From positions 544,001-608,000 of the forward strand of contig CAVUZH010000014.1 in the NCBI GenBank assembly GCA_963745835.1: a stretch of 64,000 nt of DNA. The letters run 5' to 3'. The notes under the pieces were generated by a model. That model was not told where the DNA came from, made no database searches, and was given only the letters and a program-made list of their open reading frames with translations. Within the stretch, counting starts at the first letter, position 1, and each line of letters opens with the position of its first letter. Both the position numbers and the translations under genes were made by a program. This DNA comes from an uncultured delta proteobacterium (GTDB lineage Bacteria; Desulfobacterota; Binatia; UBA9968). Below are positions 1 through 64,000 of the stretch, in pieces.

Positions 1-23
1 GCGCAAAAACAGCCGCTTGCATG

Positions 24-563
24 CTATTCGTCGTCGTACTGGAGAATCGAAAATACATCATAGGGCCGCAACTTGTCCCGGCCCTTCAAAAAGGAAAGTT
101 CGATCACGAACGCGCACTCCACCACCTTAGCGCCGAGTCTCGAGACCAATTCGGCGGTCGCAGCAGCGGTTCCGCCAGTGGCAATCAAATCATCGGCAAT
201 CACCACGCGGGCGTTGGCCCGAATCGCATCGGTGTGGATCTCCAGGGAATCCGTGCCGTATTCCAAGTCATAACTAGTGCTATGAGTATCGTAAGGCAAC
301 TTTCCAGGTTTGCGAACGGCGCTAAATCCGGCATTCAATGTATAGGCAAGCGCCGCACCGACAATGAAACCTCGTGATTCAATCCCTAAAACCGTATCGA
401 TTCTCTGGTCGCGATAACGATCTGCTAAGATGTTGATGGTTTTGGCGAACAGCGGACCGTTACCAAGCAATGGCATGATATCCTTGAATAGAATCCCCGG
501 TTTTGGAAAATTGGGCACATCGCGGATTGCCTGGCGAATACGTTCGCTTTCGTTGTTGTTCAT
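24..563 (-). CDS. apt: adenine phosphoribosyltransferase
   Basis: IRDVPNFPKPGILFKDI, GIESRGF, RKPGKLP, PRPP motif VIADDLIATGGT; start placed at MNNNESE. Confidence 0.95.
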   Translation of the reverse strand: MNNNESERIRQAIRDVPNFPKPGILFKDIMPLLGNGPLFAKTINILADRYRDQRIDTVLGIESRGFIVGAALAYTLNAGFSAVRKPGKLPYDTHSTSYDLEYGTDSLEIHTDAIRANARVVIADDLIATGGTAAATAELVSRLGAKVVECAFVIELSFLKGRDKLRPYDVFSILQYDDE

Positions 564-667
564 GCGCGTTGAGCTCCCATTGTGGGGTGTAGCCGTCAAG
601 CCCCCTCACTGTAAATTGATGCAGAAATGGTGATTTTAGACGTGAGATCTATCTAGGCAGCAAATTA

Positions 668-1822
668 TCAGCCCCATATCTGTCGGCTGGTTTCCGCTAC
701 CATCGCCAGTTTTCGTTTCTGATCATCCTCGCTGATCAAATTGCCGACCACATCCGAGGAAAAACCACATTGCGGGCTAATGGCAATTTGTTCCAGAGGT
801 ACATACTGGCTTGCCTGATCAATGCGCTTTTTCAACTCTTCGATGGTTTCCAACTGCGGCACTTTTGTACTAACCAACCCTAAAACGATGATCTTCCCCT
901 TGGGCAGGAACCGTAGCGGCTCGAATCCTCCGGCTCTCGGCGTGTCATATTCAAATAAAAAGCGATCGTGCTTCAATTCATTGAGAACTCGTTCAGCAAT
1001 CTCATCATATGTGCCTTCCCGATGCCACATGCTGCGTTGATTGCCTCTGCAAAGATGAATTCCGAAAGTCACGTTATCGAAGCCATCGATGACTGCATTG
1101 TCAGCCTTCAATGAGCGATTAAAGTTCTCATCCGGATTTTCACCGCGCGCGCGCATTGCATCGAGGGACGGTTTGTCGACGTAGGCAGTATATCCGGGCG
1201 CATCGATTTGAATATAGCGGCAGCCGGCGGCGACCAATGCGCCGATCATTTCTCTCTCGACTTTCACGACGTCGGCCATGAATTCATCCATATTAGAATA
1301 GATCGCACTGGAGTTCTGCCAATCGAAGCGTTGCGAAATTCGATCAGGTCCGATCAGAGTCACCTTAGCCGCGCGTTGCGCAACCTGACTGACGAAGCGA
1401 TATTCTTCCAGCGGAGCGTTGCACGAAAGCCGAAGCTTTTCCACAACCGGGCGGCGCTGGGCCACAGCCGTAGACTTATGCTCGCCCTGGTCCGGTATTT
1501 CCCAACGCTGTAACGGGCTGCTTCCCTGGACACGGCTTTCGTAGAACTTCAGACTCGGCCGACCTGCGTCAAAACCGGCTACGGATTCGCCGAAGCTGTC
1601 TTGGAAGTTTAGGCGCCGGTATTCGCCGTCGGTGACGATCGCCAAGCCAGCTTCTTCCTGCAATCGCACGGCGCCGCGGATGCATTGATCTTCTATCGCC
1701 CGCAACTCAGTTGCGCTGAGCCTGCCCTCGTCATAGCTCACGCGAGCTTCTTTCAATTTCGCGGGTCTTAATAGGCTACCGACAACGTCGTTGCGGATAT
1801 CGGCTAACTCCTTCATTGACAT
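668..1822 (-). CDS. cobalamin-independent methionine synthase II family protein (Cys form)
   Basis: DVVGSLLRP, VTDGEYRR, IQIDAP, Zn ligands HLCRGN, FEYD, ISPQCGF; ATG overlaps the nlpD stop (TGATG). Confidence 0.9.
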   Translation of the reverse strand: MSMKELADIRNDVVGSLLRPAKLKEARVSYDEGRLSATELRAIEDQCIRGAVRLQEEAGLAIVTDGEYRRLNFQDSFGESVAGFDAGRPSLKFYESRVQGSSPLQRWEIPDQGEHKSTAVAQRRPVVEKLRLSCNAPLEEYRFVSQVAQRAAKVTLIGPDRISQRFDWQNSSAIYSNMDEFMADVVKVEREMIGALVAAGCRYIQIDAPGYTAYVDKPSLDAMRARGENPDENFNRSLKADNAVIDGFDNVTFGIHLCRGNQRSMWHREGTYDEIAERVLNELKHDRFLFEYDTPRAGGFEPLRFLPKGKIIVLGLVSTKVPQLETIEELKKRIDQASQYVPLEQIAISPQCGFSSDVVGNLISEDDQKRKLAMVAETSRQIWG

Positions 1823-2619
1823 CACTCCGTAATTAACTTTTCCGCCTCTACGATATCGGACGACTCGCGGCAGCACAACTGAGGAAGATAGAGGAGCGGA
1901 TCTTGCGCCACGTTGTTTTTGCGGATCTCAAGATGCAGATGAGGTCCCGTCACTCTTCCGGTGCTACCTACTTTAGCAATAGTATCGCCTTGGGCAACAA
2001 ACTGTCCTGCGGCCACAAGATTTACCTGGTTATGCGCATAGACCGAAACCAGGCCGCCGGCGTGCCGTAGAATCACTAGGTTACCATAGCCCCGCAGTTG
2101 ATCACTGTATATCACCTCCCCCTTCTCGATCGCCCTGATGGGCGTTCCTTCCTGGGCGGAGATATCGATACCGTCGTGGAAACTGGCGCCACGCCGGCCA
2201 AAACGGGAATTGATGCCTCCCTCGATGGGCCAAATAATGGCATTGTCCGGGAGATCGCTAAATTTGGGAACCGATGGAATAGTCACATTCGAATCGGTCG
2301 GGGTAATCATCTCCACCGGCAACTGGCGAGCCGCGCCCGGTATAAGTAGTTTTTGCCCGACATGAATTTGGTTTGGGTCTCTAAGTCGATTCACACGCGC
2401 CAGCTCCGCGTAATTCAGATCATACGCCCTGCCGATGCGATATAAAGTTTCACCCGGCTTTACAACATGATAGATGCCTCCCTTAGCAGGCGGCGGCGCT
2501 GGCGCCTGTGTCGCGCAGCTGGCGATGTGCCAGAACAACATCAAGCCTAAGAGCCGGTAAGGACACCGGGAGGCTAGTCTTGCCAACCGAATTTTCCCCA
2601 GAGTTTGACGAATCGGCAT
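1822..2619 (-). CDS. nlpD: LysM + M23 peptidase lipoprotein (NlpD-like)
   Basis: LysM (YHVVKPGETLYRIGRAY), M23 motifs HDGIDI, YAHN, GPHLHLEIR; lipobox-like IASC; follows pcm. Confidence 0.85.
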   Translation of the reverse strand: MPIRQTLGKIRLARLASRCPYRLLGLMLFWHIASCATQAPAPPPAKGGIYHVVKPGETLYRIGRAYDLNYAELARVNRLRDPNQIHVGQKLLIPGAARQLPVEMITPTDSNVTIPSVPKFSDLPDNAIIWPIEGGINSRFGRRGASFHDGIDISAQEGTPIRAIEKGEVIYSDQLRGYGNLVILRHAGGLVSVYAHNQVNLVAAGQFVAQGDTIAKVGSTGRVTGPHLHLEIRKNNVAQDPLLYLPQLCCRESSDIVEAEKLITE

Positions 2620-3296
2620 TCGCCAAGATCTGCCTGATGAAAACCGGACGGCTCACGTTGAACCAGCTTCAACACCTGAGATTCATCATCCCCCACAGGT
2701 ATAATGAGCTTACCCCCTACCGAAAGCTGCTCGATCAAAGGCCGGGGTAAATCGGGAGCACTGGCAGCAACGATGATCGCATCGTATGGGGAGTGCTCCG
2801 ACCATCCTACTGTTCCGTCTCCTACGTGTAGCGCGATGTTGTGAAATCCAAGCCCATCTAAAAGCTCCCTTGCCTTGCGCGAGAGAGCGCGGATTTTTTC
2901 CACCGAAAAGACGTTAAAGCAAAGCTCGGCAAGCAGAGCTGTTTGGTAACCTGATCCGGTGCCGATTTCCAGGACTTTTTCTTTACCGCTCAGGCCAAGC
3001 GCTTCGGTCATTCTTGCAGCCATGTAGGGTTGAGAAAGCGTCTGCTTCTGCCCGATCGGCAAGGCGCTGTCATCATACGCCCGGTTGATCAGTCCGGAGT
3101 CGATAAAAAGATGTCTTGGAATGCGCCGCATGGCGGCGATAACACGGCGGTCCTGAATTCCACGGGCGATAAGTTGATCTTGAACCATTCTTTCTCTGGC
3201 CCAAGCGTAATCTGGAGGTTTCGTGTCGGTAAGCTTCACGCTAATGATGGGTGACGCAATCGGCGGCTTGAGCGACCGTGATCGCTGGTCAAGCAT
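2574..3296 (-). CDS. pcm: protein-L-isoaspartate O-methyltransferase
   Basis: RERMVQDQL, IPRHLFI, VLEIGTGSGYQTALL, PYDAIIV; start uncertain. Confidence 0.93.
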   Translation of the reverse strand: MLDQRSRSLKPPIASPIISVKLTDTKPPDYAWARERMVQDQLIARGIQDRRVIAAMRRIPRHLFIDSGLINRAYDDSALPIGQKQTLSQPYMAARMTEALGLSGKEKVLEIGTGSGYQTALLAELCFNVFSVEKIRALSRKARELLDGLGFHNIALHVGDGTVGWSEHSPYDAIIVAASAPDLPRPLIEQLSVGGKLIIPVGDDESQVLKLVQREPSGFHQADLGECRFVKLWGKFGWQD

Positions 3297-3507
3297 TTTA
3301 CTTGCAGATGGCAAAATGGGTCGATACCCAAAACTCGGTTGCAAAGTGTTGCTGAATTATCGGCCGATACCCGGTGATATTTTTATCATAGCGTGAAAAG
3401 GTTTTCTATCAGTGACTAGCGAGAATCAATCGTATTGATGCGGCGATCTTTATACTGCGCAACTAACCAAGAAAGAAGGCCAAAAAGTTTTCCTAACGAC
3501 AAATGCG

Positions 3508-4428
3508 TTATCCTCCGGCGTCGGCCGAGAGGATAAAGATTCTATCCTGCGGGTGAATCTTGGTGTTAGGATCGCGCACGAAATTTGTGCCGTTGATGTT
3601 GCAAGCGAAGCCGGCAAGCAAATCGGTCCCGTCCGTATTGATGACACGGCCAACCAACATCGGTAGTCTCTGCGCAACAGCCGAAAGCACATGAGTGAGA
3701 GTGCCGTCTCCGGGTAACAAAAGAGAAATTACTTTGGTCTTCGCAAGCAAGCGGGCAACGCCGAACAATTCAACAGTGCAACTAAGCGGCGTGTCTTCGG
3801 TGCACTCGCTAAAGTTCGCGCGCTGCTGCCAGAGCATTAAAGCCCGCGCATAATCGTCCGGCGCGTTCATGTTTAAGAAACTCAGCCCTTCCGGGTCGAA
3901 GCGGCGGAGTTCCTCCTCACCGACTTTGCGCGTCCGCACTTTATCGTAAAGAAATATCGGCCTAAGCTCGCCGCGTTCGAGTTGCTCTTCCAGCAGCGGC
4001 ACTACGCTCCTTCGGTAAACCGCGTGAAGAGGCTGAAAACGATCCTGCCAGTAGGGAACGACCACATCGTGATTCGAGATTTGCGAGGTCAAAAACGAGA
4101 TGAGTGGAAGATTTAGAAATGGCGCATCGCACGAAGTAACAAACGCCCCCGTTCCGCTCGTAGCCTTCAATCCATAATAAATGCCGCCTACGGGGCCTTG
4201 GTAAGCTACCTCATCACGAACCACCGTTGCCGCCAAGGGCGGCAGCTCTTGGTCCGGCGCCGCCACCACAACGATCCGCTTGAATTTCTGCTCGAGCCTG
4301 CGCACAAGATGGTCTATCAAAGGTTCGTTGCCAAACGGCAGCAAGGCTTTAGGACGACCCATGCGCGAGCTCTTGCCGCCGGTCAAGATGACGGCCGAGA
4401 AATCCTCCACAGTTTGGTCAAGGACCAA
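3508..4428 (-). CDS. mobA: molybdenum cofactor guanylyltransferase MobA fused to a C-terminal MoaD/ThiS-like sulfur-carrier domain
   Basis: ILTGGKSSRMGRPKALL, GPVGGI, CDAPF, QPLHAVY, FLNMNAPDDY; C-terminal ~95 aa VELFGVAR...FILSADAGG ending Gly-Gly. Confidence 0.85.
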   Translation of the reverse strand: MVLDQTVEDFSAVILTGGKSSRMGRPKALLPFGNEPLIDHLVRRLEQKFKRIVVVAAPDQELPPLAATVVRDEVAYQGPVGGIYYGLKATSGTGAFVTSCDAPFLNLPLISFLTSQISNHDVVVPYWQDRFQPLHAVYRRSVVPLLEEQLERGELRPIFLYDKVRTRKVGEEELRRFDPEGLSFLNMNAPDDYARALMLWQQRANFSECTEDTPLSCTVELFGVARLLAKTKVISLLLPGDGTLTHVLSAVAQRLPMLVGRVINTDGTDLLAGFACNINGTNFVRDPNTKIHPQDRIFILSADAGG

Positions 4429-4605
4429 GTGCTAGCCTCCGATGCGCTTCTTATGACGGATGTCTCACGAGCGCAGCCGATCGATTGTTCTTACAACAAT
4501 GGCTCAACGTTTTGAATGAGGCAACCAGACTGGTGATATTAAACACGTAAAGCAGAATTACTGAAGCAGGCACGGCAGACTCGCAGGATGGAGTTCGGCG
4601 GACAG

Positions 4606-4767
4606 TCAGTTCCAGGTAACGTCATTGTGAGTTAAAGACTCGTTTCCGATTTCATCGAACTCCAGAATCGGATCGCACCAACATAATTCCGAGTCGATAT
4701 GAGCTAACTGTTTATAATTCGGAGCTTGGGAACTATCTGGAGAAATCAGATGTTGTTTCGGAATCAT
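4606..4767 (-). CDS. small hypothetical protein with H-x5-C-W-C-D-P motif
   Basis: 53 aa; GGAGG RBS before ATG; sigma-54-type promoter just upstream. Confidence 0.6.
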   Translation of the reverse strand: MIPKQHLISPDSSQAPNYKQLAHIDSELCWCDPILEFDEIGNESLTHNDVTWN

Positions 4768-4798
4768 AGCAGTTCCTCCGACATGCAACACATAAGGC

Positions 4799-4814
4799 AG
4801 CAAACAGTGTGCCG
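4799..4814 (-). promoter_or_regulatory. sigma-54 (-24/-12) promoter
   Basis: minus strand CGGCACACTGTTTGCT = GG-N10-GC, close to TGGCAC-N5-TTGC consensus. Confidence 0.6.
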
Positions 4815-5122
4815 GAGCAGGTATTCAACTCAGTAATGATTGCAGAATGGGGATGCCCAAGTAAAATCGTTAAGCGATAGTCGTAGCCCTCTGAGTGATT
4901 TTGATTCAAAAACGCTCCATAAGCCGAGTACGATCGCAACTATGTGTCGAAAGAGGGACTGTTTAAGCGACGACAAGAGAAGCTCACATTGCCGGACACT
5001 GAAGGCGATCCGCAAACTAGATGCAATTCCAAATTGGCTAACAACTAAATGTCAGGCGACCAGAAGCGGTGATAATCAAGGATGATCATCAGAAGTTTTC
5101 CCGGCGGCGATGAAGACAGGAA

Positions 5123-5199
5123 TGGTCGGGGCGACCGGATTTGAACCGGTGACCACACGCACCCCAAGCGTGTGCGCTACCAGGCTGCGCTACGCCCCG
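5123..5199 (-). tRNA. tRNA-Pro(GGG)
   Basis: CGGGGCGTAGCGCAGCCTGGTAGCG...; anticodon arm CACGC-TTGGGGT-GCGTG; T arm GGTTCAAATCC; encoded CCA. Confidence 0.97.
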
Positions 5200-5489
5200 A
5201 CAACATGTTTAGATAAGGCGTGACTTTAACACCCGATATTCGCCAAAGCAATTTAGTGGCATACGATCCGTTAAAATCTTATGAGATTTAGTCTACAAAC
5301 AAATAGAGTGGAACAACGCTCATGGCGCGAAAAAAACATATGTAACTTCTACGTTGAGCCTGCAGATAGTCAACGTCTAAGTTGAAAGGCGTCCGCGGCG
5401 AGCTATCTGAACGTGCGGCTGCCAATTTGCACAACCGTTCTACGAACCGGATGTCCGGCCACTTGCCGGACCGTGAATTTAGATTTGCC

Positions 5490-5843
5490 TCAGGAAAGTA
5501 AACGTCGAAGCGACTCGAGATCTTTCTTGATCTTTGCTAGAGCGGTTTTGTACTTCTGATCGGATAGCGGAAGCTTCAGCTGGTCTTTTTCTTCTTTTTT
5601 GACTTCTTTCAGCTTCTTACGGGCGCCTTCAATTGTAAAGCCTTCGGTATAAAGGAGGCGCTTAATGTTTAACAGAAGCTCGACATCTTTCTTCTTGTAG
5701 AGACGATGGCGCGAAGGCGCCTTGGAAGGCTTGAGCAGGTCGAATTCAGTCTCCCAGTAACGCAATACGTAAGGCTCGACACCGACAATCTCGCTGACTT
5801 CGCCGATCTTGAAATAGATCTTGTCCGGCAATGATGTGGTCAT
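5490..5843 (-). CDS. MerR-family transcriptional regulator
   Basis: [27 protein letters not shown]; usual position after ihfA. Confidence 0.9.
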
Positions 5844-6167
5844 CTATTCGGCTTCGGCTGGTGACGATTCCGGCGGCGATGACATGCCATTGAGGCTCTT
5901 CTTCAGAATCTGACTGGCTTTAAATGTGAGGACTTTGCGTCCGACAATGATAATTTCATCGCCGGTTTGCGGATTTCTACCCTTGCGGGGCCGCTTCGTG
6001 TTCACAACGAAATTGCCGAACCCGGAAATCTTAACTTTTTCACCCTGCTCGAGACAACCTTTGATTATGTCGAAAGTGGCCTCAACAACATCGGTGGCGT
6101 CCTTTTTTGAGAATCCGACTTTCTCATAGATTCGCGTAATGATCTCCGCCTTCGTCATTGCAGCCAT
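5844..6167 (-). CDS. ihfA: integration host factor alpha
   Basis: MTKAEI, VKISGFGNF, RKGRNPQTG; directly after pheT. Confidence 0.92.
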   Translation of the reverse strand: MAAMTKAEIITRIYEKVGFSKKDATDVVEATFDIIKGCLEQGEKVKISGFGNFVVNTKRPRKGRNPQTGDEIIIVGRKVLTFKASQILKKSLNGMSSPPESSPAEAE

Positions 6168-6188
6168 TCCTTTCCCTCGCAGTTCGGT

Positions 6189-8276
6189 TTAGCTTCGCCT
6201 TTGCGCTCGAAAAAGCTTGCCGATGTGATCAAGCACTTGTTGATGCATTGTATTAACCTCGCTGTCCGTCAAAGTCCGATCGTCGGCGCGATAGAAAATT
6301 TTGTACGCCAAACTCTTCTTGCCATGAGGAATCGAATCGCCCCGATACTCGTCAAAGATTTCTATTCCTTTAATAAGATTCTGGCCAAGTTCTTTTACAC
6401 ACGTGATGATCTGCTGAGACGGAATAGCCTGATCCACAACTACTGCAAAATCACGCTCAATCGCCGGATAACGCGGCAGGGAACTAGCCCTTATTTGCCG
6501 CGGAGAATACTGAAGCAACTTTTCAAAGTCAAGTTCGAATGCGATCATCGGCGACAGGCCGAATCGATCGTTAACATCCGGATGACTCTCCCCCATATAG
6601 CCTATCTTCTCATCATCGCGCAGCAGTTCTGCGCTACGTCCAGGATGAAGAACGGGGACGTTCCCGCGCGACCAAGCGATTGATTCTCGTAAATGGAATA
6701 GATCGAGAATCCCTTCAATGATTCCTTTACAATCAAGAAACGTAACCGGTCCGGGTGTATCAGAGGAGCGCAATCCTTTGCGCGTACGCGAACCGTAAAG
6801 CAGCCCCCCCAAACATTGCTTCTCTTCAATTTCCCCGTTTGGCCGCAAACGAAAGACCTTCCCGAGATGGTAGGCAAAAAACCCATCGGTCTTTTGCGTG
6901 AGATTGAGACGCAAGTTCTCGATCAACCCCGGCAGCAAGCTGAGGCGCATCTCGCCGCTTTCGTTGACGAGCGGATTCAAAACCGCAACCGGAGAGGTCG
7001 GACCGCTCCATAGGCCTGAAAATGTTTGATTGAGTGCCGCATTTGTAAACGGAAGATTAATTACTTCGACCAACCCTTCACCCGTCAAAAATGAGCGGAG
7101 TCTCCGTTCCCACATTAACTGATAATCAGTCGTGTCTACCGTTGAACGCAAAAAAGGCAATGTCGTGGGAATCTTCTGGTAGCCAAAAAGGCGAGCTACC
7201 TCCTCGATTAAATCGGCCTCTCGGGTCAGATCGCAGCGGCTCGTCGGCGGCACAACCACCCAAGAGCCCTCACCTGCGTCTTTCTTTATTTTGAGACCGA
7301 GAGCCGCCAGAATCCTTTCGGCCTCGACGGGCGCGATTTCAACTCCGAGTAATTTTTCGATGCGGTCTTGGCGAAGTAAAATGGACGGAGGTTGCGGCGG
7401 CTGCGGGTAGCTGTCCAGAACCCCGGACGAAACCGAACCGCCGGCATGCTCGGAGATGAGTTGAGCTGCCCGATTAGCAGCCGAGACCGTCCCAGCTGGA
7501 TCTACACCGCGCTCAAATCGATGCGATGCTTCACTATGCAATCCCAACCGTTTGGCCGTGCGCCGAATGGTAGTAGGATCAAAATGGGCGCTCTCCAAAA
7601 GTACCCGACGCGTTGCAGGCGTAACTTCGGAATTCTGGCCGCCCATGATGCCGGCCAAAGCGATCGGAGTGTTTCCGTCACAGATCAAAAGATCGCCGTC
7701 AATGAGTTCTCTCTTCACCCCATCCAGTGCGACGAACTCTCTTTCGCCGCTGGACTGCCGGATCACTATCTGACCGCTGGTCACTCGGTCAAGATCGAAA
7801 GCATGTAATGGTTGACCGGTTTCGACCATCACGTAATTTGTCACATCCACCACGTTATTCACGGAGCGAAAACCGCAGGCTTCGAGACGATACTGGATCC
7901 ACTTTGGACTTTGACCAATGCCGACCTTTTCAACCACCATGGCAGAGTAGCGCGAGCAGAGTTCCGGATTAACGATTTCAATCCCAACCGCCCCCAGGCA
8001 CTGCGTGACTTTGGCTGGCGCATCACTCGGGCTATACTTCAGCCGCTTGCCCGTGAGCGCGGCGAGTTCGCGCGCCACACCCAGGACGCTAAGACAGTCG
8101 CCGCGATTGGGTGTAACGCTGATTTCAAAGACCCAGTCGTCTTCATCGGCCTCCGAGCCACTTAGCGGAATGAGCGATTCGACTTCAAGTCCTGCCATCG
8201 TCAGCAATGCGGAAAGTTCCTCGGGAGCAGCATCTATCTCGACCAACTCCTTCAACCATGTAAAAGTGAATTTCAT
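6189..8276 (-). CDS. pheT: phenylalanyl-tRNA synthetase beta subunit (short form)
   Basis: TPNRGDCLS, NNVVDVTNYV, RFERGVD, DLIEEVARLFGY, C-terminal anticodon-binding domain (GKKSLA, RTLTD). Confidence 0.95.
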   Translation of the reverse strand: MKFTFTWLKELVEIDAAPEELSALLTMAGLEVESLIPLSGSEADEDDWVFEISVTPNRGDCLSVLGVARELAALTGKRLKYSPSDAPAKVTQCLGAVGIEIVNPELCSRYSAMVVEKVGIGQSPKWIQYRLEACGFRSVNNVVDVTNYVMVETGQPLHAFDLDRVTSGQIVIRQSSGEREFVALDGVKRELIDGDLLICDGNTPIALAGIMGGQNSEVTPATRRVLLESAHFDPTTIRRTAKRLGLHSEASHRFERGVDPAGTVSAANRAAQLISEHAGGSVSSGVLDSYPQPPQPPSILLRQDRIEKLLGVEIAPVEAERILAALGLKIKKDAGEGSWVVVPPTSRCDLTREADLIEEVARLFGYQKIPTTLPFLRSTVDTTDYQLMWERRLRSFLTGEGLVEVINLPFTNAALNQTFSGLWSGPTSPVAVLNPLVNESGEMRLSLLPGLIENLRLNLTQKTDGFFAYHLGKVFRLRPNGEIEEKQCLGGLLYGSRTRKGLRSSDTPGPVTFLDCKGIIEGILDLFHLRESIAWSRGNVPVLHPGRSAELLRDDEKIGYMGESHPDVNDRFGLSPMIAFELDFEKLLQYSPRQIRASSLPRYPAIERDFAVVVDQAIPSQQIITCVKELGQNLIKGIEIFDEYRGDSIPHGKKSLAYKIFYRADDRTLTDSEVNTMHQQVLDHIGKLFRAQRRS

Positions 8277-8356
8277 GAAAATAGCATGCGAGCTTACGGA
8301 GGAACCAGAATCTCCGGCTCAACTTCGTCAATGCGCAACCATCATTTAAAGGTTCT

Positions 8357-9397
8357 TTAGCCAAATTGCCTAAGGAAGCGCAAATCGTTCTGGAAGAATA
8401 AACGAATATCATCGATGCCGTACTTGAGCATGGCGATACGTTCTACCCCCATGCCGAAAGCGAACCCCGATACTCGCTCCGGATCGTAGCCGACGAACTT
8501 AAAAACCTCTGGGTCGATCATACCGGCGCCGAGAATTTCCAGCCAGCCACTGCCTTTGCAAACTCGGCAGTAGCGCTGCTGAATCGCTTGTCCGTCGCCG
8601 CCGCAAATCACGCATTGAATATCGATCTCAGCGCTGGGCTCTGTGAACGGGAAGAAACTCGGGCGAAATCGCACGCCGGCTTTCTCGCTAAACATCCGCT
8701 GCAGAAAATGCGTCAGCACCCCTTTGAGATCCGAGAACGCGAGGTTGCCATCCACCATAAAACCCTCCACCTGGTGGAACATCGGCGAATGAGTAGCGTC
8801 ATCATCGTGGCGATAAACCGCACCCGGGACGATCACCTGTAAGGGTGGTTTCCGGCTCTCCATGGTGCGAATCTGCACCGGTGAGGTGTGGGTCCTTAGC
8901 AATCGTCCGTCAGAAACAAAAAAAGTATCCTGCATATCTCGCGCAGGATGATCTTTGGGAATATTCAGAGCTTCGAAATTGTGATAGTCGTCTTCGATAT
9001 CAGGACCACGGGCAATCTCAAATCCCATTCCCCGAAAGATGTCGATGATTTCATCGATTACTAACGTCAGGGGATGGATGTGACCCGATTCCCAGCGGAT
9101 TCCCGGAAGCGTTACATCGATAAACTCTTCCCTTAGTGCTTTTTCTTTCTGCCGGGCCTTGACGCTCTGAAGCCGGTCCTGAAGTCGGCTTTCAAGTAAT
9201 TGCCTCAATGCGTTCAGCTGCTCGCCGGCTCGCGGCCTTTCATCCGATGGAAGATCCTTAAGCCCCCGCAAAAGAAGCGTGAGTCTTCCCTTGCGCCCTA
9301 GAGCCTCAACCCGGATCTGTTCAATCTCCGCTTCACTGCCGGACTGCTCTATATGCGCCAGCATCTCTTCACGAAGAGAATCTAAAGAATCGATCAT
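8357..9397 (-). CDS. pheS: phenylalanyl-tRNA synthetase alpha subunit
   Basis: HPARDMQDTF, LRTHTSPVQ, FRPSFFPFTEPS, GFAFGMGVER; CxxC...CxxC insert. Confidence 0.97.
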   Translation of the reverse strand: MIDSLDSLREEMLAHIEQSGSEAEIEQIRVEALGRKGRLTLLLRGLKDLPSDERPRAGEQLNALRQLLESRLQDRLQSVKARQKEKALREEFIDVTLPGIRWESGHIHPLTLVIDEIIDIFRGMGFEIARGPDIEDDYHNFEALNIPKDHPARDMQDTFFVSDGRLLRTHTSPVQIRTMESRKPPLQVIVPGAVYRHDDDATHSPMFHQVEGFMVDGNLAFSDLKGVLTHFLQRMFSEKAGVRFRPSFFPFTEPSAEIDIQCVICGGDGQAIQQRYCRVCKGSGWLEILGAGMIDPEVFKFVGYDPERVSGFAFGMGVERIAMLKYGIDDIRLFFQNDLRFLRQFG

Positions 9398-9412
9398 CAG
9401 AAAGAATCGACG

Positions 9413-9772
9413 TTAGGCATCGAGGCTGGATTTGGCTCGCTGGGCCAGCTGACTGAATCCGTCCATATCGGCAACCGCGATTTCGGCCAGGACTTTTCTG
9501 TCGATCTCGACTCTGGCCTGTTTCAAACCTTTGATCAACTGACTGTACGAAAGCCCATTAAGTTTTGCAGCCGCTCCGATGCGAGTAATCCACAGACCGC
9601 GAAAAGTCCTTTTCTTTACCCGACGATCTCGATAAGCGAATGCTAAAGCTCTCTCGACTGTTTCGCGCGCAGACCGGTATAGTCGGCCCCGCCCCCCAAC
9701 ATAACCCTTGGCCATTTTCATGACCTTTTTTCTTCTCTGCCGGGTTTTACTCCCGCCTTTAGCTCGTGGCAA
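9413..9772 (-). CDS. rplT: 50S ribosomal protein L20
   Basis: MPRAKGG, AYRDRRVKKRTFRGLWITRI. Confidence 0.97.
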   Translation of the reverse strand: MPRAKGGSKTRQRRKKVMKMAKGYVGGRGRLYRSARETVERALAFAYRDRRVKKRTFRGLWITRIGAAAKLNGLSYSQLIKGLKQARVEIDRKVLAEIAVADMDGFSQLAQRAKSSLDA

Positions 9773-9809
9773 TGCTAGCTCCCTTCTATTATTGTGGAAT
9801 GAAGACTAT

Positions 9810-10007
9810 CTATTTGTACGGGATCAACTCCCGGATGTTTCTCTGTTCAGCTGCCGAAACCATCGTGCCGCTGCGCAGTTGCCGCTTGCGTTTCTTGCCC
9901 TTTGAAGAAAGCAAGTGTCTCTTGAAACCTTTATTGCGTTTGATCTTTCCGCTGGCCGTAACTCGAAACCTCTTGGCCGCGGCCCTGTTAGTCTTGATTT
10001 TAGGCAC
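9810..10007 (-). CDS. rpmI: 50S ribosomal protein L35
   Basis: [23 protein letters not shown]. Confidence 0.97.
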
Positions 10008-10038
10008 ATCAATCTCCTCTTCAGTTTAGTTACGATAT

Positions 10039-10542
10039 TTACTTAGGCGTGAGCAGCATCGCCATGTTCCGGCCTTCCAAGCGCGGCTCGATATCCACTT
10101 TGGCAATGTCTTGTATCTGCTCGACTACTTTGCGCAACGCCTGCCGACCCAGCTCCGGATGCGTAATCTCGCGGCCCCGGAAAAAGACCGACACTTTGAC
10201 TCGTTGACCCTTCTCGATAAACTGCCGGATGTTGCGCACCTTGTGTTCCACATCATGGGCATCTGTGCGCGAGCCCATCTTAACCTCTTTGATTTCAACC
10301 ACGGTGTGCTTCTTCGGTCCGTGGGTCTTCTTTCTTTGCTGGTACCGGAATTTTCCGTAGTCCATCATACGGCAGACCGGCGGTTGAGCTTCTGGCGCGA
10401 CTTCGACCAGATCTAAGCCTAGGGCATCGACTTGCCTTAAGGCCTCGTGCAGCGGCAGAATGCCAAGTTGTTCGCCTTGCGCCCCGATGACACGAACCTC
10501 ACGGGCCCGGATTTGATGATTGATTCTCGCGTCTCTAGCGAT
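10039..10542 (-). CDS. infC: translation initiation factor IF-3 (non-canonical ATC start)
   Basis: frame open upstream of the listed ORF: GGAGG-N6-ATC GCT AGA GAC GCG AGA ATC AAT (xARDARINHQIRAREVRVI); MDYGKFRY, FRGREITH. Confidence 0.92.
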   Translation of the reverse strand: MARDARINHQIRAREVRVIGAQGEQLGILPLHEALRQVDALGLDLVEVAPEAQPPVCRMMDYGKFRYQQRKKTHGPKKHTVVEIKEVKMGSRTDAHDVEHKVRNIRQFIEKGQRVKVSVFFRGREITHPELGRQALRKVVEQIQDIAKVDIEPRLEGRNMAMLLTPK

Positions 10543-10577
10543 AAGACACCTCCGTGATGTAAAAGCCGCTCATATTC

Positions 10578-12512
10578 TTATGCCTCTCCCCTTTCCTGTG
10601 CAACTTCAGATTTTAGTCTCTCGATAAATTCATTCAAAGGCATCGGCGCTAGATTTTCTCCGCCTCTGCGCCGCGGCGCCACGGTCTGGGCTTGGACCTC
10701 GCTGTCGCCGATGACAATCGCATAGGGAATTTTGGCCAGCTGGGCTTCGCGGATCTTATAGCCAAGTTTTTCGTTGCGCTCATCCAACTCGACGCGCCAG
10801 CCTGCATCTTTCAATTCCGTAAAAACTTCGCGCGCGTAATCGAGCTGCTGCTCTGTGACTGTGACGATCTTGAGCTGCACTGGAGCCAGCCATAAGGGAA
10901 AATTGCCGGCATGGTGTTCGATCAGAAAAGCCGTCATACGTTCCATCGTGCTGATAACGCCCCGGTGAATCATGACCGGACGTTTGTATTGACCGTCTTT
11001 ATCGACGTATTCGAGCTCGAAACGTTCTGGAAGATAGAAATCGAGTTGTACCGTCGAGAGAGTTTCGCTGTGCCCGAGCACGTCGTTTAATTGCACGTCG
11101 ATTTTAGGACCGTAATAGGCCGCCTCGCCGGGAGCTTCCTTATAAGGAACGCCGACCTCAGCCAATGCCTGCCGTAGATACTCTTCCGCCGTATCCCACA
11201 TGGCATCGTTATCGACGAAGTTGATCTTATCCTTGGGATTACGAAGAGACAGCCGGTACCAATATTCCTTGAACCCGAAATCGCGATACACGCGTTGGAT
11301 CAGTCGTATAACACCTACGGCTTCCGCTTGAATCTGTTCAGGAAGGCAAAAGATGTGAGCGTCATTCAATGTCATCGCTCTCACTCGCGACAAGCCGGAA
11401 AGCGCGCCTGAGCGTTCATAGCGATACATGGTGCCCAGTTCGGCGAGCCTAATGGGCAAATTGCGGTAGCTGTGCAGCTCATGCTTATAGATAATGATGT
11501 GGTGCGGACAATTCATTGGTCGCAGAACCAATTCTTCTTTATTCTCGAATGCCATGGGCGGGTACATGTTGTCTTTGAAGTGATCCCAATGGCCTGATCT
11601 CTTATAGAGATCGACGCGCGCGAGTTGTGGCGTATTAACGTGCTGATACCCAAGACTCCGCTCGATATCGACGATATAACGCTCCAGAATTGAACGCAGC
11701 AGCGCTCCTTTCGGTAGCCATATGGGAAGTCCGGGACCAATGGCGTCTGAAATCATGAAAAGACCGAGCTCTTGGCCGAGTTTTCGGTGATCGCGTTTTT
11801 TCGCTTCTTCAACTAGCCGCAGGTATTCTTTAAGTGCCGGCTTCGTGGGCCACGCAGTTCCGTAGATCCGTTGCAACATCTCGTTCTTTTCATCGCCGCG
11901 CCAATAGGCTCCGGCAACGCCAGTGATCTTAAATGCCTTTAGCTTTCCAGTGGAAGGCACGTGCGGCCCACGACATAAATCGATCCAATCACCCTGGCGA
12001 TAAAGCGAAACCAAATCCTCCGTGATGCCTTCGATTATGGAGACTTTGTAGTCCTCGCCCATGCGCCGAAACATCTCGATGGCTTGCGCCTTCGGCATTT
12101 CCTCGCGAGTTACCTTCAGGTTCGCTCTGGCCAATTCTTCCATGCGCTGTTCGATTTTCGCGATTTCTTCCGGCGTAAAGGGTGTTTCTCGCTTGAAATC
12201 GTAATAAAACCCATCTTGGATCGTGGGCCCAATGGTGACCTGAGTTCCCGGGAATAGGCTCTGCACGGCCTGCGCCATCAGATGGGCGGTTGAATGCCGC
12301 AACACATCGAGGCCCTCGGGACTGTCGATGCTAACCCATTCGAGCGAGCAATCCTCATCGAGGGCTCGACTCAGGTCCACAGGAGAACCGTTGAGTTTCG
12401 CGGCTATGATGCCGCCATCGACGCTCAGCAACGATGCCAGCTCGTAAATTCGAGAACCACGGCGAATCTCCACGGATTTGCCGTCGCTTAATGTTACGCG
12501 AACACTGTCCAT
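10578..12512 (-). CDS. thrS: threonyl-tRNA synthetase
   Basis: TGS domain, RHSTAHLMA, DLCRGPH, RDHRKLG, RPMNCPHH, YGPKID. Confidence 0.97.
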   Translation of the reverse strand: MDSVRVTLSDGKSVEIRRGSRIYELASLLSVDGGIIAAKLNGSPVDLSRALDEDCSLEWVSIDSPEGLDVLRHSTAHLMAQAVQSLFPGTQVTIGPTIQDGFYYDFKRETPFTPEEIAKIEQRMEELARANLKVTREEMPKAQAIEMFRRMGEDYKVSIIEGITEDLVSLYRQGDWIDLCRGPHVPSTGKLKAFKITGVAGAYWRGDEKNEMLQRIYGTAWPTKPALKEYLRLVEEAKKRDHRKLGQELGLFMISDAIGPGLPIWLPKGALLRSILERYIVDIERSLGYQHVNTPQLARVDLYKRSGHWDHFKDNMYPPMAFENKEELVLRPMNCPHHIIIYKHELHSYRNLPIRLAELGTMYRYERSGALSGLSRVRAMTLNDAHIFCLPEQIQAEAVGVIRLIQRVYRDFGFKEYWYRLSLRNPKDKINFVDNDAMWDTAEEYLRQALAEVGVPYKEAPGEAAYYGPKIDVQLNDVLGHSETLSTVQLDFYLPERFELEYVDKDGQYKRPVMIHRGVISTMERMTAFLIEHHAGNFPLWLAPVQLKIVTVTEQQLDYAREVFTELKDAGWRVELDERNEKLGYKIREAQLAKIPYAIVIGDSEVQAQTVAPRRRGGENLAPMPLNEFIERLKSEVAQERGEA

Positions 12513-12529
12513 CCGATGTTAAGTGAGTA

Positions 12530-12604
12530 TGGTAGGCACGGGCAGGATTGAACTGCCGACCTCTTCCGTGTCAAGGAAGCGCTCTCCCACTGAGCTACGT
12601 GCCT
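12530..12604 (-). tRNA. tRNA-Val(GAC)
   Basis: AGGCACGTAGCTCAGTGGGAGAGC; anticodon arm CTTCC-TTGACAC-GGAAG; GTTCAATCC; encoded CCA. Confidence 0.97.
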
Positions 12605-12740
12605 GTAAAGCTTGGCAAGATGATCTGCGAAGGGCAATCATTGACATAAGTACGTTTGTCCAACCGGCCTCACACACTATCCGCTGAAATTTAGATGAAG
12701 TGCAAGAACCTGATTTCATTATCAATTCCATTGCGATATG

Positions 12741-13307
12741 TCAACTAATTCGACTGATGGATGGGGCTTTATTCTGTAACCAGAGAAAGCCACGATAAAT
12801 GTACTGCACGCCGGAGAGAACCGTTAGAACCGCCGTAGAGCCGATCAAAATATCCCGCATCAAGGGATTCATCAGCTTCGGGTTATGCAGCAGAGCCAAA
12901 GCGACACCCAAGGTTAAGAGCTGCAATAAAGTACTCCATTTACCGATCAGACTCGGCTTCACTTCAGGACGTTCATCGGTCAGGAAAACAATGATGCCGT
13001 AACCAGTGATGATCAAAACGTCTCGGCTCACCACTATGATCGCCAGCCACATGGGAACGCCGCCAATCAAACCGAGCACGATGAACGAGGTTATCACCAG
13101 CAACTTGTCCGCGATGGGATCGAGATAAGCTCCTAGAGGAGTCTGCTGCTTCATCAGCCTTGCCGCGAGGCCGTCGAGGAAGTCGGTGATGCCGCCGATG
13201 ATAAAAATGATCAGCGCTTCGAGATAACGATGATAAGAAAGATAGACAAGAAAAAAAGGGATGCTCAAAATCCGAATCAGGGTCAGAAAGTTAGGCAGAT
13301 TTAGCAT
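12741..13307 (-). CDS. pgsA: CDP-alcohol phosphatidyltransferase (PgsA-like)
   Basis: NLPNFLTLIR, TDFLDGLAAR...GAYLDPIADK. Confidence 0.85.
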   Translation of the reverse strand: MLNLPNFLTLIRILSIPFFLVYLSYHRYLEALIIFIIGGITDFLDGLAARLMKQQTPLGAYLDPIADKLLVITSFIVLGLIGGVPMWLAIIVVSRDVLIITGYGIIVFLTDERPEVKPSLIGKWSTLLQLLTLGVALALLHNPKLMNPLMRDILIGSTAVLTVLSGVQYIYRGFLWLQNKAPSISRIS

Positions 13308-13313
13308 CCTGGC

Positions 13314-14615
13314 CTAACGATCTCCATCGCTCTTAGCGTTGTTGCGCGCCAGTTTTCGCATCTGCCCAGCGAGCTTCGGTGTTACCATCGCGGTGATATG
13401 AACCCGATCGTTTTCGTAAATCTCGTTCTCGACTCGACCTCGCTCCCGCAGGAGCGACAACAAAGCTCCTTGGGAAGTTGAAAGCGACAGGTGAATCTTT
13501 TCTTTGCCTCGATCTAGATGCGTGCCGATAACATTGAGAAGCGCCTCCACTCCCTCGCCGGTGACGGCAGAAATCGGACACACGTCTTCGCTGCCCCGAT
13601 TTTTGAACAGGTGCTGTGGTGGCCCGGGCAGCAAGTCGATCTTGTTCGGAACGATGATTGTCGGAATATCGCCGGCGCCAATTTCTCCGAGCACTTCTTC
13701 GATAACTTGAATCTGCTCGTCAACGAGGGGACTGCTCATGTCGACCAGGTGCAACAGTAAATCGGCGCTCATAACCTCTTCCAGTGTGCTCTTGAAAGCT
13801 TCGATCAACGAATGCGGGATTTTATTGATAAAGCCAACCGTGTCGGCGATCATCACTTTATCTCCGTTGGGCAGGCGCAATGACCGAATCGTAGGATCCA
13901 AAGTCGCGAAGAGTTTATCCTCGACCAGGACCCCCGCACTAGTAAGGGCATTCATCAAGGTCGATTTGCCGGCATTTGTGTAACCAACAAGCGCAATAGT
14001 GGCAAACGGCACATTGTCACGCTCTTTGCGCTGCAAAGAACGGGTGCGCTCAACGGTTTTTAGCCGACGCTTCAAGTGACCTATTTTTTCGCGAATGCGC
14101 CGGCGGTCCACTTCAAGCTGGGTTTCACCCGGTCCTCGTGTCCCGATACCGCCGCCGAGCCGCGAAAGGTGTGTCCACTGGCGCGTGAGGCGCGGCAGGA
14201 GATATTCCAGTTGAGCCAACTCAACCTGAAGTTTACCTTCATTGCTTCGGGCTCTTTGGGCAAAAATATCAAGTATTAGTTGACTGCGATCGATGACCCG
14301 AACTTTAAAAGCCGATTCGAGATTGCGCTGTTGAGCCGGAGTTAAATCTTCATCAAAGATGACTAGGTCGGGATGAAGTTCGTCTACCTTGGCGTGAATC
14401 TGATCGACTTTGCCTCGGCCCACCAATGTAGCAGGCGTGATGCTTCTCAGTTGTTGAGTAAATTTTTCCGCTACTTCGGCTCCGGCAGTTTGAGCTAAAC
14501 TCTCAAGCTCCTCCAGGCTGTATTCGAGGGATATTTTATGATCGTTCGACGGCAGCTCGACGCCAACCAGAACGGCGCGCTCTTTGCGCTGCTGGTTAGA
14601 GTGGAACCTCATCAA
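13314..14615 (-). CDS. hflX: ribosome-splitting GTPase HflX
   Basis: [49 protein letters not shown]. Confidence 0.96.
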
Positions 14616-17600
14616 GATTCTAAGGAACGAAAGCTAATTCGAGGACCGAAAAGCCTTGAAACAATAGTCTCTAATTCGGGGCCGGACGCAACCCGGATCT
14701 GATCTGGCAGCTCAATTAAAGTTTCGCTAACCCCGGCGAGAAGATGGAGAATGACAGGAGAGGAGCCGGGGCAATTCAGCAAAGCCTCGCGCAGTTGCAC
14801 CAAGTCTTGCGCGGAAGTTTCCGATTCATGCACATACAGATGCACTCGCTCACCGCTGCCATTCCGACTAGAGCTGCCATTGCTAAGCGCGCGAACCTTT
14901 GCAGCCGCTTCGGACAGCGGCATGATTTCAGTGGCGATTATCTGCATGCGATCTTCGCCGACCTCAAGTTTTCCTTTGATAAAAATCGGATCGTCGGAGC
15001 CTAAAAGCTCCGCGCTTTTCTTGTAAATCTCGGGCCACGCAATCACTTCCAGAAAGCCGGTTTTATCTTCCAAATTGAAGCTGCCGTAGCGATCGCCTTT
15101 CTTGGTATTTCTTAGCTTCAGCGCCGACACTACGCCCGCCAGCTTAACCTCGCCGGCCACCGGTCTTTCTTTGATGCCCGCAGCGGTGCCGCTGATAACT
15201 CTTTTTATCACTCGATCATATTTATCTAAAGGGTGCCCAGTAATGTAGAAACCAAGCGCTTCCTTTTCAAAGACCAACAATTCCTGCTGCGACCATTCTT
15301 TTACCTGCGGATAAACATCACCTGGACGGTTTGGCCCCTTGCCGGGAGTGCCCAACAAACTGAAAATGTCGATCTGATTACTTGCTTCATCGCGCTGATG
15401 CGCTTGGCCCGCCCTAATAGCCTCGTCCAACGCGCCGATCATGCGTGCCCGTGAAACTTGGGTTGAATCGAAAGCGCCGCAGTTGATCAGATTTTCGATA
15501 ACCCGGCGGTTCACCGCCGTCAGGTCGACCCGCCGACAGAAATCGAAAAGCGATTGGAAGGCGCCCTCTCGCCGGCGACTCTCCAGAATCACCTCCACCG
15601 CTTTTTCACCGACACTCTTTACCGCCGCCAGGCCAAAGCGCACCTTGGCTCCCACCGGGGTGAAATCGGAGCGGCTCTCGTTGATATCGGGCGCAAGAAC
15701 TTCTATGCCCTTCTCTCTGCACTCCGCAAGATTTTTGATGACTTTGTCTGTGTCGCCCATCTCTGAAGTCATCAGCGCCGCCATGAACTCGACTGGATAA
15801 TGGCTCTTTAAATAGGCAGTCTGATACGAGACCAGCGCGTAGGCCGCCGAGTGAGATTTATTGAAACCATAGCGGGCAAAGGTTTCCATTTGATCGAAGA
15901 TCTCTGTGGCGGTCTTCTCGTCGATGTTTTTCTTGCGCGCGCCTTCGACAAACCTTTCCCGCTGGGCGGCCATTTCCTCAGGATCCTTTTTGCCCATGGC
16001 GCGCCGCAGGATATCGGCGTCCCCCATGGTATAATCGCCGAGGATTTGAGCAATCTGCATCACCTGTTCCTGATAGACGATGACGCCGTAGGTGTCTTTA
16101 AGGACCGGTTCCAGATGTGGATGCAAATATTTGAAATTCTCTTTGCCATGCTTGCGCTTGATGTATTCTTCAGCCATGCCGCTGTCCAAAGGACCTGGCC
16201 GATACAGCGCTAGAATCGCCACCAGATCTTCAAAGCAATTGGGGCGTATCTTGACCGTCATTTCGCGAATACCGGTGCTTTCCAGCTGGAATACTCCAGT
16301 GGTGTTGCCCTTACAAAGCAGCCGGTAGGTTTTCTTGTCGTCTAATGGGAGTCGTTCAAGATCGATCTTCACACTCTGGGTCGACTCGATCAGCTTGAGG
16401 CAATCATGAATCAACGTCAGTGTCTTCAAACCGAGAAAGTCAAACTTTACCAGCCCGATTTTTTCGACACAGCTCATGTCGAATTGAGTTACGATGCCAC
16501 CGTCCTTATCGACAAATAGCGGCAGATGATCGACCAACGGTAAATTCGAAAGCACGACGCCCGCTGCGTGCGTCGAAGCGTGCCGCACCAAACCTTCTAA
16601 ACGTAGAGCGTGCTCGATCAACGTCTTGACCCGGGGATCGCTCTTCATCAACTCCGGCAATCGCGGTTCCATTTTCATGGACTCCGTCAGTGGATAATCA
16701 AATCCCTGTTTTGGCGCTGGGATCAATTTTGCGATCATATCGGTTTCGGCAAAGGTAAACCCAAGCGCGCGGCCGACATCTTTGATGGCCGCCTTGGCTT
16801 TCAAAGTTCCGAAAGTCGCGATCTGTGCGACTCGGTCGGCGCCGTACTTGTCCTTGACATACTGAATCACCTGCGCTCTGCCGCGAATGCAGAAATCGAC
16901 GTCGATATCAGGCATCGAGCGGCGCTCGGGATTGAGGAACCGCTCGAACAGCAAAACGTGACGAATAGGATCCAAGTCGGTGATTTTGAGCGCGTAAGCC
17001 ACCAGACTACCGGCCGACGAGCCGCGTCCCGGTCCAACCGGGATCCCGTTCTGTTTCGCATAGTTGATAAAATCGGCAACGACGAGAAAGTAGCCCGGGA
17101 ACTGCATTCGCTTGATAACTCCGAGCTCGTATTCAAGTCGCTCTAAGTAGCTGGCTCGGAGCTCGGGCTCCTCGATATCCGCAAGTCTCTCTTTGAGACC
17201 ACTGCGGGCGAGTTCGTCCAGATAATCGTCTAGGCTGATCTCTTTGGGAGGGGTGTATGTTGGAAAATGATATTTGCCGAATTCCATTTCGACATGGCAG
17301 CGCTCGGCAATTTCTAACGTTCGCTCCACGGCGCCCGGACAGTAGTCGAATCCGCCAATCATTTCTTCCGCTGACTTAAGATAAAGCTCATCGGTCTCGA
17401 GCTTGAGCCGATTATCGTCGGTAACTGTTTTGCCGGTCTGCACGCAAAGAAGAACATCGTGCGCGTGAAAGTCATCACGCTCTCCATAGTGGCAATCGTT
17501 AGTCGCCACGACCGGGATTGATAAGTCTCTGGCCATTTCAACCAGCAATCGATTGACCTTCTCCTGTTCCGCCAGCTTGTTGTCTTGAATTTCTATGTAG

Positions 17601-18136
17601 TAGCGATCGCCGAAGATCGATAGATAGCTCTCTGCTGCGGTTTTGGCTTTTTCGACATTGCCGGAACTCAGCGCCTGGGAGACTTCGCCTTGCAGGCAGG
17701 CGCTCAGCGCAATCAAGCCGCCGTTAAGTTCCTTGAGCAATTCTTTGTCTATGCGCGGCTTGTAGTAAAACCCTTCCATGTAGCCCAGGGAGACCAACTT
17801 GCAGAGATTACGGTACCCGTCCCGGTTCATGGCCAAAAGGATCAGATGATTGTTGTACTCTTTGGGTCCTCTATCGACGCCTTTTTTTTCGAACCGACTA
17901 GTCGGCGCAACATAAATTTCGCAGCCGATGATCGGCTTGATACCATGGCTAATCGCCTCACGATAAAATTCGACGGCGCCAAACATGTTGCCATGATCAG
18001 TCATAGCCACCGCCGGCTGCTTGAGCATCTTTATGCGTTGAAATAGCTTGTCGACCTTATTGGCGCCATCAAGCAAACTGTATTCGGTGTGACAGTGAAG
18101 ATGTACGAAACCAGAGTGTTCCATTGCGGTACTCAT
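14612..18136 (-). CDS. dnaE: DNA polymerase III alpha subunit
   Basis: PHP domain [42 protein letters not shown]; no intein evident. Confidence 0.97.
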
Positions 18137-18185
18137 GACTTAGCACAATGGCAGCAACCCGACAATTCGATGATGCAATTTCGCT

Positions 18186-18614
18186 TCACGACCCGCTTCC
18201 CCGTTCCGGCCAAAGCCCGTCTTCAAGAAAATCCCCTAGAATTCCACGAAGAATATTTGCGAACTTGAGGCGATCTAATTCATCGGCTCCAAGGCTCATC
18301 AGTCGCTGTCCCTCATTCAGTGTGAGCTGCGCGGACGATTGATCGATTTGCGCCCAATAGATGTGTTTGATATTCGGATAAACGTCGCCTCGGGTGCAAT
18401 AATAAACCCGAAACAAATTCCATCGCCTTAATAGGACTCCCACCTCTTCTCTCACTTCCCGCACCAGAGCCTGTTCGGGAGTCTCGCCAGTTTCCAAATG
18501 GCCGCCAAAGAGATCCCATTGATTCGGGAAAGGAATGGCCGGGTTATCGTCGCGAAGGTAAACCACTAAGCGGCTATTGCAGTCGAACAGCAGAACCTGT
18601 GAAATCTCTTTCAT
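18186..18614 (-). CDS. NUDIX hydrolase
   Basis: Nudix box GGHLETGETPEQALVREVREEVG. Confidence 0.88.
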   Translation of the reverse strand: MKEISQVLLFDCNSRLVVYLRDDNPAIPFPNQWDLFGGHLETGETPEQALVREVREEVGVLLRRWNLFRVYYCTRGDVYPNIKHIYWAQIDQSSAQLTLNEGQRLMSLGADELDRLKFANILRGILGDFLEDGLWPERGSGS

Positions 18615-18658
18615 CAATGAACCGACGCCTGTCAATCAAATCGAGTGGTAAGCGACGG

Positions 18659-21657
<2,999 letters not shown>

Positions 21658-21821
21658 TCACCTCCGAGCAAGATTAATAGAACCGAGATTCTGGGCTGAC
21701 AATATGGCGTGATCGATCGACTCGCGACAACCATAGAATCTTATACCAGGAAACCTCTTATCAGACAAACTAGTCGCTTTATTGTGGCACTATTTCTAAT
21801 GTGCTAATTACGGCGACAGGT

Positions 21822-22055
21822 ATGCCGCTTTACGAATACGAATGCTCTAAAGGTCATCGCTTCGAAGCGATTCAAAAAGTCAACGATAAGCCGCTCCGGA
21901 AGTGCATGACCTGCGCTGCCGCCGCCAGACGGGCGATCTCTCGACCCACCCTACTCCACAATCGCGGCGTCCATGTCTTCGATCGGGTTACCAAAGATGA
22001 CGCTTTACGCGCGCGGCCATCGTCGCTGAAGTCTTTCAAGAAAGATAAATTCTAG
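21822..22055 (+). CDS. FmdB-family zinc-ribbon protein
   Basis: MPLYEYECSKGHRFE...CMTC. Confidence 0.8.
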   Translation: MPLYEYECSKGHRFEAIQKVNDKPLRKCMTCAAAARRAISRPTLLHNRGVHVFDRVTKDDALRARPSSLKSFKKDKF

Positions 22056-22208
22056 CAGGCTGCTGAAAAGACCCATATGCTTCGTTGCCGCTCAATCGCC
22101 CTCGCTGCAACGTACTGTAAGTACGCCTTCGCTCGTCGATTTTTCGCGCGCCTCGCACCTGGATTTTTTTGAGCAGCTGCTAGAGGCTTTTTTTCAGCAC
22201 CCTGGTAG
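22052..22208 (+). repeat. MITE-like dispersed repeat, full copy
   Basis: left end CTAGCAGGCTGCTGAAAAG; inverted right ends TTTTTGAGCAGCTGCTAG and TTTTTCAGCACCCTGGTAG; homologous to 36259-36332 and 43003-43052. Confidence 0.7.
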
Positions 22209-22248
22209 TTGTTATCCTGTGATGCCTTTGCTAGCGTAGCGCCGGCTT

Positions 22249-23772
22249 ATGCTAGCGAAGATCAACAGCGCCGCGCTATACGGCATCGACGCCTTGCGCG
22301 TCGAAGTCGAAATCGATCTCGCCTCCGGCCTGCCCCAGCTCGCTACAGTGGGACTGCCTGAGGGCGCGGTCAAAGAAAGCAAAGATCGGATCCGTGCCGC
22401 GCTCAAGAACTGCGGCTATACTTTTCCCGCCAAGCGCATCACGATTAATCTTGCGCCCGCCGATATCAAGAAGGAAGGTTCGGCGTACGACCTACCGATG
22501 GCTATCGGTATTCTTGCGGCGGAAGGCTCGGTCGATAAAAATCTCATCAACGATTATTTCCTCATCGGCGAGCTATCGCTCGACGGCGCGATCAAGCCTG
22601 TGCGGGGCGCTTTGCCCATCGCCATGGCGGCGAAAAGAGAACATGTCAGAGGGCTGATCCTGCCCAAGCACAATGCACCTGAGGCCGCAGTCGTCAGCGA
22701 GGTCGAAGTTCTTGGGGTCAGTGACCTTCCTGAAGTCGTGGAATTTTTGAATGGTCGCCGCGCGCTTGAGCGCACTCATGTCAATCTTGAAGCGCTGTTC
22801 CGCCAGCAATCGCAATACAGCTCGGATTTCACCGATGTCAAAGGCCAGCAGCATGTCAAACGCGCATTAGAAGTTGCCGCAGCCGGAGGCCACAACGTAA
22901 TTATGGTCGGTCCACCCGGCTCGGGTAAGACCATGCTGGCAAACAAACTGCCGACAATCCTGCCAGACCTGACACTTGCCGAAGCGCTCGAAACCACCAA
23001 GATCCACAGCGTCATGGGCCTGCTCAACGGCTCGCCAATCATCGCGACCCGCCCGTTTCGTTACCCGCACCATACCATCTCCGATGCCGGTTTGGTCGGC
23101 GGCGGGACAGTGCCTAAACCCGGCGAGGTATCGCTCGCACACAACGGCGTACTCTTTCTTGACGAACTGCCGGAGTTCAAACGCAACGTCCTCGAGGTCA
23201 TGCGTCAACCCCTCGAGGATGGCAGCATCACCGTCTCACGCGCCATCGGTTCGATCAATTATCCAGCCGGCTTCATGCTGGTCGCCGCCATGAATCCCTG
23301 CCCGTGTGGATTTTTCACCGATCCGCAAAAAGAATGCGTCTGCACGCCGTTACAGATTCAGCGCTACCGTTCCCGGATATCCGGGCCGTTACTAGACCGC
23401 ATCGATATTCAAGTCGAAGTGCCGGCGCTGCGCTACCAGGATCTTGCCAGTAAGGATGCCGGGGAAAGTTCCGATTTGATTCGGCAAAGGGTCAATGCTG
23501 CGCGCGCCATTCAGTTGCAGCGCTTCCAGAAAAGAAACATTCACGGCAATGCGCAAATGGGCGTCCGGGATATTAAGCGCCACTGCGTACTCAAAGAAGA
23601 TGCCGAGAAGCTCCTGGAAAACGCAATCAACCGGCTGGGCCTCAGCGCCCGTGCCTACAGCCGCGTGCTCAAAGTCGGCCGCACCATCGCGGATCTCGCG
23701 GGCTCGGAGGAAATCCAAGCGAGTCACATCGCCGAAGCGATTCAGTATCGGAGCTTGGATCGAAGAATGTAA
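22249..23772 (+). CDS. comM: YifB/ComM Mg-chelatase-like AAA+ ATPase
   Basis: [57 protein letters not shown]. Confidence 0.93.
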
Positions 23773-24145
23773 CGAGTACGGGCGATCATTTGGTTTGCAA
23801 TAGCCGTTTACCTGGTCTGGCAGGGTTTTCTCCGAGTCAATCTCGACCTCTTGCAGATCTCATGAACTAGACGCGCGTCTCGTCAACCACACTTATATTG
23901 TTTTGCTATGCGCCTCTGTCACGCATTCCGGCGAACCGTCGCCTTCGCTGAAGCGCCAAAATCTACGCCATACGATCTTCAACTCGTCAGCTGCGCTTCA
24001 ACACGAGAGTAGCAGGTCTTCCTTGATGTGACCTCCAAGCAGCGCACCGGCCCATTTGTTCGAGTTCGGCAAGAAAAAAACCCCGCTAAGAATTACCTCC
24101 ACTCCATACGGTCCCGGCACCGATTTAGAGGAGAATCTTGTGCGT

Positions 24146-24175
24146 TTGACACTTCATTTTATCAGGCGTTAGAGT
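24146..24175 (+). promoter_or_regulatory. putative sigma-70 promoter of the cupin gene
   Basis: TTGACA-N18-TAGAGT. Confidence 0.45.
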
Positions 24176-24237
24176 ACCCAAACTCTGGCGCAAGCACTTC
24201 AGCAGAAGTAATTATTGGCTGAACAGGAGAAAATACG

Positions 24238-25293
24238 ATGAGCGACGGACATTCATTGGTTGAAACTCCCGAGTTGGCGGCCTTACACCGCCGGCTAGCG
24301 GAATATTCGTTGGGAGGACACTGGCAACTCCGAGAAAAAAATCCGGAGCTTGTCGCTCATCTGTGGCCCTGGTCGGTGATTTATTCATGCCTCATGGAGG
24401 CCGGAGACGTTGTCAAACTAGGCGGCATTGATGACGCCGCAAAGCGGCGAACCGTTCAGTTGGTCAATCCATCATTGACCAACAAAAAAGCCACCACCCG
24501 GACTTTGCAGATGTCGATTCAGTTGGTCAAAGCCGGCGAACGCGCGGAGTGTCATCGGCATACCGCTGCCGCGTTGCGATTCGTGGTTGAGGCAGACGGC
24601 ACCGCTTACACCAATGTCGAAGGCGAACAGATGCTGATGGAGCCCGGCGACTTGGTGCTCACGCCCAATTGGACCTGGCACGATCACTTTAATCCAGGAG
24701 ATAATAACGTTGTTTGGCTCGACGTGCTCGATATTCATTTAAGCAACCATCTTGATGCGGTCTTTCAAGAGAACTATGGCGAAGGTCCAGCCCAGCCTAT
24801 CGTCAAGTCAGATGGTTATTGTAAACAGAGGCTGGGCGCGATCCGGCCGCGGGTGAAAAACGCCAGCAACGCGGTACCGTACACGTATAAATGGCGCGAT
24901 ACATTGCGCGCGCTGCAAGACATCGCTGGAGCAGGCGGCAACGACCCGCACGACGGAGTTCTCCTTGAATACGTTCATCCCTTGACCGGCGGTCCGACGA
25001 TGCCGACGATCGGCTGTTGGGTGCAGTGGCTCCGTCCGGGTGAAACCACCAAGCCGCACCGCCACACGAGCAGCACCATTTACCATGTGGTTGAGGGCGA
25101 AGGTATTACGACTGTGGGTCCGAAAAAGACCGCCGGAAAAGAATTAGGTTGGAGATCAAGAGATTGCTTCTTTGTGCCGTCATGGAACTGGCATCAATTT
25201 CAAAACACGTCGAAAAAGGAACCTGCGATCATCTTCTCGGTCACGGACCGGCCCGTATTGGAGAGCTTAGGACTATTCCGGGAAGAAGCCTGA
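24238..25293 (+). CDS. bicupin ring-cleavage dioxygenase (gentisate 1,2-dioxygenase family)
   Basis: HRHTAAALRF, LTPNWTWHDH, GPTMPTI, HRHTSSTIYHV, FVPSWNWH. Confidence 0.85.
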   Translation: MSDGHSLVETPELAALHRRLAEYSLGGHWQLREKNPELVAHLWPWSVIYSCLMEAGDVVKLGGIDDAAKRRTVQLVNPSLTNKKATTRTLQMSIQLVKAGERAECHRHTAAALRFVVEADGTAYTNVEGEQMLMEPGDLVLTPNWTWHDHFNPGDNNVVWLDVLDIHLSNHLDAVFQENYGEGPAQPIVKSDGYCKQRLGAIRPRVKNASNAVPYTYKWRDTLRALQDIAGAGGNDPHDGVLLEYVHPLTGGPTMPTIGCWVQWLRPGETTKPHRHTSSTIYHVVEGEGITTVGPKKTAGKELGWRSRDCFFVPSWNWHQFQNTSKKEPAIIFSVTDRPVLESLGLFREEA

Positions 25294-25416
25294 TCAATGA
25301 CTCGCTGCAGGTTAGTCGTATGTCAATTTTCCTAAAGCGCGGAACGCGGCGTCAGACTTTCATAATCGATCGGCGCTGTCCGGCTGGCGCCGCCGAGAAC
25401 AATTTCCGCGAAAAGC

Positions 25417-25659
25417 TCAACCTGCAGTTGCCGCAAAAATTGCGTGCTCGATGTCCTTTACCGCCGGCGGACAATGATCCCGGGCCATTTCGAGCAGTTC
25501 CGTTGCCTGCTGTAAATCGCATTCAAACGAATAGACAGTGACTCCGGCTAATTCACTTCGCTGAGCGCGGGCGAGGACTTCGTGCAATGACGCGCTCTCC
25601 TTGAAATGGCGCATCAGCAACTCCCGCGATTCTTCGGTTAGTTCGATTTGTATCTGCAT
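25417..25659 (-). CDS. hypothetical protein
   Basis: 80 aa ATG ORF, helical-looking, downstream of same-strand genes. Confidence 0.55.
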   Translation of the reverse strand: MQIQIELTEESRELLMRHFKESASLHEVLARAQRSELAGVTVYSFECDLQQATELLEMARDHCPPAVKDIEHAIFAATAG

Positions 25660-25807
25660 GGTGAGAGACTAACCAGAGACGGAGTAAAAGCAATATGGGC
25701 TGCGGATCATCGAATCTCGACGATAGAGTACCGCTGCAGGTACGGCAGAGATTTTCAGGCGGACCATCACCGATCACCAACGCTTCGGTGCAATCCTCGC
25801 GGGATGA

Positions 25808-26782
25808 TTATTTCTTCGCAATCGCTTGGGGATTGAGCACGTTTTGCGGCCTGCCTGCGGCGAACGCAAGAATATCATCGACCACCACAGCGTAGTATTC
25901 CTCGTACCCTTCCCTGGTGACGTAACCTAAATGAGGCGTGCAGGTGACATTATTCATTTTGAGAAGCGGATGATCGGCGCCGATCACTGGCTCTTTTTCG
26001 TAGACGTCCACTGCGGCCATACCCGGACGGCCGGCTTTGAGCGCTTCGACTAACGCGCCGGGGGCAATTAGCCCCGCGCGGCTCGGGTTGACGATCAGCG
26101 CCGTCGGTTTCATCCGGTCGAGATCGTCGCGGGTGACAATCCCTTGGGTGTCTTTGTTGAGCGGCAGATGCAAGCTCAAAATATCCGAGCGGGTAAAAAA
26201 ATCTTCGCGGCTCTCGGCCACTTCAAACCCGGCGGCCTTGGCGCGACCGGTGGAGCCCTCGCGGCCCCAACACACCACTCGGGCGCCGAATGCTTTGCCG
26301 GCAGCGGCAACGATACTGCCGATTTTGCCGTAAGCGTAAATACCCAGCGTCTTACCATTGACTCCGATGCCCAATGTCGATTGCCAATGGCCCTCCTTGA
26401 GCCGTTTAACTTCGAACGGAAGGTTCCGCAGCGCGCTCAGGATGAGTCCCCAGGTCAGCTCTGCGGTTGCATTTGAGTTGCCGGTGCCGCCCGCCGAAAC
26501 CACGATCCCTTTCTCGGTGCAGGCGTCGAGATCCACGTGAGTCGCGGCGCGTCCGGTCTGGCCGATCAGTTTCAAGTTTGGCAATCGTTCGATCAAGGCC
26601 CGCGGAAAACTCGATCGCTGCTGCGTGAGCACCACCGCATCGGCGTCTTTGAGTCTGTCGGCCAATTTGCCGATATCCGTTTCCGTATCAGTAAATACCA
26701 CGACCTCATGGTCGCTGAGCTTCGGGTAAGACTTCAATGTCCGAAATGCGTTCTGGTAATCGTCAATCACTGCAATTTTCAT
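25808..26782 (-). CDS. D-2-hydroxyacid dehydrogenase family protein
   Basis: MKIAVIDDYQ, GIYAYGKIG, SLHLPL, VNPSRAG, AVDVYEKEP, TPHLGY. Confidence 0.9.
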   Translation of the reverse strand: MKIAVIDDYQNAFRTLKSYPKLSDHEVVVFTDTETDIGKLADRLKDADAVVLTQQRSSFPRALIERLPNLKLIGQTGRAATHVDLDACTEKGIVVSAGGTGNSNATAELTWGLILSALRNLPFEVKRLKEGHWQSTLGIGVNGKTLGIYAYGKIGSIVAAAGKAFGARVVCWGREGSTGRAKAAGFEVAESREDFFTRSDILSLHLPLNKDTQGIVTRDDLDRMKPTALIVNPSRAGLIAPGALVEALKAGRPGMAAVDVYEKEPVIGADHPLLKMNNVTCTPHLGYVTREGYEEYYAVVVDDILAFAAGRPQNVLNPQAIAKK

Positions 26783-26831
26783 TGGTTGCTACCTTTCGTC
26801 TAATTTCGATAACCAGGTGAGATCTGACGGT

Positions 26832-27470
26832 TCACTTTTCTCCCCAGATAGCGGCGAGTTCGACCGCGGTGGTGATATCGAAAAAGCTCCCCTCCATCAG
26901 TTTCAGCGCCATCTCGTGCAACTCGCGACTTCTAGAGCCGACGCAGTCTTTCAGAATCACCACGTCATAGCCGAGATTGCGCGCACTTCGCGCCGTGCCT
27001 TCGACACCGCCTTCTGTCGCCACGCCGCTGATCACAATCGTTTTGATGCCATTACTCCTGAGCATGAGATCGAAATCCGTCCCGACAAAGGCGTCTGGCC
27101 GGCGCTTTTGAAAAACGATGTCCTGAGGGTCGGGTTTCAACTCCGCAATGATTTCCCGGTCGTGCGGATCGTCCTTCTGTTTCAAGAGTTGAGTCGGATC
27201 GTTAGCTTTCGCCCGTTTCATTCTGATGCGCACCCAAACTCCCGCTTCTTCTTTGGCCAAGTCAAAGCCGGTCTGCACTGAATAGAAAACCCGCACGCCA
27301 ACCCGGCGAGCCAGGGCGGATAGGTCCTTCAGCTTCGGCATCATGTCCTGATAATTGAAAGCATTGGGGCCGATGGCGTACTCCATGTCCCATATGAGCA
27401 AAGCTGTCTGCGATGGTTCGACAATTTCTGCCAACGTGCTGGGGATTTTCTTTCCGGCGATCTCATACAT
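26832..27470 (-). CDS. isochorismatase-family protein (Gly at the catalytic Cys position)
   Basis: TALLIWDM, KRRPDAFVGTDFDLMLR, GVATEGGVEGTAR. Confidence 0.85.
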   Translation of the reverse strand: MYEIAGKKIPSTLAEIVEPSQTALLIWDMEYAIGPNAFNYQDMMPKLKDLSALARRVGVRVFYSVQTGFDLAKEEAGVWVRIRMKRAKANDPTQLLKQKDDPHDREIIAELKPDPQDIVFQKRRPDAFVGTDFDLMLRSNGIKTIVISGVATEGGVEGTARSARNLGYDVVILKDCVGSRSRELHEMALKLMEGSFFDITTAVELAAIWGEK

Positions 27471-27706
27471 ATCTCACCTCCATTATAGTTCGCTTCGAGC
27501 GGGCATCGGCGGTTAGACCAAAATCGAAAATTAGTCGAAAGCGAAGCTCGTCGTCAACAGGAGACAGCGCGTTCGAACAATCCCCGGAAAATCAGCGCTG
27601 CGCCCTATCTTCAAAACGACGAATTTTGCCGGCGTTCCTGTCCTGGCGGCATCAAAACATTTCCACGCGCTATCCAACAACTATTGTGGCTGATATGCCC
27701 CACAAT

Positions 27707-28432
27707 TCACCATAGGCCTGCTGGCATAGCCGGCCAAGTCGCGAGTAGCTTACCGTACCCAAGAATGTTGTAACTAAGTCCGAGCTTGGAAAGAATCATC
27801 CAAAGCATCGCCGGATTGCTCGCGACAATTGGCACGTTTAGCTCCGACTCTAACCGATCCAAAATTTTCAGAGGGTCTAACAACGCGCCTTGGAAATAAA
27901 TCGCATCGACATTAGGATTTGACTCGAACACTCTACGCGTGAGGCTCGCAACGTCTTCGGAGGTCAGTTTCACCGCGTCCGTGTGCGCCTGCAATAGCTG
28001 CGGCGGGTAGACGGCTTCGATAGCGAAATTTGCAAGATAATCGCAATACAGCGCTTTTAACCGGTCATCGACCGGCGTCATCAGCAGGATCCGTTTAGCA
28101 GCAAATATCTTGAGCGCGGCACAGGCCGAGCGCAAGGCAGTGGCAACGGGAACTTGCAATGCCGCTGCAAGGCGGGCGGTCATGTCCGCATTAAGCACTT
28201 CTTTGGGCGCGCCGCTAATGATTAGCCCGTTCCACTCGTGTCGATCTATCAGCTCACGCGATTGCTGCAGCAGACCGTCTAGTTTGTCCCTGGCATTCCA
28301 AAGCGACCCACCGGAACCTGCCTCCTGAACAAAAGTGAAATCGATATTCGCAGGAATAAAGGCTTTGAAGCTATCGTGATGCGGGCTCGCGGGCGCACTC
28401 GAGCCGATAAAACCAATCTTGGCTTTGGTCAC
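27707..28432 (-). CDS. maleate isomerase / Asp-Glu racemase-like protein
   Basis: LQVPVATAL, RILLMTP, DAIYFQG, LESELNVPIVASNPAMLW, GYGKLL; canonical CTS/CTN motifs absent. Confidence 0.7.
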   Translation of the reverse strand: MTKAKIGFIGSSAPASPHHDSFKAFIPANIDFTFVQEAGSGGSLWNARDKLDGLLQQSRELIDRHEWNGLIISGAPKEVLNADMTARLAAALQVPVATALRSACAALKIFAAKRILLMTPVDDRLKALYCDYLANFAIEAVYPPQLLQAHTDAVKLTSEDVASLTRRVFESNPNVDAIYFQGALLDPLKILDRLESELNVPIVASNPAMLWMILSKLGLSYNILGYGKLLATWPAMPAGLW

Positions 28433-29523
28433 GAGCGTTTCTCACTCAGCGATGGCAGGATCTCCTTACCCCAAAGATCGATAACTTCCGCGATATCGGG
28501 TCCAGCCGGCACGCCGATGCATACCTGAAAAAAACCATGCTGCGCGGCGAAGGCAAAAAGCTCGGCAATACGTCCGAGACACTGCGCCGGTGTTCCGGCG
28601 ATAATCAATCGCTCGACCGCCTCATCCGGGGTGATTGACGCGGCATAATCGATGCCGCGATTCTGCGCATAGGCCTGACGCACCGGTTCCATACTTTGGG
28701 GGTCGATGCCGATGCGTATCAGGGTATCGTCGGGCCAACCCGAAGCAATATGCGAGACAAAACGTTTGGCATGTTGCTTCGCCGCCTGTCCATCGCGGGA
28801 TACGGAGGCATTAAGAAGCATGACTTTTCTCAACGGCTCTGCCAAAGCTGACTGCTTGCGCGCATCGGCAAGAGTGTTCAACGTTTCTTCCATAGCCGTA
28901 ATGCCGTAGAGCGTTTGCAGAATCACGCCGTCGAAATTCCGGGCAATCAGATTCAACACGCCTGGCTTAAGCAGGCTGGGACCGTAGTAGAGGCGAATCG
29001 GCGCACGGGCTTTGAAGCGCAACGTGTAGCTTTCAGCGTTCAGATGGAAATAGTCAGCCAGCGCCGGCATATCGCTGCGCCGGATCGCATCACCTTTGAA
29101 GAGCGTTCGTAGCACGGTCGCGAGCTCGACCATGATCGACATCGGTTTCACGCGCTCAACGTGATGGGTCAGAATAGATCTCGACCCAGGTCCTAGACCG
29201 AGAGAAATTTCTCGGCCGTTGGTTAACTCGGACATGGTCGCAAACGCCGCGGCGAAATCTATCGGATTACGGAAGTACGGTACCGCAATCGCTGTTCCCA
29301 GTTTTAGCGGCAACCGGGCTACCAATGCCGCCGAGCTCGCCAGAACGCTGCGATATTCCAAATTGTCGTTGGTCCATACCTGAGTAAAGCCGTGCGGCCC
29401 GAGAGTCTCGCGCGATTGTTCCGCCAATGCGATAAGTTCGGGTAGAGAGTACCGGTTCAGAACGTGGAGCGGAAAATGGATACCAATCTCGCCCCTGAAA
29501 GTTTCAGGATTATTTGCCATCAT
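28429..29523 (-). CDS. LLM-class flavin/F420-dependent oxidoreductase
   Basis: GFTQVW, LGTAIAVPYFRNP, LGLGPG, IAGTPAQC. Confidence 0.8.
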   Translation of the reverse strand: MMANNPETFRGEIGIHFPLHVLNRYSLPELIALAEQSRETLGPHGFTQVWTNDNLEYRSVLASSAALVARLPLKLGTAIAVPYFRNPIDFAAAFATMSELTNGREISLGLGPGSRSILTHHVERVKPMSIMVELATVLRTLFKGDAIRRSDMPALADYFHLNAESYTLRFKARAPIRLYYGPSLLKPGVLNLIARNFDGVILQTLYGITAMEETLNTLADARKQSALAEPLRKVMLLNASVSRDGQAAKQHAKRFVSHIASGWPDDTLIRIGIDPQSMEPVRQAYAQNRGIDYAASITPDEAVERLIIAGTPAQCLGRIAELFAFAAQHGFFQVCIGVPAGPDIAEVIDLWGKEILPSLSEKRS

Positions 29524-29696
29524 ACGCGAGGGCTATCACAGCAGATCAAAAACAGTCAATGAAGTTGTGGCAGCGCAGTTTTTGTTTATTGGCCAAATAC
29601 TTCGAACAGCCATGCAACTCTAGTGAAGTGTCGCGAATCTGTGACACCAAGTAGTCCGTGCACGATATATTCTCAAGTAAGTCGACAGCTTAGCGG

Positions 29697-29712
29697 TGGA
29701 ATATGCTTTGCA
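29697..29712 (+). promoter_or_regulatory. sigma-54-type promoter
   Basis: TGGAATATGCTTTGCA = GG-N10-GC, ~50 nt before ATG 29761 with GGAGG RBS. Confidence 0.5.
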
Positions 29713-29760
29713 GTCCGAAAGTGGAGTGATCGATCATAGGAAATGGAAGGGAGGTGCATC

Positions 29761-30147
29761 ATGTGGATTATTCTTATCCTGCTTTGGGTACTTCCTGTTT
29801 CACTGGGATTGGTTATAGCTGCACGACTATTAAGTGGATTACCTGCTGTGAGCAGAGAAGAGTGGCGCGCGCTTTTCCGCGACAGAAGTGACTTCAAACT
29901 TTCTTTCCTGATGGGACTTTTGTTTACCATCTTTGCGGTGATGTTTTTTTTCGTCGGTGTTCTGCAAGGTGTCGTTTTGATCAATGTCGGGTCGTTGTGG
30001 TTCCTGCTGGTGCCACTTTTTACAGGACTGGCAGCACTGTTGCTCATCTTGCTGTGGCTACGCATCGGAGCTCGCGAAACTCGAATGCGCCCACCGGCCC
30101 GAGCAGGCGTACATCATCGGCGCGCGCGGGGTATGTTGTTCCGGTAA
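29761..30147 (+). CDS. hypothetical membrane protein (3 predicted TM)
   Basis: three long hydrophobic stretches; GGGAGG RBS. Confidence 0.65.
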   Translation: MWIILILLWVLPVSLGLVIAARLLSGLPAVSREEWRALFRDRSDFKLSFLMGLLFTIFAVMFFFVGVLQGVVLINVGSLWFLLVPLFTGLAALLLILLWLRIGARETRMRPPARAGVHHRRARGMLFR

Positions 30148-30224
30148 GTTTGTTGGTTCGGGGTGAAATCTTCTCCGCTGTTCTTCTACCAAACTGATAC
30201 GATCGGACTATCTGGTTTTCATCC

Positions 30225-30254
30225 AAAAAGGAGGCGGGGTCCACCCCGCCTCCT
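30225..30254 (-). terminator. rho-independent terminator
   Basis: stem AGGAGGCGGGG/CCCCGCCTCCT followed by a T-run on the minus strand, just after the 30281 stop. Confidence 0.8.
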
Positions 30255-30280
30255 CATGGTCTCGACAGCATCTGTCAAAC

Positions 30281-30721
30281 TTATTTAACTCGGCTAGACG
30301 GCGACGTACTGCCCTCGGCGCCGAAACTGCTCTCTTTGCCGCTCTGTTCCATATGTTGCCGTTCTGATCTTGCTGAAGGCATGATTTCTACGCCCAGCCG
30401 CTTTGCCGTTTGCTCGTCCACCGTGCCGGTCGCTGGCAGGTTGTTGTCCCGCTGAAACTTCGAAATAGCTGATTGCGTTTGCGTGTCAATCACGCCGTCG
30501 ACGCTGCCCGGCTCAAATCCTTTGTCCTGCAATGCCTGCTCGATGTCCTTCTTTTTTTCTTTTTCTAAGTTGCTCATCTGTGTTCCCGAGTCATGCATTC
30601 TCTGCTGCCCAGCTTGGTTCTTATCATACGAATGAGCGCCGCCGCCAGCCGATACCGGATTCGCAAGCAGCGCAACTCCTCCTCCCAAAACCGCGGCTCT
30701 CAGTAGTGATGTGGTTTTCAT
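30281..30721 (-). CDS. secreted peptidoglycan-binding domain (PG_binding_1) protein
   Basis: signal peptide MKTTSLLRAAVL...VSA; IEQALQDKGFEPGSVDGVID..TQSAISKFQRDNNLPATG; GGAGG RBS. Confidence 0.85.
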   Translation of the reverse strand: MKTTSLLRAAVLGGGVALLANPVSAGGGAHSYDKNQAGQQRMHDSGTQMSNLEKEKKKDIEQALQDKGFEPGSVDGVIDTQTQSAISKFQRDNNLPATGTVDEQTAKRLGVEIMPSARSERQHMEQSGKESSFGAEGSTSPSSRVK

Positions 30722-30773
30722 ATTTCCCTCCTGTGAATTTGTTTTAGGAGCAACGCTCCTGATCGTGCAAAAC

Positions 30774-30788
30774 GCAAGGTCAATGCCA
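30774..30788 (-). promoter_or_regulatory. sigma-54 promoter
   Basis: minus strand TGGCATTGACCTTGC = GG-N10-GC. Confidence 0.65.
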
Positions 30789-31065
30789 GACAACCTTCAA
30801 TTTGCAACGACCAGCATTCATGGGAAATTCAACCTGAAATTTCGGCGCGTCACATATGCGCAACCGGTCCGGCAGAAACTGCTCGAGTGACTGTCATAAC
30901 TGTGTGACAAGAAACCACCCCCATAACGCTTTGAGATCAACCGCTTGTGGCGGGATCGCGAACACACAGGGGTATATCGAATTTTTCTGTCCCCATGGGG
31001 AGACAGTAAGAACATCATCAGTGAAGCACCTGCGCTCGGGACAACTGTTTAGAAGAGCAATGCCG

Positions 31066-31479
31066 TCACAATCGTCCCAGGTCCTGGGCGAGTTCAATCA
31101 GATGCCCGTCCGGGTCGCGCAGATAGGCGGTTCGTTGGCCCCAAATTCTGTCTGTCGGAGGCATCACCGGTTGAGCGCCGCGAGCAATCAACTCGGTAAA
31201 CGCTGCATCCACATCCGATACTTTAAAGCCGACCTCGAATCCAGGAGCATTGGACACAGGCGGGTCTAACGCCATGCCCAAGGTTTTTGCCATGGCGCTG
31301 CGGGTATACAGAGCGAGACGGGTTGTGCCTGTGTCAAGCTGCGCGTAATCGCCGGAGCGATGTCCGAGCCGAAGTCCCAAGACATCAACGTAGAAGCCAA
31401 GAGCGCGATCCAGATCCTCGACGATTAAAATCAGATAGTCCGGAGCGCTCAGGTTTAATTGTTTAGCCGGCATTTTCAC
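31066..31479 (-). CDS. VOC/glyoxalase family protein
   Basis: LIVEDLDRALGFYVDVLG, WGQRTAYLRDPDGHLIEL. Confidence 0.9.
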   Translation of the reverse strand: MKMPAKQLNLSAPDYLILIVEDLDRALGFYVDVLGLRLGHRSGDYAQLDTGTTRLALYTRSAMAKTLGMALDPPVSNAPGFEVGFKVSDVDAAFTELIARGAQPVMPPTDRIWGQRTAYLRDPDGHLIELAQDLGRL

Positions 31480-31515
31480 TCGCTCCTGCGATGCTGATGA
31501 ATGTTATAGCAGGCA

Positions 31516-31656
31516 TCATGTCTTAAGGCACTGCAACACTTCTTCACGCAGCTTCAACAGTAATGCCTCCACTTCTCTCGGGCTCCAGTCTCGGTCGCGC
31601 TTTTCAACCAGCGCGACATATCTGTCGAGAATCGGCTCAATCAGTAGAGCACTCAT
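31516..31656 (-). CDS. small hypothetical protein
   Basis: 46 aa from MSALLIEP, with AAGGAGG RBS. Confidence 0.45.
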   Translation of the reverse strand: MSALLIEPILDRYVALVEKRDRDWSPREVEALLLKLREEVLQCLKT

Positions 31657-32106
31657 AATGGCGCCACCTCCTTGGTCATTGTCGCTTGTTCGCAAAGTGG
31701 TCCAATGCAATCGCAGCCACATTCCAGCACCAACACTGATGCTTTGTCATAGCAACCGCAAAACAATATGTCGGAGCCGTCGCAGCTTGATGAACAAGTT
31801 AAATCAATTTGATGTTGACATAAAACTCGATGCCGTCTTATATCAAATTCTCCAGAGCCAGGAGTAAACCGTATGACCAGCGAAGAAGTCGAGCGTCTCC
31901 ATCAGCAATCGTTAATCGTCGCTTCGACGGCCTTAAGCCCCTTACAAAGCTGAAGGAGATTTTCACGTTCAATAGGGATTTGCTTCGTATGTTTGCATGT
32001 AACGTTGCAGCAAATTGTGCAACCGCAAAAGCCTACCGCTACAGAAACAAAGCGTCACCGGACCGCCGAGAGCCCGAGGCGCCAGAAGTGCGCTCGAAAA
32101 TCGAAA

Positions 32107-32318
32107 TATCTCGTGCACAAAGACGCAAAGGCACGAAGGTCAGAAGACCAGATTTCGAACTTGACGACTGGCGCGGGAAATCTTTGCCTCTAGGATCTCG
32201 ATCGTTGGGTTTGCGCATGCTGCGAAGACTTTCGACAATCGGAGTACCAAGAGCGCGCAATTCCGGAGTTAGAAATTTCCATCCGCCTTCCTGGTTTCGC
32301 GTCCTTCGTGGTGAAATA
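32107..32318. repeat. REP/MITE-like element with imperfect terminal inverted repeats
   Basis: TATCTCGTGCACAAAGACGCAAAG versus reverse complement of right end TATTTCACCACGAAGGACGCGAAA. Confidence 0.35.
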
Positions 32319-32382
32319 CTGTTCGGGCTGGAAGCAAACCGCTTACGAGTAATCATTTCCTCTGATACGGTGCCATTACGGC

Positions 32383-33442
32383 ATGGAGAGCATTGAAGTA
32401 TTAGTCATCCCGCAGGTCTCCGATCAGGTACTCGAGCGCATCGCCAAGCTGGATCCCCGGATCAAAGTCGTCGATGTCCGGGGATGGTTTGACGTAGAGC
32501 TTCGCGCCAGCTGGCCGCAGTGGACCATCGATCGTTATCTTGGCAATCGAGACTATCCTGCGAGCACCCTCGAACAGCGCAACCGCGCCTTGGCCTCGGC
32601 GCAGATCGTCCTTCTGGGCTGGCCGCCATTGAAAGATTTATTTAGCCGCGCGCCCCGCCTGAAGTGGGTCCATGAACTCCCAGCCGGCGCGAGCAATCTC
32701 GTCGGCACCGATTTATGGGGAAGCGATATTATCGTCACCACCTCACGCGGGCTCACCAACAAGCGCCCGATGGCCGAGTATGTCCTGGCCGCTTTCCTCC
32801 ACTTCTCTCGCGGGCTTCATTGGAGCTACAGGGATCACCGACGCCATCGGTTCGAGCATCGAACTTACAATCCCATCATGCTCCGGGACAAGACCGCATG
32901 CGTTGTCGGCGCGGGCGGCATCGGCCGGGAAGTGGCAAAGCTCTGCGCAGCGGCTGGGATGCGCGTCGTCGGCACGCGCCGCCTTGCCGATCCGGAGGCG
33001 AAGCCGCCACCAGGGTTTGCGCGCTTGGAATCCGCCGGCGCTCTGCACAATCTCCTGCGCGAGAGCGAATTTGTCGCCATCTGTTGTCCTTGGACGAAAG
33101 CAACCACGCACCTGATCGACGGAGCGGCGTTTGCGGCGATGAAATCCGGGACGGTTTTAGTCAACATCTCCCGCGGCGAAATAATCGATGAAGATGCTTT
33201 GATGCGATGCATTGGCCGAACGCAAGCTTCGCGGCGTCGCTCTCGACGTTTACGACGGCGAATTCGAGCGCCCGCCTGATGCGCGCTTGTGGGACGATGA
33301 GCGCGTCGTCATCACGCCCCACGTTTCTGCGGCAACCGACGTATCGGAACACGGCGGCGTGAACTTGTTTTGCGAAAACCTGATCCGCTTTCTCGAAGGC
33401 CAGCCGTTGGAGAATGTCATCGATTGGCAGCGCGGATATTGA
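32383..33442 (+). pseudogene. D-2-hydroxyacid dehydrogenase, frameshifted near 33205 (decay or sequencing error)
   Basis: VVGAGGIG, VNISRGEIIDEDAL then, in another frame, ALDVYDGE...ITPHVS. Confidence 0.8.
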
Positions 33443-33616
33443 GAGAAGCAACGCGCAATTAAATCGCCGAGGCTAACTGCTAAAGCTAAGAACTCTTTCA
33501 AACGTGGCAGTCAGGGCCACTGTCACGGATCACTGTGCGGCTGTCTTACCATGACAATGACTCTGACTCTGCCAAGAGATGCACGATGCAGGCTTCGTCT
33601 CAGCTGATTTTGCCGA

Positions 33617-34458
33617 TTAGTGGGACTGTGGCTCGCTGTAGAAAAAGTCATCCATCATGACGATGTCGTTCTCATTATCATCATCCGGCCCCGGGGCTAC
33701 GTTGCCGGTTGTGATCCGGACCCGCGCGATGCGCGCGTCTTCAAAAAGGATCCCGAAGAATGAAAGGCTCGCATCGCCTGGTGAAGCCGGAACGAAACTG
33801 CTGAATATCAGCCTGCCATCGCGGTCAAAGTACTCCATTAGCGTGCTGTCCCCACGAGGGTTCGCGCGCCTCAAGCGAGGTCCGATCCCATTTGACTCGT
33901 CAACATCTGTGAAGACCGCGCCGAAGCCACGGACCGTTGCTGGTGAACTCGTATTGGTAGCCGGGTATGAAAAAGCAGCTTCGGTGAGGTTGCTACCTAC
34001 GGGGTGAACAGGCGCAAAGGGCTGAAGGTGCTGAAGGTGTCTCCGTAGGTCGGATTGTTAAAGAGCGCTTCAAGGCCACCCTGTGGCGCCGCCCGAAGGG
34101 GGAGCCTGCGAAAGGCCGACTCCCGAGCGTGGTGAACTGACCGCCCCGGTGTTTAGGAAAACGTTGAACGGCGTTACGGGTGCTGTCGTGGCGTCACCAC
34201 CGCCGCCGTCCCAGTTGATCTCGCGCCGACCGCTCTGCAAGCGGCCCTGGGGCATTGGCGTTGTTGGGTTCTCCCAGAGCAGCGCGGTACGCATCGACCG
34301 TGCCCTGAATCGACTCGGCGGTTGGTCCAGCCGCCTGGAATATCATCGGTGCAACCAACTTGCCTTGCGCCTGCGCAGTCTGAGCAAATTGGAACTAGCA
34401 CCATAACCGACAGAAAGCCAAAAACGGCTACAAGTGTCAAAACCATATGTTTCTTCAT
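33617..34458 (-). pseudogene. secreted uncharacterised protein split by several frameshifts
   Basis: signal peptide MKKHMVL; fragments GRREINWDG, GFGAVFTDVD and LSFFGILF...ARVRITTG...MDDFFYSEP read as one protein across frames. Confidence 0.6.
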
Positions 34459-34876
34459 GGTCGCATGCTCCTATTCCGTATATTTACATTGCTAACAACT
34501 ACGAGATTGCTCGTTGCTCTTTCTTAGCCGCACTCCACCTGTACTGTTTGCATGCTGTCCGTTGTTATTCCCGCTGCTCATCTCCACAGCATGACATGCG
34601 ACTGAGATCTACTTGAGCGAATCTGGGATCTTATCGGAGGAGGACCTCTAGCATCCCTGATGAGTTGTTCGATTGTGAGAAAGTAGGTGCGGAAGGGAAT
34701 ACAAGCCGCACACCGAAATGGATAAAAAAGCAAAATCGATGGCCTCATCGGCATGCCTCTCATCGGCGACAGTCATAAAACGACCACCACAGACACAGCA
34801 CGCACAGCAGCCACGAGCAAATGTGGAGTTTCCATTGCCCGTTTATCACAGGCTTGGGTTAGGTCAAGAAAAATAT

Positions 34877-34920
34877 TGCGATAAGATTTTGCGATGACTG
34901 CGATAAGATTTTACGATGAG
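34877..34920. repeat. 22-nt tandem direct repeat
   Basis: TGCGATAAGATTTTGCGATGAC / TGCGATAAGATTTTACGATGAG. Confidence 0.7.
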
Positions 34921-35055
34921 AATGATTGCTGAGTCATCTGGGGTTTCATACCATCATCTCGCCGCGCCGGTACGCATGGAGGGGAATTATTTAGGTAGTC
35001 GCTTTGTTCCGGAAGGTTGGCAGACCACATGCCGGGCTGTGGGATCTCGCCCTTC

Positions 35056-36078
35056 TTACTGGCTCATCAGTTTCTTCAATCGTTCGACAATCTCCGGCGG
35101 TTGGGTGACAACATCTTTCGCCAAAGCCTCGAGATCTTCGCCGCGACTCGGAGTGATATCCAAATTTTTGCTTTTTGCCTCGGCGATAAATTCAGGATCA
35201 TTCATCGTCGTCATAAAAGCAGCGCGTAAAATTCTCATCCTGTCCGGCGCGACTCCTGGAGGAGCCATGATCGGCCGCCCGAATTCCCCGCCCGCCATTA
35301 CCAACGGCACTAAGCGGCGCGCCGCGTCGGGAGTTTTAAATTCATCCATAAGCTCTTGGAATGTAGGCGCCTCGGGCAAACGCGGATCTCTAGTCTGTCC
35401 CGTCTGCATCACGATTCGCACAAAATTGTTTTTGCGCCAGGTATGATAAGGTTCACGCGAGTGAAAAGCCTGAATGGTAAAGGCCCGGCATTGAAGCTCG
35501 CCGCGCTCCACCGCCAGATCGATCTCACCGCCGCCTTTGTATCCGGCCACGACAGTAAACTTGGTGCCGATGGTTTCTTCCAGAAGCTTGGGAAAATAAC
35601 TTTCTGATGTGCCGACCCCTGTTGAACCGCATTTCGGCGGCACCGCCGCTTGCCGCACATCGGCAAGGCTCTTGTATGGCAGATCGGAGCGCAGATAGAG
35701 CAGCCAGTCCGATTTATCGAGGCTGCCGATCCAACCGAATTTCGCCCAGTCGAATTTTACCTCTGACTGCTTTAACAGCTGATTGAAAAAGATTGTCGGT
35801 TGCACCGCGCCAATCGTCAGTCCATCGGGTTTGGAAATATTATAAAGATGATTGGCGCCGATGATCGATCCCGCCCCGGTCATGTTTTGCACGACGAAGG
35901 TTGGCTGTCCTGGAATATGTTTGCCCATGTGCGCCGTGAGCAGCCGTGTGTACAAATCGTAGACGCTCCCGGCGCTAACCCCAGCCACGACCGTAATCGT
36001 TTTGCCTTGGTAGAATGGGCTTTGCGCTTTCAGCTCAGAAGCCCAGATGACAAAGAACAGGCAAAGTATTTTCTTCAT
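35056..36078 (-). CDS. Bug/TctC-family tripartite tricarboxylate transporter substrate-binding protein
   Basis: signal peptide, FYQGKTIT, HMGKHIPGQP, NMTGAG, KPDGLTIG, GYKGGGEIDLAVERGE. Confidence 0.88.
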   Translation of the reverse strand: MKKILCLFFVIWASELKAQSPFYQGKTITVVAGVSAGSVYDLYTRLLTAHMGKHIPGQPTFVVQNMTGAGSIIGANHLYNISKPDGLTIGAVQPTIFFNQLLKQSEVKFDWAKFGWIGSLDKSDWLLYLRSDLPYKSLADVRQAAVPPKCGSTGVGTSESYFPKLLEETIGTKFTVVAGYKGGGEIDLAVERGELQCRAFTIQAFHSREPYHTWRKNNFVRIVMQTGQTRDPRLPEAPTFQELMDEFKTPDAARRLVPLVMAGGEFGRPIMAPPGVAPDRMRILRAAFMTTMNDPEFIAEAKSKNLDITPSRGEDLEALAKDVVTQPPEIVERLKKLMSQ

Positions 36079-36258
36079 GCAAACGGCTGTAACACGCTGC
36101 CGTTGCCGCAGGCAACGGAAAAGTGAGTCGATGGTTGCAGCGCAACTTAAACAGCTTCTCTTTCCGATGACGGAATCGCGTACGTAAGGTCCTCTAACCA
36201 GCAAGCTTCTTGGACGACAATGCAATATCTATCATCGAGTATGACTACAGTAATATAA

Positions 36259-36332
36259 GGCGTACATCGGCAGTACGTCGAAGCGAGACGAACGAGCGCA
36301 ACGAAGGATATGAGGCTTGTTTCAGCAGCCTA
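36259..36332 (-). repeat. MITE-like dispersed repeat, partial copy
   Basis: minus strand TAGGCTGCTGAAACAAGCCTCATATCCTTCGTTGCGCTC...CGTACTGCCGATGTACGCC aligns with 22056-22127; begins immediately after the MFS stop codon. Confidence 0.65.
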
Positions 36333-37862
36333 TTACTTCTTTTTCAATTTCATCGACGTCAGCAACGGAATAGCGCTAATCGCCAGCGCAAACATGTAAG
36401 TCACATTCATCGAAGCTACAAAGACTTGCGTATCCCCAGGATTCGGCGTCGTTCCCGGAATCCCTGAATAGTAGCGAAATGCCAGGGTCAAAAAAATTCC
36501 GCTGAGCGAGATGCCCAGCATGTGCCCCAGGCCGAAAATTCCATTGATAATCCCAATCGCTGTGCCCCAATGCTCTTTAGGCAACGAACTGATCATCACC
36601 GCCTGTGACGGCGTATTAAAAAAAGCCGAGCCGATCCCCGCAAGCGCCAGCTGGACCGCGGGCCAGATCCAGTGAGAGTCGGCGCCGAGATTCGCGCCAA
36701 TAAGAAAAGCCGACATCAGGATGAGCACGCCGCTCATCAAGAGGAAACGGGCGCCGATACGATCCGTGAGAACGCCGCTCACGGGCGACAACACCATGCT
36801 GAGAACCGATGGCGCCAAAAAAATAACTCCCATAAAGGTCGGCGAAAGTTTTAGCACCTCTTGAAGATAGAAAGGCGCGACAAACGTAACCAGACCCTGA
36901 GTTATGCAGCACATGAGCAGGCCGACCGAGCCGTAGCCGAAAGCAGGGACGGAGAAAAAAGACAGGTCGATCATCGGGCTAGGGGTTCTTCGCTCATACG
37001 CAACGAAACCCCAGAGCGCTCCCACGAAAGTCACAGCCAATAGCGCCTGGCTGATGCCGCCCAGAAACTCGGCGAGTTTTTGATCGAGAAGCAGCGTAAT
37101 CATCACCGTTAGTCCCAGGAAAATCGCTGCCCCGCGATAATCGATCGGCTGACGTGGCGAAGCATATGCCGCAACTGAGCGTCCGATCACAAAGCAGAGC
37201 GCCATGCCGACCAAGCTCGGCACGAACAGCAGGAAAAAAATGCCGCGCCAATGAACCAGATCGATGATTAGGCCGCCGATCGGCGGGCCGATAAAAAACC
37301 CAAGCTGATGTGACATAGCCATCAATCCCTGGGCCTTGCCCTCGGACCCTGCCGGCATCGCGCGAAAGGCCAGGGTACGGCCCGAAGATTGAATCATCGC
37401 GCCGCCGACTCCTTGTACGAAGCGAAACAGAATCAATTGTAAAACATCCTGCGAGAATCCACAGAGAAGCGATCCAACGGCCATGATCGCCATGCCGGAA
37501 GCGAACATTTTGGGATGACCGTAAATATCCCCCAGCCGGCCACAGATTACGCCAAGCCCGATCCCCGCCATTTGATAAACGATCAACGCCCAGGAAATGC
37601 CTAGAATGTCGGTTTCCAGAGCCGTCGCCAACGTCGGCACCGAAATCATAAACACACGGGTCGAGATTCCAGCGATGGTAACGCCGATGACTGAATTGAT
37701 CAGAGTAAGCCGGCGCGCTCGCGCCTCCGTGGATGATTGATCTTGGGGTGTTTGATTCTGCAAGTTCAAAGTGGCGAGCCTCACACGTATTAAGATGCTC
37801 GAGATGATATCTACGACGCGATCACAGGTGGGCCATCCGACTTTATTGTTATCACGGCGCAA
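36333..37862 (-). CDS. MFS transporter, DHA2-like (~14 TM)
   Basis: GRLGDIYG, FRFVQGVGGA, GPPIGGLI, SGVLTDRIGAR; true start probably ~30 codons downstream. Confidence 0.9.
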   Translation of the reverse strand: MRRDNNKVGWPTCDRVVDIISSILIRVRLATLNLQNQTPQDQSSTEARARRLTLINSVIGVTIAGISTRVFMISVPTLATALETDILGISWALIVYQMAGIGLGVICGRLGDIYGHPKMFASGMAIMAVGSLLCGFSQDVLQLILFRFVQGVGGAMIQSSGRTLAFRAMPAGSEGKAQGLMAMSHQLGFFIGPPIGGLIIDLVHWRGIFFLLFVPSLVGMALCFVIGRSVAAYASPRQPIDYRGAAIFLGLTVMITLLLDQKLAEFLGGISQALLAVTFVGALWGFVAYERRTPSPMIDLSFFSVPAFGYGSVGLLMCCITQGLVTFVAPFYLQEVLKLSPTFMGVIFLAPSVLSMVLSPVSGVLTDRIGARFLLMSGVLILMSAFLIGANLGADSHWIWPAVQLALAGIGSAFFNTPSQAVMISSLPKEHWGTAIGIINGIFGLGHMLGISLSGIFLTLAFRYYSGIPGTTPNPGDTQVFVASMNVTYMFALAISAIPLLTSMKLKKK

Positions 37863-38144
37863 ACGTGCAGAACTGTGACATGCGGGAGATCGCTCGATTG
37901 TACCCAGTCTTAGTCGACTTTTATAGGGATCGGCTGCTCCCTATCGAACTTACGCGAGCACTGTGCTGTTGGTGTATATAGTTCGAGTGGGATATGAACG
38001 ATGACTGGGCCTGCTCGAAGTGGTACTTAATTGGCGCAAGTGAGGAGAGATATCGATGAAGCCGATTGATCTGCAGGAACTCCGAGTGGGCTTTGGTAAA
38101 CAGTTTAATAAACGTCGCGCATCATGCTCTCATGATCATCAGCC

Positions 38145-39387
38145 GTGAAATCTCTTAATCGCTTCTCGCGTATGTCTACGGGACTTTGGTTCGTTCCGTT
38201 GATGTGCGTGCTCGCAGGCGTCGGTCTATCGTTTGGCACAATTGCCATCGATAAGGCCTACGACTATGAGCTTATCCCGCAGTCGATCAGCGGCGGTCCC
38301 GACGCAGCGTTGGAGATTTTGGGAACGGTCGCGGCATCGATGGTCAGTCTTGCAGCACTTGTACTGACCATCACCATGGTGGTCGTGCAACTCGCAATGG
38401 GTCAGTTCTCGCCACGAATCGTCCAGCGCATCCTGCAGGACAAACCCAGCCAGCTCGCCATTGGCACTTTTGTAGGGACTTTCGCGCACGCCATGCTGAC
38501 GCTCCGCGAAGTGCAAACCGGAAGCGAGGAACGTGGTTCCCGGCGTCGCTGTGATCCTGGCCTTCGTGCTCGTCATCATCAGCATCATGGTGCTTGTCTG
38601 GTATGTGAATCACATCGGACGCTCTCTGAGAGTATCAGCGCTGATCGAGCTTGTCGGGACAGATACACGCAAACTGCTCGATAGGCTCTATGCAGATGCT
38701 GGCGAGACACGCAGCCCTGAACGGCCGACGATCTGCGCGCCCCACTCGGGCGTGATCACTCAGATAGATCACAAAGAGCTGGTGCGAATTGCCGAGGCGG
38801 GGAATTGCGTTCTGACGCTTCTGCCATCACTGGGCGAATTTGTGCCGGCAGGCGCGCCGCTGTTCGAGATTGCGGGCGCACCCGATCGGATCGACACCGA
38901 CGCCACGGTGCGCGCGATCCAGCTTGGCCCCGAACGGACTCTTGACCAGGACGTGGCCTTCGGCCTGCGGATGCTCGTCGACATCGCCGAGCGGTCGCTG
39001 TCCGACGGACCGTTTCTCGATCCGACGACGGCAGTCCAGGCAATCGATCGGCTGCACGATTGCCTGCGCCAGCTGGCGCCACGTTCGTTTCCTGACGGTC
39101 GATTCCGCGACGACAAGGGCGAGGTGCGGTTGGTGACGCCGTCGATGACCTGGGAGGACTATGTCCACCTTGCGTTCGATGAAATCCGAATGGCGGGCGC
39201 GGGATCACCGCAAGTTGCACGTCGACTGCGCGCAGCTCTGCAAGACTTGCTTACGATTGCGCCGCCGGAACGTCAACTTGCGCTGAAGGAGCAGCTTACT
39301 TTACTGCAGTCCGGTATTGAAAGCGCCATCGGCGAAGGGAGCGACCGCACCTATTCCAAGCGCGGCGATCCACGCGGACTCGGTTGA
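38145..39387 (+). pseudogene. DUF2254-like membrane protein, frameshifted near 38530
   Basis: LWFVP, VVQLAMGQFSPRI; then RTLDQDVAFGLRMLVDIAERSLS, DPTTAVQAIDRL. Confidence 0.8.
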
Positions 39388-39752
39388 TACATCGCTAAGA
39401 ATAAGGGAAAACTAGACTCCCGCCCACTTTCCGAGCCGGCTGTAGTCCGAGTTTTTCTTTTTGTCCGCGAGAAAAGGGGCCCATCTATTCTTGAATGTCC
39501 GCTTCTCAAAGAATGTTCAACAGGCAGGCGAGTCACTGCGCCCGCTTACTGCTCTTACCTATAACATACCGCACAATACAATCGGTCAAGCGCCTGCTGG
39601 GAATTTTCTTGACAGTTTGCCGAGTCTTCGCAATAAGGATCGGGAATGGTTTACTGGCAAGAATTCGCTGATGCTTCATCTGGGTGAAGCACAGACTATT
39701 GGTCCGTGAAAACCGCGAGAGAATGTCTTGTTATCGAAAAGGGTGAAATAGG

Positions 39753-40757
39753 ATGAGCTGTTGGAACCTTCAATCGCTGATGACCGTCGTATCACTCGTA
39801 TCATCTCTGCTCATGCCACCCGTTATCTCGGCGGCTGACAAGCTCAGCGCGCTCTATTCTGCTCAGTCAGTGTCGTACTCGCTGCCGTGGATTGCGCAGG
39901 ACGCCGGTCTTTTTCGCAAACACAATTTGGATTTCCAGCTTGTCTATATTCCATCATCGGGTGTAGCCACTGCGGCTTTGCTCGGCGGCGACGTAGAGAT
40001 TGCCCTGGCTGGAGGAGTCGGCATCGTGCGCGCCTTCGCTCAAGGCGCCAGCGACCTGGTGTTCATCGGCGGCTTCAAAAATGCCCTGACGCATAGCATC
40101 GTCGCTAAACCGGATATGACCAAGCCTGAGGATCTCAAAGGGAAAAAGATCGGCATCACACGGCTCGGCAGTAACAGTCACTATTTCGCCGTGCAGGCGT
40201 TACGGCGCATGGGTTTGGACGCATCACGCGATGTGACGCTCATTCAAGCCGGCGGCGAGCCGGAAATCGTTGCGGCTCTCATCAACGGCGCCATCGATGC
40301 CGGATCGATCACCACGCCGGCGGACAACAGAGCGGTCGCCCAGGGTTTTCGTTATTTGTTGTTCGGCCCGGATCTACAAATTGCCTATGCAGCCGCGAAT
40401 ATCGTCACTCGCCGTTCGATGATCGCGAAACGGCCGCAGGCTGCCGCCGCGTTCATGCAAGTCATGGCCGAAGCCGCGAAAATTCTCCACACCAACAAAG
40501 AATTTACGTACAAGGTTCTGGGGAAATACCTGGGCATCAGCGACCCGAAAATCATCGATGCCGCATTCGCGACCGAAATCAAAGTCATGGAGCGGCGCTT
40601 GGATGTTAAACCGGAAGGTATTCAAGCGATCCTCGACGAAGTCGTCAAGACAGACCCGCGGGCAAAAACCATCCGGCCGCAGGACCTGATCGACCGGCGC
40701 TTCCTCGATGCAATGGCCAAGAGCGGATCTTTAGACAAACTATGGGCAAGCAAATGA
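39753..40757 (+). CDS. ABC-type substrate-binding protein (NMT1/SsuA-like)
   Basis: signal peptide, LPWIAQDAGLFRKHNLD, EDLKGKKIGITRLGS, DLIDRRFL. Confidence 0.85.
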   Translation: MSCWNLQSLMTVVSLVSSLLMPPVISAADKLSALYSAQSVSYSLPWIAQDAGLFRKHNLDFQLVYIPSSGVATAALLGGDVEIALAGGVGIVRAFAQGASDLVFIGGFKNALTHSIVAKPDMTKPEDLKGKKIGITRLGSNSHYFAVQALRRMGLDASRDVTLIQAGGEPEIVAALINGAIDAGSITTPADNRAVAQGFRYLLFGPDLQIAYAAANIVTRRSMIAKRPQAAAAFMQVMAEAAKILHTNKEFTYKVLGKYLGISDPKIIDAAFATEIKVMERRLDVKPEGIQAILDEVVKTDPRAKTIRPQDLIDRRFLDAMAKSGSLDKLWASK

Positions 40758-40805
40758 GAGTTGCCCGAGCAAAATCCAGCTTCAATCGAAATAGAGGAGC
40801 ACTTC

Positions 40806-41837
40806 ATGAAAGCTTATTTAGTCGTTGACGCCGATGGACACGTCGAAGAATCATCGAAAGGACTGCAAAAATATTTAAAGCCGGAAAATCGCGGCCGCCC
40901 GCTCTGGACCAGCGACTCCTGGGATCGCAATTTCGGCGGCGCCCTTGGCAAGGTCAATGAAGACCCTCGTGTGCAACTCGAAGACATGGACGCCGACGGC
41001 ATCGATGTCCAGGTGGTCTACCCGACGCGCGGAATTTCACTTAGCGCGGCGAGAGAAGTGGATTTGGCGGTGGATCTCGCCCGCGCGTACAACGATTGGC
41101 TGGCCGATTTCTGTTCGGTCAATCCCGCGCGGCTCAAAGGGGTCGCGCTGGTTGCGCTCCAGGACGTAAACGCCGCTATCGCGGAGGCGCGCCGCGCAGT
41201 CGAACAACTGGGCTTCATCGGTGTGATGATGCCGACCAATGTGCTCGATCAGGATATCGGCCACAAACAATTCTGGCCGTTTTACGAAGAGGTCGAGAGA
41301 CTCGGGGTTGGCCTCGGATTTCACGGCGGCATTCGCGCTTCGCAACGAATGCACGGCCGATTCGGCAGCTTCATTGCGGTCCATACATTGGCGTTTCCCC
41401 TCGAGTGCATGGTCGCTCTTACCGGGATGATTTATGCCGGCGTGCCGGAGCTCTTCCCGAAGCTGCGAGTCGCCGCTCTGGAAGCGAGCTGTGGGTGGGT
41501 TCCGTTCCTGATGGACCGGATGGACGAGGAGTTTGAAAAACGCGGCAGCAGAGAAGCGCCCCTACTCAAGGCAAAACCGAGCGAGTACATGACCAACGGC
41601 CAATTCTACTATGCGTTTGAACTGGAAGAATCGACCTTGCCCTATGTTGCCGAGCGAGTAGGATCCGACAAATTGCTCTACTCGTCGGATTACCCTCATT
41701 GGGATACGTCATGGCCCAACACCGTGCGCACTGTAAGAGAACGGGATGATATTACCGAAGCGCAAAAGAAACAATTTTTATCAGACAATGTTCAGAGCTT
41801 TTACGGCTTCACAGCAAAGGCATCGAACTCCGTATAG
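40806..41837 (+). CDS. amidohydrolase-2 family protein
   Basis: VDADGHVEE, DMDADGID, AYNDWL, LEASCGWVP, YSSDYPHWD. Confidence 0.9.
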   Translation: MKAYLVVDADGHVEESSKGLQKYLKPENRGRPLWTSDSWDRNFGGALGKVNEDPRVQLEDMDADGIDVQVVYPTRGISLSAAREVDLAVDLARAYNDWLADFCSVNPARLKGVALVALQDVNAAIAEARRAVEQLGFIGVMMPTNVLDQDIGHKQFWPFYEEVERLGVGLGFHGGIRASQRMHGRFGSFIAVHTLAFPLECMVALTGMIYAGVPELFPKLRVAALEASCGWVPFLMDRMDEEFEKRGSREAPLLKAKPSEYMTNGQFYYAFELEESTLPYVAERVGSDKLLYSSDYPHWDTSWPNTVRTVRERDDITEAQKKQFLSDNVQSFYGFTAKASNSV

Positions 41838-41902
41838 CGGTGTATCAAACGATAGCAACAAACGGCCGGTGACCGCCGATTTCTCTTAAGCTTTTCATGC
41901 CT

Positions 41903-43024
41903 CTAAGCCCAGAGAACGGCTGCAGTTTTGGTAACTAGCTCCAGTTTACTCCGTTGGTTCTCAAGTGAAATATTGTTGCCGACGATCGAGGAGGCAAAGC
42001 CGCACTGTGGACTGATAGCCAAACGTTCTAGCGGAACATATCGAGTCGCTTCAGTCACCTTCTCTGTTAGTGACGCCAACGACTCGAGCTCAGGATTCTT
42101 CGTTGTGATCAAGCCGAGAACTATGATCTTGTCTTCAGGCACTTCTCTGAGGGCCTCAAACGAGCCCGAGCGCTCGTCGTCATATTCCAAGAGCAAGCGC
42201 TGTGGCTTTAGCTTGCGAAACAATTCGCCGCTGATAGCTTCATATCCTCCCTGCGACAGCCAACGGCTGCCTTGGTTGCCGCGTCAGACGTGAAACCCGA
42301 AAGTCACATCGCCAAATCCGTCCACCACCGCGTTGTCCAGCTCGATGCCTAAAGAGAGCCACTGGTTAAGACTCCAGCCAAGGTTTTCGTAGAAGGCTCG
42401 CGTTTTGGCATCGAGCAAGAGGCCATAATGCGGCGCGTCGATTTGAATGTAAGTGGCGCCGAGGCGCACGAGTTCGGCAACCTCCTCGCGCAGGATGCTG
42501 ACGATGTCGGCGAGAAACGCATCGAGTGTGGGATACGCCGTTCGCGAATATTTTGGCGACCAAAAATTGGCCCATAGTGTCGGGCTCGGAATGGTCACTT
42601 TGGGAATTCGGCTGGTCTTTTTCTTAAGGTAGGAAAATTCATCGGCTGAGAGATATCGACGACGGCTCAACTTTTCGACCACACCCAACTTATCTGGCCG
42701 CGGGTGACGATGCACACCCAGTGAGTCGTACCAGTCGCCCCAAAGAAAAGCATCAAGCCCGAACGCACCGAAACCGTCGACCGCTGCCGTCATTTGACTC
42801 TGAAACGATTGCCGCCGCATCTCGCCATCGGTAACAATCTCCAATCCGGCATTTTCTTGCAAGGCAATCGCCTCGTCGACGGCGTGATCCTCGATTTCCT
42901 TAAATTGCACCGTGCTGAGAGTGCCGGCGGCGAGTTGTTTTTGCGCGGCAACCAACTCCGCAGGTCGCAGAAGACTTCCCACCACATCGGCATGAACCCT
43001 AACAGGCTGCTGAAAAAGACCCAT
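41903..43024 (-). CDS. cobalamin-independent methionine synthase II family protein, predicted selenoprotein (TGA 42284-42286 = Sec)
   Basis: two listed ORFs share one frame and join as FGFHV-U-RGNQGSRWLSQGGYE; TGA aligns with the Zn-ligand Cys of HLCRGN in the paralogue; SECIS-like hairpin follows. Confidence 0.82.
42255..42271 (-). promoter_or_regulatory. SECIS-like hairpin
   Basis: GGCAGCC-GTT-GGCTGTC; loop G is the 20th nt after TGA. Confidence 0.7.
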
Positions 43025-43052
43025 AGGGTTCGTTGCGTTCAATCGTCTCGCT
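43003..43052 (+). repeat. MITE-like dispersed repeat, partial copy overlapping the gene start
   Basis: CAGGCTGCTGAAAAAGACCCATAGGGTTCGTTGCGTTCAATCGTCTCGCT aligns with 22056-22106. Confidence 0.65.
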
Positions 43053-43057
43053 CAATC

Positions 43058-43125
43058 CGTGTTCGTGATACGCGTGTTCGTGTTCGCTCGGAATTCTCGA
43101 TCACGTTTTCACGCACACGAGCACG
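43058..43125. repeat. REP-like palindrome
   Basis: CGTGTTCGTG...CACGAGCACG inverted pair with iterated CGTGTT units. Confidence 0.5.
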
Positions 43126-43140
43126 ATCGTCCGGTGTCTT

Positions 43141-44129
43141 TCACGGCCGAATTTTATACTTTCGCTCGATCTCTTCGACATAGCCGCTTTTGACTACCTT
43201 TTCGAGAATGCGCTGATCGAGAAGATCCTCGACGTTGTATTTCGCTATTTTGGGATCACGCAGCGCGACGATCTCCTGCACGGTTTTCAAGCCTTTGACC
43301 GTCACAAAGGTATACGACGTCAGATCATCGAGGAGAAGCTTGTATCCTGTTTCTGCGAGTTGCCTGTCTGTCTTGATATGTTTCTGCAGAACGGCGACAC
43401 CCTTTTCTTTCTGAGCGCGCATAACCGCACTCGCTTCTATCATCGCTTTAATAAAGTTCTCAACCGTCTGAGGATTTTTTTGAATGAAAGACTCCGCGCT
43501 CATATAAGGGCTGGAAGGAAGAGCGATCCGGCTCAAATCTAGCAGCACTTTGACCCCTAGGCCTTGGAGCCGCACCGATTGCAATTTATCCAAAGCGGCT
43601 CCGTCGATAATCCCGTTGCCAGAGCTTGGGCGATCACAGTGCTATCGCCAATCGCCTGGATACTGATGTTATCCCTCTGAGGATCCAATCCCATTTCTCT
43701 CAGCGACAACATAGTAAGGCTCCAGAGAAGCCCGCTGAAATCCTGTACGCCGACTTTTTTACCTCTCAGGTCGCGCGGATTGGTAATCGAAGGCGATACC
43801 AAAAAATCGTAGGACGCTCTTTCGGCGAACAGTGACAAGAGAATTTTGAGCTTCGCCCCCTGCGCCGCGGCGGAAAGCATACTCGACGCGCTGCCACGGA
43901 CAAACTGCACCTCATTAGAGACCAGAGCCGAAACTTGCAGAGGCGCGCTGCGGACGGTGACAAGATCCGCCTCCAATCCATGCTTGGCAAAGATTCCTTC
44001 GTCCTTGGCAAGCCAGAGAGGAGTCCCCGCCGCAGCCACACCGGAGTACGCAACTCTGATGGACTCGGCCTGAAGCGGTGAAGCAAACAGAACCACAGCT
44101 ATAATGATCGAGAATGTTTTGGCAAGCAT
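43141..44129 (-). pseudogene. NMT1/SsuA-like substrate-binding protein, frameshifted near 43610
   Basis: signal peptide, PLWLAKDEGIFAKHGL, DLRGKKVG; C-terminal half in an adjacent frame. Confidence 0.8.
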
Positions 44130-44560
44130 AGATCATCCTCCTCGAAATTGCTTCTAGAGAATTTTCTACGAGGAACCGCGACATCCGTCATCAGCTTCGA
44201 ATTTTGAGTGAAGCAACAGATCTGATCCGTACATACTCGTCAGCGCTTACGGAATCAAGAAATTTCTTGTCGAGGTTGCCGATGGTAGAACAGCGCGAAG
44301 GATCCATAAAGCCAAATCAAATGTCCCCAAACACCGGTTCACACAAGAGACGCAGTATAATTCCATGAGAAAGTTTGTTGGGTTCTTTTTTCCGTTGTCA
44401 AGATGTCAGTACGAGGATGGTTTACACGCATGTATTGAATCGCGGCGGACGAGGGGTGCGAAGTCCGGTCGACAGCTTAGGAGCCGGGCTCGACGGTCAT
44501 TTCGATGATTATAATATACGGAAATAACTTTCGGCTTCTATCGGATGACTCGTTTATGTG

Positions 44561-44671
44561 CCTTTACAAGGTATTGTTCTAGTTGTAAAAGCGATTTAAC
44601 TCACACATATGAGCCACGCTATACAGAAGTTATAAAGTTCTATAAAGAACCAGATATTATTGGTTAGGCGG
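44561..44671 (+). other. putative attI / integron platform remnant
   Basis: AT-rich non-coding DNA ending in core site GTTAGGCGG (44663), the reverse complement of CCGCCTAAC at the first attC; short TATA(C/A)AG direct repeats; inverted repeat CCTTTACAA-N13-TTGTAAAAG. Confidence 0.5.
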
Positions 44672-44763
44672 CAGCGACGATTCGCGTTAAACTCTGCAGT
44701 CGACCTGTCGTGGAGACACAATGCTGATAGTCGCCTGTTTAATCGCGGCGATGGAGGAGCGAA

Positions 44764-45555
44764 ATGGCCGAAGACACGCAGCGTTTTAGCGATGGCACCG
44801 CATATGAGCAGTTCATGGGCCGCTGGACCCGTGCCATCGGTACGATCTTTCTCGATTGGCTCACACCGCCGGCTGATGCGCGCTGGCTCGATATCGGTTG
44901 TGGCACTGGAGTCTTTACCGATCTTATAGTCAGTACGTGCTCTCCCGCGACAGTAGTCGCGATCGATCCGTCGGAGCCACAAATCGAAATTGCGCGCAAG
45001 AAAGCAATCGCGCAACGCGTGGATTTCCGCGTTGCGGACGTGCAGGAATTACCGTTCTCAGATAAAGCCTTCGACGTCGTTGTTTCCGCTCTCGTGATTA
45101 ACTTTATATCGGATCCACCTCAGGCGCTTACTCAAATGTGCCGCGTTTGTCGGCCCCATGGTGTAATCGCCGGCTATGTTTGGGATTTCGCGGCGCAGCG
45201 TGGGCCGGTTGAGCTGATTCGGAACGGATTGCATCAGGTCGGCGCTAAAAATCCGCCTCACCCGGGCACCGAGCATTCGGGGCTTGATGCATTAACTTCG
45301 TTGTTTGCTCGAGCGAAATTAACAGAGATCGGCAGCAGGACGATCGATGTTACGATGTCCTTTGCGGATTTCAACGAATTTTGGGTGTCGCAAACGCCTA
45401 GTTATACTCCCATGGGCAAGAGGATTGCAGCGCTGTCGGAGACGGATCGTGAGAAGGTGATTGACTGGGTACGCGCAAGATTGCCAGCTGGCCCCGATGG
45501 CCGCATCACTTATTCAGCGCGGGCCAATGCGATCAAGGCGCTTGCACCTGCGTGA
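44764..45555 (+). CDS. class I SAM-dependent methyltransferase (cassette 1)
   Basis: YEQFMGRW, WLDIGCGTG, LPFSDKAFD, AGYVWDF. Confidence 0.9.
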   Translation: MAEDTQRFSDGTAYEQFMGRWTRAIGTIFLDWLTPPADARWLDIGCGTGVFTDLIVSTCSPATVVAIDPSEPQIEIARKKAIAQRVDFRVADVQELPFSDKAFDVVVSALVINFISDPPQALTQMCRVCRPHGVIAGYVWDFAAQRGPVELIRNGLHQVGAKNPPHPGTEHSGLDALTSLFARAKLTEIGSRTIDVTMSFADFNEFWVSQTPSYTPMGKRIAALSETDREKVIDWVRARLPAGPDGRITYSARANAIKALAPA

Positions 45556-45593
45556 TTTTACCTACGTTCAGGAACTGCGAATTTGCAACGTCC

Positions 45594-45674
45594 GCCTAAC
45601 AAACGGCTTGAGAAGGACCTTCGACCCGCTCGCTCCGCTCGCTGGCCTCGCCCTCTCAGCCCGATACGTTAGGC
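45594..45674 (+). mobile_element. attC site 1
   Basis: GCCTAAC...GGCTTGAGA...TCTCAGCC...GTTAGGC. Confidence 0.88.
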
Positions 45675-45913
45675 GGAGGTAACTTGCGACATGGACGGCA
45701 TCGTGCTCTCCGCGGGAAACTTCGAGAAGTACATTGATCGACGTCAGCGATAGCGCATACGCATGATCGAGGGGAGGGTGACGGTCATGTCCGATGTAAC
45801 TTCGATGCTTGCAGCCAATCTTGTCGAGGCCTTCAAACAACTCAATCAGTTTGTGACGCTGGGGCCTTGTAACCTCAATATCGGCTCTAGCGCTTGATTA
45901 CCAAGAAAAGCCA

Positions 45914-46321
45914 GTGGGTCGCCGGAACGACCCGAGTTCCACGCCTGATGAAAAAGTGGCGGTCGTGGGAGGCTTTGCCCCTGTATCGCGAGAGGCCGCG
46001 CAACTTCTCTTCGTTGGCGTCTCCTACGTAGCCGCACTGATGGGATCCTATTCCCTGCAGAGCGCCTCGTACATCGTCGGTAGGCTGGGCGTTTCTACAC
46101 CGATGGTCGAAGCAGCCTGCACCTACTCGAGCGTTGCTACTGGGCCCGTCGGCATCCGAGTCGCCGGCGCCGGACTACCGGCCGTATTCGTTGGCCTGGT
46201 CATCGGGAGGAAGTGGTGGAGGCTACGCGAGCCCGGCCTGTTCTGGATGCTTGCCATCTTCGTCGGTACGTACGCAATTCTTGGCTTCGGCGTGGTCCGC
46301 GTGCCATGCACGCCCCATTGA
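45914..46321 (+). CDS. hypothetical membrane protein (cassette 2, possibly degenerate)
   Basis: three hydrophobic segments; start uncertain. Confidence 0.4.
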   Translation: MGRRNDPSSTPDEKVAVVGGFAPVSREAAQLLFVGVSYVAALMGSYSLQSASYIVGRLGVSTPMVEAACTYSSVATGPVGIRVAGAGLPAVFVGLVIGRKWWRLREPGLFWMLAIFVGTYAILGFGVVRVPCTPH

Positions 46322-46405
46322 CGCTGTTCGAGCTGGCGCTTGCCTCTAGACGCGACAAGTTCGGGAACGACGTGAGAGCGGACCCGCGGTCTCGGCAGAC
46401 TGGAA

Positions 46406-46447
46406 GCCCAACGAGGGCGCTCGCGGCTGAGCACTTGTCCGTTAGCA
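46406..46447 (+). mobile_element. attC site 2 (shortened)
   Basis: GCCCAAC...GCGGCTGAGC...GTTAGCA; left arm apparently deleted. Confidence 0.5.
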
Positions 46448-46475
46448 CTATGTAATGAACGACGTATCCTAATCC

Positions 46476-47131
46476 ATGCAGCATTCCGAGAAATGTGTTT
46501 ATTGCGGTGACAATCCGAGAATTACCGCTGATCATGTGCCGCCGAAAAGCTTTTTCCCACAACCGAGACCTTCAAATCTGATCACTGTTCCGGCCTGCCA
46601 AAAGTGTAATTCGGATGCTGGGAAGGATGAAGACTATTTTTTAGCAACTTTCATGTTCAGCGAGGCAGGAATTACTGACGCTGGCAAAACCCTTTGGAAA
46701 CAACGACTAAATCGGATGTTCCACAAAAATTTAGGTCTCAAACGAAGAATTGCGAAGGGGTTGTCTTACAGGCCGGTGGTTACACCGACGGGAATTTACT
46801 TGGGCCGCCGGATGGGATTGCAATTCGACGAACAACGGTTTGGACGTGTGGTTCAAAAAATATTCGTGGTCTTTATTACTTTGAATATGGAGAAGCCCTG
46901 GCAGCCCGGACCGAAGTAATGACATTATTTTTGAGCACGAAAGCCCGTTTTGAAACTGCTGTAGGTTACGCTAGTCAACTTGGTTGGGGGAGGCGACAGT
47001 GGCCGGGTATCTTCGAGTACCGTTGCGGTCGCGTGCCTGATGTTCCACAGGAGTCGGTCTGGCTGATGAGATGTTACACCAATGCTCATTTTTGGGCTAT
47101 ATCTGGACCAGATAAAGCGCTGGAAAAATAA
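46476..47131 (+). pseudogene. HNH-like zinc-binding protein (cassette 3), frameshifted near 46860
   Basis: CVYCG...TADHVPPK...LITVPACQKCN; continues IRGLYYFE in the adjacent frame after an A-run. Confidence 0.7.
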
Positions 47132-47132
47132 C

Positions 47133-47190
47133 GCCTAACCAATCGCTTCAGACCGATCGCTAAGAGCGCCGCCTGAGCGTGGCGTTAGAC
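47133..47190 (+). mobile_element. attC site 3
   Basis: GCCTAAC...CGCTTCAG...CTGAGCG...GTTAGAC, 58 nt, starting 2 nt after the stop codon. Confidence 0.85.
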
Positions 47191-47231
47191 GGCATTCTCT
47201 GAGAATCCACTCTCTTCAATAGGAGTAGACG

Positions 47232-48128
47232 ATGAGATTATTCAGTCGAAACGCAGGGGTGGCGATTCTATGTCTTTTGCTGGTATCCGCGACCGGATTC
47301 GCACAGGACAAGTTTTTCGATTCGAACGGGGTGCGCATTCAATATGTGGACCATGGGAGTGGAGATGCAATCGTCCTGCTTCATGGCGACGGGGGCACAC
47401 TCAACACCTGGATCGATTCGGGCGTGCTGCCAAATCTGGCACAAGATTACCGAGTCATCGCTTTTGACACCCGCGGCTCTGGCAAGAGCGGAAAGCCACG
47501 CGACGTGAAAGCCTATGGACGCGAGCAGGGCCTGGATGTCATCCGCCTGCTGAATCATCTCGGGATTCGAAGAGCACACATCATTGGTTACTCGATGGGG
47601 GCGCACACCACGGCGCAATTGTTGACGACTCATGCCGAACGGTTCATTAGCGCCACGCTCGGCGGTGCCGCCGGCAGGTTTCGGTGGACCGACGAACAGG
47701 CTGCGGGTGCGGAGCAAGAGGCGTCGGAAAGCGAGCGTGAGTGTGTGAGTCGCAGCCAGATTTACCGCCTTGCGCCCACCAATGCACCCAAGCCGGACGA
47801 GGAGGCGATCAGGCGGTTGTCAGCGGTGTGTATGGCTAATCCCAACGAAGATCGATTTGCACGGGCGGCACGGACGCGCTCACGGAAGGATTACGTCATC
47901 ACGCCCACACAGGTCGCAAGCGTGAAAGTGCCGACTCTCGGTATCGTCGGTAGTCTCGATGGATACCTGACGGATTTTCAGGAATTGAGGAAGTTGCGGC
48001 CGGAAGTGAAGCTCGTGGTCATCGATGGTGCCACGCATGGTGGGGCTCGTTGGGCGGGTCGTCGACCCGAGTTCATCGCCGCCGTTCGCGAGTTCATCGG
48101 CTCGAATCGAACTCCATCGTCGCATTGA
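47232..48128 (+). CDS. secreted alpha/beta hydrolase (cassette 4)
   Basis: signal peptide, VLLHG, DTRGSG, nucleophile GYSMG, GSLD, GATH; AGGAG RBS. Confidence 0.88.
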   Translation: MRLFSRNAGVAILCLLLVSATGFAQDKFFDSNGVRIQYVDHGSGDAIVLLHGDGGTLNTWIDSGVLPNLAQDYRVIAFDTRGSGKSGKPRDVKAYGREQGLDVIRLLNHLGIRRAHIIGYSMGAHTTAQLLTTHAERFISATLGGAAGRFRWTDEQAAGAEQEASESERECVSRSQIYRLAPTNAPKPDEEAIRRLSAVCMANPNEDRFARAARTRSRKDYVITPTQVASVKVPTLGIVGSLDGYLTDFQELRKLRPEVKLVVIDGATHGGARWAGRRPEFIAAVREFIGSNRTPSSH

Positions 48129-48135
48129 ACGAACC

Positions 48136-48202
48136 GTGTAACCACCGGCTGGAGAGTGACGCTCCGCGAGCGCAGCGGGCATCTCACCCGGACACGTTAG
48201 AC
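48136..48202 (+). mobile_element. attC site 4
   Basis: GTGTAAC...CCGGCTGGAGA...TCTCACCCGG...GTTAGAC. Confidence 0.8.
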
Positions 48203-48208
48203 GTTATC

Positions 48209-48690
48209 CTGAAAAGATGGAACGCTGTGTGTTTCTTTATTTGCTCGCCTTCTCTGCTAGTGGGATGTGGTCGAGCCGAGTACTCGGCAGAATACAATAT
48301 TCCAGACACGGAGCTCACCTTGCGAATCGACTTAAAGCAGATAAATCCGCCGCTTGCTGAGTACGAGAGGAGCCCTCGTCGTCATTCGCGCTGGATCGCT
48401 TCTTCAGAGTGTAGTGCTGACTTCCGATATAGGAGGATACAGCCTTCTCAACCTTTACAAACTGCCGAGCGGTGAGTACGTTTTGGATTATGACGGCAAT
48501 CCTGACTATCGTATTGATCCAAGAACTGGAACGGTACACGCCAAGTTGAGAGGAATACCTATAGGTGAACCGGACAGGCCACTCAGAGGAATCTATATTG
48601 GTGCGTGATTTCGACCACCACTATGTATGGCAATTTTGTCCGGCTTCGCTGCGCGCCGAACGCAAAGTTGGACTGCCTTATGCGCCGTAA
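48209..48690 (+). pseudogene. putative lipoprotein (cassette 5), two frameshifts
   Basis: lipobox LLVGC; segments LAEYER / DIGGYSLLNLY...YIGA / DFDHHYVWQF...PYAP* in three frames; final TAA abuts attC. Confidence 0.55.
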
Positions 48691-48778
48691 GTCTAACCCG
48701 CGCCTTAAGACTGATGTCGAGAATGCTCGCCTTTAAGGCTCGCTTCTTTCGCCACGGCTTAGCCGCATCGAGTTAGAC
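48691..48778 (+). mobile_element. attC site 5
   Basis: GTCTAAC...GTTAGAC, 88 nt; near-identical to attC 6 and 9. Confidence 0.9.
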
Positions 48779-48782
48779 CTCG

Positions 48783-49571
48783 ATGTCGTTCAAAGGAGGA
48801 CAAGTGACTTGTTATGCGGTACATCTCGGCGATTGTGCAGGAGGTCTCTCCAAGGAGCACTACGTGTCGGCGTCGGTTCTGGAGATCGCGGGGACGGCTG
48901 TTCAAGTTACGGGCTTTCCATGGCAACCGGGGGGTGAGACGGCGCAAATCGGTACTGCTTCGCTCGCGGCAAAAATCTTATGCAAGCATCATAACGAACA
49001 GCTCTCGCCTCTTGATTCGGTCGCGAAAGTATTTCTTTCTGGCCTGAAGGCGAGCTTTCAAGAGGCATCCGAGAATCGGTTGTCGAATAGCACGTATCAA
49101 ACTTCCGGCAGCTCCTTCGAGCTTTGGTTACTCAAAGTTCTCTGCGGATTACTGCCACTTTGGAAGGTCGCTGTCCCGCACACGTGGGTCGACATTCTTT
49201 TCCAGCGGAATCCCTGGCCCCCCGAAGCCGGGTTGCACATTTTCGGAACTCCTGGGGTTGCTAGCTGGTACTTTACACTTGTCAGGGTAATGTCGGTTAT
49301 GGCTACAGAGGACCCGAGCCGAATTGCAGGAGCGAAGTTCGGGATCGGAGGACTCGCGCTGCTTCTCGCCTTGGGCACACCTAGGTTTACCGAGCCAGGT
49401 ATGCAAGCGTTGTATAGGCCAGCAGGCTTATTAATTGAGAGAGACGGAAAACAGAATGAGCATGTGCTGTCGTGGGATGATCACGGCGCACATGGGACCA
49501 TGAACCTCCGAATAACCGGCGAGATAGCGAGCGGGGTGGGACCTCGGCCAATCGTTGAGCCGGCAGGCTAA
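48783..49571 (+). CDS. hypothetical protein with HNH-like Zn motif (cassette 6)
   Basis: CYA...C...LSKEHYVS...KILCKHHNEQLSPLD; stop TAA lies within R'' of attC 6. Confidence 0.7.
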   Translation: MSFKGGQVTCYAVHLGDCAGGLSKEHYVSASVLEIAGTAVQVTGFPWQPGGETAQIGTASLAAKILCKHHNEQLSPLDSVAKVFLSGLKASFQEASENRLSNSTYQTSGSSFELWLLKVLCGLLPLWKVAVPHTWVDILFQRNPWPPEAGLHIFGTPGVASWYFTLVRVMSVMATEDPSRIAGAKFGIGGLALLLALGTPRFTEPGMQALYRPAGLLIERDGKQNEHVLSWDDHGAHGTMNLRITGEIASGVGPRPIVEPAG

Positions 49572-49646
49572 CATGAAGACCGATGTCGAAACCGCTCGCC
49601 TTCAAGGCTCGCTTGTTCATCACGAATTAGCCGCATGGCGTTAGCT
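49566..49646 (+). mobile_element. attC site 6
   Basis: GGCTAAC...GTTAGCT; same family as attC 5 and 9, with a short deletion. Confidence 0.85.
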
Positions 49647-49649
49647 TTT

Positions 49650-50030
49650 ATGGATGACATTGCCGGTAAGATGAGAATCCCTGACTGGGAGTTCAGAGTT
49701 GTCATAGGAACGACGAAAATCGATTATGATCTAGATAAGGAATACTCGAATCGCGAGAAGCATGGCTATTCTCTTGCGAGCGCCGTTTCGCTGCTTGAGC
49801 GAATCGTGTTCCCGTTTGGAGAATCGCTACCGAGCATGACCAGCGATGGCTTCATGGAAGGAGGTGAGGTTCGCCACATGCACATGAGCGTGGATGACTC
49901 ATACAACGTAGTACTTATGGTGACGACCATGCGCGACGATGAAACCGTGAGGATCATTTCTTTTCGTCGAGCGAGTGAGGAAGAACGTGAGCAGTTCTAT
50001 CAGAACACGGGCTTTCGGGAGCGCGTATAG
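49650..50030 (+). CDS. BrnT-family (DUF497) toxin-like protein (cassette 7)
   Basis: DYDLDKEYSNREKHGYSL...VTTMRDDETVRIISFRRASEEER matches the WD..K...N..KHG / RIISARRA pattern. Confidence 0.78.
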   Translation: MDDIAGKMRIPDWEFRVVIGTTKIDYDLDKEYSNREKHGYSLASAVSLLERIVFPFGESLPSMTSDGFMEGGEVRHMHMSVDDSYNVVLMVTTMRDDETVRIISFRRASEEEREQFYQNTGFRERV

Positions 50031-50031
50031 A

Positions 50032-50116
50032 AGCTAACCCGCGCTGGAGCCGACCGCGAGATCCAGTGATAGATGGCTCAATTGTACACTAGCGGCTCAG
50101 CGGCATAACGTTAGAC
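50032..50116 (+). mobile_element. attC site 7
   Basis: AGCTAAC...GCTGGAGCCG...CGGCTCAGC...GTTAGAC; R'' AAGCTAAC complements cassette start GTTAGCTT. Confidence 0.88.
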
Positions 50117-50132
50117 TCAGGGGAGTGGCACT

Positions 50133-51014
50133 ATGCCTTTCAGCTACGTCCAATTCATGACCGAATTAATGGCCCCCAAACGTTATCCGCGGCAACCCGT
50201 TTTTGCACCACCCGGGCTGACCCCGTTACGTAAGTCGATTTCCCGATCAACCATCGGCATCTTCACCAGTGCTGGCATTCAACTTCGCAGCGATACGCCT
50301 TTGGCTGAGACCAATGACCTCTCCTACCGCCTCATTGATCGCGCCGTTCCTTACTCGGACCTAACTCTCGCCCACCAGACTCCCGTCAGGGTTTGGGCGC
50401 TGGAAGATTTAAATGTTGCGTTTCCGCGAGAACGGCTCGCCGATCTTGAAGCCGAGGGAACTATCGGCCGCTTGGCGTCGCGAGCTGTCTCCATGGTGGG
50501 CTCGATCACAACATTTACGGGGTTACTGGAAAAAGTCGTGCCTGCAATTCAACGAGAACTCGAGGACCAGGGTGTCGATCTGCTTTTTCTATTTCCTTTT
50601 TGACCCGCATATCATCGGTCCGTCGGACTGATCGCGAGAGCGCTCGAAGCAAGAGGATTGCCCACCTTGTGTATGAGCACCCTTTGGGAAAACAGCATGG
50701 CGTTTAAGCCGCCGCGCACGGTTTTTCTCGATTTTCCGCTGGGCTGCCCTGCTGGGAAACCGAATGAACCTGAATTGCAGCGCATGATCCTGCGTGCGGC
50801 TCTGGAAGCAGCACCTCTTTTTGGCGAGCCCTGGAGGATCGCGCAACTTCCTTTTCAATGGTCCGAGGACGGTAATCGGGATTGGGAAGAACGCGTTAGA
50901 GAACTCTATCGTAAAGGTTTAGGAACTGTGGAGGCCCATGTGGCCGATCATCAGGCGAAGGGCGAGTCTCTCGTCGGTCAAGAAAAGGAATTCGCAATTC
51001 GGTGTAATTGCTAA
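50133..51014 (+). CDS. GrdB/PrdB-like (glycine/D-proline reductase selenoprotein B family) protein, TGA 50601-50603 = Sec (cassette 8)
   Basis: GIFTSAG, DLNVAFPRERLADLEAEGTIG, LFPF-U-PAYHRSVGLIARALEARGLPT, PPRTVFLDFPLG; both listed ORFs in one frame, 293 aa; SECIS-like hairpin. Confidence 0.85.
50614..50632 (+). promoter_or_regulatory. SECIS-like hairpin
   Basis: ATCGGTCC-GTC-GGACTGAT; loop G is the 19th nt after TGA. Confidence 0.75.
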
Positions 51015-51048
51015 AAACCCGGGCTAAAGTCCGTTTATCAACAGACTT

Positions 51049-51130
51049 GTCTAACAATCGGCTTGAGACAGACTTTCGGACCCGCTCGGCTTTGCTCGCT
51101 GGCCGCGAACTGCTCATCCTTGCGTTAGAC
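51049..51130 (+). mobile_element. attC site 8
   Basis: GTCTAAC...GTTAGAC; similar to attC 1. Confidence 0.88.
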
Positions 51131-51171
51131 AGAGAACGGCCGTGCGGTATGCTTCCCTGAGTCGAAGGTTT

Positions 51172-51386
51172 ATGAAGAATGAGTTTACCGCGATCATCGA
51201 ACGCAATGGAGATTGGTATATCGCCTATGTCCTGAGATTCCTGGCGCAAATGGGCAGGCTCGAACCAAGGATGAAGCTCGGGAAAATTTAGCCGAAGCTA
51301 TCGAACTGATTCTTGAGGACCGGCGAGAGGATGCGCTCCGTGGAGTTCCGCCCGACGCGATTCGCGAGACCGTTACGCTCAAATGA
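51172..51386 (+). pseudogene. hicB: HicB-family antitoxin with a 1-nt deletion (cassette 9)
   Basis: MKNEFTAIIERNGDWYIAY/(C)PEIPGANGQARTKDEARENLAEAIELIL; 215 nt, one base short of 72 codons; not in the ORF track. Confidence 0.8.
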
Positions 51387-51556
51387 AACGGAGCACGCTG
51401 CTCCAGCACTTGCGCAGGCACGGCTGTTCTCACTCGTTCTGGACGAACCCAGCGAGCGGCGCCGTGGAAGCGATCCCGCGTCACACCGAGATTTCCAACC
51501 GCCTTGCCAGGAAAATTTGTCGAAGTCTTTCCATACCGCAAATTGGCGAGGAGTAA
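51383..51556 (+). CDS. hicA: HicA-family toxin with an apparent in-frame deletion (cassette 9)
   Basis: MKRSTLLQHLRRHGCSHSFWTNPASGAVEAIPRHTEISNRLARKICRSLSIP; ATGA overlap with hicB; lacks the usual LxREG segment before the His. Confidence 0.75.
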   Translation: MKRSTLLQHLRRHGCSHSFWTNPASGAVEAIPRHTEISNRLARKICRSLSIPQIGEE

Positions 51557-51561
51557 TTCCC

Positions 51562-51648
51562 GTCTAACCCGCGGCTTAAGAACGATGTCGAAACCGCTTA
51601 CCTTCAAGGCTCACTTGTTCATCACGGCTTAGCCGCAGCGCGTTATAC
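51562..51648 (+). mobile_element. attC site 9
   Basis: GTCTAAC..GCGGCTTAAG...CTTAGCCGC...GTTATAC. Confidence 0.9.
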
Positions 51649-51667
51649 GCTACTTTGATTCTTCTCT

Positions 51668-52294
51668 ATGATCCCGCTTGATTTCCTCTCCGTGTATTTC
51701 ACAGCATCGCTCTTATTGGCCCTAGCACCGGGACCCGACAACATGTTCGTTTTGACGCAAGCTGCGATTCGAGGGTGGCGTGCGGGACTGGCGATTACCA
51801 TTGGCTTGTGCACGGGTTTGTTGGTGCATACCGCCGCAGTGGCGTTCGGAGTTGCCGCAATTTTTCAAGCATCTACGGTTGCGTTCACCGGCCTCAAGTT
51901 AATCGGAGCGGCATATCTTTTGTATCTGGCATGGCAAGCTTTTCATGCTCCCGCCGAATCGCTGGAACTTACGACTGGACCGGCTATGGCGCTTTTTCCT
52001 TTGTATCGCCGCGGAATTGTCATGAACATTACCAATCCGAAAGTGTCAATTTTCTTTTTGGCCTTCTTGCCTCAGTTCGCCGATCCTTCTCGAGGATTGT
52101 TAGCATTTCAAATGATTGTCCTGGGGATCGTTTTTATGATTGCGGCGGTATTGGTTTTTACTTTTATTAGCGTGATGGCCGGTGCCATAGGGAGCCGACT
52201 ACGGAGCAGGCCATCTGTTCAGATCTACATGAATAAGATCGCAGGAGTCATATTTGCGGCGCTAGCCGTTAAACTAGCTTTTGCAAAGAGATAG
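51668..52294 (+). CDS. LysE/RhtB-family translocator (cassette 10)
   Basis: LAPGPDN, LKLIGAAYLLYLAW, NITNPKVSIFFLAFLPQF. Confidence 0.92.
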   Translation: MIPLDFLSVYFTASLLLALAPGPDNMFVLTQAAIRGWRAGLAITIGLCTGLLVHTAAVAFGVAAIFQASTVAFTGLKLIGAAYLLYLAWQAFHAPAESLELTTGPAMALFPLYRRGIVMNITNPKVSIFFLAFLPQFADPSRGLLAFQMIVLGIVFMIAAVLVFTFISVMAGAIGSRLRSRPSVQIYMNKIAGVIFAALAVKLAFAKR

Positions 52295-52295
52295 C

Positions 52296-52347
52296 GTATA
52301 ACATTCGATCGAGCCGACGAGACCGCGGGTCATCGTTAACGTTAGCC
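52296..52347 (+). mobile_element. attC site 10
   Basis: AGCGTATAAC is the exact reverse complement of cassette start GTTATACGCT; ends GTTAGCC. Confidence 0.8.
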
Positions 52348-52363
52348 GGACAAGAGACAGAAT

Positions 52364-52915
52364 GTGGAACCCCTAATTGATGCCATTCAGAGAGACCTGC
52401 TAGATCCCAAGACCCTTATCGGAGCGTTGGTTTGGGGCGTCGTGTTCATTGGTATTGCGGCCGTACTAGCGGCCGGGGTTCGCAAGTTTGCTCAGCGCGT
52501 CGAGTCACACCTGTCGGACGTTACTGGACTTCGATTTACCAGCGCATTTGCCCAGGTGGTGGTATACGTGGTGGCGTTTATCTTGTATAGCCATCTCATC
52601 CCTGAGCTGCGCACACTTGGAACAACACTTCTCACGGGCGTCGGCATCGCTTCTGTGGTTCTTGGTCTTGCTGCCCAGAATACGCTGGGCAATCTGGTCG
52701 CAGGAGTATCGCTGGTGCTTTACAGGCCCATCCGAATAGGCGACAACCTGCAGCTGAATACTCCAAGGGGGCTAACGACTGCGACTGTGGGGGTGATCTC
52801 TCTCGGTTATACTGTTCTTCGTGATGCTGACAGCCACGAGATAATTGTCCCTAACAGCGTGATGGGTAGCAGCGTAGTCATTCGGCTCAGTGGATATTCC
52901 AATACCGCCGGCTAA
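52364..52915 (+). CDS. small MscS-family mechanosensitive channel protein (cassette 11)
   Basis: GLAAQNTLGNLVAG, RPIRIGD, IIVPNS; stop lies within R'' of attC 11. Confidence 0.85.
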   Translation: MEPLIDAIQRDLLDPKTLIGALVWGVVFIGIAAVLAAGVRKFAQRVESHLSDVTGLRFTSAFAQVVVYVVAFILYSHLIPELRTLGTTLLTGVGIASVVLGLAAQNTLGNLVAGVSLVLYRPIRIGDNLQLNTPRGLTTATVGVISLGYTVLRDADSHEIIVPNSVMGSSVVIRLSGYSNTAG

Positions 52916-52980
52916 TAAGGCGCTGCAGCTGACGGCCAACCCGCTACGCGGCATGTCCGCAGCTGACTTGATCGTTTACG
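52910..52980 (+). mobile_element. attC site 11 (degenerate right end)
   Basis: CCGGCTAAT complements cassette start GTTAGCCGG; GCGCTGCAGCTGAC...GCAGCTGA; ends GTTTACG. Confidence 0.7.
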
Positions 52981-53061
52981 CGGACGTGAACAATAGTGAA
53001 CGAGAGTACATTGGAGAGGTGTCTTCATTGTTGGCGGGAAACGCCGTCAGCTCGCGCCGCT

Positions 53062-53224
53062 TTCCGTCATTGGCAAGGCAATCGAAGACGGACGCTGTTC
53101 AAAAGACAACGAAGACTACCGCCACTTCGAGCTGCTGTTTGGCGAAGTGGAAGCGCGCCACTCCCTCACCATGTTCGCCTATGTCTTGACGCCTAATCAT
53201 CTCCATCAACTAAACAAAGCCTGA
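53062..53224 (+). pseudogene. fragment of an HUH (Y1/RAYT, IS200-like) transposase
   Basis: QGNRRRTLFK/DNEDYRHF...LTMFAYVLTPNHLHQL across one frameshift; HUH motif NHLH. Confidence 0.65.
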
Positions 53225-53277
53225 CAAGGATCTCCTGCGGATCTCCGCTTCTTGATTAGATCCAGAGAGAAAGACCG

Positions 53278-54274
53278 TTAAGGCTTTTTGTTTTTAAGAT
53301 TGTCGATGAAACCGCGCTCGTCGAGTTCTTTGATAAATTGGCTGTCGATGAAATCCTCCGGCTTTGCCTCTTTAGCTTTGGGATTGTCCGCCACCAGCGA
53401 GTCAATTACGGTCTTGAGGCCCGGTTGCGACGGATACTGCTTTGCCGGAAACGTGTGCTCCGTGACTGAAGCGTCGTAACTCTTCTCGAGCAGTTCCTGA
53501 TCGGACGTGCCACCCATGTATTTTGCCTAGGACCTTGAGCCCGGTGGCTCGTTCGCTTTTCATCAGATGTACAGCCTCGATTTGTGACTTGACGTATCGT
53601 CTCACCACCTCGGGCTTATCGTTGATGAATTTCCGCGTCGTCACCACGCCATTATTTTGAAACGGCAATGTGCCCAAGTCGGCCAGCACATTGAAACCTT
53701 CTCGCTGAGCTACGAAGGTCGTGGGCGGATTGAGCAAAGTCGCTTGTATTTTTCCGCTCCTAAGAGCGATCAAGCGTTCAGGCGTGCCGCCGATGACGAT
53801 CACGGAAGTGTCTTTACCAGGCACGAGTCCAAGTTTTCTCAAAACAAGCTGGGTGGCTGTGGCTGAAGCCCCGGTAAGTCCGGAGACGCCTAACAGCCCG
53901 CCTTTAAGCTGCTCTGCCGATTTGATATCGCGTTGGCTCATGAGCCAATATTCAAAGCCGACGTATCCGGCAGCGACGTAGACGGTGCCGAAGCCTCTCA
54001 GGTTACTCTGTACGACTGCCGGAGCAGCGCCTTGAATCATATTCAGCTCTCCCGAAAGCAGCGCCATCACCGAAGTCGCAGCCTGGGCGCGAATCAGCTG
54101 AACATCCAAACCATTTCTGCTAAAGATCCCGGTTTCTTTCGCAACCCACACCGGAAGTTGCGTCGGACCCACGCCGGTATAGCTGACCGTGACCTTGAGC
54201 GCTTGCCCGGCAGCGGTTGAAACGGCACTAAAGAAGCCGATGACACAGATTAAATTAAAGATAACCCATTGCAC
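53278..54274 (-). pseudogene. NMT1/SsuA-like substrate-binding protein, frameshifted near 53520
   Basis: LPVWVAKETGIFSRNGLDV, GGTPERLIAL; C-terminus KPEDFIDSQFIKELD in the adjacent frame. Confidence 0.8.
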
Positions 54275-54322
54275 CGTTGCGTCTCCTCACTTAGATAACC
54301 AACGACATGACACGAGTTCGGC

Positions 54323-55105
54323 TCAGACCGCCCACCCTTCTTCTGATAACTCTAAATGAGTTCCATCAGGATCTTTTAGCGACATCGTCTTGTAGGGACC
54401 CTCAAATACGGTCGCGCTCGATGGCCAGCGGCGCCTCGCCTTTGTAGGTCAGACCCGCGCGCCTCTTTCAATCGCTCCTCGACCTGCTCAATGCTGTTCA
54501 CTTGAAATCCTAATACCTGAAGGCCTTCGCGCGGCACCGGCGGGTTCATGATCAAGCCCAGATTGATGGTGCCGTCCGAGAGATAGATTGCCCGGCTCTC
54601 GGTTCGCGGGTTATCCATTCTGTCGACTTCCTTCATGGAGAAAATATATTTATAAAACTCGGCGAGACGTTCGGGATTATTAGTTTTGATACCGACGTAT
54701 CTTACACCGGGAAGATTTTTATCATCCCTCGTTCCCCATCCTCGTTCCGCGACATCAACACCGTTGCCATCGGGATCCAGAATACGAACCTCGGTGTAAC
54801 GGCCATCGTTTGGCCTGGAACCCAAGCTGATTGGCGGATCGAGCTGACTAAGCTTGCTTTTTGATCTCATTGAGGCTATCGACTTTAAAACCAAAGTGGT
54901 TGATGCCGACATCTCTTTTTACTTCGGCGATCGTTTGATGGATTTGTAAGCAGTTGAGATTGAAATAGCCATCGGTCACGTAGAAGGCATACGGGCTGTT
55001 TTGCTCTTCATTCCAGACCTCCTCCATCCCCAAGATCAATTGATAGAACCGCGCAAGGCGACGGTTGTTATTGGTGCAATTGGCCATATGTCTTATCTCG
55101 GACAT
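54323..55105 (-). pseudogene. two-domain VOC-family protein with several frameshifts
   Basis: IRHMA...LARFY, GINHFGFKV, DPDGNGVDV, LSDGTINL, KDPDGTHLELSEEGW; GGAGG RBS. Confidence 0.72.
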
Positions 55106-55172
55106 TTTTTACCTCCCGATCACTTCAGGCTTGTAAGTTTATAAAATTTACGGCGTCGTTAATTTCAGCCCG

Positions 55173-55247
55173 ACATTACGTTAGCGCGAACGATGCCGTC
55201 AAGACCACTACGCATGTTTGACTATTGGATCAGCTCGGAACTATGAT
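55173..55247. promoter_or_regulatory. divergent sigma-70-like promoters
   Basis: minus TTGACG-N18-TAATGT (55173-55202); plus TTGACT-N18-TATGAT (55218-55247). Confidence 0.45.
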
Positions 55248-55315
55248 CTGGCACTACCGCTCGAACAACCGTGCTGGCGTAATCTCATCAGCACGATGTA
55301 GAAGGTAAAGCTCGA

Positions 55316-56260
55316 ATGAAAAGAAAACTGCTCATTACTATCTCGCTGCTGTTTATTTCTGCCAAACTTACGAGCGCCGCCGAGCTGCAGGTCATCACCG
55401 TCGCGCTCGTCTCGCCGAGTTGGAGTACCGGGCTGCCAACGGCGGTCGCTCGGGGCGCCGGCTTCTTTAGAAATGAAGGCTTAGAGGTTCGGCCGGTGAC
55501 ACTCGCCAGCAGTGGCCCCATCATGATGGCTTTACTGATGAGCGGCCAGGCTGAAATGGTTATCGCCGGCGGCGTCGCGATTTTGCGGGGCATTGCCCGA
55601 GGCGCACCTGTCGTCGTCGTTGGCGGACATCTGAGCAGGATGAGCTATGCGTTGATCGGCGCCAAGGGTTTGAAGACTGTGGACGACCTCAAGGGCAAGG
55701 CGATAGGAATTACCGGCATCGGCGGCATAGGGGAATTTGCCGTTGTCGAATCGCTTAAGCGAAACGGGTTGGTCAAGGACCGTGACTTCACCCTGCTCAA
55801 TATAGAGGGAGGCACGGCAGCAAGGATGGCGGCCCTCAAGGCCGGCAAGGTGCACGCAGTGCCGGTGACACCAGGGCAGCGAGTACAGGCTGAGAATGAC
55901 GGATTTACGATTATTCTTGATGTGAGAGATTCGCTTGCGGATCTTCCGTCGAACATTGTCGCGTCGACGAAAGAGTTTGCCAAGTCCAACCCGGACAAAA
56001 CGATTCGCTTTCTAAGGGCTCTCGGCAGGGCTGTAGATTTAATTCGGCAGGATAAGGATAAGGCGATAGCGCTGGGCAAGACTAATGGCTTGCGTGGAGA
56101 CGCAGCGATGGAACGAAAAGCGCTCGATTATTATGTTCAGGATCTGGACATCCGCATCAACAAAAACAATGTCGAGGCTCTGTTGAAATTGCTTGACATC
56201 GCGGATCCTCCTGAAAAATTCTTCGATGATACTTATCTAAGCCGAGCCCTTGCTCGATAA
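55316..56260 (+). CDS. ABC-type substrate-binding protein (NMT1/SsuA-like)
   Basis: signal peptide, GFFRNEGLEV, DDLKGKAIG, GGTAARMAAL. Confidence 0.85.
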   Translation: MKRKLLITISLLFISAKLTSAAELQVITVALVSPSWSTGLPTAVARGAGFFRNEGLEVRPVTLASSGPIMMALLMSGQAEMVIAGGVAILRGIARGAPVVVVGGHLSRMSYALIGAKGLKTVDDLKGKAIGITGIGGIGEFAVVESLKRNGLVKDRDFTLLNIEGGTAARMAALKAGKVHAVPVTPGQRVQAENDGFTIILDVRDSLADLPSNIVASTKEFAKSNPDKTIRFLRALGRAVDLIRQDKDKAIALGKTNGLRGDAAMERKALDYYVQDLDIRINKNNVEALLKLLDIADPPEKFFDDTYLSRALAR

Positions 56261-56308
56261 TAGACGAAGACAATATAAATTTTCTAACTTCTACTGAGGG
56301 GGTGGCTC

Positions 56309-56923
56309 ATGGACACTAAGCAGCTTTTGGAAGTTTCTCCTGAAAACACCGGCCTAATCATCGTTGACATGCAATCCGAAGGTTGCGAACGACATGGGCC
56401 GACTCTAAAGCCGGTTATCAAAAATATCCGAGCTCTTCTAGATAGGTTTCGGCAAGCAAACGGAAACATTATTCACGTTCAGTCGGTTCGGGCTAAAGAT
56501 CATCCGGAATTTACGGTTTTCGGGAAGGATTATTCTTTGATCGAAAATACCCCGGCGGTCGAGTTCGTTGACGAGTTAAAGCCGCTACAGAATGAGATCG
56601 TGGTGCAGAAGTTCTCGCACGACTGCTTTTATCGGACCACCATGGAAGATGAGCTTAGAAGGATCGACCTTCGCCCTTGCAGAGACCGCATCGTTGTAAC
56701 GGGCATTGGTTCAAACAACTGTGTTTATCACGCCGTTATCGGATTTCATATTAGAAATTACTTCGTGATTGTCCCGGAGGATTGTATTCACGCCAGCCGT
56801 CCCGAAGGCCAACAGTTTGCCTTGAGTCAGTTCCGGTCGCCTGCCTACAACTTCAACGTAACGGTCACGCGGTCGGAAAATATCAAAATTGCCGGCGGCG
56901 TCAAACAGAGAGCCTTGGGCTAG
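56309..56923 (+). CDS. isochorismatase-family cysteine hydrolase
   Basis: LIIVDMQ, KFSHDCF, TGIGSNNCV (D-K-C triad). Confidence 0.85.
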   Translation: MDTKQLLEVSPENTGLIIVDMQSEGCERHGPTLKPVIKNIRALLDRFRQANGNIIHVQSVRAKDHPEFTVFGKDYSLIENTPAVEFVDELKPLQNEIVVQKFSHDCFYRTTMEDELRRIDLRPCRDRIVVTGIGSNNCVYHAVIGFHIRNYFVIVPEDCIHASRPEGQQFALSQFRSPAYNFNVTVTRSENIKIAGGVKQRALG

Positions 56924-57000
56924 CCAATTCCGGGCGAGCCGCGTCATTGACACCCATCGAAGCCGCGATTTCAAAGAATAGGTTTCACGTCGGCCGTGAA

Positions 57001-58014
57001 CTATTTGATGTAGCCTTCTTTCACCAGTTGATCGATCAAACTCGAATCGATGAATGATCCGGGATCGGCTGCGGCTGCTTTCGGCGTCGTCTTCTTGATT
57101 GCTTCTATTGTGCTGTGAATCCCTTCAGCTTTAGGTCTAGGAATTCGATCGACCCATTTCGCGTAGGCCTGATAGGCATACTCCGCGTCTGACCGATCGA
57201 TTGCCAAAAATTCAGTTAAATAGGCGACGCTTTTCTCTTTCTGCTCAAAGTAAAATTTCATCGCGTCAGCTATGGCGCGAGTAAATCTCAAAACCGCATC
57301 ACGGTTTGTTTTCAGATAAGATCTCTGCACCCATTCACCATTGTTCTGCCATGGAATGCCGAGCTCCGGCAGCGAAATCAATGGACGAAAGCCGCGTTTC
57401 TCCGCAATTCGGTCAAACGGAGGCGCAAGCGGGCCAAACTGCACGTCGCCTCTTTCCATCTGGGCAATGATGTTAGCGGGATCGGGCCTGGCGATTTGAA
57501 CTAGCCTCACGTCCTTCTCTGGATCGAGTCCAAGCTTTGTGAGCGCGAACCTCAGGGCGACGTCAGGGATGGCGCCGAAGGGCGCGCCGACGTGACCGAC
57601 TTTGCCTTTGAGATCCTGCGGAGTTTTGATGTCCTGTTGCACCATCACCGTATAAGGAAAAACATTGACCCAGGAAGAAACCAGAACGAATCCCGGAGCT
57701 CCTTCCGCCGTCGCAGTGACAAATGCAGCTGCTCCGGAACCGGTTGACATTTGCATAGTGCCGCCAAGCATGGCCTGAACTGCGGCTGTTGTATTGGTCG
57801 CTACGATGTTCACATCGAGCCCATGCTTGAGGTAAAACTTTTCCTTTTGAGCAATAAAATACAAGCTTGTTCCAGGGTTTATGCCTGTTTGTCCAACGGT
57901 AAGCGTTACGTTCTGTGCGACTGGGTTCTCTAATAAGGACGGAACTACCAGAAGTTCAATTACGAGGGAGACGACTAGGAGTGAATAGAAGCGAAAACGT
58001 GCTGCGGACTTCAT
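57001..58014 (-). CDS. ABC-type substrate-binding protein (NMT1/SsuA-like)
   Basis: FYLKHGLDV, QDLKGK, LGLDPEKDV, FIDSSLIDQLVKEG. Confidence 0.85.
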   Translation of the reverse strand: MKSAARFRFYSLLVVSLVIELLVVPSLLENPVAQNVTLTVGQTGINPGTSLYFIAQKEKFYLKHGLDVNIVATNTTAAVQAMLGGTMQMSTGSGAAAFVTATAEGAPGFVLVSSWVNVFPYTVMVQQDIKTPQDLKGKVGHVGAPFGAIPDVALRFALTKLGLDPEKDVRLVQIARPDPANIIAQMERGDVQFGPLAPPFDRIAEKRGFRPLISLPELGIPWQNNGEWVQRSYLKTNRDAVLRFTRAIADAMKFYFEQKEKSVAYLTEFLAIDRSDAEYAYQAYAKWVDRIPRPKAEGIHSTIEAIKKTTPKAAAADPGSFIDSSLIDQLVKEGYIK

Positions 58015-58142
58015 CGAGAAATCTCCTTAGAGCACATGATCTGTAAACCTCGGCGGCATTCTTCCTGGGAATCTCTTACCGGCGATAATCGATTGTTTGG
58101 GTAAGGGACAAATTAAGATGTATCTGTCCAGCGGCGGCAAAC

Positions 58143-59027
58143 TCATTTAGCGCCTTCGTCCAGTTCGTGCCCTTCGTAGTTGGATCGCCACCACGAGGCC
58201 AGTTCATCATGGGTCGTGAAAATCGCTCCGGGAAATTGCTGCGCGTACGACAGAAAGTCGTCTAGGGCTTTAGCTCTCGATGGACGGCCGGTGATGAAAT
58301 CATGCACCGTCAACGGCAGCATGAGCGGTCTTTCGCTGCCGCTCTCGTAGAGCGCATCAAACCACGCCTTCATAGCCCGCAAGGTAAACTCGGGTGGATT
58401 GCAATCCCAGGTGTTTGAGGAGTTAGGCGGCTGCGGACTTGTGATGCGCACCGACAACGACGAATCGGCATCGTAGATGAAAGGAATTTCGACAATGTCC
58501 CGTCCATGCCCCTGGATAATATAGGGCTTGTCATCATTGCGACGGCTGCAATCCCAGTCGAAATGAAAATGTTCGAGAAGTATATCGAGGGTGTTATGGC
58601 TCGGAAAGCAGGTCCGCCAACCTTTTAGCTGTTCACCGATCACATCCTGAAATGCTGCAACTGTTTTTTTGATGACCTGAAGCTCCGCTTGGGGCGGCAA
58701 GTTGCACATGAATTCATGATGGTAGCCATGCCCCGCTATGCAATGCCCCGCAGCTTTGGCAGCTCGTGAAATCTGTGGATAGCGCCTGGCAGTCGCGCCG
58801 CAGATAAACCAGGTGGCTTTAATCTCATGCTTCGCGAGAACTTCAAGGAGCCGCCAAGCACCCCGACGTCCGCCATATTGCCGTTCACTGAAATCGAACG
58901 GGTCCGGTTGGCCATCAGGCAGCGGGCACGGAGCTTCCTCGGATTGGTGATGCACGCTTACCATGATCGGCAAGCGAACGCCCGCCGGCCATCGGGCTTT
59001 GCGCTCAGGGTGTTTTTCTTTCCACAT
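58143..59027 (-). CDS. polysaccharide deacetylase family protein (PuuE-like)
   Basis: RWPAG, QYGGRRGAWRLL, AGHGYHH, DDKPY, LTVHDFITGRP; start uncertain. Confidence 0.82.
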   Translation of the reverse strand: MWKEKHPERKARWPAGVRLPIMVSVHHQSEEAPCPLPDGQPDPFDFSERQYGGRRGAWRLLEVLAKHEIKATWFICGATARRYPQISRAAKAAGHCIAGHGYHHEFMCNLPPQAELQVIKKTVAAFQDVIGEQLKGWRTCFPSHNTLDILLEHFHFDWDCSRRNDDKPYIIQGHGRDIVEIPFIYDADSSLSVRITSPQPPNSSNTWDCNPPEFTLRAMKAWFDALYESGSERPLMLPLTVHDFITGRPSRAKALDDFLSYAQQFPGAIFTTHDELASWWRSNYEGHELDEGAK

Positions 59028-59880
59028 CGAATTCTCTATTAACCGGTAGTTCCTCATTGGGTTCCAGCAGCTGTGCCAGATCACAACAGCGGGCAAACCA
59101 GATGTCGGGGAGCGACGAGAGACGCTCGAGAAATTTTGTCAAAGTTCTAAGAACTACCGGACGGCCGCTAGCCCACGTTTGCAAGCTCAATATGAAAAAC
59201 CTTGGAGCGCGTTGACTCTCTTCATACAAGAGAGCGAACTCGCTATCCCATGCGTTGGCCAGTCCATCCGGTCCTCCGCGCTGCGGCGGAGGGTCGCCGA
59301 CGAAGGCCTTATCGGCGGTCGAAGTGGTAAATGGAATCTCGACTATGCGATGGCTTCCACACTCTAGCAGGTAAGGTAAGTCATCATTGAGAAGGCTGCT
59401 GTCCCATAAAAATCCCTCCTCGGCAAGAATGTCGTGCGTTTGTGGGCTTACCCGGTAATCCGGGCAACGCCAACCTTGGATTCGCGTGCCGGTCACATCT
59501 TCCAGAACAGCAGCGGTCCGACGCACGATGGACCTTTCCCGTTCGGCGCTAGACGTGTGGATACTCTCAAAATTAAAGCCCATTCCGGCGATTTCATGTT
59601 TCGCTTGCTCAACCGCACGGGCGGTTTCGGGATAATTCTGAGCCGTCAAACCCGAAAACAAGAAGGTAGCCCTGACAGAATATTTTTCCAGTGCTTCGAG
59701 GATATTCCAAATTCCTTGACGCGCGCCGTATTGCATAATGTCGCTCGAGCGATAATTAGGCCGATTACCTGGCATGGATAAAGCGCCCTCACCCGCTTGA
59801 TGCTCGAAAGTGAGAACCACGGGTAGAGAAATTCCATTAGGCCATGCAAAGTCCCGGGCGCGTTTGATTTCTTCTAACAT
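59005..59880 (-). CDS. polysaccharide deacetylase family protein (degenerate metal motif)
   Basis: AWPNG, QYGARQGIWNIL, HEIAGMG, GWRCP, WDSSLLNDDLPY, SGRP. Confidence 0.8.
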   Translation of the reverse strand: MLEEIKRARDFAWPNGISLPVVLTFEHQAGEGALSMPGNRPNYRSSDIMQYGARQGIWNILEALEKYSVRATFLFSGLTAQNYPETARAVEQAKHEIAGMGFNFESIHTSSAERERSIVRRTAAVLEDVTGTRIQGWRCPDYRVSPQTHDILAEEGFLWDSSLLNDDLPYLLECGSHRIVEIPFTTSTADKAFVGDPPPQRGGPDGLANAWDSEFALLYEESQRAPRFFILSLQTWASGRPVVLRTLTKFLERLSSLPDIWFARCCDLAQLLEPNEELPVNREFDVERKTP

Positions 59881-60295
59881 TCATCCTCTCAATGGCTTGA
59901 ATTACCTCGTGATCTCCATTTTCTGTGCGTTCCATGCAACGATCATCAAACTTGAACCTGCCGGTCTCAGCATCGATAGAAGGGACTTTTATACGGATGC
60001 TTTAAAACTCGCAACGAGAAACAGCGATTTTCTAGAGCAGCGGATGCGCATCAACCAACATCAACTACACGCATGATTTAATATGAACTCTCCGCTCTCG
60101 AACAAAAGTTTTGTCTGTTGTCGGTTCGATACTGACGGTAACCGAAGCCTGGATGAAATATTCTTGACGGCTACCTGCATTACTGAAAAGCAAAGGAAGA
60201 GATCCAATTTCGTGATCAGTGTGATGCCTGTGCATTGACTGGTCATCCCGGTGTCAGTATGGTTACCCGACGTACTTCACAGGAGGTTTCAAACA

Positions 60296-61339
60296 ATGCG
60301 CATAAGGCCGGCGTACCTGGCGATTTTCTTTCTATGGCTCGCTGCATTAAGCGACCAATCGATTTCACCTGCCGGTGCGCAGGAAGCTTTTTTTCAGGGC
60401 AAGACAATCCGCATCATCGTCGGTTTTTCCGCCGGTGGCGGTTTCGATGTTTACTCCAGGACGACTGCTCGACACATGGGCAAACATATTGCCGGATCAC
60501 CCTCTGTCCTGGTCGAAAACATGCCAGGCGCCGGAAGCATGATCGCCGCCAATCATCTCTATAATCAAGCGAAGCCGGATGGACTTACCATTGGAAATTG
60601 GATCGGCGGCCTGATTCTTCAGCAAGCTCTCGGTGCCAAAGGCATTGCTTTCGACGCCGCGAAGTTCGAATGGATCGGCGCTCCGGTACGGATCAATAAT
60701 GCCTGCCTGCTGGCGCGCAAGAGCGGTATCACCAGCTTGCAGCAGTGGATGGAATCGAAAACCTTGGTGAAAATCGGCGCCGAGGCAGCGGGCTCCACCA
60801 CCTCGGATATCCCGCGGCTCCTGATGAAGTACACCCAACTTCCTTTACAATTGATCGAAGGCTACAAAGGAGTTGCCGATGTTCGCATCGCCACTGAGGC
60901 CGGTGAGGTGGCGGGTTTTTGTTCAAGTTGGGAAGGAACCAAAACATCGTGGCGCAGCGTGCTGGAAAGCAAGGAAGCTTCGGTGATACTGCAGGCGGTT
61001 CCGCAACCGCACGCCGACCACCCCAAGGCGCCGCTGGCCATTGATCAGATCAAGTCCAGGGAGGGGCGCGAACTTTTTAAACTTGTGGTTCACGACATCG
61101 GCGGAACCATCAATCGGCTCTATGCATTGCCGCCCGGCACCCCAAAGGAGCGTGTGAAGATTTTGCAGAAGGCATTTCAGGATACCATGAAGGATCCCGA
61201 GTTCTTGGCGGAGGCAAAGAAAGTCAGGCTGGATATCGACCCTTTAAGCGGCGAAGAAATCGAAAAAACCGTAGCTGGAGTTAAAAACATCCCTGCCGCA
61301 AGCCTGACGACACTGAGAGACATCCTACTGCCGAAGTAG
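60296..61339 (+). CDS. Bug/TctC-family substrate-binding protein
   Basis: AGGAGG RBS; FFQGKTIRIIVGFSAGGGFD, NMPGAG, KPDGLTIG, AFQDTMKDPEF. Confidence 0.9.
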   Translation: MRIRPAYLAIFFLWLAALSDQSISPAGAQEAFFQGKTIRIIVGFSAGGGFDVYSRTTARHMGKHIAGSPSVLVENMPGAGSMIAANHLYNQAKPDGLTIGNWIGGLILQQALGAKGIAFDAAKFEWIGAPVRINNACLLARKSGITSLQQWMESKTLVKIGAEAAGSTTSDIPRLLMKYTQLPLQLIEGYKGVADVRIATEAGEVAGFCSSWEGTKTSWRSVLESKEASVILQAVPQPHADHPKAPLAIDQIKSREGRELFKLVVHDIGGTINRLYALPPGTPKERVKILQKAFQDTMKDPEFLAEAKKVRLDIDPLSGEEIEKTVAGVKNIPAASLTTLRDILLPK

Positions 61340-61342
61340 CCG

Positions 61343-64000
61343 ATGGCCGACAGATCTTCGTTAAGACGGTTACGCTTCGAGTTGAATGGTCAGTGGCGTG
61401 AGGCTGACGTCGAGCCTCAGGTTTTACTTGCCGACTTCATCCGCAATCACCTCGGTCTCAAGGGAACAAGGAAGAGCTGCGAAGTGCAGATTTGCGGCGC
61501 CTGCACTGTGCTGGTGAATGGTAGGCCCGTCAGTTCCTGCATGACTCCTGCATTCGAGATCGATAATAAGTCGGTCATGACCATCGAAGGCTTGGCTCAA
61601 GGCGACAACCTTCATCCGATACAACAGGCGTTTTGGCAGGAAGGCGGATTAGAATGCGGCTACTGCACTCCGGGCATGATTCTGACGGCATATGCGTTGC
61701 TCAGCGAGAACCCGGATCCGAGCGAAGAAGAAATTAAACATTGCGTAAGCGGCAATATCTGCCGTTGTACGGGCTATGTGCCGATCATTGCGGCTATTAA
61801 ACGGGCAGCTTATTTGATGCGATCTGATACCACAGCAATTCTTTCACTGCCGCAATCAGACGAGCGCCGCATCGACGGCCCTGCTAAAGTCCGCGGCGAG
61901 GCAATTTACACAGCCGACCTCGTTCGCCCGGGCATGCTGTACGGCAAAATACTGCGTAGTCCGTTGCCGCATGCGATAATCAAAACCATCGATGTTGCGG
62001 CCGCCGAGAAGCTGCCCGGCGTCGTGACCGTTCTCACCCGCGATGATCTCAAGGACATCAACCCTTACTTCGGCCCGCTGGTCAAGGACCAGGCCATTCT
62101 CGCGTTGGACACAGTACGTTACGAGGGTGATCCGGTTGCGGCGGTCGCGGCCGTCAGTGAGGAGATCGCCGCAGAAGCCCTCGGCCTCATTCACGTCGCC
62201 TACGAAGAGCTCAAACCGCTACTTTCGATCGATGAAGCCTTGGCTGACGATGCGCCAAAAATTCATGAAGTCACCAGCGAACATGGGGAAAAATTCCCGG
62301 GCTACCCGAGTGTCGATGAGGAAACCAAGAAATATCGCAACGTAAGTTTTCATTTCGGTTGGAACAAGGGCGACATTGCACAAGGGTTGGCCGAATCACA
62401 TCGCGTTTTTGACAACTGTTTTTATTTTTCTAAAGTCGCTCACTATTCACTGGAACCGCACATGGTTTTGGCTGAGTGGCGCGACGAGACCGTGACCCTC
62501 TGGAGCTCGACACAACATCCCTTCCTCGTGCAACAAGAAATCGCCGACATGTTCGGCATTGCCAAAGAGAAGGTCCGCATTATCGTCCCCTATGTCGGTG
62601 GCGCCTACGGCAACAAAAACCACACCAAGTTCGAGCCGCTGGCCACTGCGCTGTCGCGCAAGACTCGGCGACCGGTGTATCTCTCGCTTTCCACGGAAGA
62701 TACTTTTCGCACCGTGAGCAAACCGGCCATGCGTGTACGGATAAAAACCGGCGTGAGTCAGGATGGCGTTCTAATTGCGCGAGAGTCGGTCGTTCATGTC
62801 GATGGCGGGGCCTATTCTGATGCCGGACCGCGGGTCACACAGAAGGCGGGTTACCGCGTCCACGGGCCCTATCGTATTCAAAATATCAAATCCGACGCCT
62901 ATACCGTCTACACCAACACGGTACCCGCCGGCGCATTCCGCGGCATGGGGACGCCGCAAGTAGTCTGGGCCTACGAGTCACAGATGGACATGATCGCCGA
63001 CGAGCTGGGTTTGGATCCCGTGGAATTTCGTCTCAAGAATCTTTTGGAGCGAGGTGACGAATTCTCGCCCGGTGACACACCGTTGGATTGCGATTTGAAG
63101 GAGGGCCTGCTGCGTGTCTCTCGAGAGATAGGATGGAGTGAGACACAAGAGCCGGACTGCGGTATCGGTGTGAGTTGCGCCTTGAAAGACGGCGGCGGCA
63201 ACTACAAGATTTCCGAGGCACGAATCGAGATCGACGGCGAGGGTAAAGTAACGCTTTTCGAGGGTACGGTGGAGATCGGCCAGGGATCGAATACGGCGCT
63301 GCGAAAAATTGCCGCCCAGGAACTCGGTCTTGCTGCTGAGAGAATCGAGCTTGCTCCCCTGGACACCTCGCGCACGCCGCTTGACTTCGGCACCTACGCA
63401 AGCAGCGGCACGACTGTTATGGGACTCGCGGTCCAAAGAGCAGCACAGGCCGTTAAAACTCAGCTCATCGATGGCGCCAGAAGCTTGACCGGCCGTCACG
63501 ATGCAAGCTTTGAGCTTGATAATGGTTTCTTGCGTGTCGGTGAGATTGCTGTCAGCTTTCAGGAGGTGGTCCGGCACGTTAAGGGCGCGATGGGAACGAT
63601 GATTGGCGAAGGGCGCTATGAAAGCATTAGAGACAAGAATCTTCTCTTGGGCGCCAAGGCGCCGTTCTGGGAAGTCAGTTGGGGCGCCGCCAAAGTCAAG
63701 GTCGATCGCGTCACGGGTGAGATCAAGATTGTGAAATTCGTCACGATCGCCGACGCCGGTAAGGCGATCAATCCACAACAATGTCACTCGCAGGAAATCG
63801 GCGCGATGGTACAAGGAATCGGTCAAGCGTTTTTTGAGCAGACCCTGTATGAAAACGGCATCATGCTGAATCCCGGTTTAATCAACTACCGCGTCCCTGG
63901 AGTTTATGACCTGCCGGATGAGCTGGTGACGATCTTGTTCGAGAACGGCAACGGACCGGGTCCTTACGGAGTAAAGGGCATTGGCGAGAGCGGTTTGCTT
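61343..64000 (+). CDS. xanthine dehydrogenase/aldehyde oxidoreductase family protein with fused 2x[2Fe-2S] and molybdopterin domains (runs off window)
   Basis: SCEVQICGACTV, ECGYCTPG, NICRCTGY, then in frame RIDGPAKVRG, LRSPLPHA, GGAYGNK, GAFRGMG, EIGQG, GPYGVKGIGE; missing from the ORF track because no stop falls in the window. Confidence 0.92.
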   Translation, partial: MADRSSLRRLRFELNGQWREADVEPQVLLADFIRNHLGLKGTRKSCEVQICGACTVLVNGRPVSSCMTPAFEIDNKSVMTIEGLAQGDNLHPIQQAFWQEGGLECGYCTPGMILTAYALLSENPDPSEEEIKHCVSGNICRCTGYVPIIAAIKRAAYLMRSDTTAILSLPQSDERRIDGPAKVRGEAIYTADLVRPGMLYGKILRSPLPHAIIKTIDVAAAEKLPGVVTVLTRDDLKDINPYFGPLVKDQAILALDTVRYEGDPVAAVAAVSEEIAAEALGLIHVAYEELKPLLSIDEALADDAPKIHEVTSEHGEKFPGYPSVDEETKKYRNVSFHFGWNKGDIAQGLAESHRVFDNCFYFSKVAHYSLEPHMVLAEWRDETVTLWSSTQHPFLVQQEIADMFGIAKEKVRIIVPYVGGAYGNKNHTKFEPLATALSRKTRRPVYLSLSTEDTFRTVSKPAMRVRIKTGVSQDGVLIARESVVHVDGGAYSDAGPRVTQKAGYRVHGPYRIQNIKSDAYTVYTNTVPAGAFRGMGTPQVVWAYESQMDMIADELGLDPVEFRLKNLLERGDEFSPGDTPLDCDLKEGLLRVSREIGWSETQEPDCGIGVSCALKDGGGNYKISEARIEIDGEGKVTLFEGTVEIGQGSNTALRKIAAQELGLAAERIELAPLDTSRTPLDFGTYASSGTTVMGLAVQRAAQAVKTQLIDGARSLTGRHDASFELDNGFLRVGEIAVSFQEVVRHVKGAMGTMIGEGRYESIRDKNLLLGAKAPFWEVSWGAAKVKVDRVTGEIKIVKFVTIADAGKAINPQQCHSQEIGAMVQGIGQAFFEQTLYENGIMLNPGLINYRVPGVYDLPDELVTILFENGNGPGPYGVKGIGESGLL

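What the first reader, a model, noticed from the sequence alone, without database searches (positions are those of the whole stretch)
41903..43024. Selenocysteine at the zinc-ligand position of a MetE-II-like enzyme
Seen: one in-frame TGA gives FGFHV-U-RGNQGSRW, while the paralogue at 668-1822 reads FGIHL-C-RGNQRSMW. Homology continues after the TGA (LEYD, LGLITTK, ISPQCGF). A 7-bp hairpin with a GTT loop starts 13 nt downstream, and no equivalent stem follows the paralogue's TGC. Known: MetE binds Zn through His-x-Cys plus a distal Cys to activate a thiol, and bacterial SECIS elements lie just 3' of UGA with a G at the start of the apical loop. Inference: a selenoenzyme with a Se-ligated zinc site, outside the classical redox selenoprotein families. 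I cannot say whether it has already been catalogued.
Basis: partly seen in the sequence, partly recalled or inferred. Interest (0 to 1): 0.85.

Follow-up and report, generated by a model that had tools for sequence, protein, structure and literature searches.

The report
Selenocysteine in a MetE-like enzyme
A soil bacterium's methionine-synthase-like enzyme reads through a stop codon to put selenium where its relatives have a zinc-binding sulfur, a use of selenium that the selenoprotein catalogues I could check do not list.

Summary
The minus-strand gene 41903-43042 is a single-barrel MetE-family protein (Pfam PF01717). It has one in-frame TGA at 42284-42286, aligned with the Cys of the His-x-Cys zinc motif.

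- **Conservation of the TGA.** In the window's order, 58 of 59 orthologue matches from 58 of 123 genomes carry exactly one TGA. It lies in the same column in all 20 loci I read. It is also present in 29 of 80 metagenome loci.
- **Cys relatives.** Cys orthologues at 62-75% identity are widespread, so this is a classic Sec/Cys pair.
- **Translation past the TGA.** The 126 codons after the TGA stay open and evolve like coding sequence.
- **Hairpin.** A 7-bp hairpin with a G(G/U)U loop starts 13 nt after the TGA. All 65 distinct Sec sequences have a GGU or GUU loop, against 16 of 50 Cys sequences. Full pairing is seen in 46 of 55 Sec versus 1 of 26 Cys sequences that encode the same peptide.
- **Machinery.** The genome has selA-selB-selD, tRNA-Sec, and SECIS hairpins of similar build in selD and fdhA.

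Neither a 2026 selenoprotein review nor NCBIfam lists such a family.

Not shown: selenium incorporation, zinc binding, the substrate.

The same genome also holds an RtcB with TGA at a conserved Cys.

The parts
41903..43042 (-). Coding sequence of the selenoprotein: 379 codons from TTG 43042, or 373 from ATG 43024, with stop TAG at 41903-41905. It is a single-barrel MetE-family ('methionine synthase II') protein.
   Evidence: ORF listing with TGA=U. Pfam PF01717 at E 1.7e-18, 67.4 bits against a cut-off of 21. Best NCBIfam hit NF005085 at 239.8 bits, below its cut-off of 313. AlphaFold model with pLDDT 86.7 and pTM 0.88. Foldseek to 1ypx and T. maritima MetE with TMq 0.70-0.74. The start codon is not settled.
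42284..42286 (-). In-frame TGA, codon 253, read as selenocysteine. It aligns with the Cys of the His-x-Cys zinc motif.
   Evidence: Same column in 20 of 20 loci read. 58 of 59 orthologue matches in the order have exactly 1 TGA. 119 of 120 best full-length database relatives have Cys there. No other letter in contigs of 4 runs.
42255..42271 (-). SECIS-like hairpin: 5' arm 42271-42265, loop GTT 42264-42262, 3' arm 42261-42255. The loop begins 22 nt after the T of the TGA.
   Evidence: On 31 distinct sequences, 91% of cells pair, against 73% or less when the partners are slid. The loop is GGT or GTT in 65 of 65 Sec sequences against 16 of 50 Cys sequences. All 7 pairs form in 46 of 55 Sec against 1 of 26 Cys sequences with the same peptide. 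Synonymous variation is low at Gly258, Ser259 and Arg260. Build and spacing match the fdhA SECIS of the same genome, whose loop starts at +21.
42290..42292 (-). Codon of His251, the presumed zinc ligand (His of His-x-Sec).
   Evidence: Invariant in alignment A3. It lies at the end of predicted strand 247-252. Translation.
42185..42187 (-). Codon of Glu286 (in LEYD), the presumed third zinc ligand.
   Evidence: Invariant in A3. It lies at the end of predicted strand 282-286. Read from the sequence. The equivalence to Glu665 of E. coli MetE is inferred from position in the barrel and is not resolved by the sequence alignment.
42002..42004 (-). Codon of Cys347 (in SPQCGF), the presumed fourth zinc ligand.
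   Evidence: Translation. Invariant in A3. It aligns with the distal Cys region of MetE in the HMMER alignment.
668..1876 (-). Cys paralogue in the same window (42% identical), used as the internal control. It has TGC at the equivalent codon and no hairpin.
   Evidence: It pairs at 4 of the 7 hairpin positions, with a local MFE of -2.0 against -10.9 kcal/mol.

Best explanation
**What it is.** A genuine selenoprotein gene of an uncultured soil bacterium. Close relatives carry record titles 'Candidatus Binatia' or 'Deltaproteobacteria' MAG.

**How the TGA is read.** The mRNA's UGA at codon 253 is decoded as selenocysteine by SelB and Sec-tRNA(Sec). These are recruited by a 7-bp hairpin with a G(G/U)U apical loop whose stem starts 13 nt downstream.

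**The protein.** It is a single (beta/alpha)8-barrel member of the MetE catalytic-domain family, the 'cobalamin-independent methionine synthase II' group represented by PDB 1YPX. Sec replaces the first Cys of the metal site, giving His251-x-Sec253 ... Glu286 ... Cys347.

**Most likely function.** The site binds Zn(II). The zinc binds and deprotonates an amino-acid thiol such as homocysteine, so that it can take an alkyl (methyl) group from a donor that is not known. The selenolate ligand would tune the zinc site: softer, always deprotonated, and easier to reduce after oxidation.

**Shown here:**
- the conserved TGA;
- the Sec/Cys pairing with orthologues;
- purifying selection on the part after the TGA;
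- the hairpin with Sec-specific features;
- the Sec machinery;
- the fold and the conserved ligand and substrate-binding residues.

**Inferred:**
- actual Se insertion;
- the Zn-Se bond;
- the substrate;
- why Se is favoured.
For: 1. **Conserved TGA.**
   - In 41 close genomes, all 23 matches at 60% identity or more have 1 TGA, while roughly 100 paralogue matches at 35-44% have none except two stray stops. Those two stops lie at other positions.
   - The TGA is in the same column H-x-U-R-G-N-Q in 20 of 20 loci.
   - Across the whole order, 58 of 123 genomes have an orthologue, and 58 of 59 matches have exactly 1 TGA.
   - 23 of the 25 genome-contig loci that reach the site have TGA.
   - 29 of 80 metagenome loci have TGA and 51 have Cys.
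2. **Cys orthologues.** 119 of the 120 best full-length proteins (62-75% identity) have Cys there. In a tree of 89 rows the Sec forms of the order sit in one clade of 39 Sec plus 2 nested Cys, inside the Cys orthologues.
3. **Translation continues past the TGA.**
   - Exactly 126 open codons follow the TGA in most orthologues.
   - R-G-N-Q right after the TGA is invariant in 31 of 31 sequences while its codons vary synonymously.
   - Identity downstream is 0.771 at codon positions 1+2 and 0.407 at position 3. Upstream it is 0.808 and 0.446.
4. **Hairpin.**
   - 91% of cells pair, against 73% or less when the partners are slid.
   - Pair 21-33 keeps pairing through changes on both sides in 4 of 31 sequences and 7 of 65.
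   - The loop is GGU in 56 and GUU in 9 of 65 Sec sequences. In the 50 Cys sequences it is GCU 32, GUU 12, GGU 4, GAU 2.
   - Among sequences with the same peptide QGSRWL, the Arg260 codon is CGG in 50 of 55 Sec against 1 of 26 Cys. All 7 pairs form in 46 of 55 against 1 of 26. Mean local MFE is -11.1 against -7.2 kcal/mol.
5. **Machinery and SECIS in the same genome.**
   - selA, selB and selD lie together on contig C22, and tRNA-Sec is on C13.
   - The selD hairpin has a 7-8 bp stem and a GUU loop. Two fdhA hairpins have 6-7 bp stems and a GGUCU loop starting at +21, against +22 here.
   - SelA is found in 50 of the 57 genomes with the TGA form.
   - TGA is the commonest ordinary stop in this genome, closing 662 of 1524 long frames.
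6. **Enzyme family.**
   - PF01717; 1YPX at E 1.7e-45; MetE fold.
   - H251, U/C253, E286 and C347 are invariant.
   - S23, E74 and D202 are also invariant. In one search they align with the GS, GE and DEP motifs of Candida MetE. I equate these with the homocysteine-binding Ser433, Glu484 and Asp599 named in passages of PMC7857596; that mapping is my inference.
7. **Independent assemblies.** They keep the TGA.
Against: - There is no direct evidence of selenium in the protein, of zinc in the site, or of any activity.
- The core 5 bp of the hairpin come for free from coding S-R-W-L and are also present in Cys forms. Only the two outer pairs and the loop letter are Sec-specific.
- Only one pair shows changes on both sides. 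RNAalifold keeps 5 pairs, with a weak covariation term of -0.39.
- The single-sequence folding energy is ordinary (z = -0.30).
- There is no Rfam match.
- A 3-nt loop is at the small end of what I recall bacterial SECIS models allow.
- The Sec and Cys sets are phylogenetically clustered, so the counts overstate independence.
- 7 of the 57 MAGs with the TGA form gave no SelA match at E <= 1e-30. I checked four of them. Three (96, 100 and 89% complete) also lack selB and selD. The fourth has selB and selD on one short contig. Since the three genes lie side by side in G000, one unbinned contig could explain the triple absence, but this is not shown.
- The NCBIfam scores are below the cut-offs of every methionine-synthase model, and the genome has a complete MetH. 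'Methionine synthase' is therefore not established.
- Gene neighbours give no functional clue.
Confidence: 0.88

Rival explanations
1. Sec is inserted, but it is not a passive zinc ligand. It would be the reacting atom itself: a selenolate that takes up and passes on a methyl or alkyl group (ping-pong), or a redox-active Sec paired with Cys347. The metal site would then be remodelled or absent.
For: Sec usually sits at reacting positions. The review's table lists methyltransferase-type selenoproteins (passages of PMC13188914). The Sec forms differ from the Cys forms at residue 263, mostly Ser against mostly Val, so the surroundings are not identical.
Against: All four ligand positions and the three substrate-binding positions are invariant between the Sec and Cys orthologues, which argues for an unchanged site. 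The residue-263 difference is explained by the hairpin, because the TCN codon supplies two stem pairs.
Confidence: 0.07
2. The UGA is read through without selenium (near-cognate or suppressor tRNA, giving Cys, Trp or Arg), or it works as a leaky stop that yields both a 252-residue product and a full-length product.
For: No experiment shows Se. Three MAGs with the TGA form lack detectable selA, selB and selD.
Against: The TGA aligns exactly with an invariant Cys. It is followed by a hairpin with Sec-specific loop letters, built and spaced like the fdhA SECIS of the same genome. Sec machinery is present in G000 and in 50 of 57 carrier genomes. TGA is the main ordinary stop in this genome. A 252-residue product would lack two of the four ligands.
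Confidence: 0.03
3. The gene is broken or split. Either it is a nonsense pseudogene, or it is two genes whose products (252 aa plus about 106 aa from TTG 42223) assemble.
For: Table 11 gives two ORFs. The assembly does contain frameshift-split genes nearby.
Against: The same TGA occurs in 58 of 59 orthologue matches of the order and in 29 metagenome loci. The 20 codons between the TGA and the first possible restart are the most conserved part: amino-acid identity 0.76, with R-G-N-Q invariant while its codons vary synonymously. Independent assemblies agree.
Confidence: 0.02

Closest known systems
Cobalamin-independent methionine synthase II family (single-barrel MetE homologues; NCBIfam NF005085/PRK06520 and NF004875/PRK06233; PDB 1YPX from Listeria)
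   Same: Same length and fold. 1YPX matches at E 1.7e-45 over residues 14-378, with Foldseek TMq 0.74. The H-x-C-R-G-N motif, LEYD and SPQCGF are shared. Orthologues with Cys at 62-75% identity carry this name in NCBI records.
   Different: Sec replaces the first ligand Cys. Scores are below both curated cut-offs: 239.8 against 313 and 224.5 against 576. The biochemical function of this family is not established in anything I read.
MetE, cobalamin-independent methionine synthase (E. coli, T. maritima, Candida; two barrels, about 750 aa)
   Same: The catalytic barrel fold matches (TMq 0.70-0.74). The metal-site pattern is His-x-Cys ... Glu ... Cys. Zinc activates homocysteine as a thiolate, and the E. 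coli ligands are His641, Cys643, Glu665 and Cys726 (passages of PMC7857596). The motifs that I equate with the homocysteine-binding Ser, Glu and Asp are conserved.
   Different: There is no N-terminal folate-side barrel: Meth_synt_1 was not found anywhere in the genome. About 11 extra residues follow the His-x-Cys/Sec motif. This is my count from the 33-residue spacing here against 22 in E. coli, and it is exactly the stretch that encodes the hairpin. Sec replaces Cys. The methyl donor is unknown.
Core (folate-independent) methionine synthases MesA, MesB, MesC and MesD (Price et al. 2021, PMC7857596)
   Same: They are single-barrel MetE homologues of 386 aa or less, with the HCEC zinc site conserved and methyl donors other than methyl-folate (abstract and passages).
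   Different: This protein is not one of these four families by score. The MesD structure 3RPD matches only at E 5.8e-8, and the related NCBIfam models score far below their cut-offs. None of the passages I read mentions Sec.
Known bacterial selenoproteins with bSECIS, for example FdhA and SelD of the same genome
   Same: An in-frame UGA is followed within about 15-30 nt by a stem of 6-8 bp whose apical loop begins G-G-U or G-U-U. Cys homologues exist. The same machinery is used.
   Different: The family is new to the lists I could check. In FdhA, Sec binds Mo/W in a redox site (recalled). Here the site is a non-redox Lewis-acid zinc site.
Recently predicted metal-binding or methyltransferase selenoproteins (arsenite methyltransferase, SaoB/SaoC, MbdU, HgcA, and a Cu/Zn efflux transporter family; table and text of the 2026 review PMC13188914)
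   Same: Sec lies outside classical thiol-redox motifs, and it is proposed as a metal or metalloid ligand (passages).
   Different: None of them belongs to PF01717. None places Sec in a catalytic zinc site of an alkyltransferase barrel.

Membership tests
Bacterial selenoprotein gene (SelB/SECIS-dependent UGA decoding) | An in-frame UGA aligned with Cys in homologues, with conserved sequence on both sides | tested here: met
   119 of the 120 best database relatives have Cys there. The flanks F-G-F-H-x and R-G-N-Q are conserved.
Bacterial selenoprotein gene (SelB/SECIS-dependent UGA decoding) | The UGA is conserved in orthologues of other genomes | tested here: met
   58 of 59 matches in 58 of 123 genomes of the order, and 29 of 80 metagenome loci.
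Bacterial selenoprotein gene (SelB/SECIS-dependent UGA decoding) | A hairpin just 3' of the UGA with G at the start of the apical loop, at a spacing like known bSECIS | tested here: met
   A 7-bp stem, a G(G/U)U loop in 65 of 65 sequences, and the loop at +22. The fdhA SECIS of the same genome has its loop at +21. SelB binding itself was not tested. The numeric limits of bSECIS models are recalled, not checked.
Bacterial selenoprotein gene (SelB/SECIS-dependent UGA decoding) | selA, selB, selC and selD are present in the genome | tested here: met
Bacterial selenoprotein gene (SelB/SECIS-dependent UGA decoding) | Selenium demonstrated in the polypeptide | not testable with these tools
   This needs 75Se labelling or mass spectrometry.
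MetE catalytic-domain family (Pfam PF01717, Meth_synt_2) | A profile match above the curated cut-off | tested here: met
   67.4 bits against a cut-off of 21, over residues 20-351.
MetE catalytic-domain family (Pfam PF01717, Meth_synt_2) | The (beta/alpha)8 barrel fold of the MetE C-terminal domain | tested here: met
   Model with pLDDT 86.7. Foldseek to 1ypx and to T. maritima, Neurospora and Candida MetE gives probability 1.00 and TMq 0.62-0.74.
MetE catalytic-domain family (Pfam PF01717, Meth_synt_2) | The zinc ligand set His-x-Cys ... Glu ... Cys | tested here: inconclusive
   His251, Glu286 and Cys347 are invariant, and position 253 is Sec instead of Cys. Metal binding was not tested, and the coordinates of the model could not be inspected.
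Canonical methionine synthase MetE (TIGR01371 / NF003556) | Two-barrel architecture and a score above the equivalog cut-off | tested here: not met
   44.4 bits against 929.95, and 49.5 against 541. No Meth_synt_1 domain was found in the genome.
Methionine synthase II family models (NF005085 subfamily, NF004875 equivalog) | A score above the curated cut-off | tested here: not met
   239.8 against 313, and 224.5 against 576. It is related to these models but cannot be named by them.
Any catalogued selenoprotein family | A match to a selenoprotein-specific NCBIfam model, or a listing in the 2026 review table | tested here: not met
   The NCBIfam release 20.0 scan returned only methionine-synthase models. 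The review PMC13188914 has 0 occurrences of PF01717, methionine synthase, MetE or homocysteine.

The most novel reading that the evidence does not exclude
This would be the first natural enzyme in which selenocysteine is a ligand of a catalytic, non-redox zinc site: Zn(His)(Sec)(Glu)(Cys) in a MetE-type alkyltransferase.

It would also be one case of a wider, unrecognised habit of this soil lineage, which replaces conserved, metal-site cysteines of non-redox enzymes by Sec. The same genome has an RtcB RNA ligase with a conserved TGA at the Cys of G-Y-D-I-N-C-G.

The SECIS seems to have grown out of a hairpin that the coding sequence for S-R-W-L already formed. In turn it fixed an amino-acid change, Val to Ser at residue 263.
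Probability: 0.5. Interest if true: 0.8.

Novelty: new variant of a known kind. Interest (0 to 1): 0.66.

Why it matters
- **Chemistry.** Selenoproteins are overwhelmingly redox enzymes. A Sec that serves as a ligand of a Lewis-acid zinc centre would be a different use of selenium.
- **A natural experiment.** Sec and Cys orthologues at 62-75% identity exist side by side. They could show how a selenolate changes zinc reactivity, ligand exchange and resistance to oxidation in thiol-alkylating enzymes such as MetE, MetH, Ada and farnesyltransferase.
- **Annotation.** No full-length record of the closest relatives appeared among the database proteins, which suggests that gene callers cut these genes in two.
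- **Evolution of a SECIS.** The core stem pre-exists in Cys forms because of the peptide it encodes.
- **Scope.** The family is common in soil and rhizosphere metagenomes. It is present in about half of the genomes of its order.

Tried and rejected
- **Rfam.** A scan of 42100-42400 at E <= 10 found nothing.
- **Single-sequence folding.** It does not single out the hairpin.
- **RNAalifold.** It keeps only the inner 5 pairs.
- **Gene neighbourhood in the window.** The amidohydrolase_2 and NMT1-type binding-protein genes are shared only within the genus.
- **Neighbours in other Sec loci.** A TauE/SafE permease lies convergent downstream in 33 of 65 distinct Sec loci (53 of which have enough flank) and in 0 of 50 Cys loci. 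An isochorismatase-family gene lies upstream in 16 Sec loci and 1 Cys locus. Neither is in the window, and I read this as lineage synteny, not as a functional link.
- **Cultured relative.** The nearest one found is on a Rubrobacter radiotolerans plasmid (58% identity, Cys), and its context is uninformative.
- **Stray stops in paralogues.** G021:C157 (TGA) and G016:C663 (TAG) lie at other, non-conserved positions and are not Sec.
- **Cys-form genome G473.** I considered that it had lost the Sec machinery, since it has no SelA match. It does have a selD fragment at a contig edge, so I dropped the idea.
- **Epoxyalkane:coenzyme M transferase.** I considered a link to this enzyme but had no reference sequence from a tool, so it is untested. 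The 25 rows shown of 115 plasmid records carried only 'methionine synthase II family' names or none.
- **RNA-library contig.** X15 (96% alike) spans 42164-42472. By the tool's own warning this does not show transcription. Parts of the gene without cover in the laid runs mean nothing.
- **Genome-wide TGA+hairpin scan.** Most of the 19 places look like shadow frames by their peptides. Only C22:88880 was checked, and it is a shadow frame.
- **Literature.** No paper in the held library has 'selenoprotein' with 'methionine synthase II', or 'selenocysteine' with 'COG0620'. 'Selenocysteine' with 'Binatota' gave one unrelated paper. The terms methionine synthase, MetE and homocysteine occur 0 times in PMC13188914, PMC12013277, PMC9312934, PMC2398784, PMC1976440 and PMC5029168 (term look-ups only). 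The two Haft papers (2023, 2025) are not held. Their families were covered only through the review table and NCBIfam.
Full report
**What is there**

On the minus strand of the window lies an open frame from TTG 43042 (or ATG 43024) to TAG 41903-41905. It is interrupted by a single TGA at 42284-42286. Read through, it gives 379 residues.

- They match Pfam PF01717, the catalytic domain of cobalamin-independent methionine synthase, over residues 20-351 (E 1.7e-18, 67.4 bits, cut-off 21).
- The TGA reads F-H-V-U-R-G-N-Q.
- The paralogue at 668-1876 in the same window reads H-L-C-R-G-N-Q.
- Homology goes on after the TGA to the end of the protein.
- The 13th nucleotide after the TGA starts a 7-bp stem (42271-42265 with 42261-42255) closed by a GTT loop (42264-42262).
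- The five Cys paralogues of the same genome pair at only 1-4 of these 7 positions.

**Is the TGA real and conserved?**

The window is G000:C14:544001-608000 of a 7.3-Mb assembly in 25 contigs. Six paralogues of this protein family are in the genome, and only this one has a TGA.

- **Close genomes.** In 41 close genomes (G000 included), all 23 matches at 60% identity or more carry exactly one TGA. The roughly 100 paralogue matches at 35-44% carry none, apart from one TGA and one TAG. Those two lie at other, unconserved places.
- **Same column.** In 20 of 20 loci that I read, the TGA is in the same column.
- **Whole order.** Of 123 genomes, 58 have an orthologue. By family that is 54 of 89 plus the own genome, 3 of 5, and 0 of 28. 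Of the 59 matches, 58 have exactly one TGA and 1 has Cys.
- **Phylum sample.** In a sample of 400 further genomes of the phylum, only one genome, of the same family, had an orthologue.
- **Record titles.** They name 'Candidatus Binatia' or 'Deltaproteobacteria' MAGs for most. A few MAGs are labelled Chloroflexota, Methylomirabilis, Gammaproteobacteria or Acidobacteria. 23 of the 25 loci that reach the site have TGA and 2 have TGC.
- **Metagenome scan.** A scan with a Cys-orthologue alignment returned 80 loci: 29 with TGA and 51 with Cys.
- **Independent assemblies.** Contigs of three DNA runs from three studies (soil and rhizosphere), and one contig of an RNA library, cover 42284-42286 with no other letter.

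Four unpublished genomes (G012, G018, G467, G488) are among those counted.

**Is the part after the TGA translated?**

- In most orthologues exactly 126 codons stay open after the TGA.
- The four residues right after it, R-G-N-Q, are invariant in 31 of 31 sequences, while their codons vary synonymously.
- Among 28 orthologues, identity downstream of the TGA is 0.771 at codon positions 1+2 and 0.407 at position 3. This is much like the upstream part, at 0.808 and 0.446.
- TGA is otherwise the commonest stop of this genome, closing 662 of 1524 long frames.

A pseudogene or a split gene does not fit.

**Sec/Cys pair**

The 120 best full-length proteins in the large protein collection are 62-75% identical, and 119 of them have Cys at the site. 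Their sources name them 'cobalamin-independent methionine synthase II family protein' from many phyla.

I built a quick maximum-likelihood tree of 89 rows with the Sec/Cys column masked, rooted on the five own paralogues.

- The Sec forms of the order make one clade of 39 Sec rows with 2 Cys rows nested inside it.
- That clade lies within the Cys orthologues.
- Three further Sec rows, from MAGs with other labels, sit just outside it.
- At least 5 changes of state are needed, 3 of them forced by well-supported branches.

Cys is therefore the older state, Sec arose in or near this lineage, and some members went back to Cys. The direction depends on the outgroup root.

**The hairpin as a SECIS**

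- **Pairing.** On 31 distinct Sec sequences, 91% of cells of the 8-pair helix form standard pairs, against 26-73% when the partners are slid.
- **Changes that keep pairing.** One pair (columns 21-33) keeps pairing through changes on both sides in 4 of 31 sequences, and in 7 of 65 in the larger set. All other changes are one-sided, to G-U.
- **Synonymous variation.** It is depressed at Gly258 (GGC in 26 of 30), Ser259 (AGC or AGT only) and Arg260 (CGG or CGT only).

The best control is the comparison with the Cys orthologues.

- **Shared core.** The inner 5 pairs are also present there, because the codons for S-R-W-L are self-complementary.
- **Loop.** The loop is GGU (56) or GUU (9) in 65 of 65 Sec sequences. 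In the 50 Cys sequences it is GCU 32, GUU 12, GGU 4 and GAU 2.
- **Same peptide.** Among sequences that encode QGSRWL:
  - Arg260 is CGG in 50 of 55 Sec against 1 of 26 Cys.
  - All 7 pairs form in 46 of 55 against 1 of 26.
  - Mean local MFE is -11.1 against -7.2 kcal/mol.
- **Outer pairs.** They come from a Ser codon (TCN) at residue 263, where the Cys forms mostly have Val (GTN). The RNA seems to have imposed an amino-acid change; this is my inference.
- **Same genome.** The selD SECIS has a 7-8 bp stem with a GUU loop. Two fdhA genes have 6-7 bp stems with a GGUCU loop starting 21 nt after the U of UGA, against 22 nt here.

Against this evidence:
- The single-sequence folding energy is ordinary.
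- RNAalifold's covariation term is weak.
- Rfam has no match.
- The Sec and Cys sets are each related among themselves, so the counts are not independent events.

**Machinery**

selA, selB and selD lie side by side on contig C22, and selD itself has a TGA. A tRNA-Sec (anticodon TCA) is on C13.

SelA is found in 110 of the 123 genomes of the order, and in 50 of the 57 with the TGA form. I checked four of the seven without it.

- Three lack selB and selD too.
- One has selB and selD on one short contig.

Since the three genes are adjacent in G000, a single missing contig could explain the triple absence, but this is not shown. All five MAGs with other phylum labels that I checked have SelA.

**What the protein is**

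- **Closest structure.** The closest solved structure is 1YPX, the Listeria 'putative vitamin-B12 independent methionine synthase family protein' (E 1.7e-45, residues 14-378). U253 aligns with the Cys of its H-I-C-R-G-N.
- **Model and fold.** An AlphaFold model (pLDDT 86.7, pTM 0.88) matches 1ypx and the C-terminal barrels of T. maritima, Neurospora, Candida and Arabidopsis MetE (TMq 0.62-0.74).
- **Ligand positions.** H251, U/C253, E286 and C347 are invariant in an alignment of the Sec protein, 23 Cys orthologues and a paralogue. They sit at or just after the ends of predicted strands, as metal ligands of a barrel enzyme should.
- **Zinc site of MetE.** Passages of PMC7857596 give the zinc ligands of E. 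coli MetE as His641, Cys643, Glu665 and Cys726. They state that zinc deprotonates the sulfur of homocysteine.
- **Substrate-binding positions.** S23, E74 and D202 are also invariant. They align with the GS, GE and DEP motifs of Candida MetE. I equate these with the homocysteine-binding Ser433, Glu484 and Asp599 of that paper.
- **Limits on naming it.** The protein scores below the cut-offs of all NCBIfam methionine-synthase models. It is not MesD, since 3RPD matches only at E 5.8e-8.
- **Other methionine synthases.** The genome has a complete MetH and no MetE N-terminal domain.

I therefore commit to 'zinc-dependent alkyl transfer to an amino-acid thiol, probably homocysteine, with an unknown methyl donor'. 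It is probably an accessory enzyme rather than the main methionine synthase. This part is inference.

**Why Sec?**

This is inference from general chemistry, recalled and not tested. A selenolate is deprotonated at all physiological pH. It is a softer and stronger donor, which should lower the Lewis acidity of zinc, make the bound substrate thiolate more nucleophilic and speed ligand exchange. It is also easier to reduce after oxidation than a thiol. A rival reading is that Sec itself takes part in the transfer.

**Is it known?**

I found no record.

- The 2026 review of the prokaryotic selenoproteome (PMC13188914; term look-ups in its text and table) has no PF01717, methionine synthase, MetE or homocysteine.
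- The same holds for five further catalogue papers.
- Two full-text searches found nothing.
- NCBIfam release 20.0 has no selenoprotein model that matches.
- No full-length record of the nearest relatives (87-89% identical) appears among the database proteins. This suggests they are stored as truncated products.
- The two Haft papers were not held, and supplements were closed.

**Seen in passing**

A crude genome-wide scan for an in-frame TGA plus a G(G/U)U hairpin also picked out a full-length RtcB gene at G000:C18:176835-178292 (PF01139, E 7.4e-170).

- Its TGA lies in G-Y-D-I-N-U-G-V-R, followed by a 7-bp hairpin.
- Among the 21 relatives' matches at 72% identity or more, 11 have a TGA, 9 have Cys and 1 has a TAA.
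- The column is the same in 6 of 6 loci read.
- The review does not mention RtcB.
- That this Cys is a metal ligand of RtcB is recalled, not tested.

**Verdict**

This is a real and, as far as I could check, uncatalogued selenoprotein: a new variant of a known kind. The recoding mechanism and the enzyme family are both known. What is new is the place of Sec, in a catalytic zinc site.

Noticed in passing
own genome, outside the window: G000:C18:176835-178292 (+), TGA at C18:177141: A full-length RtcB RNA ligase gene (PF01139, E 7.4e-170) has one in-frame TGA at the Cys of G-Y-D-I-N-C-G-V-R, followed by a 7-bp hairpin with a GTT or GTC loop. Among relatives' matches at 72% identity or more, 11 have a TGA, 9 have Cys and 1 has a TAA. 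The column is the same in 6 of 6 loci read. RtcB is not mentioned in the 2026 selenoproteome review. This is a likely second selenoprotein at a conserved Cys that I recall as a metal ligand.
   Followed up: partly
window 43141-44129 (-) and 38145-39387 (+): Two genes near the finding are each split into two overlapping frames. One is an NMT1/THI5-like binding protein just upstream of the selenoprotein gene, which is in one frame in the relative L016. The other is a DUF2254 membrane protein. These are frameshifts, either real or assembly errors. An fdh gene on C16 is split likewise.
   Followed up: partly
own genome G000:C18:417150-417902 (+): This FdhA-like gene has two in-frame TGAs. One is at the usual Q-A-R-L-U-H-S position with a hairpin. 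A second lies 46 codons upstream (K-T-N-Q-*-E-G-R), and its meaning was not examined.
   Followed up: no
L018:2612-3532 (-) and 32 other Sec loci; L019:629-1426 (+) and 16 others: A TauE/SafE-family permease gene lies convergent just downstream of the Sec-form gene in 33 of 65 distinct Sec loci and in 0 of 50 Cys loci. An isochorismatase-family gene lies upstream on the same strand in 16 Sec loci and 1 Cys locus. Neither is present in the window.
   Followed up: partly
L054 and L055: Nearly identical Sec-form genes sit in MAGs labelled Gammaproteobacteria and Candidatus Methylomirabilis. Another Sec form is in a MAG labelled Chloroflexota, which groups with the Binatia sequences. This points to recent transfer or binning errors. 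All of these MAGs have SelA.
   Followed up: partly
window 43003-43042: In the laid metagenome runs the summed contig depth jumps to 94-4425 over the first codons of the gene (the H-A-D-V-V-G-S-L-L-R-P region), with many loose ends at 43003 and 43037. This short stretch is shared by many paralogues and organisms.
   Followed up: no
own genome: C18:499679-500779, C14:544674-545801 (window 668-1876), C20:58591-59685, C9:20424-21536, C19:176890-178041: The genome holds five further single-barrel MetE-family paralogues (39-42% identical, all with Cys) beside a complete MetH and no two-barrel MetE. That is an unusually large set for a family whose function is unproven.
   Followed up: partly

Follow-up and report, generated by a model that had tools for sequence, protein, structure and literature searches.

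Cassettes and their genes

The stretch of DNA analysed here (64,000 nucleotides from an uncultured delta proteobacterium, referred to as the window) contains 11 attC-type sites that span positions 45594–52980 and separate 11 co-oriented cassettes. The sites are imperfect palindromes with ends of the RYYYAAC...GTTRRRY type. All of them lie on the + strand, as do the main open reading frame (ORF) of every cassette (11/11) and all the features of the window given below, and the functions of the cassette genes are unrelated to one another. A sequence-only reading of this DNA had described 11 cassettes with co-oriented, unrelated genes, and our analysis agrees; its 11 palindromes are also present, and they measure 52–102 nt when both 7-nt cores are counted, against the 42–88 nt that it gave for them.

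The first cassette starts with GTTAGGCGG at 44663. Cassette 1 (44664–45674) carries a gene for a SAM-dependent methyltransferase (44764–45555; Pfam Methyltransf_11, 90.6 bits) followed by attC1 (45594–45674). Cassette 2 (45669–46447) consists of a 135-aa hydrophobic ORF (45914–46321), which had no Pfam or NCBIfam match, and of a degenerate attC2 (46346–46447). The HNH-like gene of cassette 3 (46442–47190; attC3, 47133–47190) is split by a frameshift into frames at 46476–46919 and 46694–47131, and a contig of metagenome run X1 spans this frameshift without a gap. Its match to Pfam HNH was marginal (21.8 bits, cut-off 21.4), and HNH_5 scored 26.2 bits (cut-off 27.5). An alpha/beta hydrolase gene (47232–48128; Pfam Abhydrolase_1, 70.4 bits) fills cassette 4 (47185–48202; attC4, 48136–48202). 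The small ORF of cassette 5 (48197–48778; attC5, 48691–48778) had no family match in Pfam or NCBIfam and is frameshifted, being read in two frames (approximately 48227–48475 and 48354–48608); a contig of run X9 is without one base at 48373, which would unite the two frames, whereas the X1 contig agrees with the window. Cassette 6 (48773–49646; attC6, 49566–49646) contains a 262-aa ORF (48783–49571) with no Pfam match at E ≤ 5. In the Atlas it falls among hypothetical-protein clusters, where the nearest named lead, a weak one, is HNH_5, assigned to 13% of the members of one cluster. The sequence-only reading claimed two HNH-like proteins; Pfam support, and that marginal, exists only for the one in cassette 3.

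A BrnT-family toxin gene (49635–50030; Pfam BrnT_toxin, 40.7 bits, above the cut-off of 34.5) occupies cassette 7 (49641–50116; attC7, 50032–50116). The BrnA partner is absent from this cassette, whose 470 nt leave no room for the gene. Cassette 9 (51125–51648; attC9, 51562–51648) contains a hicB-like gene in two frames (51142–51386) and a HicA-like ORF (51383–51556), which scored 18 bits against HicB_lk_antitox and 16.3 bits against HicA_toxin, respectively, both under the cut-off of 27. The hicB-like gene is missing one base after 51227 relative to all three of three homologues, and contigs of X1 and X7 carry the same hicB sequence as the window. The toxin genes noted earlier are thus BrnT, above its Pfam cut-off, and the HicA-like ORF, under its own. 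Cassette 10 (51643–52347) encodes a LysE/RhtB-family exporter (51668–52294; Pfam LysE, 123.6 bits) ahead of a short attC10 (52296–52347), and cassette 11 (52342–52980) a short MscS-like channel protein (52364–52915; Pfam MS_channel_2nd, 35.2 bits) ahead of a weak attC11 (52910–52980). From this last site to the conserved right flank runs a terminal fragment (52975–53216) without an attC of its own, for which no family match was found.

Cassette 8 (50111–51130; attC8, 51049–51130) contains a PrdB/GrdB-family gene (50133–51014) with an in-frame TGA at codon 157 (50601–50603) and conserved coding sequence on both sides of it. Of 8 homologous loci (52–88% identity to the window copy), 7 retain the TGA and the eighth has Cys, reading P-F-C-P-A-C-H-R at the aligned Sec position (L047). 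A hairpin of 8 bp with a G-first loop (50614–50632), which begins 10 nt past the UGA and is conserved in three of three sequences with one compensatory pair, is a candidate SECIS element. The host genome possesses the Sec machinery, with a tRNA-Sec gene (C13:203502–203596) and with selA, selB and selD (C22:65479–70161), these three above their cut-offs. The earlier claim of a selenoprotein among the cargo is well supported by these comparisons. The gene resembles GrdB and PrdB in its significant similarity to both models (NCBIfam PrdB TIGR04483, 122.7 bits; Pfam GRDB, 22.6 bits) and in having homologues with UGA in a U-x-x-C context, or with Cys. However, its scores are far under the equivalog cut-offs (300 for TIGR04483; 34.7 bits against 602 for TIGR01917), no other reductase subunits adjoin it, and it sits within an integron cassette. 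Its predicted product counts as a family relative and no more. The window copy reads U-P-A-Y, not U-P-A-C, so the Cys of the U-x-x-C motif is lost.

attC sites and cassette ends

The palindromes have the anatomy of attC sites, R''(RYYYAAC)-L''...L'-R'(GTTRRRY), in an imperfect hairpin. We used a covariance model, R1, whose training set comprised only 22 attC sites, taken from the arrays of relatives in three other genomes; the training sites lie next to integrase genes, and R1 differs from IntegronFinder's own attC model. A rejection of most sites by a covariance model had been named by the sequence-only reading as evidence against it. Instead, R1 recognised 8 of the 11 sites as a cluster at E ≤ 0.022, on the + strand and with ends identical to the mapped coordinates: attC1 (64.7 bits, E 5.7e-14), attC3 (35.6 bits, E 1.2e-6), attC4 (26.3 bits, E 2.6e-4), attC5 (38.4 bits), attC7 (31.4 bits, E 1.4e-5), attC8 (41.5 bits), attC9 (38.9 bits) and attC10 (18.6 bits, E 0.022). 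The ninth site, attC11 (R'' GGCTAAT, R' GTTTACG), scored 12.9 bits with E 0.59, and attC2 and attC6 were missed at E ≤ 10. Elsewhere in the 64-kb window the best match had E 2.9 and none was below E 1. The sites attC2, attC6 and attC11 are degenerate, and the first two look decayed: the R'' of attC2 reads CTAGAC, with ends that still pair in the bottom-strand fold, and attC6 is without approximately 7 nt of its L'' arm, a gap seen in the site alignment.

In the consensus fold of the 22 relatives' sites, compensatory changes occur in 6 of the 13 pairs, the spacer is unpaired and the R''-L'' arm has two 1-nt bulges. R1 aligns the window sites with this structure, and the arm alignments show extra bases in the R''-L'' arm at most of them. 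Bottom-strand folding, proposed earlier as a check, found the bottom strand more stable than the top at 9 of the 11 sites, with hairpin energies only modestly below those of shuffles (z −0.6 to −3.4). No shared fold emerged from RNAalifold when the 11 window sites were aligned with MAFFT. A simple scan for the core motifs was unspecific, with 11 matches per strand and several outside the array. In a promoter scan, sigma-70-like sites were no more frequent than in shuffles, and therefore no cassette promoter was identified.

Since circular cassettes are inserted and excised with a cut at G|TT, the R'' of a site is expected to match the core that opens its own cassette rather than the one that closes it. 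We therefore reverse-complemented each R'' and set it against the first letters of its own cassette. The four core pairs quoted in the sequence-only reading (cassettes 10, 7, 1 and 11) are all present, and their ends matched at 11/12, 11/12, 10/12 and 8/9 letters, respectively; in cassette 10 the start GTTATACGCT matches the end AGCGTATAAC. Of the 99 variable positions in all 11 cassettes, 57 agreed between R'' and the start of the cassette to which it belongs and 47 between R'' and the R' of the same site, and 57 matches were reached in 90 of 10000 random re-pairings. Overall, the cassette ends pair above chance and in the manner of a G|TT crossover. The signal is mostly carried by cassettes 1, 7, 10 and 11, and the ends of cassettes 2 and 3 show no pairing (1/9 and 3/9).

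Integrase stub, related arrays and metagenome contigs

Upstream of cassette 1, on the same strand, lies a 3' stub of intI, a pseudogene comprising the last 35–37 or so codons with the YTHVLNRGG region (44369–44479). When the intact 360-aa IntI of a same-genus genome (G002:C328) was used in tblastn, only its residues 325–357 aligned (24/37 identical, E 3e-10). The stub matched only positions 289–315 of the 315 in TIGR02249, with 27.9 bits (cut-off 265), and its DNA is approximately 82–83% identical to the intI 3' ends of G002. It is followed by an attI-like spacer (44480–44669) ending in the first crossover core, GTTAGGC (44663–44669). The spacer alignment placed a GTTAG-type core approximately 170–200 nt past the end of intI in G006:C19, G002:C328 and G015:C137 as well. 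In G006:C19 at least seven attC sites come after a broken intI, on its strand, and in G015:C137 an attC lies downstream of an intact intI, again on the same strand. The co-oriented ('inverted integrase') layout is thus seen in relatives with a longer or intact intI, and the window agrees with it in orientation, the stub and all attC matches being on the + strand.

No intact intI is present beside the attC sites, so the locus is not a complete integron; with a 37-codon stub as the only nearby trace of an integron-integrase gene, it belongs with the CALINs. The earlier statement that the array has no integrase holds for a working enzyme but not for a locus free of integrase sequence. The host's own 7.28-Mb assembly did not yield an intact intI either (best TIGR02249 match 86 bits against the cut-off of 265), an absence to be read against an assembly of 25 contigs that is 97% complete with 9% contamination. 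A tblastn search of this genome with the G002 IntI returned only C-terminal stubs and Xer-like matches of 27–31% identity.

Two other species of the genus, G004 and G005, have flanks 84–94% identical to those of the window and also carry the stub, but their cassettes are different. The left flank passes straight into conserved chromosomal genes common to both. The alignment with G004 is unbroken across the upstream breakpoint of the stub (84% identity) and runs to 44655, where homology ends; right-flank homology restarts at 53217 with G004 and at 53206 with G005. Between these flanks the two species have 1.69 kb of cassettes in common (88% identity) that are missing from the window locus, and neither has an intI above the TIGR02249 cut-off. 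The loss of the integrase predates the split of the host species from at least one sister species. A gene order fixed across relatives, the other outcome named as counting against the sequence-only reading, was accordingly not observed when cassette order was compared.

Cassettes of the window were also found behind different sequence in soil metagenome contigs from three other studies. A contig of run X5 matches cassette 1 from 44665 (50 differences in 891 nt) after 75 unlike letters, one of X9 matches cassette 4 from 47187 (4 differences in 554 nt) after 129 unlike letters, and in one of X7 an attC3-like site precedes cassette 6 (8 differences in 636 nt). These breaks in context fall in or beside the R' core, i.e. 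at the cassette boundary. A 4703-nt contig of X1 bears out the order of cassettes 1–6. The contigs are short and assembled and may come from other organisms, and X1 may represent the source sample of the window. Content that varies between relatives, and the same cassettes elsewhere, are the behaviour of separate mobile units.

Origin and present state of the array

The cores and end pairing, the consensus fold and the independent covariance model agree with the species-variable content and with the occurrence of cassettes elsewhere in metagenome contigs. They confirm that the region is a genuine integron gene-cassette array of 11 cassettes, and bear out the proposal of an IntI-assembled array of the CALIN kind. 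Because an intI 3' stub and an attI-like junction adjoin it upstream on the same strand, we consider the array to be the remains of a complete co-oriented integron. Very probably, a sedentary chromosomal integron with the co-oriented ('inverted integrase') layout once stood here and has been reduced to a CALIN. Originally, intI would have been read in the direction of the cassettes, with attI some 170–200 nt past its stop codon. With its cut at G|TT, IntI would have recombined the bottom strand of attC, in folded form, to insert circular cassettes at attI, and attC × attC recombination would have excised them. This chemistry is that of established integron biology. A deletion then removed all of intI except its last 35 or so codons, leaving attI, 11 cassettes and the terminal fragment as a CALIN.

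That the palindromes are instead other intergenic repeats between co-oriented genes, REP-like elements or terminators, is barely credible. The host genome is rich in small dispersed repeats, the hairpins are weak and scans for the core motifs lack specificity. This reading is, however, already contradicted by the strand-specific recognition of the sites by a model trained beside the integrase genes of other genomes, by the RYYYAAC/GTTRRRY cores and their pairing across cassettes, by homologous sites that come after intI in G006 and G015, by metagenome context breaks that coincide with the R' core and by a terminator scan that gave no excess over shuffles. It is very unlikely, too, that the locus never had an integrase of its own, the array having been built at a secondary site or moved by rearrangement and the stub being a chance or unrelated tyrosine-recombinase fragment. 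The 27.9 bits of the stub are few, and in the portions of Cury et al. (2016, PMC4889954) considered here most CALINs lack a recognisable adjoining intI pseudogene. The stub nevertheless fits the extreme C-terminus both of an IntI-specific model and of an IntI from the genus (24/37 identical), is on the same strand as the cassettes, resembles the G002 intI 3' ends in its DNA and stands as far from the GTTAG core that starts the first cassette as intI does in the intact relatives.

A further possibility, which we regard as unlikely though clearly less so than the two above, is that the array remains a functional cassette bank. An integron integrase supplied in trans, from an unassembled part of the genome, a plasmid or a transient source, would act on attI and on those attC sites that are intact, and cassettes would still be gained, lost and shuffled despite a local gene truncated long ago. 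The stub and its breakpoint are common to the window and G004, which nevertheless have no cassette in common; eight attC sites still fit R1; the assembly of the host is incomplete; and cassettes 4 and 6 are approximately 99% identical to copies lying in other contexts in the metagenomes of other studies, a sign that cassettes have moved recently in some part of the community. Those copies may, however, reside in other organisms with active integrons, and homologous replacement or deletion can also make arrays differ. The stubs without an intact intI in 7.28 Mb, the lack of an above-cut-off intI in G004 and G005, and the decayed state of three attC sites and of as many cassette genes, which suggests relaxed selection, likewise argue for a remnant over a bank served in trans.

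Under the IntegronFinder definition, a CALIN is a cluster of attC sites lacking an integron-integrase (Cury et al. 2016, PMC4889954). In the parts of that study drawn on here, an adjoining intI pseudogene was reported for 15 of 279 CALINs, a pseudogene call required 50% of the profile, the average CALIN had 5 sites, and secondary-site insertion and rearrangement were among the possible origins. The window array resembles CALINs in its diverse, partly unknown cassette functions and in attC sites heterogeneous in sequence and length, but it is larger (11 sites) and has kept both a short remnant of intI and an attI-like junction. As the stub is far under 50% of the profile, that screen would probably score no pseudogene here. 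With the inverted integron-integrase group the array shares the single strand of stub and cassettes and a first cassette approximately 170–200 nt past the end of intI, the same order as in G006 and G015; unlike that group, its integrase is truncated. As far as the sedentary chromosomal integrons of Vibrio are described in the sections of Boucher et al. (2006, PMC1382264) used here, the array is like them in several ways: it sits in the chromosome with conserved genes on either side, carries toxin-antitoxin cassettes and many others whose function is unknown, and varies in content between related species. It is much smaller, has no working integrase and has heterogeneous attC sites, in contrast to the near-identical attC repeats of Vibrio. 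In a literature search, the host lineage (a same-genus relative is titled Candidatus Binatia) was not found together with integrons. The element type is ordinary, and the selenoprotein cassette makes the array a little unusual.

For the remnant that we favour, further cassette movement would require IntI in trans, of which none was found in the host's own assembly. The different arrays of the sister species could stem from allelic replacement via the flanks or from differential loss, without integrase activity after the truncation. With three attC sites damaged, three cassettes frameshifted (hicB, HNH-like and cassette 5) and the motif Cys of the selenoprotein gone, the array would now be largely frozen and decaying.

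attC sites and the pairing of cassette ends

Eleven imperfect palindromes, all on the + strand, lie within 44663-52980 of the window, each with an R'' core of the RYYYAAC type at its start and an R' core of the GTTRRRY type at its end. The first cassette starts with GTTAGGCGG at 44663, and the main ORFs are all on the + strand, each 5' of its own attC. We searched the entire 64-kb window, filters off, with a covariance model (R1) trained on 22 attC sites, all from arrays of relatives: 15 from a ~29-kb array beside intI fragments on contig C4 of G023, six from C19 of G006, 3' of a broken intI, and one from C137 of G015, 3' of an intact intI. The consensus fold of the 22 sites pairs R'' with R' and, beyond an unpaired spacer, L'' with L'; this second helix carries two bulges of one base, each in the R''-L'' arm, and 6 of the 13 pairs of the fold show compensatory changes. 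Two helices separated by a spacer, with bulges in the R''-L'' arm, are the textbook anatomy of attC.

R1 recovered nine sites, all on the + strand and at the same coordinates as the palindromes: attC1 (45594-45674, 64.7 bits), attC3 (47133-47190, 35.6 bits), attC4 (48136-48202, 26.3 bits), attC5 (48691-48778, 38.4 bits), attC7 (50032-50116, 31.4 bits), attC8 (51049-51130, 41.5 bits), attC9 (51562-51648, R' GTTATAC, 38.9 bits), attC10 (52296-52347, R'' GTATAAC, 18.6 bits, E 0.022) and attC11 (52910-52980, R'' GGCTAAT, R' GTTTACG, 12.9 bits, E 0.59). The top match outside the array in the 64-kb window had an E value of 2.9. No match at E<=10 in that window was obtained for attC2 (46346-46447, +), in which R'' is disrupted (CTAGAC), or for attC6 (49566-49646, +), which in the alignment lacks about seven bases of L''. 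Judged by the model, attC2, attC6 and attC11 are shown as decayed sites. Most of the 11 sites on which the sequence-only reading had built its eleven-cassette array were therefore accepted, with nine R1 matches among them.

The same reading held that the cassette ends pair as expected for circular intermediates. We took the reverse complement of each R'' and scored its agreement with the core starting its own cassette and with the R' of the same site, at nine variable positions per cassette. R'' matched the start of its own cassette at 57 of 99 positions, versus 47 of 99 for the R' of the same site, and 90 of 10000 random re-pairings reached 57 matches. The signal was carried by non-consensus cores, those of cassettes 10 and 7 each agreeing in 11 of 12 letters; the R'' of cassettes 2 and 3 failed to pair with the start of the cassette. 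Over the whole array the pairing exceeds chance. Folding energies of the 11 sites improved only modestly on those of shuffled sequences (z -0.6 to -3.4), and the bottom strand gave the more stable fold in nine of them.

Several other searches were less informative. An Rfam scan of the window returned two tRNAs only, Rfam being without an attC family. The strict core motif RYYYAAC...GTTRRRY was unspecific, with 11 matches per strand, several of them outside the array, and only four of the 11 array sites among them. An arm-complementarity score did not separate the known sites (scores 9-22) from background; no match attained the threshold of 26, and the score was discarded for a census of the genome. 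After MAFFT alignment of all 11 window sites RNAalifold predicted zero pairs, and for six sites of similar length the R''/R' helix only; a column-pair dynamic programme on the same alignment gave an incoherent structure. With the 11 sites as queries, an nhmmer profile found just two additional sites in the genome and blastn six more places. A promoter and terminator scan showed no excess over shuffles, and no promoter was identified.

Integrase remnants in the genome

The earlier statement that the array has no integrase is right for an intact gene; a 3' stub of intI does lie just upstream. An ORF fragment (44375-44527) contains ...DVSTRMVYTHVLNRGGRGVRSPVD..., and 44399-44479 matches positions 289-315 of the 315 in the integron integrase model TIGR02249 (27.9 bits). 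The intact 360-aa IntI on contig C328 of the same-genus relative G002 aligns through residues 325-357 only, at 44369-44479 (24/37 identical, E 3e-10), and its remainder had no match in 43000-45000 of the window. The stub is on the + strand, as are the cassettes. In G006:C19, G002:C328 and G015:C137 the end of intI is followed, after about 170-200 nt, by a GTTAG-type core, and the distance from the stub to the first cassette core in the window equals this intI-to-core distance. On G006:C19 the order on one strand is intI, spacer, GTTAGGC and then at least seven attC sites, and on G015:C137 an attC7-like site stands 3' of the intact intI on the same strand. The layout of the window is the 'inverted integron-integrase' arrangement noted in Cury et al. 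2016 (PMC4889954). The array is a CALIN-type remnant (an attC cluster without integron-integrase) of a co-oriented chromosomal integron, and the integron-array reading of 44663..52980 was real and correctly interpreted.

No intI above the TIGR02249 cut-off was found in the source assembly (G000), whose best match, 86 bits against a cut-off of 265, is a Xer-like gene. A tblastn search of G000 with the G002 IntI detected C-terminal stubs only, that of the window among them, plus Xer-like matches at 27-31% identity. Another stub, at C14:9668-9790 (-), is 90% identical to the G002 protein over 41 residues, and IntI-like stubs at C3:391951-392088, C18:529107-529262, C16:16051-16242 and C14:423637-423810 are 40-50% identical to it. 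Going by these matches, intI appears to survive in G000 solely as 3' ends. Because the assembly (25 contigs, 9% contamination) is 97% complete, an intI gene could still lie in its unassembled part. Among the 31 genomes of the order, G000 included, six carry a TIGR02249 match above the cut-off, one of them being the unpublished G012.

The stub at C14:9668-9790 belongs to a second decayed co-oriented integron (L035, C14:1-12000), on the contig that holds the window at 544001-608000. On the strand of the stub and 3' of it, between 848 and 7482, R1 gave four attC matches at E<1e-4 together with four weaker matches; contig C14 begins in or near this array. At C18:528183-529262 an IntI-like stub has one attC match just 3' of it, and smaller attC clusters are present on C13, C15 and C16. 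Over the whole of G000, R1 gave at least 19 sites at E<=0.01, 6 of them in the window array; the count is a lower bound, 150 of 1740 first-look candidates having been scored. The window array is the largest among those found in G000. In a genome of a sister family, G023:C4:147000-185000 (L037/L038) holds a large array with intI fragments at C4:148772-151187, near-identical 79-nt attC sites across roughly 29 kb, and a hicBA cassette homologous to window cassette 9. The literature searched, as far as it was accessible, contained nothing relevant on integrons in Candidatus Binatia.

Conserved flanks and differing cassettes

Comparison with relatives showed that the order of cassettes is not fixed: in the same-genus genomes G004 and G005 the flanks are conserved and the cargo differs. 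The left flank of G004 matches without a break from 40001 across the stub to 44655, where its contig ends eight bases before the first core, and the match of its right-flank contig begins at 53217. In G005 the left-flank match extends to 44315, a recognisable piece of the stub is kept, and the right-flank match starts at 53206. Beside these flanks both genomes carry cassettes with a STAS-like ORF, an AI-2E-permease-like ORF and a small ORF (read from translations), in a common stretch of 1.69 kb at 88% identity, and R1 detected three attC sites on the G005 contig. These cassettes are missing from the array locus of G000, and a 79% identical copy of the AI-2E-permease-like ORF is found elsewhere in G000, on C22. 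When the cassette DNA of the window was searched against 30 relatives, the matches were limited to stretches the size of an attC, to hicBA-cassette homologues in several genomes and to selenoprotein-gene homologues in G002 and G023.

Both flanks (39753-44129 and 53402-56260) contain several paralogues that encode periplasmic substrate-binding-like proteins, some apparently split (43141-43593 and 43557-44129, -), and the right-flank gene has ~66% identical copies elsewhere in G000. A small dispersed repeat at 43000-43130, ~53 nt long or ~127 nt when doubled, reaches into the beginning of the ORF at 42284-43042 (-); it has 73 blastn matches in G000, many copies at 80-92% identity in most relatives and a minus-strand RNA fold of two hairpins (z -2.6), and resembles a REP or MITE element.

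Part of the stretch was present in twenty public metagenome runs from 8 studies, and we compared contigs of four runs in detail, one from each of four studies. A 4703-nt contig of run X1, which may be the source sample of the window, spans 44561-49263 with 7 differences and bears out the order of the elements between attI and cassette 6. A 995-nt contig of run X5 follows cassette 1 over 44665-45555 with 50 differences, and its two ends, of 75 and 29 letters, are unlike the window. In a contig of run X9, 129 unlike letters come before a match to cassette 4 that begins at 47187 and has 4 differences across 554 nt. The match of a run X7 contig to cassette 6 begins at 48779 and has 8 differences across 636 nt; before it stands an attC3-like site with a divergent second half. 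The break points in these X5, X9 and X7 contigs are in or beside the R' core, as cassette-wise mobility predicts. Loose contig ends cluster at attC1, attC3, attC5 and attC8. Stretches of the array without contig cover in X1, X5 and X9 were left out of the evidence. Cassette-skipping joints at 45660>50093, 45661>47136, 47178>50093 and 50114>51059 were rejected as excision products; their shorter side is 23-26 letters, inside attC repeats, and they were treated as cross-matches between attC sites of other organisms.

Since the truncation of intI is common to G000 and G004, divergence of the arrays postdates the loss of the integrase. This divergence could reflect an IntI acting in trans, replacement through the flanks, or differential loss.

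Cargo, decay and the selenoprotein cassette

Pfam matches identify a class I SAM methyltransferase (cassette 1), an alpha/beta hydrolase (cassette 4), a LysE-family exporter (cassette 10) and a short MscS-like protein (cassette 11); cassette 2 holds a hydrophobic ORF of no family. The two HNH-like proteins named earlier were borne out in part: cassette 3 carries a frameshifted HNH-like gene with a marginal Pfam match, and the 262-aa ORF of cassette 6 belongs to no family and has a weak Atlas lead to HNH_5. BLASTP between the two products found no meaningful similarity, so that a relationship between them is not shown. Of the predicted toxin genes, BrnT in cassette 7, without its partner, scored 40.7 bits against a cut-off of 34.5; the HicA-like ORF of cassette 9 is below its cut-off and accompanies a hicB with a 1-nt deletion relative to three of three homologues, present also in X1 and X7 contigs. 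The small ORF of cassette 5 is in two frames, which the X9 contig, one base short at 48373, would join; X1 agrees with the window. A terminal 242-nt fragment without attC (52975-53216) lies between the array and the conserved right flank; the idea that it is a piece of an IS200/RAYT-type transposase had no Pfam support and was abandoned. No cassette scored above cut-off for any antibiotic resistance family, and the array has no bearing on resistance. Decay affects three of the attC sites, the reading frames of three cassettes and intI, which is truncated; this state fits an element no longer maintained.

The selenoprotein noted in the cargo is well supported in cassette 8. When the TGA at 50601-50603 is read through, the product has 293 residues and is a relative of PrdB and GrdB (TIGR04483 122.7 bits, below the cut-off of 300; Pfam GRDB 22.6 bits). 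Seven of eight homologous loci (52-88% identical to the window copy) retain the in-frame TGA, with protein conserved on both sides, the remaining locus has Cys at this position, and G000 possesses tRNA-Sec, selA, selB and selD. An 8-bp hairpin, its first base 10 nt past the UGA, is kept in three sequences with one compensatory pair. At 50604-50615 the window copy reads U-P-A-Y and all eight homologues U/C-P-A-C, so that the array copy may have lost its resolving cysteine. The eight homologous loci gave no R1 match at E<=0.3, and an attC-like palindrome was read by eye 3' of the gene in G002. The selD match in G000 (C22:69235-70161) itself contains one in-frame TGA, and SelD may be a selenoprotein too. 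No report of a selenoprotein or selenocysteine cassette was found in the accessible integron literature searched.

We regard as possible, rather than probable, a joint reading in which a selenoprotein gene, for a U-x-x-C product of the PrdB/GrdB family, was packaged as a cassette with its own in-gene SECIS-like hairpin, and the final intI codons of co-oriented integrons persist beside arrays as short stubs, several of them in G000, that mark the origin of CALINs by integrase loss, with arrays diverging after that loss, implying IntI in trans. The pseudogene screen described in Cury et al. 2016 required 50% of the profile (PMC4889954), and such a usual screen would probably miss stubs this short because of that coverage. 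Very short intI stubs can expose an integrase-loss origin that escapes standard pseudogene screens. The array is a thoroughly documented remnant of an integron from a soil lineage that is uncultured and has been little studied, and it illustrates, as a worked case, the loss of an integrase in place, one of the origins proposed for CALINs. As cassette 8 shows, the cargo of an integron can include a gene dependent on selenocysteine decoding, of use only to hosts with the Sec machinery. If the joint reading is true, comparison of cassette 8 with its homologous loci could show how a chromosomal gene gains an attC.

Follow-up and report, generated by a model that had tools for sequence, protein, structure and literature searches.

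Integron cassettes are usually regarded as self-sufficient genes, which function wherever the host can transcribe them, and clusters of attC sites without an integrase are reportedly called 'CALIN' in the IntegronFinder work. The closest described relatives of the protein discussed here are PrdB and GrdB (TIGR04483; PF07355), which carry selenocysteine (Sec) in the U-x-x-C motif of the family; 'Proline reductase PrdB, pfam07355, UxxC' is an entry in Table 2 of the GOS paper (PMC2398784). Stand-alone proteins of this kind are known from the environment as 'PrdB' (GOS/Sargasso) or, in Anaeromyxobacter and Geobacter, as 'proline reductase', and by their description they share the Pfam family and the U-x-x-C motif with ours. 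Sec and Cys forms coexist among them, as they do in the family described below: the GOS count is 235 Sec and 110 Cys sequences (PMC2398784), and delta-proteobacterial examples stand in the tables of PMC1794560. The portions of these two papers that we draw on mention neither integrons nor cassettes; sequences of this kind may be included in Table S1 of PMC2398784. That bacterial genomes acquire selenoprotein genes, and the Sec-decoding trait itself, by horizontal transfer is described as well (PMC1794560).

The locus analysed here lies in a stretch of 64,000 nt, to which we refer as the window. Judging by sequence comparison, positions 50111-51124 are very probably an integron cassette that carries a stand-alone, Sec-decoded PrdB-like gene, has a single origin and was moved by attC recombination.

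The PrdB-like gene and its predicted selenocysteine codon

50120..50125, + strand: Shine-Dalgarno-like GGGGAG, 7 nt before the ATG (read from the sequence; GAGGAG in the soil metagenome copies L110-L112)
50133..51014, + strand: ORF of a predicted PrdB-like selenoprotein, 293 aa (PF07355 and TIGR04483 profile matches)
50601..50603, + strand: TGA, codon 157, predicted to be read as selenocysteine (alignment with Cys forms, conservation)
50610..50612, + strand: TAT, codon 160, Tyr (Cys, TGT or TGC, in all other copies)
50614..50633, + strand: putative SECIS hairpin with an 8-bp stem and a G-U-N triloop (comparison with relatives)

The frame at 50133..51014 (+) has 293 codons with one in-frame TGA only (50601-50603, codon 157), which stands in the context LFPF-U-PAYHRSVGLIARALE, and the encoded protein ends in C-N-C. 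These elements, the hairpin and the two enclosing attC sites all lie where the initial annotation had placed them. The protein barely exceeds the gathering cut-off of PF07355 (GRDB; 22.6 bits against 22, E 7.6e-5), by which it belongs to the GRDB superfamily. Homology to the PrdB equivalog profile TIGR04483 spans residues 22-244 (E 1.6e-35), and the score of 122.7 bits remains below the cut-off of 300; the protein is therefore not PrdB proper. The TIGR01918 score (31.9 bits) is likewise under its cut-off of 65.45. By these profile matches the cassette ORF is a stand-alone member of the GrdB/PrdB 'selenoprotein B' superfamily.

A D-proline reductase PrdB would be recognised by the TIGR04483 cut-off and by neighbouring prdA, which encodes the pyruvoyl proprotein, and other prd genes, and the window gene shows neither. 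No prdA, prdC or pyruvoyl-partner gene was found beside the cassette gene or its chromosomal relatives in the contexts examined; the relatives adjoin genes for Amidohydro_2, an NMT1-type binding protein, GST, an ABC permease, MBL-fold, MOSC and XDH-family proteins and ADH, of which the Amidohydro_2 enzyme and the NMT1-type protein are conserved neighbours. The gene had been called stand-alone from the outset, and this holds for its surroundings, where no PrdA-type partner adjoins; elsewhere, the host does have grdA and five PF09338 (GrdE/PrdA-family) genes, together on contig C3 and away from the cassette. Invariant among the homologues are C205, C291, C293, the C-terminal C-N-C and an FPLGC motif. 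The AlphaFold model of the protein has a pLDDT of 94.6, and the value of about 50 for the last 10 residues suggests a mobile C-terminal tail. A PDB sequence search with the protein gave nothing credible (best E 0.02), and Foldseek found no structural relative at E<=0.001.

The in-frame TGA stands opposite a Cys that is invariant in all 23 full-length Cys-form homologues, and TGT or TGC occupies this position in 50 of 50 Cys-form genome loci. The codon is retained in 15 of 15 Sec-form genome loci found by a motif search with matches in 65 of the 80 genome loci; the remaining 15, being partial, frameshifted or with a variant motif, were not counted, and one of them (L059) was later recognised as a Sec form. 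It is also retained in 25 of 26 full-length metagenome loci, the exception (L139) being frameshifted, and in all 42 places listed among 61 related genomes. Relatives carrying the same TGA at the same codon are 29-96% identical to the window protein, and the reading frame downstream is conserved. Several database protein fragments end exactly before codon 157 (P0123, P0142, P0171, P0201, P0266), and others restart just after it.

The hairpin begins 10 nt 3' of the TGA and has a 3-nt loop; the corresponding spacing in fdhF of E. coli is 11 nt, which is close. Its folding energy by itself is ordinary (z = 0.27 against shuffles), and it is the conservation seen in comparison with relatives that argues for its reality. 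In 16 Sec forms the third-base entropy is zero at codons +4 to +10, the loop N excepted, against mostly 0.8-2 bits in flanking codons and 0.9-1.7 bits at the same codons of Cys forms. Across 26 Sec forms, 98.6% of 208 cells are paired, while slid controls reach at most 47.6%, and three of the eight pairs have changes on both sides. The covariation score of 0.272 compares with 0.112 in shuffles and was reached by none of 500 shuffles. A hairpin of the same shape occurs in the host's own paralogue, which is 35% identical. The Rfam scan of 49900-51400 at E<=10 gave no matches, either to a curated SECIS or to an attC family.

Sec genes in the host, which the initial annotation had named as a check, are present: selA (608.6 bits), selB (394.3) and selD (383.4) lie together on contig C22, and tRNA-Sec (74.2 bits) lies on contig C13, all over their cut-offs; selD itself has an in-frame TGA. 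The tetranucleotide use of the contigs with the Sec machinery matches that of contig C14 (r at least 0.995), the contamination of the genome bin being 9.33%. A UGA opposite Cys, a covarying SECIS and a host with SelA, SelB, SelD and tRNA-Sec are the marks of a bacterial selenoprotein gene, and their presence together supports the proposal, made from the first, that the cassette gene is one.

SelB with Sec-tRNA(Sec) would bind the 8-bp hairpin with its G-U-N loop, and UGA 157 would then be read as Sec. Since the hairpin lies inside the ORF, the recoding signal would travel with the cassette; and since recoding is required, the product would be made solely in hosts with selA, selB, selC and selD, among which the present host qualifies. 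The catalytic centre of the family is presumed to be U157-x-x-C160, where the selenol may attack the substrate and form a selenenylsulfide with Cys160, which a thiol donor would reduce again.

The cassette, its array and its probable movement

44369..44527, + strand: 3' remnant of intI, last ~27 residues including the YTHV box with the catalytic Tyr (profile match, translation)
45594..52345, + strand: array of about ten attC sites in a single orientation (sequence model and inspection)
45594-45674, ~46346-46457 (degenerate, by eye), 47133-47190, 48139-48202 and 48691-48778, + strand: attC sites 1-5
49575-49644 (R' lost), 50031-50116, 51049-51130, 51562-51645 and 52296-52345, + strand: attC sites 6-10
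50031..50116, + strand: attC of the upstream BrnT-toxin cassette (sequence model, 44.1 bits)
50111..51124, + strand: selenoprotein cassette, 1,014 bp (limits of homology with L110-L112)
51049..51130, + strand: attC of the selenoprotein cassette itself, 82 bp (sequence model, 58.7 bits)

The cassette consists of a short leader with the Shine-Dalgarno, one ORF, a 34-nt spacer and its own attC. The R' core GTTAGAC at 50110-50116 forms its left boundary (G|TTAGAC), and 16 nt separate this core from the ATG. In its own attC, R'' (GTCTAAC, 51049-51055) and R' (GTTAGAC, 51124-51130) are an exact inverse pair, and the right boundary G|TT falls at 51124|51125. The stretch thus has the form of a cassette, that is, a compact unit with G|TT boundaries and a single ORF pointing to its attC. 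Its place in the array is approximately the seventh, and directly upstream of the ORF no promoter-like site was found. One contig of an RNA library covers 50066-50216 including the ORF start, and it may be contaminating DNA.

Both flanking attC have the R''/L''...L'/R' anatomy and a hairpin fold of the bottom strand. The site at 51049-51130 shows the RYYYAAC ... GTTRRRY boxes and the imperfect bottom-strand hairpin by which an attC is defined; in its DNA fold both boxes are paired and the spacer is unpaired. Core-site matches number 11 in the window against 3.55 expected, a count reached by none of 100 shuffles. Our attC model was built from an alignment of eight array sites and contains no base pairs; its scores therefore reflect sequence alone, and attC of other lineages may escape it. 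It reports eight sites at 45594-51645, all oriented alike, of which one comes from outside the training set; the trained site at 52296-52345 was not recovered at E<=1. Over the whole 7.28-Mb genome the model gives 10 matches, 8 of which are within the array, and over 13 homologue loci it gives none. The 11 hits of a relaxed structural scan in the window are at the chance level of five shuffles (7-19), and its hits in the homologue loci were set aside. A strict scan gave one ambiguous 51-bp hit just upstream of the gene at locus L027. The cassettes next to the selenoprotein cassette (BrnT, HicB-like, small ORFs) are of typical kinds.

The remnant of the integrase corresponds to TIGR02249 positions 289-315 (window 44399-44479, 27.9 bits), is matched in a second search by TIGR02249 (E 1.5e-7) and PRK15417 (E 1.7e-5) and lies on the strand of the cassettes. 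No intact integron integrase was found in the genome: none of 14 TIGR02249 matches passes the cut-off, and no intact intI lies near the array. A complete integron would comprise an intact intI, an attI and an array, and this locus does not.

The same cassette is present on three soil metagenome contigs, L110, L111 and L112, which are 96%, 93% and 92% identical to it. Homology between the window and these contigs begins at 50110-50116 (GTTAGAC) and stops at 51124-51130, the R' core of the attC. Identity per 30 nt is 82-100% across the ORF, 53-66% where the 3' spacer and the attC vary, and 26-65% outside the cassette. The downstream flanks of the four copies are all mutually unrelated. Upstream, the four copies have three different flanks, since L110 and L112 share one and the window and L111 each have another. 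Four partial copies (L134, L140, L142, L144) adjoin attC sites too, and so the attC-adjacent loci of this cassette number eight: the window, the three full copies, which with it make four contexts, and the four partial ones. We conclude from these comparisons that one cassette occurs in different arrays and contexts, with homology that breaks at the cores; this bears out its designation as an integron cassette and supports the view that it has moved between arrays.

In the tree a single clade (support 99/94) holds the four full cassette copies and is nested among non-cassette copies. Not included in the tree were L101, whose coordinates did not fit; L121 and L128, which nearly duplicate L120 and L127; L131, L136 and L139, with extra stops or a frameshift; the partial copies L134, L135, L137, L138 and L140-L146; and four Sec forms that are more distant (L054, L055, L059 and L067). 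The cassette would thus have a single origin, in a chromosomal gene of this lineage of bacteria, attC recombination would later have placed it in several different arrays, and the array here would have decayed until intI was reduced to a 3' stub. As only this stub is left, the cassette is presumably now fixed in place and reliant on read-through transcription.

Two further observations concern the surroundings of such genes. In genome G041, a small attC cluster with a gene for an IS110 transposase is found 3.7 kb away from the orthologue, which is not itself flanked by attC. A joint of 50116 to 51048 in sequencing run X3 has just 27 letters on one side, probably belongs to another array and was set aside.

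Codon 160 and competing explanations

At codon 160, and at no other column, the window differs where the 14 other Sec forms all share one residue. Tyr is found in none of these 14 and in none of 25 metagenome copies, and the window copy consequently lacks the Cys three residues after Sec that defines U-x-x-C. The initial annotation had suspected that TAT stands in error for TGT. This suspicion is well founded: runs X3 and X7 both read G at 50611 (TGT, Cys), and every homologue has Cys at codon 160. The X3 contig over the site (2,040 bp) has two differences, the second of which, strictly, could fall in the TGA. The likely source sample, run X1, is not covered by any contig across 49661-50868 and so is silent on both TGA and TAT. 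Because two runs and all homologues read Cys, and because another sample has, in the same array context, an allele with U-x-x-C intact, Tyr160 is either an assembly error or a recent allele that is probably harmful to the enzyme.

In one alternative the cassette is real and the copy in the window is dead cargo: C160Y would be a true mutation that has cost it the resolving Cys, the array would have lost both its integrase and its Pc promoter, and the gene would be drifting toward a pseudogene. We consider this possible and rather unlikely. It would agree with a TAT that is unique among all copies, with an intI that is merely a stub, and with the position of the gene, about seventh in the array and with no promoter-like site directly upstream; close copies also show possible decay or assembly errors, namely a related variant in run X7 with CGA>TGA at codon 141 and L018 with TAA at codon 133. 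However, the rest of the ORF is intact, with no further departure from a column invariant in the 14 other Sec forms; hairpin and TGA are undamaged as well, and 13 of the 19 listed population variants are synonymous. Moreover, the A at 50611 may be a consensus error, the source-like run X1 having no coverage there, and an RNA-library contig extends over the ORF start. That U-x-x-Y is instead a working allele, in which the C-x-C tail or Cys205 resolves the selenium intermediate, is improbable. The invariance of C205, C291 and C293 and the suggested mobility of the tail (pLDDT of about 50) would permit it, and the initial annotation had offered the tail as a substitute for the lost Cys; but the CxC is equally invariant in all homologues that keep Cys160, therefore it is no special feature of the window copy and does not compensate, while Tyr is absent from the 14 other Sec forms and the 25 metagenome copies, and two runs read Cys.

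Two further readings question the selenoprotein or the cassette as such. One would take the TGA for a genuine stop or for a nonsense mutation, leaving a broken gene or two small genes, as standard ORF callers indeed give two ORFs (50133-50603 and 50658-51014) and TGA is the common stop in the genome; it ends 17 of the 33 long ORFs in the window and is thus the ordinary stop in this host. This is hardly credible for a TGA that recurs at the same codon in relatives as distant as 29% identity and as close as 96%, always opposite the catalytic Cys of the Cys forms, with a conserved frame downstream, a covarying hairpin and the Sec machinery in the host. Just as remote is the notion that the flanking repeats are some other palindromic family and the gene ordinary chromosomal DNA. 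Although an intact integrase is absent, the attC model scores sequence only and the relaxed structural scan performed at chance (11 against 7-19 in shuffles), a stub of the integrase heads the array, and the repeats have the R''/L''/L'/R' anatomy and AAC...GTT cores and occur in one orientation, one per gene, among cassettes of typical kinds (BrnT, HicB-like, small ORFs). The selenoprotein cassette, besides, recurs in different surroundings, and the break points coincide exactly with the cores. Our preferred reading therefore remains a mobile, Sec-decoded PrdB-like cassette.

Comparison with known systems

Neither the protein family nor the element type is new; it is for their combination that we found no published example. 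Our literature search for selenoprotein cassettes returned no described case, the nearest being 'selenocysteine lyase' cassettes, which are not selenoproteins. We tentatively suggest that recoded cassettes form a hidden class which circulates in the soil integrons of Sec-decoding lineages, and of which the PrdB-like cassette would be the first to be recognised; such cassettes would be missed or mis-annotated in surveys, since the TGA makes gene callers break them in two. If this is true, integrons would be among the mechanisms that make bacterial selenoproteomes patchy and fast-changing. The case is in any event a warning for cassette catalogues, in which standard gene callers would split such genes in two. 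It also provides a compact natural unit, with ORF, SECIS and attC in 1,014 bp, which suits tests of SECIS portability between hosts.

Compared with PrdB, the window protein has the additional invariant C-terminal C-N-C and FPLGC motif, and no prd partners adjoin its gene. The cassette resembles those of sedentary chromosomal integrons and CALIN in its one promoterless ORF, its imperfect-palindrome attC, its G|TT boundaries, its toxin-antitoxin neighbours and the occurrence of one cassette in different arrays. The integrase stub, unlike in the sedentary integrons and CALIN with which we compared it, lies on the strand of the cassettes. In contrast to known cassettes, the cargo needs UGA recoding and carries its SECIS inside the ORF, which makes it an exception to self-sufficiency: it depends on the Sec machinery of the host and on an RNA signal within its own coding sequence. 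The spread of selenoprotein genes has hitherto been deduced from phylogeny alone, and as described in PMC1794560 its vehicle is unnamed; here a concrete vehicle, the cassette, and its break points are visible in the DNA.

The in-frame TGA, its hairpin and the host machinery

The frame at 50133-51014 (+) has 293 codons, of which a single one, codon 157 at 50601-50603, is an in-frame TGA; the translation reads LFPF-U-PAYHRSVGL around this codon and ends in C-N-C, just as the initial annotation had described it. Across 23 aligned homologues Cys is invariant at position 157 and nearly so at position 160, within the motif C-P-A-C-H-R. The motif search matched 65 of the 80 genome loci, where codon 157 reads TGA in 15 (the Sec forms) and TGT or TGC in 50 (the Cys forms); a sixteenth Sec form, L059, was identified later. 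All 42 matches listed from 61 genomes related to the host at genus, family or order level have exactly one in-frame TGA. An exhaustive search returned the database protein P0123 (156 aa, 83% identical), which ends exactly before codon 157, as do the fragments P0142, P0171, P0201 and P0266 (34-48% identical), and further database fragments resume just past it; these breaks are the footprint of gene callers halting at a Sec codon. A reassigned genetic code was considered as the cause of the in-frame TGA and rejected: TGA stops 17 of the 33 window ORFs of at least 250 aa and is thus an ordinary stop in this organism.

The hairpin at 50614-50633, 10 nt past the UGA, has an 8-bp stem and a G-U-N loop, and its folding energy alone is unremarkable (z = 0.27). 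Among 16 Sec forms third-base variation is zero across seven hairpin codons except at the loop N, and a lone Arg-to-Gln substitution (CGG to CAG) replaces a G-U pair by an A-U pair. The flanking codons of the Sec forms mostly vary by 0.8-2 bits, and the same hairpin codons vary freely in Cys forms. Across 26 distinct Sec forms, including a paralogue type of 29-37% identity, pairing holds in 98.6% of 208 cells, both-side changes occur in three of the eight pairs (13 cells), and the covariation score of 0.272 (0.112 for shuffles) was reached by none of 500 shuffles; in slid-register controls pairing was at most 47.6%. Synonymous-site freeze and covariation therefore bear out the SECIS-like hairpin that had been proposed by inspection.

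Two features elsewhere in the host genome (G000) bear on decoding:

C13:879242-880009, second PrdB-like selenoprotein gene (locus L017), 35% identical, motif U-P-F-C-H-E
C3:1192467-1203229, glycine/sarcosine/betaine-reductase-like cluster, grdA with in-frame TGA and three of the genome's five PF09338 genes

The hairpin of the L017 paralogue has the shape and spacing of the cassette's, with two compensated pairs, which suggests that the host SelB already reads this design. Most of the 60 relatives searched carry this paralogue type, in every case with one TGA. A check of the host for Sec-decoding genes found selA, selB and selD together on contig C22, selD carrying its own in-frame TGA, and tRNA-Sec on contig C13, all above cut-offs. 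Contig C3 holds grdA (one TGA) and five GrdE/PrdA-family genes, and the TGA-containing grdA of the cluster indicates a host rich in selenoproteins. Since the genome bin has 9.33% contamination, it matters that the Sec-machinery and grdA contigs match contig C14, which carries the window, in composition (GC 0.53-0.55, tetranucleotide r of at least 0.995). The host is accordingly equipped, judging from its gene content, to decode selenocysteine. With the TGA aligned to an invariant Cys, a conserved covarying hairpin and the host machinery in place, the proposed selenoprotein gene is very probably real and its SECIS well supported.

The protein, codon 160 and the C-terminal tail

The product matches the PrdB profile TIGR04483 (E 1.6e-35, 122.7 bits) far below the equivalog cut-off of 300 and exceeds the Pfam GRDB cut-off of 22 barely, at 22.6 bits, which places it within the GrdB/PrdB superfamily, not as proline reductase PrdB proper. 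A word-indexed search gave 318 homologues at E<=0.001; among the best 120, lengths are mostly 292-314 aa, with a few truncated proteins of 267-284 aa, and identity does not exceed 64%. The predicted structure is confident (pLDDT 94.6), and neither sequence nor fold search returned a solved relative. A PrdA-type gene was absent beside the selenoprotein gene in every setting examined, and we take the protein as a putative stand-alone Sec/Cys-dependent reductase. In PrdB the selenol attacks and a nearby Cys then resolves; by analogy, the cassette protein may work in the same way. Cys47 and Cys197 co-occur in Cys forms and distant Sec forms and are both missing in the close clade including the cassette (A47 and V197 in the window), a pattern suggesting that the two act as a pair, for instance in a disulfide or metal site, and were lost as a unit.

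The Tyr at codon 160, where the partner Cys is expected, had been suspected of being a read error (TAT for TGT), and the comparison favors this suspicion. Codon 160 is the only column at which the window leaves an otherwise invariant residue in an alignment of 15 Sec forms, and it is TGT or TGC in 25 of 25 readable metagenome copies. Contigs of sequencing runs X3 and X7, from two other studies, both read G at 50611, the X3 contig (2,040 bp) with only two differences and the array order of the window, the X7 contig from a more divergent strain; in run X1, the likely source sample, no contig covers the codon. TAT therefore reflects either an error in the assembly or a recent allele in which the partner Cys has been lost, and Cys160Tyr in the window copy is probably spurious or damaging. 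The C-terminal CxC had been offered as a stand-in for the lost Cys. That proposal is not supported, because all copies with Cys160 share an invariant C-N-C, which is thus no replacement specific to the window copy. Model confidence at this tail is low (about 50), which suggests a mobile segment; such a tail could pass electrons on in all members of the family.

Over 50468-50764 the X7 contig has T for C at 50553, turning codon 141 from CGA to TGA, and has Cys at codon 160; the X7 variant may be broken, or the contig, at depth 6, may be wrong. Locus L018 (88% identical), which comes from a MAG labelled Candidatus Binatia, carries an additional TAA stop at codon 133 and lies directly after a MOSC-domain gene, outside any cassette. 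Both stops may point to decay among near relatives; 13 of the 19 population variants listed are synonymous, which counts against decay.

A mobile cassette in a decayed array

The ORF sits between attC sites at 50031-50116 and 51049-51130, within an array of about ten attC sites in one orientation (45594-52345). The sites form hairpins on the bottom strand in which the R and L boxes pair. At the head of the array lies:

44369-44527 (+), integrase stub, encoding the C-terminal ~27 residues of an integron integrase, catalytic-Tyr box included

These features support the flanks as attC. No intact intI occurs in the host genome, and together with the stub this points to a decayed integron. A sequence-only attC model built from eight array sites gave 10 matches in the whole genome, eight of them in the window array (including one degenerate site outside the training set), and none over 13 homologue loci. 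Neighboring cassettes encode a methyltransferase, an HNH protein, an alpha/beta hydrolase, a BrnT toxin, a LysE exporter, a weak HicB-like protein and a piece of a mechanosensitive channel. No promoter-like site was found just upstream of the ORF; one RNA-library contig spans 50066-50216 without differences, a weak hint of expression in the host.

The attC at 49575-49644 is degenerate and has lost its R' core, so that the 262-aa ORF (48783-49571) and the BrnT-toxin ORF (49635-50030) form one fused cassette. Directly upstream of the stub, overlapping ORFs at 43141-43593 and 43557-44129 (-), the second matching an NMT1-type binding protein, look like one gene split by a frameshift. Contigs from runs X1, X3 and X7 match the window up to attC cores and then continue in unrelated sequence (48778/48779; 51048-51107), suggesting that neighboring cassettes are also shuffled between samples.

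The claim of mobility was upheld by its decisive test, a metagenome scan (37 loci) that recovered the same unit in differing contexts. L110, L111 and L112 (96%, 93% and 92% protein identity) share 82-100% identity per 30 nt with the window across the ORF, dip to 53-66% where the 3' spacer and attC vary, and drop to 26-65% beyond the cassette limits, similarity starting at the GTTAGAC core (50110) and stopping at the attC R' core (51124-51130). Downstream neighbors differ in all four copies. Upstream there are three flanks, one common to L110 and L112, one in the window and one in L111. The attC model matches directly 3' of the gene in L110, L111, L112 and L144 and finds additional array sites in L110, L111, L140, L142 and L144; L134 has a full attC immediately upstream, by eye. 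Close relatives L113-L133 (62-90% identical) and genome loci L018-L027 (73-88%) lie in ordinary chromosomal settings with no attC beside them; four of the latter adjoin a divergently oriented Amidohydro_2 gene, three of these four with an NMT1-type binding-protein gene as well. A 37-row tree groups the four full cassette copies in a single clade (support 99/94; one change; 98% of 200 bootstrap trees) inside a set of non-cassette copies, as expected if the gene was captured once and then moved from array to array. The cassette-type gene (at least 64% identity) occurs in only 6 of 60 host relatives; the paralogue type is widespread. The gene is very probably packaged as a real integron cassette and has been placed in several arrays.

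In a same-order genome, two attC-like sites and the gene of an IS110-family transposase (locus L109, G041:C7, 4148-6618) lie 3.7 kb upstream of the non-cassette orthologue, with a xanthine-dehydrogenase-family gene between.

Relation to known integrons and selenoproteins

In the usual integron layout intI is divergent; the window stub shows the reverse arrangement, lying on the cassette strand with its 3' end facing the array. A second stub (C14:9668-9790, -) near an attC-like match (C14:6811-6894, -) at the start of the contig repeats this layout.

Neither the gene family nor the element type is new. In the GOS selenoproteome paper (PMC2398784) 'Proline reductase PrdB, pfam07355, UxxC' is entered with 235 sequences of the Sec type and 110 of the Cys type, and PMC1794560 gives 'proline reductase' selenoproteins of Anaeromyxobacter and Geobacter and discusses Sec-trait transfer. 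The words 'integron', 'plasmid' and 'mobile' are absent from the accessible text of a 2026 review (PMC13188914). In keeping with the initial annotation, which knew of no selenoprotein cassette, none was found in the literature reached on selenoproteins, selenocysteine or SECIS with integrons or plasmid transfer; this literature lies mostly outside subscription journals, and absence is not proven. The combination of a selenoprotein gene with an integron cassette thus appears undescribed and is of moderate interest, the cassette now residing in a decayed array of a host able to decode UGA as Sec. The two nearest matches in the literature available concern selenocysteine lyase cassettes.
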